A DNA stretch of 37,757 nt from contig NMRA01001138.1 of assembly GCA_002633005.1 (NCBI GenBank), positions 12,696 to 50,452 on the forward strand, given 5' to 3'. Every line of letters begins with the position of its first letter. Within the stretch, counting starts at the first letter, position 1. Of this stretch, positions 1 to 37,757 are shown one piece after another. A model generated the notes under the pieces. That model made no database searches, was not told the origin of the DNA, and saw nothing but the letters and a program-made list of their open reading frames with translations. The DNA comes from Phoronis australis. Taxonomy: Eukaryota; Animalia; Phoronida. The position numbers and the translations under genes are program-made.

Positions 1-593
1 CATAGTATGATTTCGAAGTTAGAGCCGTAGAAGTCCATGGGTTTAGGGCATACTGGACCGTGAATTTCGCCGGGTCAATACTATGAAAATAAAATCCCCG
101 GAGTGAGAACTCTTCGCGGTGTAACAACTCACTCACTAATCCTTCATCATGGGCGCGTGATAGGAGACCAGTGAATAACTTAAAACACGCAAAAACGATG
201 CAGTTTGGCGTTACACAAACAAAATCAATTGTGGGCGAAGACTGCGAAAAACAGCCGCGTTTACAAAATGACTATACAGCGTTGTATTGACTGGGAAGCA
301 ACCGATCTAATACAATTTGTAGTCAAATTAAAGATCAAATGTAAAGAAAACTTTCAAGTTTTTCATCCAAAACTTGTTGCATTGTCCATAATCCAATGTT
401 TACTAATGCCGCTTGCCTTCAACCTTCGAAGTAGTGGTGTTACGCAACCGACGTGAACTCATGTAACCGAGACAGCAAAACTACATGTAGGTTAATTTAT
501 TTGACCCTGTGCTAAGACGAATATGCATCGACACGCAAAGTGGTATGAGCCTGACAACCTATTACGCAACTGCTACTCTAGCCTAAAAATAGC

Positions 594-785
594 AGCCGAC
601 CAGCTGGTCGTCTGATGGCCGGTCGGCTAAATGGTCGGCTGTGGGGTCGCCTTATGAGTCGGCACTGCGGGCGGCTGCCGGTCGGCTAATTTTTAGCCGA
701 CCGGTCGGCTAATTTGCCGACCGGTCGACGGCCGGTCGTCGACCAATTTCCGACCGGTCGGCCAAAAATTCGTGATGTGTGCTGT
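594..785. repeat. GC-rich cluster of palindromic CCGACCGGTCGG-type units; probably one subterminal arm of a non-autonomous DNA transposon
   Basis: Many copies of GCCGACC/GGTCGGC in both orientations, e.g. hairpin CCGGTCGGCTAA-TTT-TTAGCCGACCGG near 678-704. No partner arm found in the window. Confidence 0.55.
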
Positions 786-1373
786 ACTTGATTCTGCACA
801 ATTAATTCTCTTGCCCGACATGCTGTGAGGATTTAAGCTCTATAGCTTTCAAAGTGTGAGTCACTTACCTCAAAACCTAGCGAAGTAAAATACTCTTTCA
901 CTTCGGTGCAAAAGTGAGCTGTTTTTCTGCTCATTTGCATATCCGGTGCTTAGATCTGCGTCTGTGTAGGGCGTTAGTCTCCCAAGCTCATCGCAAAACC
1001 AGCTTACTCTTTTTTAATTAGGGACTATTTGCAGACCTGAAATGTAGGATGACAGCAATAGCTTGGCAGGCCCGTCGGAACTATCCGTCGCAGCACTTAA
1101 GTCACCGTTTCGCGGCATGGTGATCCCTATGTTTGGAGCATCTTGTGCAATTGTGGTTTGTTTGAAGGCTACATGAAATCGTAGCCATTTTCTCAGTTAC
1201 GATCAAGCAATCCACATATGCGACAGGGGGCCACCATCTTGATGAAGAGCGCAGCTACAGCAATTTGTGTTTTCTCATTCCAATTTTTTTCATAACGTAG
1301 AAAATATATCTGAAACTAAATAAGGCGATCCAGATCCTCCCAAGGATACTATTGTTTCATGAAATGAAGAATA

Positions 1374-1528
1374 TAAATCGGTAAATAAAACAACAAGAAT
1401 GGATCAACTGAAATTTGAAATTTTCGGATGTAACAACTTCCTTTATCAACAAAAACAGATAAAGGAATTTGTTACATCCGAAAATTTCAAATTTCAGTTG
1501 ATCCATTCTTGTTTTCTTTACCGATTTA
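1374..1528. repeat. Near-perfect inverted repeat (foldback), arms ~72 bp, 10-nt spacer
   Basis: 1374-1447 is the reverse complement of 1458-1528 apart from a few mismatches/indels. This explains why ORFs 1399..1653(+) and 1357..1719(-) both read MDQLKFEIFGCN. Confidence 0.92.
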
Positions 1529-1589
1529 AGTTTTTTCACGAATATAAAAGAAACACATTCACTGAGTCTATATGGAAATGTAACACCTA

Positions 1590-2337
1590 CCTGAAAACTG
1601 CCCCCAAATTTAAAATATCTTGGGACTGCAAATTGGCCATGGCCGCAGAGTAACTGTTCGGTTCTACCTTTAAATGCAGGAACTCGTTGTAAGTGGGTCA
1701 TGCTGGCCGGGGCTGTCAAGTGGACCTACCACCTGAGGGCTATCATGGAGTTTGCATGAACGCAGCATATGGCCAATTGTTTGCAGGGCCTCGAAACTAT
1801 CAAAAGTCCGGGAACTCTATAAATCTGAGACGACTTATATAGTTCTAAATACCTCTTCTGCTTGGAATATACCTGATTGTCCCTCCAGCGTCATGACACA
1901 TGTTTAGGCAAGTTGTTTATGCACACTCTGACAGTGATTAGTCCCACATTCTTTGATTCGCCAGCAGCAAAATAAATCAAGCTTGAAATTATCGAATCGG
2001 TGAAACAAAACAACTGTAAGTGACCAAACGTGTTTTCTAGTCTGGTTCATTTTTACACTTGTGTTAACTGATGTGAGCAAGACACATCATGGTTCGTGCG
2101 TCCGCGGAAGAATTTCATGTGAGTGATTTTATATTTCTTGCACACACACACAATATTAAATATGAATTATTACAGACTGTGGATGCTGATAATGATTCTG
2201 ATGCAACGGAGGTAGTTGTCCGCTTTTTGACACCGCTAGGCGCTGAGGGAAAGTGTTTATTGGGCTGTTCTGTTGAGGATGTTAAATTGCAAAATTTGAC
2301 AAGCTTAGGCATTCCTAGGTACAAGTGTAGATCCTAA
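1590..2337 (+). pseudogene. Possible heavily decayed DNA-transposase C-terminus (Sola2-like)
   Basis: Broken-frame peptides LAGAVK, LETIKSPGT and VSDFIF...EVVVRFLTPLG...VEDV loosely resemble the GKG.CDG.GG.VK / TV.GT..H / V.V.F...G...ED motif series. Weak resemblance only. Confidence 0.22.
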
Positions 2338-5300
2338 GGTACATGTACATGATCAAGTACATACATTGATTCTCAAATTGTCATTCCATGGAAGTAGAGT
2401 GACCTTGTGTAACGAGTTCTGTAGAAGTTAGCCCGCGATCCGGCCGTGACCACATATATTGTCTTTTTATCATATTGTCAGTGATCCACAGTACAACGAC
2501 AGGATTCAGTCTCTCAAAGAAGCATCCAACATTTCGTTGCACACTCCCTTTTCTTTACAATATGTAAAGATGTACTTTACAGTGCCTCTTTTATAATCTA
2601 CCATCAGATGAATGAAATTGATCATATCTTATACACGTGTGTTTGGTCAAGTGTAATGTTAGTTCGATTTATCACACTAATAATTCCCCAGTTCTGACAT
2701 ACATATCTTTCGAAAATCATACCATAAGAAAAATGAATTGACGGTAACAAACAATTGAAGACAGCATTTGCTAAATATTTGACATTAAAAACTATTTAAT
2801 CAAATGCCAGGAATATTGAAAATACTAAATAACGAATTACAACAAATATTTACTAAAGTAACAGATGCTTCTTAATGTAACAAATAGACCTATCAAAAGC
2901 CATTCTATAGGTAGTAATGACAGTGATAAGGAATCATAAGTATTACATATTTATGACAGTGATATATGTTAATAAAACACCAGAAAGAAGAAACATGACA
3001 TTGCTAAAATAGATGCCTGTTGTAAGAATGAATACTAGCTTGATGGATAATTCAGCATTGCATACATGTATCTGTTCTGTATTTTCATTATTTTTATTGT
3101 TAAGTGCGAATATTTGTGAATAGCACGTGTAGTGAATGGAACATAGTATGGATATAAGCCAGTTATGCTTTATTAAAACAATGAAAATAGAACACTGAAA
3201 GTTTGATGGGGAACTTTAATTTCACAAAACCGTCAACTAGCACGAATGGAAACTGTATTCTGACTTCTAGCAAGCCACAATAAACTGCCTCAGAGCTGCG
3301 ACTTGCTTTTTCTCTGCAGACGAAACGGAACGAGCAAATGCAGGAAGGTCAAGCGAAAGAAATGCTGTCTGAGGCCAAAACAGGTACGGAGAATCATGTT
3401 GGAAGTTGCTAAGTCTTTAGTTAATAAGAGTGACTTCCTCCATAGACATCTGAAAGAAGATATCTTACGTGAAACACTGAAGTGCTTGCAAATTCACAAA
3501 GCATTTTTAATATTTATGGCAGTTGCACTTGTGTTCGTTACTGACGTTTAATGAAAACACCTTCCAGCTGTAAGTTGGACAGAATACTTTACAGATCTTA
3601 GAAGTATGTTCACATGTTGGCCAAAACGCTAGCTTTGTCAATAACACTGTCGCTAGCTGCAAAAACTTCAGTGATCTGAACGGTTGCAGGAATTGCATTT
3701 TTCTGGTGCGTTGTTGGAGGTTTGAGATGTAACAAACTACTGGGGTTTTCGTAAGGACTTTTATAGCAAGACTGCGTTTTCCAAGGGAAAATCATCCGCA
3801 GGTATAGAAGATGCTTTGTTTTATCCTCGCGATGGCAGAGAGTGAGCGTGTTTTGAGATCGACTTTTGGGATTGGAGTGGTTTGGAAACAAACTACATGT
3901 AACTGCGTACGGGTCGTCTGTATGGCTGACACTTTAGCGTTTTCTTTACCTTATTCACTAGTGAAACTGCTAGCGTATTCACCATAAATGTATCCATTAA
4001 CTTTTCAATTGCTACCAAGCGATGACACAGGCACGCCAGAACCAAAACGTGTTCATTTTAATTTCCAGGGCAACCATCTGCTTACCACAAAGTTCATTGC
4101 TTCCGTTACGTTTTGGATTAGCATTATATATTGCCTTTGACCGCCTCTATAGTCACCGTAGGTTGCTTCTCCTCGCGCAACCTTCAATATAACAAGATTT
4201 GGACTTTTAATACTTTGCGTTTTTTCAACTGAAATATCCACACGTTCCTTAAATAAAAGGCATATTATGTCATGGTGTGCTCGGGTTGTGTGTGTCAACT
4301 GCAACCAGAGACCACTTATATATTGGTTATAATACAATTACGTATTGATTTTAAGAGAGCTAAAAAGTGTGGTGATCCCAAAAGCGGAGTCAAGGTCATT
4401 GTCGCGCCTTTGAAATCCAAATTTAGTACATTGGTAGAGTTTAAATTTCAATAATCGTTTTATATTGTATGCTGCTTAGTAACTCTTGGACACCGTGTTT
4501 GGGTATTCGATCACACGTCGATCACTCGGTTTGTCAGTCAGCTTCCATTTTTTATTCACAATGATGTGCAGATATTTTAAAAAAACTTCCAGGAGATGCT
4601 CGGAACGGACCAGAGGAACAATTGCTTATGTCTCGGGAAAGGTATCATGTTTTGAAGCCATCCCACAGTCACTTTTAATCTATGCTATCGCAAGTTGTGT
4701 GTCAGCACCTCCAAGCTCGCGCTGACGACGTGTATTGAAAGTCAGAGACTACGTTCGCCTTTGAATACATCAAGCACATATAGCAATACCCTCGTGAAGG
4801 TTTGCAACCATCGAGTGCTTTATTACTCTTATATTAATAAAAATAAAAGTGAAGTTAGAATCTGTATTCTGCAATCATATGTTAAATCCCGTCCACACAC
4901 ATCCTACCCTAGAACAACTTGCACTAGTACATCTCAGCCCACTTTTAAGTGAAGAGTCCACACACATGAATATGCGATAACTGGGGTAAGACGAAGTTGT
5001 CGCTCTGTGCAGATACGAATAGACGGCTGATAATTTCTTTCGCCTTACCACAGTTTTGCGGCCGCACAGCTACATGTATTAGAAGTGGTGCAAGTTACCC
5101 AATAACTAATTACTCTATTTTGACAAGTGGAGTAAAATGTCAAAAGTGTTGCAAGTTGCACCAGCTTAAAAAACGTACACACAACCTTCAAACCTAGCGA
5201 CAACTTTTTCTTGGAGTAACTTCTAGGACAAATCTCGGTGTGGACGGTGCACACAATGTACATGATGATAACTCTGGGTTATTATTTAGAGATTGCTAAT

Positions 5301-6095
5301 ATGCAAGTAAACGAAGGTGTAGCACAACGCATATCGAGATATACAAACGGAATTTTTTAATAGTTATCAATTTATTAAGACATCACAAATATATAATGTT
5401 ATAAAATTCATCCAGGAAACCGCAGTTAGCATTATATCCGGGCTTCAGACAATGAACACACAATAATAAATATAGATTATTGCATGGCGAAGTCGTTATC
5501 CCCCGTTATCTAGAGCCCCGTGGATTTAAGAGATTTATCGCCCGAGGGGCGTTACCTCATACTGAACGAGAAACATTGCAATTAATCGATCTACCTTTCT
5601 CGACTCGTCCCGGCTTTGTAACTACTTTCCACGGCAGAGGCCCGGGGTCAGAGGTCGTGACCTTTTAAGAAAAGCCTAGCTATTTTTGTCAAATAATGCT
5701 TACACTCAAAACCAATTGAAAATTTAAACCGAATAGAAATAAAGTGAATCTATAAATTACGGTTTAGCAACTAGTATAGCTTACTACACATTTTATCACG
5801 CTAAGCTTCGACCGCGAAAATATCGTCTGATAAAATAGGTTGCCGCTAGTAACTGAATGTAATGCTCAAGTCAAAGGATGTCGACGACATGATACCAGCA
5901 GTGATTTAGAAGTGAAAGAACACGAGAGAAAAATTTCACAGAATTAAAATATCGTTTTTATGGACTTTTCTTTTATTAGAAATTATGCGTCTTATTTTTC
6001 ATAGCGTATAAATGTCGGTGCAATGCCCTTTTGCTAAACATGCGATTGTTGCGCGTGCTCATTTAAGTATTCTGTTTTCACGTTTGATGACGTCA

Positions 6096-6167
6096 GCCAT
6101 TGAATGGTGTAGTGGTAAAGTCGGCGACTCCAAACTATGAGGCCCGGGTTCGAATCCGGCCTCGGTT
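6096..6167 (+). mobile_element. tRNA-derived SINE head (Pol III A and B boxes), not a functional tRNA
   Basis: A box TGGTGTAGTGG 6105-6115 and B box GGTTCGAATCC 6147-6157 at tRNA-like spacing. The acceptor stem does not pair. Confidence 0.65.
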
Positions 6168-6349
6168 TCCCGCCAAAATGTTAACTCACTAGTGAGATAA
6201 CTTTATGGGTTATTACACGGTTGTATCTGCCATTCGAGGCTAAAATTGTGGTATAAATGGGAATATTCAACTGTTATCATTATACACAAGAATAAGGGAA
6301 AAGTTAGAAGTGACATTGACTTACAACAGATCAATACAACAACAGACTA

Positions 6350-7010
6350 ATATAATAATATGATGCGACAGATTTAAGCAGACTAAGATCAGGTTCAACA
6401 CTGAATTTTCTTGAACCATTAATGAGGATATTGGTTTTGTCTAGCAAACTACGGGATTCATAAGGTTGAGACAACATGTCAGAGTTACTTTCCATGACCT
6501 CGATAAAGTCCATGCCATTGTTGAAAATTAATTGGATAGTCCAACAGAATGTGAATTTTAGTCTGAACTTGCCCACAATTGCACAACGGAGACATGTCTC
6601 TGAAGTTGTGTCGAAATTTATCAGAGTTAAAGGAGAATGCCACCCAAAAACAACTTATTTTGTATCAATTTAGATGAAGTACTTCTACTCTACGACGGCA
6701 CGTTCGGTTGCGTTACCTGACACCTGACGGAGGTGTTGAAATTATCAAATGACGTAATTGGTTTCACACGCAGTCTGTTCAGCAGTTCTCAACACGGGTT
6801 ACTGGTGTCGGCTTATCGCTTGATATCATCGTTTAACATCAATAAATCATCAAACCTCGGTGTAAAACCCTTAAAAATACACTTAGTTTTTATAAAAAGG
6901 TGTTGTTTTATTCGCTGTTACGGATTTACTGGTATTTTGACACACGGTAGCCTACAAAGTTCGGCAGGTTAATATACCAAGGACTGTAGCACTGAGGAGT
7001 TTGGGGCATT
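6350..7010 (-). mobile_element. 3' end fragment of a CR1/L2-group LINE ORF2 (C-terminal CCHC-type zinc-knuckle region)
   Basis: Minus strand near 6500-6630 reads NSDKFRHNFRDMSPLCNCGQVQTKIHILLDYP, matching the LN..LFR.N..SP.C.CG..ET..H.LL.CP C-terminal motif. Frames are broken. Confidence 0.7.
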
Positions 7011-7011
7011 A

Positions 7012-7516
7012 CGACATTTTCCCGTTGCTCACAACTTGTTCGATTCTATAACCCAACAACAAGTTGGGAAGTTTACCCCTGTAGCCAATATTTTACACGA
7101 CTGAGTAACTCCATTCTGGCATTTATGGTTGGAGGGCCAGCTCTCTTTTGTTCGATAATTGCTCTAATCTCCAATCAGATCGTTTCTACCCTGACTGGGC
7201 TGTGCTGTTAAAAAGAAAAGTTAAGTTATTACATATTTGAACATAAAACAATAGCATTTCTTAAATCTTCGTCAAATGGTGATCCTGTTTAGATTTGGAA
7301 TCCCCAATATCGCCCAACTGCAACCGAAATTACGACCATCTAGTCTTTCGGAATAAACCAATTCACTCTGAATTTGACTGTGTTCACACGTGGTCTGTAA
7401 TAAGCGTGGTAGATAATTGGCCTGCTTGTTGTCATAACAGATAAAAGGGTGTGCTTGGTAGTTAACAAAGAAGCTAGAGGTTATCATACGCTCGGAACCC
7501 CTACGTCTGGTAAAGT
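7012..7516 (-). repeat. Dispersed repeat, copy A (copy B at 25205-25725)
   Basis: Colinear, clearly alignable with 25205-25725 (e.g. CAACAACAAGTTGGGAA, TAACTCCATTCTGGCATTTATG, CTCTTTTGTTCGATAATTG shared). Confidence 0.9.
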
Positions 7517-8349
7517 CAATGATCGTGAAAACACTGTCATGTCTGTTCGGAGATAAATTCGAAGTATTATTCCGTGAAATACAGACAGAAGAACCTCGAT
7601 CTGTGTTGTTATACTTGTGATTTTTTGAGTCTAAACAGACACATTGCTTGTTATCCCGGCCAGTTGATTGGAACCCGATCAGGCCTGTCGCAGCCGGACT
7701 GACTCGTTATCCATGCAAGTGGCGCAGAACCCGATCAGACGCGTCGCGGCCGCCGGGACTGGCACGAACATAAACCAACTTGGGTTGGAAACTAAACCTC
7801 CAGAGTGACGAAAATGCTATAGTAGTGACCGAAAGAAACAATGTGCACGTAATTATTTATGTGAATTAGCCTTGAAACAGAAAATCTACTTGCTTGTTCC
7901 ACAGACTGTCAGGGCAGAGGTTGTACAGTAACATTGATTTGAATAATGTATTTGTATTTCTAAATAAAGATTCCCCCAACATGTGACCATAGCGTATAAA
8001 ATCGAGTAATTGTTTCACAACAGTTTTCTGTCAGCAAACACTGAATTAGCATGCGCTTACAAGGCCTCGGTGCCCCGTCAATTACCTTTGTTGCCGGCAT
8101 CAAAAGCCGGTAACGCAGTGGTTTATTCATTGCTTGCTTCTAAAAATATTTGCACTCACGAGCACTCCAAGGCATTACAAATTGTATCTGATGAGACGGA
8201 ATTTGTTTCTGTTTCATATAGGCATTGGTTAGGATGAGAATATTCCTTTTGAAAAGGAACGCAGAATAATAAACGTCTACTAATAAACGGCAACTCGCCC
8301 CGCACCAATCCCGATTAAGTCAAGAGCTCGGGCGACGAAGACTTCACGT

Positions 8350-8463
8350 GTGGGATCTTTAGGTTTCACAGGCTATCCGTTTGAACCGGAATACACTGAT
8401 CAAGAAATACTAGAGAGGCGCCGTGAACATGCACAAGCAACGGAACATATGGATAGTTCTTTG
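8350..8463 (+). pseudogene. Isolated exon-like segment with a Y.FEPEY..E motif, possibly the start of a KolobokP/P2X7-C-terminal-like transposon accessory gene
   Basis: GYPFEPEYTDQEILERRR followed by donor TTG|GTAAGC at 8463/8464. No downstream Cys-rich exons found. Confidence 0.3.
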
Positions 8464-8869
8464 GTAAGCCAGAATTCGTCAGAGAAATCACCGTCGACGA
8501 AATGCCGGCCACATACACGGATGTTTCACTGCCTAATACTTGCTATTAACTTCCTACCTTTCATTCTTCACTACCCCGAGCTACTTCCTAAGCATTTCGA
8601 GCTCCCGAGGAAGTCGAAAAAACGATATACCCGGTTTCTTCGAGGCTTCATAGTTCGGACAAGCGGGAACGATGCACCACAATATAGCGGCATTCACTCT
8701 CGAGACGAACCACTGGCGTCACAGCGTCGTTTCTCACCTTCCTCACAGGTTAACGCGACACCTCTCGGCAAGGTGAGGTTGACCGTATAAGAGGCGATGA
8801 TAGAGAGATATCTCGTGAGATTTAGGAAGATAGTTTTTAACTTGGTAAGAGGGAATGGTAGATTGGCAT

Positions 8870-11500
8870 GACAGAAGTGATTTTTGAAGCTTGTTTTGAT
8901 CATTTAGGGTAAACGGCTGTCTCTTAAAATTGAAGGAACTGTATTCCAAGTTTTTATACACACTGGAATTTTTGATCTGCGAGTTGCCCTGGAATATGAC
9001 GTGGGAATTGTGAAAATAATGGTATTCATAAGGCCAGTCGTTCGGTATTCTCTTTAATATGTGTTAAATAAAAGCTTATTAGACGAATTGTTTATGTTAT
9101 TGAAAACTTTAAATGTGTTCATGGCTGTGTGTAGTTTCCTTCGTTCGGAAAGTGTAGACCAACTCGAGGTATCGAGAAGTTTACATGATCCTGTGATTGA
9201 TAGTGCAGCTTGATACAGCGAACGGTCTAGTTGAAGTAGAAAAGCACCAGCGGGTTGGTAGATAATGTCTCCGTAGTCAAAGTGGAGTAAGACAAATGCA
9301 TTAAACAAACATCTAGGTGCATTGAACTAAGTTGCCTTGATATAAATCTGATTGGGTTCAGGAACTTTTGAATCTTAGCAACTAGACCACGACAACGAGC
9401 ATTCAAAAAGAGGTTGTTATCAACAACAATACCTAAGTGTTTGTGGGTATATTTGTTGGGTATTCTCCAACCTCTAAGTTGTAAATCAAATAATGGATCT
9501 ACAAGCAGTAGTGAGTTTTGGGATGGGGAGAAAATAATGTCACACTTTTTTCTGCCTGAAAATCCATTCGCCATTTGAAGAAAGTCTGTGTACATCATCT
9601 TGTAGTTTCATAGATAGTTGTGGATTGCCTTTAGGGAAAGTAAGAAATAAAGATGTGTGATCAGCGTATACTGTAGATAGGTTGTACATGAAGTATTGTC
9701 GGGAAGGTCATTTATGTATAGAATGAAAAGTAATGGACCAAGAACACTGCCCTGGGGCATGCAAACCCGCATTCACGTAGCCCGGAGATGACGACAATGA
9801 ATATACACCATCAATTCACACTTTGTAGATGGGATTATGGAAATAACATTCCAATAAACTTAATAGAGTACCAGATATTCCAAACGATCTTAATTTGTAA
9901 ATGAGTAGGTAATGTGGGAACATGTCGAAGACAGAAGCTAAGTCGAGGAAAACAGACCTGACGTTATTATTATTTTCAAACTGTAAATGTGTGTCACGGA
10001 TAAGTTCAATGACTTGGGAAATTGTATTTTTCCTGTTAGAAAGCCAAACTGCATTGAGTATATGAGATCGTTTGAATTTAAATGACAAAGGGTTTTCGAA
10101 ATATAACCTTTTCTAGAATCTCGGGGAAGGTATTATGGAGAGTGATGGGGGTGATAAATTGACACTTCTGACTTCCAGTCCTTCTCGTGAAGTGATACCA
10201 CTATTTCCAAATTCCAATCGGAGGGATAATGACCTGACAACAGGGTTTTATTAAATGATTTTTGAGATGTACAGATAATTTTTTAGCTACCGTTTTTACC
10301 ATTTTATTTGTTATGAGTTCTGTTCGATTTGATTTGTTAACGTCGATAAATGAGTGAGTTGATAGTAGAGGGACTGCGTCTTGATTAGTCGAATTGATGT
10401 TTTCTTTGTTTGTAACATATTCTAGGAATAATGTGCCTTTTACGATGTTGTTTCGGCGTGTTTATGGAAGTCTTTAGAAGAAATATGAGGAAACGCGTTA
10501 TTGGCTGAAAAACATCTTATTTTGTTAACAATTTTCCAGTACTCCATAGAGTATTCAGAAAGATCTTTAATGCTTTGAATAAGACCGATATTGTAATCAT
10601 ATTTTGTGATTTTTTATTATACTTTGCATGTGTTTTGACTGTTCATTGTATTGATTGAAATGAAGGGGGTTGGCATATTATTTGTAGTGCCTGTACATCT
10701 TAGAGCATTTTTTAAGTTCGCGCTTTATCTATTCTGTAAACCTTGGTGGTAACTACTTTGAATTTGGATGGAGTGTTTTTTTCTAGGGTGTCTGCAAGTT
10801 CTTTAGTGAATCACGATAATGTAGTATCGATGTCGAATCGACTGAGAATTGCATCCCGATCGTGGTTGATTAAGTCGTTATGCATTTGAATTTGATTTGC
10901 TTTGTCGTATTTCCAAATACGTTTCATAACAGGGGCTTTGTTGTGAGCTGAACACAATAGGATAACGTGCATGTATGTATGAAATGGTGATCCGAGTGAC
11001 CGATGTGGGCAGAACGAACGAGGACGAAATAGAACTGAGGATGTTGGTAATACACAAATCAATTCAAAATTTGGAAGTTGCGGAGATTCTTGTAGGCTCA
11101 ATGATCAGTTGTACAAAGTCGTTTGCAAGTAGTACGTCGAAAAGTTCAATGCCCGCCTGATTATCGTGGTCGTCAGGAAACCAGGTATTATTTCGATCGT
11201 TGAAGATTTTGAAAGTTCAGAATGTTGTTTGGATAACAGGTTGAAATATGCTTTGCGTTCGACGGAGGACTGAGACGGGGAACAATAGAAGAAATCGTAT
11301 TTAATTGTCATATAAGTTACATGTAATTCAATCCAGCATTAGCAGGAACTTTCCCCTAATTTTATCAGACAACATCTTATAAATCTCAGAATTGTGAAGA
11401 AACAATATTATACTTCGGCCATTGTAGCTATGATATGTTAAAGAATAATCAGGATTAGATAATTTAATTTTGAGATCGCCACAAGTTATTTTCCCAGACC
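8870..11500 (-). mobile_element. Decayed CR1/L2-group LINE ORF2 (AP endonuclease + reverse transcriptase)
   Basis: Motifs in correct order on the minus strand: FFYCSPSQ (APE, ~11290), RIWKYDKAN, RSVFLDLASVFDMFPH..LIYKLRSFGISG (~9870-9960), MPQGSVLGPLLFILYINDLP (~9700-9760), YADHT (~9660), HKHLGIVVD, HFDYGDIIY, WSTLSERRKLH. Many stops and frameshifts. Confidence 0.92.
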
Positions 11501-12946
11501 GGCATATTGCAACAACAGTTATAAGAAATTCGCATATAATTCGTTAACAGTGACGTTGTTCGAAAATTACAAATCGTCATAACTTCACACAATAACAGTT
11601 GTAATTGTCTACATTTTAGAGTTAGCGACATCGTCGACATTGACAGCTACGAGGGGGTTTCCTACATGCAGTTCCAGTTTGGGGACGGACACTACAGGAC
11701 AGTCAGACGATGGAGACGATATGTCATCTGGTCTCAAAAAGATTTCGATTCAAAGCAGCGCCGAAGACCCAGAGGTATGTTAGACAGGCGTTCAATCTTT
11801 GGTATCCAAAGCTTGTCCTCATGAAGTAAATAAATTTCTCACAATAACTGTAAAGTGTTACGACACGGCTGGTTAATAACACCGAGTACTTAACTTTTTA
11901 TACTACATGTGAGAATCACGAAATAGTTCAACGTTGAAATCCAAACGCCTTACATTCCATAGCATGCCAAACACTAGTAGACCTACCAACAACCAAGCAA
12001 TGCTTGAATACCGTGAAGATGACAAGTTTATGATTGACAGATCGCGTGTAAGTACTCGCACTTTCAGCACAGTAATATTTCCAGTATTATAACGTCCGCC
12101 TCTAACTATCCGACACGCTTCAATATGACACAAAAAGTAGCACCATGTGCGTACTCGCAGGCGGAAGAAAATGCAAACAACTTCTTAAACGGACCCATCT
12201 TTCGCAACATTCCATATCCACGTTCTTTCAAACCGAGACGAACCCATTTTCATGTAAGATTTCGCTCTAGTCCGATTGCGACTGATCTTTTACCTATGGA
12301 ACTTCACTTTTACATAATATCATAAAATGGGTGATGAGACTCGTCAGATATTACTGGTATGGAACGCCCCTAGCGTCACCTTCTGACGGGTCTTCTCAGA
12401 CACGTTACGAGTCATCGAGGCGCGTCAGAGTTGACTCGAAATGTACTTCCCAAGTGTGTCAAGTTACCGCCCCATCACTGTGGGACCAATAAGACGTTGT
12501 CATTTGCTCAGCTATGACGTATGCTTCGATGTCAGTCAGTTTACGCCCCAACTGACCCGATATCTGACTAGCCTAAAAGGTCAATAGCCATCCCACTTTG
12601 CATTTGACGAATAAGGGACAAGTTAACATTCACACTCGTATCAATTAAATGAATCATAATCCACCTCTGTGGAGTGTAGCGCCCAGCAACAGTATAACGG
12701 TGGCTTCTGCGTAAGAATAGCATGCAATGTCAAATTGTTATAAATATAAACGAGGCAATGCTGTGAGTGACGAGGAGTGGATGACTGTGACCTTGGAGTC
12801 ACGGTGATTTTCACAGTGCTGTGCCAACAGTTGTAGGTTTTATTCGCTTGATCAGTGAAGATGTACCAGTTGCTAAAATTACAGTCTTGCTCAGTGGAGA
12901 CAGGCTGTCGTGTAGATTGTGAGGTTGTTTTTATACGAGGCAGTAC

Positions 12947-13095
12947 CAAAGGGGAATTTAAGGGCGGGTGGTAATGGGGCCATGCCCTCCCCTAATATTC
13001 TCCCAGATTCCATTTGGTAGTACGGCGGTGCAAATGTCTGACGGGCTAATACTCCTCCCTGGCCCCCCCAACTCAAAATTCTGGATGTGCCCCTG
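12947..13095. mobile_element. Short MITE with imperfect 5-bp TSD
   Basis: Ends CAAAGGGGAATTTAAGGG and CTGGATGTGCCCCTG resemble the termini of the 13451/30713 family. Flanks are AGTAC and AGTGC. Confidence 0.55.
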
Positions 13096-13450
13096 AGTGC
13101 TGACCATTTTTATAATATATTTTTTACGTCTAAGGCTCGGTGAAGACAGGGTATGCTAAAAGTTGTTTTTTGTGAGAAAGTTGTTGCCTGTTATTGTTTG
13201 TTCTTTGAAGTACTAAAAACTAAAACGCCGTAAAATGCATTGAATTGGTCAGTGAAAAAGTCTTTTCAAATTTTACTGACCACAGCATCATTTTAATGCG
13301 TTTGACCGTGTTTTTCTGTTTTTTACCTTACATCGGTAATGGCCTTCATACAGGGAAATGAATGTTTCTTGCACTTCTTAGCCAAGTACGAGTAGGGATT
13401 TGCGAGAACTCTTAAACATGTAGTGCGTTTGAACTTAAAACATTAAGTAG

Positions 13451-13737
13451 CATAGGAGGATTTAGGGGGGTCGCCCCCCCGCCCGCCGCACGCAAAATGA
13501 AGCAGCAACAGCGTGAACCGTGAGGAAATATAGAGTTCAGCAACTAGGACCGGTAGAGGATGACAGAGGCTCACATACTGTACCAGAGGAATCGTGTCCA
13601 CCGATAGATTTTCTGAAGGGAACGTCCACATCCCGGCCCCGTAACTTTCGGGCCCCTGTGGACATACAATCGCGCTTTGCCCAATTCCCCAAGGCAACAT
13701 GTTGGGCACCCCTTATGGTATCCTAGATCCGCTACTG
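13451..13737 (-). mobile_element. MITE (hAT5-like), perfect 5-bp TSD AGTAG
   Basis: Termini CATAGGAGGATTTAGG...CCTAGATCCGCTACTG. AGTAG at 13446-13450 and 13738-13742. The reverse complement aligns with 30713-31018. Confidence 0.88.
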
Positions 13738-15359
13738 AGTAGAGATGCCTTTAATAAAGGGACAATGTCTCTCTAATTGAGAAGCCATACGGTGGCCAGA
13801 GGCATGACATTTGAATTATAGGATTACCATAACAATACTTCTGTTTCTTTTCAAGATATGTTTGAAGGACTGTATAACACAATATATGAAATTGCTTAGC
13901 AATACAAGTGTTTGAGATTTGCCTAGGAATAGCAGTTTCACCTTCAACAGTGGTGGTAATATCAGGTGTCCCAAAAGCATTCAGCTGATATAGGAGCTAT
14001 GGGATGTCCCAATAAAAATTGGCACAAAGTATGTTATTTCCATTGAGAACATGAATTATGTAAGAAATGCTGTAAAAATTCTTTAATACCCTGACACATC
14101 CTTGGGGATGATTGATAATGAGGATGTTTTCTGTTTTTCATCGTAGGTTTGGCCTAGTAATTAAAAATACATCCAATCAAGATCATGTCAGAAATTTATT
14201 AATGCCCAGGCTTCTAATTGAAGCTTTATCATAGTCACAGGTCTTTGAACAGCAATTCAGCCATGACCACAAATATCAAGGCTTTAAAATCACATTTAAA
14301 GCCAGTCGAGAGCAGAATCCCACAAATTACAACGTCAAACATACACAGGAAGGAATTGACAGAACAAACTAACAACTTAATGAATCCTTCCCATTCAATG
14401 CAGAAACTCTAGTATAACAGATTACAAGTTACTAGCTTGTGAAAGACCATTTCAACTGGTAAATTAACATGAGCACCTCGCCTATGAATATGAACTTGTC
14501 ATAGAATTTACAAATCGCAGTGTTTTCTGATACACTTGTAAGCTGTGAGTTTCTGTAATGTATAGTGAAGATACAAGTTCGTCAAGCCAAGATAGGTTGT
14601 TACTTGAGAGAGGACATGGAGAACATTCTGGAGCTATTCATTCTTGGGTATGTAGATCAACATGTTTCTTGAACAGCTCAGCAGTCAGATTGCTGTACGG
14701 CAGTGCCAACACTTGCAGAACAAACAGCCAGTATGATGACTTGCCCTTCTCTGTTCACAAACCATGGTGGTTCCATTGACTTTAAAAGGCTTTCAATGAT
14801 TGATTAATTTTGAGTAAAAAACACATAGTGCAAGCACCAAAAGGACAGCTGATCATCCGGATCCAAAACACGTTTCTCCTCTAAAAACTGAAAGTGAAAC
14901 ATCTCATTGTACACATTGGTGACACCACGCCACATATGTCGCCACAGTCTTCCTGTCCTCGGATTGTGCACACTCTTTCCTTGAATGGCACTCCCTCTGT
15001 CCAGGCCACGGAACATTTCCATGAATGCACCATGGTCACATCTAACTCGCGAGGGTGCACCTTACTTCATTACCGCTTTTTGAAAGCAATCAAGGACAGT
15101 TGTAGAACAGTTGTTAAAGGATGCTTTCCCATACACCAGGAACCGAGTGTCACTGTCTATTCCAGTATCTAAAACAAAAGATGTACTTATAGCGTATGTA
15201 AGACAAGAAAAATATAGCCATGTTTCTGAACAGTTAGTATTTAATATTAAAAATGTGATATGCACATTAGCAACAAACATTTGTGGCACCCCATGTAAGC
15301 ACATTTGCAGTACTGCACCAAGGCACTCGGTCTCACAGAGGCTACTATCTTTTATCAGA

Positions 15360-15474
15360 AATTGTAGTTGAAACTTGATCATTCGTGACCCACTAAATAC
15401 CTTTAAACAAATAAGCNAATTATAGTTGAAACTTGATCATTCGTGACCCACTAAATACCTTTAAACAAATAAGC
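15360..15474. other. 57-bp tandem duplication around a single N; probable assembly join artefact
   Basis: 15360-15416 and 15418-15474 differ at one base and flank the only N in the window (15417). Confidence 0.85.
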
Positions 15475-15507
15475 AGAAACCATGAGGTGAAATTTCAGCT
15501 GACTTAA

Positions 15508-17637
15508 GCCCGTCACATTTGTCGTATGACAGGACAATATGTGATGTGTCGGCGACAGAAGTTGAGGAAAATCACAATAGTGAAGAGACCGTGGTACAAC
15601 ATTAGGGACACAAGATGGCACACAACTGACATTTTATTTTCTGCTTTTTGCATAGAACATTAGTATCCCCAAACTATTACTTTCTCATTTTCAAGTTTTG
15701 TACCATAGCTACCATCAAACAAAGTTTTGAAAAATTGTGAGCATTCACAAGATTAGAAGCCTTTAAAAATAAACAAGAGCAATGCAGGGCGTTGAAATGC
15801 GCCCACACATGCTCAGAAAATGGAGTGCTTCTAAGGGTATTTATTTCTATCAGAAAAATGGCCACTAGATGGCGCAAAATACGTTGAAGTCATCTGAAAG
15901 CAGAAACAGGTCTTTAATAGAAAGCTATCAGATTTCATAAAAATCCGTCAAGGAACTTCAGAGCAACAGAGGAAAACAGAAAAAAATGAAATTGTCACCA
16001 AGGGGCACATCATTGATTACATCTGTCTGAAAATCGTTATCATCGTCCGTAGTCAACTTCATATAAATACACTTGCTAAATTTCATAAAGATTCTGCAGT
16101 GGGTTTAGGAGAGTACAGCTATGTCTGCAAAAAAACAAAAGTGCCACAGTAGGCGAAGTCCTCAGAAAAACACGGTCAACCATCCTCTTCACACTAAGAA
16201 CATATGTGCTAATTTTCACAAACATCCTTAGAGTGGTTTGTAGGGTTCATAGAGGGGCAGACGCCAAAAATAGACAAGAAAACAGTAAAAATTGCCACTA
16301 GATGGCGCAAAATACGTCCAACCCATAACAAAATAGGAAAATGTCACCACTTCTTTAATAGAAACCTATTTACAAAATTTCATACAAATCCATCAAGGAA
16401 CTTCAGAGAAACAGAGGAAAATGAAAAAAAAATGAAATTGCCGGAAAATGGTGTCATACCACTAATTGAAGCCCATGTGAAAAATTTCATGAAAATCCGT
16501 TGAGGACATTTGAAGATAGAGGTGAACATAAAAATAAAAATTGCCACTAGGGGGCACACCGATAGTCCGATCCGTCTGAAAGCCGTCGTAGTTTGTTGTC
16601 GACTTCATACAAATACACTACCTCAATTTAGTACAGATCCTGCATAGCGTTAAGGAGATACAGCCATGGGCACAAAAACAAACAAAATTGCCACTAGGAG
16701 GCGCCACAGCAGTTGAAGTCGTCAGAAAATCATCGGCAGCTGTCCTCGTCATAGTAACAACCTATATGCCAATTTTCATAATCATCCTAGGAGTAGTTTG
16801 GTTGATAGAGGGGCAGACACCAAAAAACAGACTCGAAGACAACAAAAATGGCCACTAGGTGGTTCAAAATACCGCAAATATATCTGAAAACAAGAGGTTA
16901 GCGTCATCTCACTGATAGATGCCCATATTTCAAATTTTATGAAAATCATTTTAGGATCTCTGAAGATATAGAAATAAGCATAAAAAATAAAACTGCCACT
17001 AGGGGGCACACCGGTAGTCGGATAGGTCTGAAATTTGTCATCATCTGTTGTCAGCTTCATAGAAACACATCTATCAAATCTCTTCAAGATCCTGTGAGGG
17101 GTTTAGGAGATACAGATGCGGACGCACATAAACATGTGGGCGCATAAAAATGGACGGTTTTGGCAATTATTATGGTCTGAAATTAGTGAGATTTTACCGC
17201 ATTGCATGCCAAGAACAGCGTCGGCAAATTTTGAACTTGTTCAAAATCATTTCAACGTCGTACAACAGTTCTACAACAGATCTATATCGTAACACTGTGG
17301 TGCGATGCCTCACATTTGTTGTATGATAGTTGTACGACTGACATACGATCTTTGGGTTATCCGAGTCTAGAATAGTCCTACAATCGTACTAGACAACCGA
17401 CAGTCCCCCAAACGTTTTACCATCACGTACATGCTCTGGGACCATCGAACATTAAAAATATGACTACATATCATAACATCATTGGATGTCAGGCATACAA
17501 TGTCTTGCAACACCTTGGTTTAATGTCGTAGGACATTTGTACAACAAATGTGACTGCGAATATGTCAATACAGAAGACTATCGTACAACAGCATTTTTGT
17601 TGCCCTGCTAGCATCATACCACGAATGTGACACGGGC
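15508..17637. mobile_element. Non-autonomous TIR element flanked by TTAA, split by a nested Helentron-type element
   Basis: TTAA|GCCCGTCACATTTGTCGTATGA at left and TCATACCACGAATGTGACACGGGC|TTAA at right. Internal TCGTACAAC/GTTGTACGA repeats at 17250-17600. Confidence 0.78.
15771..17150 (+). mobile_element. Non-autonomous Helentron/HINE (DINE-1-like) element with internal ~145-bp tandem array
   Basis: Starts AAACAAGAGC. Subterminal inverted repeat ATGCGCCCACA 15797-15807 / TGTGGGCGCAT 17135-17145 is followed by an A run. About 9 diverged internal units carry CCACTAGRNGGCRC and AAATTTCAT..A.ATCC. Confidence 0.75.
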
Positions 17638-20600
17638 TTAAGCAGCATCTGTATACAGTTGACAGTTCCATTCCATCTTTCAAAGCATTCATGACAATTC
17701 TGGTTAAAGAACAAACAGTACCTCCACTATAGAGAACATAACATGAAAATTCACAGCTTGAGGCTAGATTAAATGCATTTAAAATTACTGCTGTCACATG
17801 CATGCATTTTTCTTCTTGACATAAACATCGTATGTATGTTTTAACATCACATTAAAAGCATTTTGTTCCAGTGTTCTGTTTCAGAAAACATCTTGAGAAC
17901 CATATTGAAAGTAAACAACAAATTTACAGGGCTCATTTTTGGAGCACACTACATGCCCTGGGCACAATTAAATTTCATACGACATACTGAAATCTTGTCT
18001 CGCACGTCATTTGGTATGTTAGTTTTCCTCAGCCAGCAACTGAGCACATGTGCCTCCAACATTTAAGTAGAACTTGCTCTGATTATGATGGTCGAACTAT
18101 TAATGCACATGGTACTTTAGTTTTCTCAATGCCCATTCAAGACTTAAGATAAAAGTACAATTTTGGTATATTTTTGGACAATTACTCCTATTTTTGTTAC
18201 TCCCAGAGTTGGGTGGAATAGTGTTTTTTCAAAAACAAGAAGAGTTGGTCTAAAATCGGAGCACCATGGTGCATCTGTATGAGGTGACTCGCACGCACAT
18301 AATTGCGAAGCTTAAGTACATGCACATATATGTGCATGTGCGGAACATTTGAGTAGGAAAGTTTGGCAAAAAATGCATTGACTTGTTTCACATGCGCTTA
18401 TTTGCAGGTTTTTACGGTAATTATAATCCACTGATAAATAATTTAGTTGAACTTTGAAGTGCAATTTAACAATACAAACCAACTGTGCCTCCAACAGCTG
18501 AGTCTAGTTGCGAGTCCGCAACCTCATTGTATTGTCTTGAAGACTTGGCATACTCCCTGAGGACGAAAAAACATCGACATATTAACGTCGAAGCCTATGC
18601 ACCATGCGTGGCTTTAGGATACAACTGTCAAGAGTGTGCATACTACTTCAAGTGATTGCTTAACAGTTACATAAATACAAAATGTAAAATGTGTCAAATA
18701 GGGATAGTAACTGCACTATTACTGTTTAACGGGGTTTGACACAGTTTGCCAAAAAGTTGAAAAGCAGTAGTCTAGTTGCCAAAAAGTTGACCCTGCAAAG
18801 TTGCTTACTGTAAATTTTTCTTTTGGAAATTTATTATATATGGTTAGGAGAATAAAAGTAACTTGGTTGCACTTAGTGCAACTTTGAGCATTTTTATAGT
18901 TCAAGATGGCGGCTTCCGCCACCTTGAATTTCGCCTAATTTCCACACTCTGTACATGATACCATGTAGGATCATGCAATTCATGGTTTCCAATGTTCAAT
19001 GGATGAGATTTACCAGAAACAATCTAAAGATTCTTTACTATACCACAAAAATGATACAATTGCATTAATCACCACTAATTAAAAGCCCTGTCCATCAAAT
19101 TGGTAGCAGCTTAAGCACTAGTCAGGAGACAGTGTCAATTCTTGAACAGTGGTAATGAAATTATTACATACTTCAGTCGACGTGATATGGTAGAGGAAGT
19201 AACTCCCATTGATTCGGCCATCTCTTGTCGTGTGAAGTTTGCCTTTATCATACACTCTAAGTGAGATGAGGTTCTGTCAAACTTTGATTGTGCCCAAATA
19301 TCGTTGCCCCTGCAATGTACATGTGTTTTCACATGTAATACACATCACACACTGAAATGTTAAACAAAAGAATAGAGAGCTTTCGTATATGGCCAGTTAC
19401 AGGATACCAAATACACATATATTCGTAAACAATATCACGTTGAAATGCACACAGGTGAGTTTTGGTCATGTAAAACGAGGGACATCTGTATGGAATCATT
19501 TTCAAATAGGTTTTTGGTACTAATTATTCAGTAACCAGTCATCCGTAAGTTCTCTATTAACTCGTGCAATAAATCTGGCAGCACTGAACACCTAGTCATG
19601 CACATAGGAATAACCTGAAAATGCTATTACCCACAGTAGAGGGATCTCAAGGTAAAGGTGACATGCTGGTACCTTTAATAAGCATCGGTTCAATTGTTAA
19701 AATTACACTGTGTTAAAAAGAGGTAGTCATATTACTAGTACTCATTCAATAGATTTACAAGGCCAAAACTACAATACGCAAACAATGATGCTCACTTGAT
19801 TCATATGCAGCTTGATCTGCCTCCTCCATTAACCTCCTAGCAAAATTCAATAGTTTTGCTGCATAAGCCTGATCAACACCACCACCAACAGCATTTTGTA
19901 TACTTCTAGTTAAACTAGTCAACCTGTAAAATAACAATAAGTTATTTATCAAACTGTTACTCTGGAAGGGCCAGGCACATTGCAAGACACTGAGAATATT
20001 TTTGTCTCAACATCAATTTCTGTGTAATAGATGGCTGGGCCAAATCCATTAATCATAGGAAACGACTCAAACATGAGAGTAAAATCGCCGCAAGGGCTTT
20101 TTGAAGAAATGTGGGCGTCCTGTTATAGGGACTGGTGCAAATTTTTAGTAAACACCTTTCACACAAGAATGCAAGACTGACAGATCACACAAAAATCTGG
20201 GGTACTAGTATCAAGGTTCAGTGTTCATGCCTATTGGAGTACCGTTCATTCAGTAACGTTACACATTCAAGGAATTTGCCAGCTTTTGGCCACATTCATT
20301 CAAGATATGTGTCTTTTTCACTATATAGTGTGTGGGAGGGGGCAAAATTTTCTGCGTAAGCCACTCTGAGGCCGAAACTTGCCTTGAGCTGCTGTACGTG
20401 AACTTGGAATCCTGCTTAATCTCAAGATTAAGCGGAAGTGAGTGTTGCGTGAACTTGAATACGCGAAGCAACTTGACAAGTTTACTCAAATAATCACGTT
20501 CATGTTGATAAAAATTTGCACTGCATTCAAATCAAGTTACTCCTGTTTTTGTCTCATGGAATACTAAGTCGATATATGATTGACAGCCTTTGTTCTTGTC

Positions 20601-21029
20601 AGTCACCTCAAAACATGACGATCTCATTGGTTTAGTCAACACACTGTAAAACCTTAACACTGATTGGTTCTTTTAAGAACATCCACACGAGTTCGACAGC
20701 ATCATTGACGCGTCAGCGTGTCAAAAATGACTCGTCACGTGTCAGAAAAGACCCGTCACAAGGTGACGCTAGGGGCGTTCCATACTCGACTGGTCCAACG
20801 CGTATGCGATAAAGCTAAAAATTATGCGAAATGTAAAATACAATATTCGTAAGTTTGCGTTTTGTTCGTCTTTAAACCACCCGAAGAATGTAATTAGTAC
20901 AAATACCCTCCATTTAATCATTATTTTTACAACCCTCGGAAAGCCTCAGAAAGTTGATATACTACATATAAGAGCCGATCATCTGTGGTGTACAAGTATT
21001 TTAAAACATTCGTGGATAACCATTTCTGC

Positions 21030-24000
21030 ATATTTTTATCAACTGATTGATTCTACTCACTTTTATACTAAGAGCCGTTTTGTTCAAATGGTTGTCGTAT
21101 GCTTTTCTAAAAACCGGGGAAGTCCTTCCAAAGTATGTGTGAAAAATAGGAATTTTCACCAGTGCTCAAACGCTGACTTTAATTAAAACTCGTGTGACTA
21201 TTGCTCAGTATTTGCGACATCAACGCATGATCATGATGCTCCTCGGTCTCCAAATTTCAGCTTATCTATCAACACAAAGTAATTCCGTGCGGTTGGCAGT
21301 AAAATCGTTCTTTGGGTTAGTGCAAGGCAATCCATCGACGGCGAATGATCATTTTTAGGCCGACGACCCAATGGAAGCACTAGTTATGGCTCACTTACCA
21401 CCTAGATGGCGCCCCGATGCAGTAGCAAAAACGATACCATTTTTGCATTAATGGCTAAGTGCTTGGAAAGTTTCGAGAATTTAATGAACTTGTAACACCC
21501 AAAACAAGACTTGAAATGAAGAGTTTGGGAACCGATGGTGGTTTCGAGTATGCACCGCGGTAGTTTGAGAATTCTATCGAGAATAAAGGAGTTAGGCGTC
21601 TTATTCACCACAACAAAACAGAGTTGCCGAAATGACTAATAGAACGAGTTGGGAGGGGCAAGATCCATGGTTTTAAATGTTGATCTTCGCAAACCGTGCG
21701 GGAGTGAAGGATATCAATGTTCAACCTGGACAGGAGCATTTGGTATGTCGTATGACGAAGTCGCCCTATAGACCTTATTCACGCGGCGGACATTAAAATC
21801 CAAAGCGAGGCTCACTGCGATAAACAAAGCTGAAGTTGACATTGCGTGAGTTAAATGGCCGGTCTTTCGAGTCCAACCTGGATATTAAATCTGAAAAATG
21901 TGTCAATAATTAATATCAGAGACGTAGAAAAATACATTAGAGAACAAGTCAATGCATCAAAAAGTTGTCTGACGAAAAGGTATACGTTTTTTCGGAAAAC
22001 TAGGTTCGAAACATGAAAAGTAGATATGACCAAATTACAGCGATCGTAGTGTTACGGATTAGGTATTATGTTGAATGCAGGGTTACGTTTCTTCTTGTAA
22101 ATTGTTGATAAACATGTTTTCTGCAAGTCATCTGCTTGTATTGTTGACGAGTTGAAGATATATTCGACAGTGGTGGCTTATAGCATTTTGCTGTCATGTG
22201 CAATTAGTCACATCACTTTTAATTTCTTGATCAAGAATATTACCATCAAGCATAGCCTGGTTCTGGTGAGGTAGAGACTACCGGGACTAACAGTTGATTT
22301 GTCAATCATCTGATGTTATTAAATATATTTTTATTTAAAAAAAAGCAGGCTCGTAAATAAAGATTTGACCATTTTTTAAATTGAAAAAAATCAAAAACGA
22401 GCACAGCCCGAGCAATCGCTTTCGCATTATATGCAGGTTCTCATTCACTCCCTTGCACACATTTACAAGTAATTATTTGACCATCAATTCTGCTATCCTG
22501 GTTTTAATAATTCTGACGTCTATTTCATATGTTAGGTTATTGAATCTGGACCGGTGAATTTTAAAATCAAAGCACCTAATTCGTTCGTCCAAAGCATAAC
22601 CTCGTTTTAGAGCTCAATTTCAGTTAACTGGACAGAGTAAGAAAAGTTATCATGTTTCTTCAGGGGCCTCGTTCATCCAAGGGGAAAGGTGCCTGTGTCT
22701 TTTTTTCGTCGAGTGCGGGGCAAAATCTACCTGCCGACCAGCATCCCCGTCCTGTTGCAAACTCTATGTCTCAAGTAACATTTTGTGCTCTTTCTGTGTG
22801 GTTACAGGTGATTTCAATCACTAGGGCCGGGGAGGTTTTAGGCCTCATGGAGGGAATTTCGGGGAATTTTTAAATATTTTTGAGAGGGGAATAGGGCCAA
22901 TATCCGGTCCCAAAATCGAGGAATTGAGGGCCTTGTCCTTTTTTGGGAAGAAAATGCATCATGTTTCAACCCCTAGTCATGAACACAGCGTGGCTGACCG
23001 AAGATTCTCCGGTCGTTGCTATGACTCTCGGCAACCGAGATGCGACAAAATATGATCTAACTTTTCGAAAACATTTATAAATTTTACACGGCCATATTTT
23101 CCTTCGTCGCGGCGTATGACAAGGACCCTGAGTACGCTTCCGAAACTCAACGTCTTTAGGGATTGTAAAACAGAGAGTTGAATGTCCGTATTTTTGCTAG
23201 CCGTTTCGAGCAATGCGGAATACAACCAATGTATGCCAATAAGCCAACGAAGCTATGTAGCTAGCCTCGTTTTGGAACCCGCCTCCTGTCGGCGTGAATT
23301 AGGTCTATAAAGTGAAGCAAGCACAAACTCGATATTTTTATGAAGAACGCCGTATTCCGTCAGAGTTATGCAGATCCATACGTTCTTCAGCTTCATGGCA
23401 ATAGCAAGCTTTGTGTGGTAGCCATCCAGGTAGACGGCATCATCATTTTGACAATAACCGAAGCAGACATGTTTACCAAAAGAAGCAATTGAAAGAAAGC
23501 TTCAAGATTGAGGATATGGGCGAGCTACATGTATACTCGGCATCAACGTCCAGCTGAGGCACGGAATAGTGACACTGGACAAGCACTAATAACTGACTAA
23601 ATTGTTGGAAAATTTGAAGTGCAAGACGCTATCATGGTCTCAACTTCGCTGAACTCTAACGTAAAGCTGATCTAGGAAGAAGCCACTTTGGTAGACACGA
23701 CATCTCTCATTGGCAGTCTTCTCTCTTTGGCTACGGCTACACGACCAGACATTGAATATGCTGTGGGAGCACTTGGACGATTCGACGAATTTCTGAATTA
23801 GGCACAAGTGACTGCTGCTACTGTAAGCGTGTCTGTCTATCTTAAAGAAATGATAACCTGGGAGCTCATCCACACAAGGACAAGCCTATGCGCAGCATAG
23901 GCGAGCGGTGTAGACGACCGGCACTCGACCAGCGGGTGCGCACCCATGATAACAGACAGAGCTGTCAGCTGACTTAGCAATCGTCAAGCCAGTTACATGT

Positions 24001-24320
24001 CACTATGAAGGTGGCCACTATCAAATGCAAAAGTAGGGGACATGGATCTGACATGTGCAGCTCAAAAAATTCTCTGGATGTTCCTTTTACTTCGAAGTAT
24101 TGGAGCGGAACCTCGGAGACTGTAAGGCTAATTGTAACTGCGGAGACAATCAACGTTCCATTAGAATGTCACAAAATCCTGACATGCAATGTAGGACGAA
24201 TCACATTAGCATCCGATATCATTATATTCGAGAGACTGTTCGTGAAGAAATCATTATGTAACAGTGTTGTCAAACGCACAAATCCATCGCTGGTAGAGAA
24301 CATAGGGAAGATTCGAGGCT
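21030..24320 (+). mobile_element. Decayed Ty1/copia LTR retrotransposon pol (protease?-integrase-RT-RNase H), internally deleted and interrupted by the 21770-23306 element
   Basis: Integrase: VLGKFREFNELV, TDGGFEY, YSPQQNRVAEMTNRT..GARSMV (21460-21700). RT: IQVDGIII, KKQLKESFKIEDMGEL, TRPDIEYAVGAL. RNase H: DRHSTSG, GDNQRSIRMSQNP..RTNHISIRYHYIRE (ORF 24055..24261). INT before RT is the copia order. Confidence 0.9.
21770..23306. mobile_element. Non-autonomous TIR element, AGACCT termini with AT duplication (ISL2EU-like; Academ-like TAG..CTA is the alternative reading)
   Basis: AT|AGACCTTATTCACGC at left and GCGTGAATTAGGTCT|AT at right. Inner motif TCCAAA(G/A)CGAGGCT is present at both ends in inverted orientation. 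Confidence 0.82.
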
Positions 24321-25204
24321 CTTAGAGATTATCCGTTCACCCAGCTATGGAGTTTGCACTTGTTTCTGTTCTTATTCTTGGTATACTCTGCTACACAAAT
24401 TTCGTCGTTTATCAATAGTAAGTTGACTACAGACATCATAAATGTTCACATTTTCGTAAAAATATTGCACAATTACAATTTACTATATTCACTGTACAAT
24501 TACATGTTTGACTTTCACCGAGGTCAGTACGTTGGTTTTCAGACCCCAAAGACGTGATAATGACCTGGGCCGCTTGCTCGTAATGAACAAACAAACACGA
24601 TTTGGTGTCATACATCGGTCGTTTTTATGAAGTACAATCAACAACCTTGTCATTCGGTACATAGCGTGATGTTGGGAACTGCAGTGCCTTGGTCCAGGTT
24701 TGTATTTACTTGATCCCGGTCTCATAAAAGTTATAGCAAAAATTGCGTCGCACTAACACACTTCATAATGCTAATAGAGAGATCCTGTTTCAGGTTAAAC
24801 GCAATCGCGAAGTTGTGAGGTTGGAATTCTCAGTGTTGACCTAAAGTTTTGCGCTCAAAGACGTGAGGATATGTGATTTCGCGTAAATGTCAAACGTGCG
24901 TTTTAATTACCAATCAGTCGTAAATGATATTTAAATAAATGCAAGTTTTTACTTTTTTTTGGAAAAGTTTGGTCACCCAGAAGTAGCTTAGTGCGCGTGT
25001 CTTACTCGGTTGCACGTCTAAAAATGTGGAAGATGGATGGAGCGGTTTTCATCCCAAAGGTAAATTGTGTAGGTTCTACTCTTCGTGGTAAGTAAAAGCG
25101 GGAGGCGGGCTTATGCAATTTTAAGTGGTTAAAGGGTTAAGGTAACATTTTTTAATGTCATTTAGTAAAAATGCGGTTCGTTTATTATCCCAGACACATG
25201 ACGG

Positions 25205-25725
25205 CGACATCCCGTTGTTCCCAACTTGTTCAACAACAAGTTGGGAAATTTACCCCCGTAGCCAGTATCTTACACGACTGATTAACTCCATTCTGGCATT
25301 TATGATTGGAGGGTCTGCGCTCTTTTGTTCGATAATTGTTCTAATCTCCGAACAGATCGTATCTAGCCTGACTGGGCTGGGCTGATAAAAATGAAAGCTA
25401 AGTTATAACATATTTGAGCTTAAACCAATAGCATTTCTGAATTCCTCGTCAAATGCTGATCACGTTCCGTTTTTGAATCACCAAAATCGCCCAACTACAA
25501 CAGAAGTTCAGACATTCTATTCTGTCCAAACGGATTACCAACGCACTGGGTTTGACTGTGTTCATACGCGTTCGGTAATAGCGTGCAATCACCATACGTT
25601 TCCTTTGAAACCTGGGAGATAATTGGCCTGCTTGTTATCTTACGGGACAAAAGACTGAGCTGGGCAGTTAACAAAAGAGCCAGATGTTATCGCACGTTCA
25701 GCACCCCTTCACGTCTGGAAAAGTT
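25205..25725 (-). repeat. Dispersed repeat, copy B (copy A at 7012-7516)
   Basis: Direct alignment with copy A, same orientation. Confidence 0.9.
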
Positions 25726-25757
25726 ACTGAACGACAGAACGCTGTAATGATTTGTTT

Positions 25758-26255
25758 CGGTTAGCAACGGCTTCCGATAATTTTATTAATTAGTCGTGCC
25801 ATACTCCGGAAGTGACATTTAGGGGGTTAAGAATTTCCTTCCATTTCGTTTTCATAAATTCTGACTGTGTGTCCTGTCGAGTCAGTCATGGTTTTACCTT
25901 GATTGTGATCAGTTCGGTAGTCGTTTTCATTTGTTAACGAGCCAGTCAACACGCCGCACGGTTGGTGCGTACTGGGGTGTACTCATTATCGCTCGCACAC
26001 TTTGGGTATGCCATTACACAGCTTTCCGAAAGATGACAGGCTCTGCCACACTTGGCCCGTTCGTAGAATACTCATCGATGGGAAGTGGTGACGACAATTT
26101 TAGGAGACCAACACAAAAACAACAGTAGAACAGATCCTCCCAGTAACTCGAACGCACCAGAAACGAAATGTCGGTAAATTTTTTAACCCCCTAAACGTCA
26201 CTTGCGGAGTAGTGCACGACTAATTAACAAAATTACGAAGAGCCGTAATTAACTG
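25758..26255. mobile_element. ~500-bp MITE with ~78-bp imperfect TIRs
   Basis: TTAATTAGTCGTGCCATACTCCGGAAGTGACATTTAGGGGGTTAA (left) versus TTAACCCCCTAAACGTCACTTGCGGAGTAGTGCACGACTAATTAA (right). The similarity extends to C(A/G)GTTA termini. Confidence 0.85.
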
Positions 26256-26719
26256 AAGCATATGCTTGGTTTAATCAACGAACCGTATTTTTACTACAAA
26301 TAACACGAAAAAAGGTTGCCTTCCCCTTTAAAAGCGCCTATGATGAAATAATAAGGCGGGGCGCTATGGGCCAGCTTAGTGAACAAATCTTGTGTATTCC
26401 CTCAAAATAAGGAGGGTCGCTTTGTTTCACAACAATAAAACTAAGCGCTTTTGATGGACGAGAGTCCAAGGTTATTGGCAGTTGGATCTCCTCCAAGAGG
26501 GATAAGGATGCTTGATTGCAATCGTTTAAGACAACATTAGGAAGGTTTGAGTGGGAGGTGCTCGAAATTGACCTATCGCCAGGATTACGACTGACGGCTT
26601 AACTGGCCAATCAGAACACAGCATTCTTGACACACCTTCGTCTGCTTTTTCTAAGCCGCCATTTTACCCGAAAAAGAGTACGTTGGCGTGTTCATACATC
26701 AACAAATTTTGGCTTTATA

Positions 26720-26935
26720 ATGGTAAAACGGTGCTGCTATGGCGTCTGCAAGTCTGACAGCCGGTATGCGGCTAGAGAGAAACATCCTGTCTCATTTTGG
26801 CCATTTCCCAAACCGAAAACTCATCTCGAGCAGTGTAAGGTATGGATAAAACTCTGTGGACGGCCACACGTACAGCTCATTTTGGCAATGTTGTGTGATT
26901 ATCCCAAGGCTAAACATAAATATATTTGTTCCAAG
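26720..26935 (+). pseudogene. Transposase exon 1: THAP zinc-finger domain
   Basis: MVKRCCYGVCKSDSRY...FWPFPKPK..LEQCKVWIKLCGR...YICSK, ending at the donor AAG|GTAAGT (26935/26936). The exon supplying the final HF was not found. Confidence 0.9.
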
Positions 26936-28048
26936 GTAAGTATATTTTTCAGTTTGGTGGCTGTAGTGTAGGCGTATCTGAATTCAACTACGCAGTTTCA
27001 CTCGTCTGGCGGCATTTGTCTTAGCACCTGTTTGACCGTAGTCAGCCAGCTAGCTGTATGAACACTGTCGTCAAAATACATACTTAGTATACAGCTTTGT
27101 ACCAATGCTAGTTTTACCCCAGCACTGACAATGGGCACTATTATAATGAACATCGTTTTGTTTTGTGGCAAAGTGACAAACCATTTTTATTTTTTATTCA
27201 TATACCAATAGGGTGGTGCCTAACTGAACTTCTATCTAAAATTGTCATTTTTAGTTCGATCGACATAGTCGGGAGGGTTACTGCCTTTTACTGAACTAAA
27301 GCCTTGTTCGAGCTGTCACAAAAACGTTAATTTATTTTTGTTGAGAACCTCTAGTTTACACTTCGTCTATGGAGTTGGAGAGGTGAGGTGTCCTTTTGTA
27401 GTTGTTCAAACAGGATATTTTAATTTCTGAAGCTTCAAAAGTATATTTTGTAAATATCCATTTTTTGCTTCTGGGTGCCAGTGTGTAATCTTTTGTAATC
27501 ATGTCACAACTTAGTGATTATGCTCCTTTTAGAATTAGACCACTCTCCGCAACAAAATTGATTTAATTTTGTTCTTTGCTTGGATTAAAAGTGGCCACTG
27601 AGAATAGGAGAAAAACTATAATTGTGCATGACAATGGCTTTAGGTTGAATTTTACAAAAAATATAACGTAAATTGTGTGTGGCAATAATGCTAAGCTTCT
27701 AGCCAAAGCAACAATCAAGAAGTTTTTTTAAGCAAAAATGTCTCATGTACAACACTTCATAATAGGCATTTTCAATATGAATGAAATCACAGCACTAAGG
27801 CAAAAGTTGAAAAAATGCGTGCCCCTTTCTCGAATGAGCAGCAACAGTGGCAAGCCTGCGAGAAGAAATATATTGCCCAAGTTAGACGATTTTCAGTTCA
27901 CCAGATAAATACATTTCAAACAAGTGACGTGTTCGGAGTGAGTATTACGTCTAAGGGAAACAATACGACTGTGGCAAATTTCACAAATCTAAAAATTACA
28001 ATAAGAATCACTTTAATTCAATTTACAGTCGTTCTCACACGTTTCAGT

Positions 28049-28160
28049 TTCACCATGGCAGCTTACCAGATTTCACATCTCAGTGAAAACTCAGCTGAAT
28101 GCTCATATAACGGACCGACACATGCTGATCCAGAAACTCAAACTGTGGAACCAGTAGAAG
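28049..28160 (+). pseudogene. Transposase internal linker exon
   Basis: Acceptor ...CGTTTCAG, peptide ...SYNGPTHADPETQTVEPVE, phase-1 donor G|GTGGGT at 28160/28161 matching the phase-1 acceptor at 29129/29130. Confidence 0.6.
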
Positions 28161-28919
28161 GTGGGTGCAGTTTGGCGACATGGCCAATAAACACGTTTTT
28201 CATCTTCTCAAGAATTTGTTTCATGACACTGAGGTCGGGATGAATCCGTTGTATATGCAAGTCTCTTCTTGTGTATGTCACAAAATCACAGAAAGAAGCT
28301 CCAGACACTAACAGCTACCCTTGAACTTGGAACCAATGACTATGGTCATTTCGCAACAAAATTTCATCTCCAAATTTGGATAAAAACAGAGATTCTTTTT
28401 TTCGTAAGTTGTAAGTGCTTCTTGAAGATTCATATATCGCATGCTGTACGGGCATTTCACTTCTAACAGCCCCACCTCTTCAATGTCGTATACTTTCCCA
28501 TCACGCGAAGCTCCAATGAATGGAAATTCAGGATTAACTATAAATCCACAGTCATGAACGTGATTACCCGTTTGCTTCCGATACATGTTCTTGGTAACTT
28601 TTTCATTGCACGTTCCGTAAGTGGCGGCAGTTGCCTGAAATGGTTTGGGATTTATCTGTAATTGGAGCCATACGAAGCATAAACCGCGCAAGGTTAGACG
28701 CTGTAATTCTCGCCTCAAATCATGTAAAGCAGTTACTGTAGCTTGTGCACGAGTGTCATTCTCTAGCTTTCTGGCATCCTCGAATGTCATCTTCATAAAC
28801 TCGTATTCTTCCGCAAGGCAAGTAACGGCGTTAGCAATCGGACTGGGATGTGGGAAGTTCAGATCGCCACAAGACTTTGATTCTCCAGAAGGTCCTCTGG
28901 GCAGATGAATCAGGGGAGC
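28138..28919 (-). pseudogene. YqaJ/lambda-exonuclease-like gene, terminal (catalytic) exon
   Basis: Acceptor TCTTGTTGCAG|GCT at 28920/28919. Motifs LENDTRAQA, YGTCNE, CGFIVNPEFPFIGASRDG, LLEVKCPYS, then after a frameshift HWFQVQG*LLVSGASFCDFVTYT...IQRI. Stop TGA at 28140-28138. Confidence 0.92.
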
Positions 28920-30442
28920 CTGCAACAAGACAGAATTAAGATGAAAATCCATGAAAAACCTTAAAATTCCTTCGAACAATAATGTAACTCAGCATAAAGT
29001 TTCTGTCTTTCAGGCTTAAGTACATTTCACCTTTGGTGATCGAGGCATTTTCAGCATGAGTGAGGTAAATCTTCAGTGAAATTGACAATTTTGACTATAA
29101 ATTATATCTCAAAGTGATTTTTATATCAGGCCCACCAGGTTTGGATTATTTGGCTGTTGCTGCTGAAAACAAACTTCTTGAAGCAAAGTTGAAAACTTTA
29201 ACTGATGAAGTTCATCGAGGAAAAATAAAAGCTGAAACAAAGAATGCAGCCACCATGGGATTTTCTGTTGCTTCACTCAAAAACAGCCACGTGAAGTATA
29301 ATTTTGAATATCACACAGGATTCACCTTCGAAGAATTTCAAAATATATTTGATTTCTTAGTCCCAGATAAGCATGAACTTCTCCAAAACAATCAGCAGCT
29401 TCTTTATGAAAAAGCTTCAGGAAATTCTAATCACAAAAGCCAGTGAGAATCTCACTCCAGTTAGATTCCAGTGAAAATATAACTAATTAAGGTGATATTT
29501 AAATTGGTGAGAAAAAAATTCTCACTCTAATGAGAATACAGTGATATTCCACTTAATCTAACTAATTTGCAGAGCATTCCCACTCAGTGAGAATTTGTTT
29601 TTTACTGAAATTCTCAGTCAGAAGGAATGCTATGCAAATTAGTGAGAATTTGTGTTACTGAAATTCTCACTGAGTGAAAATCTCACTGGGTGAAAATTTT
29701 GCGAATGTGCCTTTTATACAGTCACTCACTGAATAGATGAGAGATCAAAGCTTTTTTGGTAACCAAAACACAGCTTATTTTTGTGAGTTTATCTTGAAAT
29801 TTTACTAAGAATACAATTTAATTGCAAATTGTGAAATATTACATTTTCACGAAAGACGTCGCTCTAGTCGGTTAGCGACTAGTTTTCCACATTTGGCACA
29901 GCACATTTCCAAAATACCGCGAAAAACGGGTGATGAGGCTGGATCTCGAAAGATCATATCGGTTCGTATCCGTGCCAAATAAACCGCAGAAAAAACCTTT
30001 CGTCATTGTTGTAATTTGAATGCATTTCGTAGCAGTTAGGACTAAGTTCTTAAAAATGGTAAATATAATCCTTGTAGATGAGAAAATCCGTATTTGTCGA
30101 CTCGTTTGTGTATCAAAATTAAGACTTATCTCCCTTGTCATGCATACTCGGGGAATTCCCTGTCAAGGGAATCCCCGAGTAGAATCGCGACGAATGCGGA
30201 CGATACTGGAGTACCTGTAGTATTAATTGAAGCAATTTTAAAACGAAAAACATCATTGAAACGGTTTAGTTATCACTAAGTGAACATAAGAGGTTCACTG
30301 TGCGATTAAGATGAAACTAGCAGAAGAAGCATAGTTGACAGGTCAACTAATTGCTCTTTTGACGTTCCCACACTGAACTGCAATTTGTTTGCTTATTAGC
30401 CATGTAGTTCACCAAACTTTAGTAGATATTTGCCGTGCACTA

Positions 30443-30620
30443 ACAGCGCCCCGAAAGTTGGGGGGTCGGCGATGTGACCTGGTGTTCCCCCCCAAAAAAC
30501 CGGAAACCCAATTCCGCCGTGCTCTGGGGTTTTCCTGTTCCTTGTTGGAGAACTCCATATTTCTTTACGCTCCACACTGTTGCTGTTTAATTTTGCTTGC
30601 ACCAGCCGGGGGGGTGGGGT
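30443..30620 (+). mobile_element. Degraded fragment of the same MITE family
   Basis: Shares CCC.AAAGTTG.GGGG and CTGTTGCTGTTT.ATTTTGCTTGC with 30713-31018. Confidence 0.6.
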
Positions 30621-30712
30621 CAATACCAGAACAGCAACAATTTTTTGCGAGACATTAGTGATGTTGATACAGATGATGAAGAAAATAGTGGTGTCGTTTT
30701 GTAGTACTGTTC

Positions 30713-31018
30713 CAGTGGCGGATCAGGGACCAGAAGGGGGTCCCCCAACACCTTGCCTCGGGGAATTGGGCAGAGCGCGGTTGTATGTGTACAGGCGTCC
30801 CAAAAGTTGCGGGGGCCAGGAGTATGAAGCTTCTGTGCGGGAAATCTATAGACTAATTTTAAAAAGAAAAAAATCGGGAACGAGAGCCCGCCACGATCTG
30901 GTGTCCGAGTCCCCCCCTCTCCAGTATCGGTCCTAGTTACATTTCCTCACGCGTCGCGCTGTTGCTGTTTCATTTTGCTTGCGGCAGCCCCAGCCCCCTC
31001 CCCCTAAATCCGCCTATG
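30713..31018 (+). mobile_element. MITE (hAT5-like), perfect 5-bp TSD TGTTC
   Basis: CAGTGGCGGATC...CCCCTAAATCCGCCTATG. TGTTC at 30708-30712 and 31019-31023. Same family as 13451-13737. Confidence 0.88.
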
Positions 31019-31934
31019 TGTTCCAATTAGAGATATAATTAAAGGAAATTATCAAGTAGTGTTTGCTAACTTTGAGGCTCTGGCATCAAAAAGTGATGGT
31101 GTGAAATGCTTGCAAAAGAAGAAGTTAGCTTTCAAAACAAGGGATTACCTGACAACGTGGCAATTGTGGTAATCAACGAAGGACACATTGTGTTAGAATG
31201 GTGAGTTTAATGTAGACAAAAATACTTTCAATGACATCTATTCGTATCACAACAGGTTTCACAGCACCAATTTTTATGCTTTTTCTAATACCCAGAATTT
31301 CCAAATCTGAGCCTGGAAAATTTACGGAAATCTGGGAAGGCTGCCAGAAATAATCAAAAACATAAATTTATTCAATGCAGATGCACTAAAGAAAAAATGC
31401 CTCCCAAGAGACACGACAACCTGGATTTAACAAGGAACCCAGCAGCCCTTTTAGGTCACCCTGAAATACAAAAACTGTCGGAAATCCACATCATTAAAAA
31501 TAAGATTTTCATGGGTGATTTTACTGTTGAAATTGCCCTTTAATTTTTGATTTTTGATAGAATAACACCATCAGTGATAGTGTTATCAAAGCAAAAAATG
31601 TGCAGAGAACATCATGTAGACATGCATTCTTAACTATATATATATAGGAAATCCAAAATATATAACATTTTAAATGTTTATGTAAAAGTAATTCTGTATT
31701 TTACATTGACGTTAGATGCTAAAGGCACAATTGTAACGTTTCATTAAATCGTTAAACCATTTATTTTTTCCAAAACATATGTAAACAATAACATTTTATC
31801 ACATGGCACAAGTTCCCTTGGTATGTATCAGTCTATCCAATAAAAATATTATTCTTTGATCAAAACCCCCTTAAGTATATTAAGCACTGAGATCATTCAA
31901 TGGCTAACTCACCATGCAACTGATTTTAATAACA

Positions 31935-31953
31935 ACACACACACACACACACA
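31935..31953. repeat. (AC)n microsatellite
   Basis: About 9.5 AC units. Confidence 0.9.
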
Positions 31954-34900
31954 TCTTGTGAAAAAAACACTCATAGCTTACATATCAGAAAGTCCCTCAA
32001 GATTTTTAAATTGAAAGCATTATGTCATGACTCTTTAACCACACTGGTACTACCACTAATATCTGCTTCAGAGTCATTAACTGAAATGGACTATTGATAT
32101 ATGTTGTCATTTATGATTTCTACCTTTCGTCACTGACATTTTTAAAGCTGGTGTAAACTACCACACCACCACTAAAGATCAAAAACTAAACAATAAAGTG
32201 TCATTACTTTTACAACCTTTTTTCTTAAAGCAGATCCTCTTATAAACAAAAACAGTCATCCATCAGTTTTACAGTTAACTACACACTGAATTTCAAAAAT
32301 TGATTACGCACAAATTCTCTAGTTTTGGACAGTGAATAATTATTTTGATCAAAATCGGAGCTTGTCCCAATTTTTAGAAATTTACACAATTGTCTGCCAG
32401 AAATTCAAGGGGAATGGTAACAATTTATTAAATGTTTGTCATGAGAGTCACTTTTTATGAACTTACAGGAGTGTTCTTGCAAGCTGTTATGCTACAACAT
32501 AGCGTTGGATTTAAAAAGCATGAAAATATACAAATCACTCACGCCTCAAACTTCAGGATGAAAAATTTAAATTTCAGCCATGATTTCTGTGTTCTGAATT
32601 TAGGAGGCTGCCTCAATCTCGAGTATTTTTAATATAACATATCACCGATCTAATTGCTATCATGAAATATGTCACCTTTGCTAAAAATATGTGTTAAAAA
32701 CAATTATAAGCTATAAATGTGAGCCATATGAAAAATGTTCAAACATACATGTACACCATTGCCAGCATGGTGACGAATACATGCAGCAGACAATAACCTC
32801 TGTACGGCTGTGAGGCTTTTTAGCAAACATCTACAGGTATCCCATGCATTATGGCTTTCAATTTTTACAAGCATGACAGATGTGCCCCCTAGAATTATCT
32901 GTGTTCAAGTGAGTTGACTCACGGCTGTAAAATTTTAATCAAGCTGATCAATTTTAGTACTGTAGATGGGAAATATGTTTAATTAACCTTTTGCAGAAAT
33001 TCTATAATAGCTACATAATTACAAAATATGACTGCTCGCATATAATGGTCACTGACATGGATATCAAATTTCATCCACTGACAGTAACATACGCTGGAAG
33101 ATTTAAGGCGAATTATGCCTCACACTGGCGGGAACGGTAAAAATAGGAGGGCGCGCAGTGTAAAACTGGCCAGTTGACGATTTGGGCAACTGAACGAAGG
33201 ACTGATTGTAGAAAAAGTTACATTACAGGAGTATTTGTTTGTGTTGAAAGAAATTAAAAATATCAATGGTTACCTAAGGTGTCCCTCTATGAGCAAGAGC
33301 TGAGGTACTTAAACAACATGACTTCGATGTTTTTATCAGAGTGAGGAATAAGTCACCGAAAATCTATCAATGTATGAAACTCTCAGAGGCGCTTCACTGT
33401 TTCTGCTGGGGCCAGCTAGAGACGGTGGTCACTATCTAATCCACTAAGTAATAGGAACGTTATTGGTTATTTTTTGCAATCCGTGTTATTCAGTTGTTAC
33501 ATTAATCAATTTTTTCGACCATGTCCTTGTCCTGTCGTCCGTTTCCTATTTTTCCCTAGTATAAAGTGACCGACAACACGTGTATTCACCTGGTGAAATC
33601 TAGACATTTGCTGTCACTGACCGTGTTCCATCTGGCTAACACTAACAGCCTGATTCCGTGAGGTACGTATAACTAGTGAACCTGCGCTAAAGTTATTACA
33701 ATATGTTGATAGTGTCATTCTCAAAACCAGGGAACATAATATCCGACTTGTTTCCAAAGTAGTTAGACGTGATAAGACTGAACTCTGAAGTCGAAGTCCA
33801 AGCGGCCAGCCCACAATCACAGTGATGTGTCGAAAATCACCAACTTATCTTCAATTCAGACCCTTTTAACTCACTTTTTAAGCAAGTACCACCGTGCAGA
33901 CGTACACGGCTTGTCCAGGTTAGATTCCCGGTTCGGACATTGATCTGTGTCGGCATTTAGAACAGTTGTTCAGTAACATTTACATTGATTCAAAAACGCA
34001 ATAGATCTACTGACTAAACCCAGAAATCGCGAGCCACCATGTTTACAAAAGCGCCGTCTACAGAGGAAAATGATAGAAGTGAACTACTTTCGCGCAGGCA
34101 AATGTACTCCATATGAGTAAGATAATACACGCAATGTTGGCTTACGTAGTAATTGGAAATATTAAGCAGAAATAAACTAAAAACTAGAATGTTTTTGGTG
34201 AATCACCAAAATACTGAAAACTCAGCTGTCAACGCAGAATGAAGACACCAGTCTAATACTTGTACTTCATGCACTCTACTAGATGTATGAAATGTACTAA
34301 CCTTAAGCTTATTAACACACAAAATCAGTCTAGGGTCCACTCTGGTTGACTTGCAGACAAACTGTTCAATAATTTCACAATATTTGTGAGAAAAACATCA
34401 ACAATCTTTAAGCTATTTCTCCAACTGCTCATTCCTGGTGCCATTTTAGTTTGATTTCAGAAATCTGGTTCAATTGAAATTTCCACAGTTACAGCCAATC
34501 AGTGTGTTTGTTTATCTTAAATTCTCACTGAATTCTCACTCCAATTTTGGCAAGTCCAAATTCTCACTCAATTCTCACTCAGATTTTTTCTAAGTCTGAA
34601 ATTCTCACTGATTTTCACTCAGAATTTTTCTAAGACCAAAATTCTCACTGGATTCTCACTGTTACATAACATTTTCTCACTATTTTCTCACTGACTGCCC
34701 CTGTTGTTCAATTCACACTGGGTTTTCACTGGCATTTCTAACTATAATTTGTGATTTGGTGAGAATATAACTGGAATCTAACTGGAATCCAGTGAGATTC
34801 TCACTTTCTTTTTCGTAAGGGAGTGCTAAGAACATGTCACTGCAAGAGCAACTCCTGCTTACGCTAACGAAACTGTGATTGAATTTCGATTTCAAACACT

Positions 34901-35818
34901 TGGCAACTCTTTATGGGATATCTCCTCAGGATGCTACAGCACATTTCAAAGAGTGGGTCAACTTCATGTTCAACAAATTTGGATCAGTAACAATTTGGCC
35001 AGACCGCAACATTCTCTACAAACATATGCCGCCAAAGTACAAGAAAGATTTTCCAGACACTTTCCTCATCATAGATGGCACAGAAATTAAAGTGGAAAAG
35101 CCGAGTTCCCTGAGAATCCAAAGTCAATGTTATTCAGATTACAAGTCGTGTACTACTCTAAAAGGACTTGTAGGAGAGGAACCCAGGGGATCATTTACTT
35201 TTATATCCATGCTATTTTCGGGGTCAATCTCAGATAATGATATCACAAGATCAAGTGGCTTACTGACAATGCTTCAGCATTGACTGCGGTAAATTAAAAC
35301 AAGGTGATGGCATCATGGCAGACAAAGGCTTCTTAATTAGAAAATAAATTGAAAATATTGGACTGAAATTATACATCCCCCTTTTGCACCAGGTTGTGGT
35401 CAGATGTCACCCAGTGATGTTGCCTTAACCAAAAAGATAACTGCTCACAGGGTCCATGTTGAAAGAGCTATTTCAAGAGCGAAAAAATCAAAATTGTTGA
35501 CCATAGATTAGCGTTAAGTTTATTTGCTTTTGTGAATCAGATTGGGTTCGTATGCTGTTTTTTAACATGATTCGTGCCATATCTCATACAGGAATAAAAT
35601 GCATTATATTTAACTAAAGCTGACTGAACATGATTATGCTCAAATATGCCTCACATTAGTGGATATTTTCTTCAAGCTTGAATTTCAAGATTGTCAAAGC
35701 TTTCTGTAAATGATTAAAAAGCTTGAACAATATTCAATTGGTCTTGATTAAATAATGTCGCTAAGCTAGTTGTGCACCTTTTAGATCGATTAATGTTGCC
35801 AATTATAGACGGATGTAC

Positions 35819-35963
35819 CTGATGTGCTAAGGAACTTCCCAGGCTATAAGTACCGGATGGTGTGTCAATCAGCTTGTGTGGTAGAGTAGCCCGGAATGAA
35901 ATCGGTGTGTCCTTGATTCTCTTTAACACATCCAGGTCTCGACTTTCAATGGCTTTCACCTTT
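35819..35963 (-). pseudogene. YqaJ gene internal exon
   Basis: Acceptor TTTTCCAG|A (phase 2), KVKAIESRDLDVL...LIDTPSGTYSLGSSLAHQ, donor CAG|GTACAT (phase 0) joining in frame to APLIHLP at 28919. Confidence 0.82.
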
Positions 35964-36378
35964 CTGGAAAAGATAGGAACACATTAAAATCTCTTGCAAT
36001 TTCCGAAGCTTCTTCAAGCCATAAGCATGTTTAGATCTACGAGTGCTTTGGTAATGTTTCAACTGTCTTGGGGAAAGTCATTACATTCATGTGGCAATGG
36101 TGGTTGTTTCCATTTAGTTTCAAACCATTGAGTCGTGATAATTGTCTCATTACCATGGTACACCATTTGTGGCTTAATCTCTCAAAGGGATTGTTTCATC
36201 TCACTTTGAACCTGCCTAGTTTTGGCTAGCCATCGCACACTTGAATACGCATTAAACTATTCATGTAAGATCCTATAAAATGATGCAATTTTGTGCTGTA
36301 CAGGCGATAGCGTAGAAAGACAAGGTCAGGAGGGGTCATGGGTCACTGCTAGTGGAAGGGGCCGGCTCTCATCCTGAC

Positions 36379-37133
36379 AGCCAGTGAGAATCTCACTGGA
36401 TTCCTGTTAGTTTCCAGTGAGAATCTAACTAATTAAGTATCCATTCAAATTAGTGAGAAAAAATCTCACTCTAGTGAGAATACAGTGATATTCCAGTTAG
36501 AATTCAGTGAAAATCTAACTAATTTGCATAGCTCGGTGAGAATTTCAGTAAGACAAATTCTCACTGAGTGAGAATGCTATGCAAATTAGTGAGAATTTGT
36601 TTCACTGAAATTCTCACTGAGTGAAAATCTCACTTGCAGACAAACTGTTCAATAATTTCACAATATTTGAGAGAAAAGCGTCAATAATCTTCAAGCTATT
36701 TCTCTAACTGCTCATTCCTGGCGCAATTTTAGTTTGAATTCAGAAATCTGGTTCAACTGAAATTTCCATAGGAACAGCCCGCAATCAGGGTGTTTGTTTA
36801 TCTTAAATTCTCACTGGATTCTCACTGCAATTTTGGCAAGTCCAAATTCTCACTCAATTCTCACTCAGAAATTTTCTAAGTCTGAAATTCTCACTGATTC
36901 TCACTCAAAATGTTCCTAAGACCAAAATTCTCACTGGTTTTCCCTCAGAATTTTACTAAGACCAAAATTCTCACTGGATTCTCACTGTTACATATCATTT
37001 TTTCACTATTTTCTCACTGACTGTCCGTGTTGTTCAATTCTCACTTGGTTCTCACTGGCATTGTGATTTAGTGAGAATCCAACTGAAATCTAACTTGAAT
37101 CCAGTGAGATTCTCACTTTCTTTTTCATAAGGG
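36379..37133. mobile_element. Short copy of the same ATTCTCACT element (left terminus missing)
   Basis: Aligns to 29438-29687 joined directly to 34352-34821. Ends CTTTTTCATAAGGG. Confidence 0.9.
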
Positions 37134-37554
37134 GGAGTACCCCAAGCACCCTAGGGGAACAACTTGGTTTTGAAGGATATGGAGAGAAATGTTGACTGGA
37201 GAGGGCTCCAAAGTAGGCATTTAGTTTGGGCGAATATCTTTAGTCCTCGCAACGCCAGTGTGGACATTTAAGTCCATTACAATGTCAGTTCAATTCAGCT
37301 CAGTAATTTGTTGAAGTTAAAAATTATCTTCTGTCAATCAAATAAAATATTAATGATCAGTTGACTATTGTAGCGTGCTGCATTCACAATAGTAGTGAAA
37401 CAAAAAGTAAGATTTGACAAAATTGAGGTCGCTAAGTATCAGCAAGTCAGTGTAGTTGAAAGTATAAGCCAGAACTTAATTTAGAATTTTGTGAAGGACC
37501 AAATCACTTCTGTGATGAAAGTGTAGCATGATTATGTTGTATTCTAATATCTAC

Positions 37555-37757
37555 CTACTGTCAGTAAACACAGCCACCACTGGTCATCGTTTGCGATCTT
37601 TGTTTCCTGGCTTTGAAATTATCATTTGGGATACTGGCTCAGCCTGCACCTTGGGGCCACGTGGCTTGTCCCACTGCTGATGCAGGCTTGTGCAGGCTTG
37701 CTGACTTGGCACCTCACGAAGTCCCTCCAGCTTCCAGTCCCTAATAGACATCACTAC
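37555..37757 (-). pseudogene. YqaJ gene upstream exon (runs off the window)
   Basis: WKLEGLREVPSQQACTSLHQQWDKPRGPKVQAEPVSQMIISKP contains the CTS..QQW.KPR motif that follows the SWIM finger in these proteins. One TGA. Phase-2 donor AG|GTAGAT at 37555/37554. Confidence 0.85.

Follow-up and report, generated by a model that had tools for sequence, protein, structure and literature searches.

A decayed ISL2EU transposon of Phoronis australis whose transposase and YqaJ genes are threaded through each other's last introns

The window considered here, i.e., the whole stretch of 37,757 nucleotides from Phoronis australis contig NMRA01001138.1, contains a dead copy of an ISL2EU (IS4EU) DNA transposon. 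Its plus strand encodes a THAP-HTH-DDE transposase and its minus strand a YqaJ exonuclease, and the two genes interlock: the last intron of the transposase gene contains the catalytic YqaJ exon, and the last intron of the YqaJ gene contains the DDE exon (Table 1). This interlock is real and ancestral. Taken as a whole, it is very probable that the window holds a decayed ISL2EU element with a reciprocal last-exon-in-last-intron layout, which is conserved in distant relatives and likely makes both genes dampen each other in each copy. The window copy itself is of no functional interest; what matters is that a 4.7-kb mobile element keeps two threaded genes across families sharing only 40% of their transposase.

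Passages of Han 2014 (PMC4122938), Han 2015 (PMC4482050) and PMC9179366 describe ISL2EU (IS4EU) as elements of about 4.8 kb, found only in animals, with a THAP-HTH-DDE transposase, a YqaJ protein, an AT target duplication (A/AT/T site) and terminal inverted repeats (TIRs) usually starting GG; the function of the YqaJ protein is given as unknown in Han 2015. The window transposase carries THAP (at 26720, E 2.8e-4), HTH_Tnp_4 (E 1.3e-4) and DDE_Tnp_4 (E 8.7e-18; both on the plus strand at 34879-35280), of which only DDE lies above the Pfam cut-off, and the translation of exon 4 shows the D, D and E motifs. The second gene carries a YqaJ domain (minus strand, 28311-28988, E 8e-11). These Pfam matches bear out the ISL2EU identity proposed in an earlier note on this DNA. 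Membership of PIF/Harbinger was ruled out, since the second gene is YqaJ rather than Myb/SANT/MADF and the duplication of an intact relative (L007, below) is AT rather than TWA. Spy transposons, which have a single ORF, no THAP and no duplication at AAATTT, were ruled out by the two genes and the THAP domain.

Table 1. Features of the element and its insertions (window positions)
Feature	Position	Strand	Evidence or remark
Probable 5′ end of element	26566..26719	+	Target flank AAT (26566-26568); degenerate TIR from 26569; comparison with L007 TIR and AT duplication
Transposase exon 1, THAP N-terminal part	26720..26935	+	Pfam THAP; tblastn to P0172, E 7e-17; GT donor phase 0
Expected site of transposase exon 2	26936..28047	+	Unrelated repeats there instead
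Transposase exon 3	28048..28160	+	Phase 2 to phase 1, as in L007 exon 3
YqaJ exon 4 (last), whole lambda-exonuclease-like domain	28138..28919	-	Pfam; tblastn; minus-strand RNA ending at acceptor
Spacer with two back-to-back 3′ splice sites, one per strand	28920..29129	.	210 nt
Transposase exon 4, 5′ part, coiled coil	29130..29398	+	RNA joint 28160^29130; tblastn to P0151
Secondary 5.4-kb insertion, decayed TIR element	29399..34821	.	CCC...GGG-like ends, probable AG duplication, further repeats inside
Transposase exon 4, 3′ part, HTH + DDE	34822..35597	+	Within last YqaJ intron; Pfam, translation, plus-strand RNA
YqaJ exon 3	35819..35963	-	Phase 2 to phase 0
Short non-autonomous copy of secondary element, in YqaJ intron 2	36367..37133	.	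Direct repeats D2, D5, D10-D12; 40-bp array
YqaJ exon 2, 3′ part, cut by window end	37555..37757	-	tblastn to P0006, 65%, E 2e-21; L007 model

Three junctions can be read in the window, all of them GT-AG: 28160^29130 on the plus strand (phase 1, peptide VE-G-PP), and 37555^35963 (phase 2, TDS-R-KVK) and 35819^28919 (phase 0, SLAHQ-APL) on the minus strand. These junctions go beyond chance: identical sites and phases recur in relatives. The exon order and strands given in the earlier note agree with Pfam and translation, and its three junctions, with their phases and continuous peptides, stood as described. What it had taken for the second transposase exon is a real exon on the right strand, ending at 28160, but it is the third, and it starts at 28048 rather than 28049 (the AG ends at 28047, in phase 2). 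Exon 2 was not detected in the window by an exon profile, which finds it in L006, L007 and L017, or by sensitive tblastn; because of this, the donor at 26935 is unable to join exon 3 in frame. In one contig of run X8, 109 different letters, in frame, precede 28046. The 3′ part of exon 4 is 62% identical to P0151, with 7 stops, and also carries frameshifts; an AATAAA overlaps the transposase stop codon.

The YqaJ gene is likewise damaged, with a frameshift near 28374 and one stop in exon 4. Its exon 3 is detectable only by an exon-specific profile, tblastn and a whole-protein profile both missing it: a profile of the relatives' middle YqaJ exons has its sole window match at 35953-35813 (E 1.3e-10). 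The window stops short of YqaJ exon 1, the YqaJ promoter and the right TIR. The nearest structures to exon 4 in the PDB are the exonuclease 3syy (E 4e-8) and lambda exonuclease (E 0.015), and, from homology of fold, the protein could be a 5′-3′ exonuclease processing DNA ends in transposition or donor-site repair. A search of representative proteins with this exon gave 1119 matches at E<=0.001, and one restricted to longer proteins gave none. L007 YqaJ exons 1 and 2, each scanned alone, had no match to Pfam SWIM.

Stranded RNA from the same species covers each exon on the predicted strand, with opposite mate orientation over transposase and YqaJ exons. The stranded junction 28160^29130, named in the earlier note, was found: seven reads, in two of four runs, join 28160 to 29130/1, so that the transposase is spliced across the YqaJ exon. 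Three further junction reads belong to a second copy, in which the donor site is shifted downstream by about 22 nt. The spacer has no RNA coverage at 28926-29093, and no read of the YqaJ junction 35819^28919 is among the joints listed (15 of 196), the stretch in which the seven reads were found not extending over this junction. The reads derive mostly from other copies of the family, 18 of the 85 in X5 and X6 being at least 99% alike, and their depth, 2-10 in 1.6-1.8 Gb, is low. Transcripts of the two genes occur jointly in X5 and X6, and X7 has almost none of either; thus, there is no mutual exclusion at the bulk level. On the opposite strand, the YqaJ coding sequence ends within transposase exon 3, overlapping its last 23 nt, and in one run YqaJ-strand reads continue past that end (28138) to about 27800. 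The earlier statement that the mature mRNAs barely overlap was, therefore, an understatement.

The layout is seen whole in L007, a complete, intact element of 4,720 bp with the full interlock in the order 5′-T1-T2-T3-[Y4 reverse]-T4-[Y3, Y2, Y1 reverse]-3′ (T, transposase exons; Y, YqaJ exons) inside a single TIR pair. Its TIR is 10 bp long, starts GG, lies at 39 and 4758 and has the AT duplication on both sides; it was found by reading the ends and is absent from the five longest pairs of a general inverted-repeat scan. The transposase (494 aa; THAP-HTH_Tnp_4-DDE_Tnp_4) and the YqaJ protein (498 aa; Pfam YqaJ, E 2e-14) each have four exons and no internal stops. With such an intact element, the role of the YqaJ protein could be addressed.

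Among 23 related metagenome loci, YqaJ exons occur only in the predicted order and strand at 20, while none contradict and three are uninformative. The earlier note had proposed to test whether order and strand are conserved in other copies, with tail-to-tail genes or two nested elements as refutation; neither was seen among the 23. Relative to the DDE exon, YqaJ exons lie upstream at 13 loci, downstream at 13 plus one weak case and on both sides at six, with none elsewhere, the "one-sided" status of a locus depending on how far its contig reaches. The two-sided loci share 40-73% identity in the DDE core and are spread over three branches of a DDE tree that has neither outgroup nor named reference and omits L022 as too short. 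Two assemblies account for 16 of the 23 loci, several loci are near-copies, and all were collected with patterns from this clade, other ISL2EU branches being outside the sample. No YqaJ exon was found at L005, L018 and L021; at L005 the upstream sequence amounts to only 245 nt and includes a peptide that may belong to an upstream transposase exon, and this locus is a possible non-interlocked case. Viral and prokaryote sequence collections yielded no related locus.

Intron positions and phases are also conserved: among the loci inspected, the DDE-exon acceptor site and phase recur in 10 of 11, the last YqaJ acceptor in 9 of 10, the upstream donor in 9 of 10, and the donor and acceptor of the middle YqaJ exon in 8 of 9 and 7 of 7, respectively. 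RefSeq models from scallop, mussel and pipefish pass through the same YqaJ junctions, and P0172 and P0224 are full-length relatives. The acceptor-to-acceptor spacer is 33-137 nt in seven relatives, with very short shared spacers of 33, 37 and 46 nt. The YqaJ donor lies about 10-13 nt past the transposase stop in three of nine relatives and 27 nt past it in a fourth. Distances for T4 and Y4 are correlated (Spearman 0.49, 55 pairs; reached by 2 of 5000 permutations), as kinship alone would make them.

The anatomy suggests how such a layout might act. Promoters would adjoin each TIR, and each polymerase would pass over about 2 kb of template belonging to its partner before reaching the end of its own catalytic exon; the primary transcripts must overlap antisense over about 2 kb, as had been proposed. 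Head-on transcription might then, with a little less than an even chance, keep per-copy output low and couple both proteins. We regard as rather unlikely the fuller version, in which the nesting would be a hallmark of ISL2EU that has so far gone unnoticed, and a built-in governor, with head-on terminal promoters over a 2-kb core, alternating products and capped activity, the acceptors being a relic of head-to-head single-exon nuclease genes that later acquired zinc-finger exons lying past the end of the other gene. It is close to evenly balanced whether the same architecture has no regulatory role at all, having arisen once, saving space and being frozen as most rearrangements break a gene, and is transcribed so seldom that polymerases do not meet. 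Compaction would fit the spacers of 33, 37 and 46 nt and the donors just past the partner's stop, and would be what the tight spacers reflect; the low RNA depth and the joint rise and fall of both genes over three runs also agree. Against this, the layout and all splice phases are retained down to 40% DDE identity, gene order is variable among plant PIF/Harbinger lineages (in passages of PMC2213677), and the space saved, estimated from L007, is only a few hundred bases. A further idea, that the coding-dense Hydra and coral ISL2EU families are unable to interlock, was dropped, as interlock needs no extra space.

Other origins fare less well. Escape from dsRNA or piRNA silencing, raised in the earlier note, would have splicing strip most complementarity from the two mRNAs, and splicing does shorten the complementary stretch from about 2 kb to no more than a few hundred bases; the idea is weakened, and improbable, because the mature 3′ ends still overlap (the 23 nt plus 3′ UTR in the window family; transposase 3′ UTR likely over YqaJ exon 3 in L001, L006 and L012), and because tandem genes would yield no complementary RNA, so that the complementarity to be escaped arises from the interlock itself. 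There is similarly little likelihood that the layout was selected as a block against transposase-only deletion derivatives. Any single breakpoint between Y4 and T4 would harm both transcription units, but loss of Y4 from its host intron would leave the transposase exons untouched, the reverse is also true, and the element has its 5′ end in common with high-copy non-autonomous repeats. The claim that the nesting ties the genes together against deletion is not borne out as worded: each catalytic exon sits within the other gene's intron and could be lost with the partner gene left whole; the anatomy would bar only their separation by a single crossover. A local origin, through inversion in the window copy or one element nested in another, could be imagined for a copy so heavily damaged and carrying nested insertions, and is extremely improbable: it is refuted by the order in 20 of 23 relatives and the single TIR pair of L007, and in a second copy from the same species (a 1447-bp contig) T3 again adjoins Y4. 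Nor can one inversion derive the layout from tail-to-tail genes, because the Y4-T4 block stays back-to-back when inverted.

An interlock kept in this way makes ISL2EU a compact natural test system for convergent transcription and transposon self-regulation, and also for the design of splice sites on both strands, where two acceptors share 33 nt. ORF-based annotation breaks both genes into fragments, and many database matches are indeed a lone DDE exon of 330-380 aa. Opposite-strand host genes nested in each other's introns are usually lineage-specific pairs with large introns, whereas the ISL2EU layout takes up little room, moves about as one mobile unit and has been retained in different families. 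Drosophila PIF-like elements reportedly have nested or overlapping genes, and in the founding Repbase record, zebrafish IS4EU, the exon coordinates of both proteins are said to interdigitate likewise. The layout may, then, already stand on record in Repbase, uncommented, and its novelty is doubtful; no description of reciprocal intron nesting in ISL2EU was found in the literature searched, Repbase being outside that search. The ISL2EU papers (PMC4122938, PMC4482050, PMC9179366) speak of "two ORFs", with no orientation, introns or nesting in the portions of text available, and that of Han 2015 has no match for orientation, intron, nested, overlap or strand. In PIF/Harbinger elements a related DDE transposase is accompanied by a second gene, at some loci (Turmoil2-like) in opposite orientation, but this gene is Myb/SANT/MADF, order varies by lineage, and the available text of PMC2213677 and bioRxiv 10.64898/2026.05.26.728016 has no reciprocal intron nesting. 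According to sections of PMC9587614, KolobokE likewise pairs a DDD/E transposase with a PD-(D/E)xK lambda-exonuclease-like nuclease, but there the transposase domain is followed by the nuclease, KolobokE belongs to another superfamily and the duplication is TTAA.

The 5.4-kb insertion reported earlier was confirmed by its empty site, since 29395 is joined to 34822 in one DNA run (X1) and two RNA runs (X5 and X6), but its span is about 29399-34821; 11 further bases belong elsewhere, at 29371, where they are missing from the window copy and present in other copies. The ends of the insertion are also found at 36367-37133. At the element's left end, the inferred terminus begins TG, the left flank is AAT only and the partner TIR is outside the window. 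Matches begin at 26566, with variable flanks, in 179 DNA contigs and in RNA reads numbering in the hundreds, and the subterminal region is common to high-copy non-autonomous repeats. This region contains, at 26655, the motif GCCGCCATTTT, which we take to be YY1-like.

The interlock described in the earlier note is confirmed, with corrections: in the window, the last, catalytic YqaJ exon (-) lies within the last transposase intron, and the transposase exon that carries the HTH and DDE domains (T4, +) lies within the last YqaJ intron. The pieces that had been named were found as Pfam domains at 26720–37757 (relevant matches in three of seven stretches of the window scan), and the three claimed junctions, 28160^29130, 37555^35963 and 35819^28919, are all GT-AG, with phases 1, 2 and 0, respectively. 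The exon placed at 28048–28160 is indeed present (+), but by comparison with L007, a complete intact element from a metagenome, it is exon 3, and exon 2 is missing from the window; a contig of the further run X8 has an in-frame coding-like stretch ahead of 28046. The window copy is dead, because its DDE exon has seven stops and frameshifts, its YqaJ exon has one frameshift and one stop, it carries a 5.4-kb insertion (the empty site of which was observed in DNA and in RNA), and one exon is missing. The window as a whole is AT-rich, repeat-filled, animal-type DNA with no long ORFs.

In L007, a single pair of terminal inverted repeats (TIRs; 10 bp, starting with GG, at 39 and 4758, with AT flanking both sides) encloses both genes, which rules out two nested elements. 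In the L007 YqaJ gene all introns are GT-AG, and both L007 proteins align over nearly their full length to public proteins.

Features of the window and of the complete element L007
Feature	Position	Strand	Details
THAP	26720	+	Pfam
YqaJ	28311-28988	-	Pfam
HTH_Tnp_4 + DDE_Tnp_4	34879-35280	+	Pfam
L007 transposase, four exons	208-405, 749-891, 1063-1136, 2159-3228		phases 0, 2, 1; 494 aa
L007 YqaJ gene, four exons	4682-4387, 4023-3790, 3568-3424, 2121-1300	-	phases 2, 2, 0; 498 aa
rva_4 integrase-core transposase fragment	14807-15061	-	Pfam E 2.8e-23
Decayed non-LTR retrotransposon pieces	8746-11543	-	weak RVT_1 match, E 0.013
Degenerate five-unit array	15854-17110		CCACTAG-containing core, 147-452 nt spacing; possibly a satellite-like or Helitron-derived repeat
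Element with 87-nt inverted arms (79%)	25750-26263		directly upstream of transposon
Unclassified dispersed repeat, two copies	7054-7502, 25231-25708		77-85% alike

The DDE piece retrieved 81 proteins out of 194 candidates (best identity 73%; the named matches are molluscan), and an alignment of 39 of these led to 23 metagenome loci; the same alignment found no related locus in viral and prokaryote collections. With the DDE exon set to +, 13 of the 23 loci have the last YqaJ exon upstream of it, on -, by tblastn and a profile; earlier YqaJ exons follow downstream, also on -, in 13 loci plus one weak match. YqaJ exons flank the DDE exon on both sides in six (L002, L003, L004, L006, L007 and L008); because its model went into the profile, L007 obtains its scores by construction. 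Further upstream, beyond the YqaJ exon, L006, L007 and L017 have a THAP-region exon. Whether order and strand hold in other copies, a question raised in the earlier note, can be answered from the 20 informative loci of the 23, none of which has a different order. L005, L018 (5′-truncated) and L021 (short, decayed) gave no YqaJ match by either method. L005 has only 245 nt upstream of its DDE exon (L005:1–245), where a peptide resembles an upstream transposase exon; it is possibly a non-interlocked or deleted relative, and as such a candidate exception. Two assemblies account for sixteen of the 23 loci, and the set includes near-copies; a tree (midpoint root only, L022 left out) suggests about ten distinct families. 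The six two-sided loci, together with the window, are 40–73% identical in the DDE core and spread over three branches of the tree. The interlock appears to be the norm of this ISL2EU clade.

Splice position and phase are kept at the DDE-exon acceptor in 10 of 11 loci inspected, at the last YqaJ acceptor in 9 of 10, at the middle YqaJ donor in 8 of 9 and its acceptor in 7 of 7, and at the upstream donor in 9 of 10. The back-to-back acceptors of the two last exons are 33–210 nt apart (eight loci including the window; the L006 value is uncertain), and the donor of YqaJ exon 3 lies ~10–13 nt past the transposase stop in L001, L006 and L012 and 27 nt past it in L004. At L004:1185–1217 and L007:2122–2158, two oppositely oriented 3′ splice sites that look functional have only 33 and 37 nt, respectively, in common. 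The distances of T4 and of the last YqaJ exon (Y4) are correlated (0.49, reached by 2 of 5000 permutations), which would fit co-inheritance, but kinship alone predicts such a correlation.

The four indexed runs covering the stretch are all DNA; three raw RNA runs (X5, X6 and X7) bear the same species label, and ~18% of the reads of each were used. Both strands are expressed: in X5 and X6, the transposase exons (28086–28197, 29094–29425, 35036–35707) are covered by first mates on - and the YqaJ exons (28142–28925, 35708–36360) by first mates on +, with zero coverage at 28926–29093, and X7 has 2 reads within 27750–29425. Most RNA reads stem from other family copies, so that transcription of the window locus itself does not follow. 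Seven reads (two from X5, five from X6; short side 68–72 letters, one substituted base) join 28160 to 29131, supplying the junction predicted at 28160^29130. In a second family copy, the donor at 28160 is lost (G>A; 28160–28184), and three reads join ~28182, about 22 nt later and apparently out of frame, to the same DDE exon. Transposase splicing that spans the YqaJ exon thus takes place in members of the family. The other key junction, 35819^28919 of YqaJ, is absent among the 15 of 196 joints listed; indirect support comes from YqaJ coverage, which stops sharply at the last-exon acceptor, and from RefSeq models that continue through this junction in Pecten, Mytilus and Syngnathoides. YqaJ-strand depth of ~2 over T4 in X5 may reflect unspliced precursor or mis-stranding.

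The start codons are 150–170 nt inside the left end of the element and ~75 nt inside its right end, and a YY1-like motif of GCCGCCATTTT type occurs in the window at 26655 and also close to the right end in both L007 and L008 (another locus with YqaJ exons on both sides). By this anatomy, promoters would adjoin each end of the element and the primary transcripts would overlap by ~2 kb, in keeping with the antisense transcripts proposed earlier. Each catalytic domain, being a single exon, would be completed by the polymerase only while crossing the partner's unit, and head-on transcription would make the transposase and YqaJ genes damp each other. Such mutual damping is the likeliest function of the interlock, at somewhat under an even chance. 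That the interlock is instead a frozen, compact accident ranks close to damping, itself just short of evenly probable, and bulk RNA, in which both genes are on together or off together, does not separate the two. Escape from silencing, put forward in the earlier note, is improbable, as the mature mRNAs overlap at their 3′ ends even after splicing and genes in tandem would give rise to no dsRNA in the first place. Protection against deletion, also put forward there, fails on the anatomy. The YqaJ exon is similar to exonucleases of solved structure (6 matches at E<=0.1), and we infer a role for its protein in transposition.

The window element is a typical member of the known family ISL2EU. The zebrafish IS4EU Repbase record reportedly gives interdigitating exon coordinates; the layout is rather likely to be on record there already and, if recorded before, probably without discussion. 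ISL2EU is defined by the transposase and YqaJ protein pair, an AT duplication and GG termini, and the function of the second (YqaJ) protein is called unknown, in passages of Han 2014 (PMC4122938), Han 2015 (PMC4482050) and PMC9179366, the texts of which, as distinct from the figures, hold in those passages no mention of gene orientation or nesting. PMC4455052, in its relevant part, lists ISL2EU by name only. A literature search, the reach of which ended short of the founding Repbase Report (cited in a passage of PMC3673617), found no description of reciprocal nesting. The nearest other systems, going by excerpts of the sources, are KolobokE (PMC9587614) and PIF/Harbinger (PMC2213677; bioRxiv 10.64898/2026.05.26.728016, a 2026 preprint).

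Two RefSeq proteins of Syngnathoides biaculeatus (P0010 and P0234), annotated as isoforms of syntaxin-binding protein 1b, have a near-complete ISL2EU YqaJ protein at their end: the model of a host gene has transposon exons attached to it. In the window, the likely 5′ end of the element (26566–26685) is common to very abundant, transcribed non-autonomous repeats, which account for hundreds of RNA reads per run on both strands. The window transposon also carries two insertions (29399–34821 and 36367–37133) that are copies of one TIR element, the ends of which are CCC...GGG-like; they contain TTCTCACT-rich 40-bp arrays and are possibly of CMC/EnSpm type.
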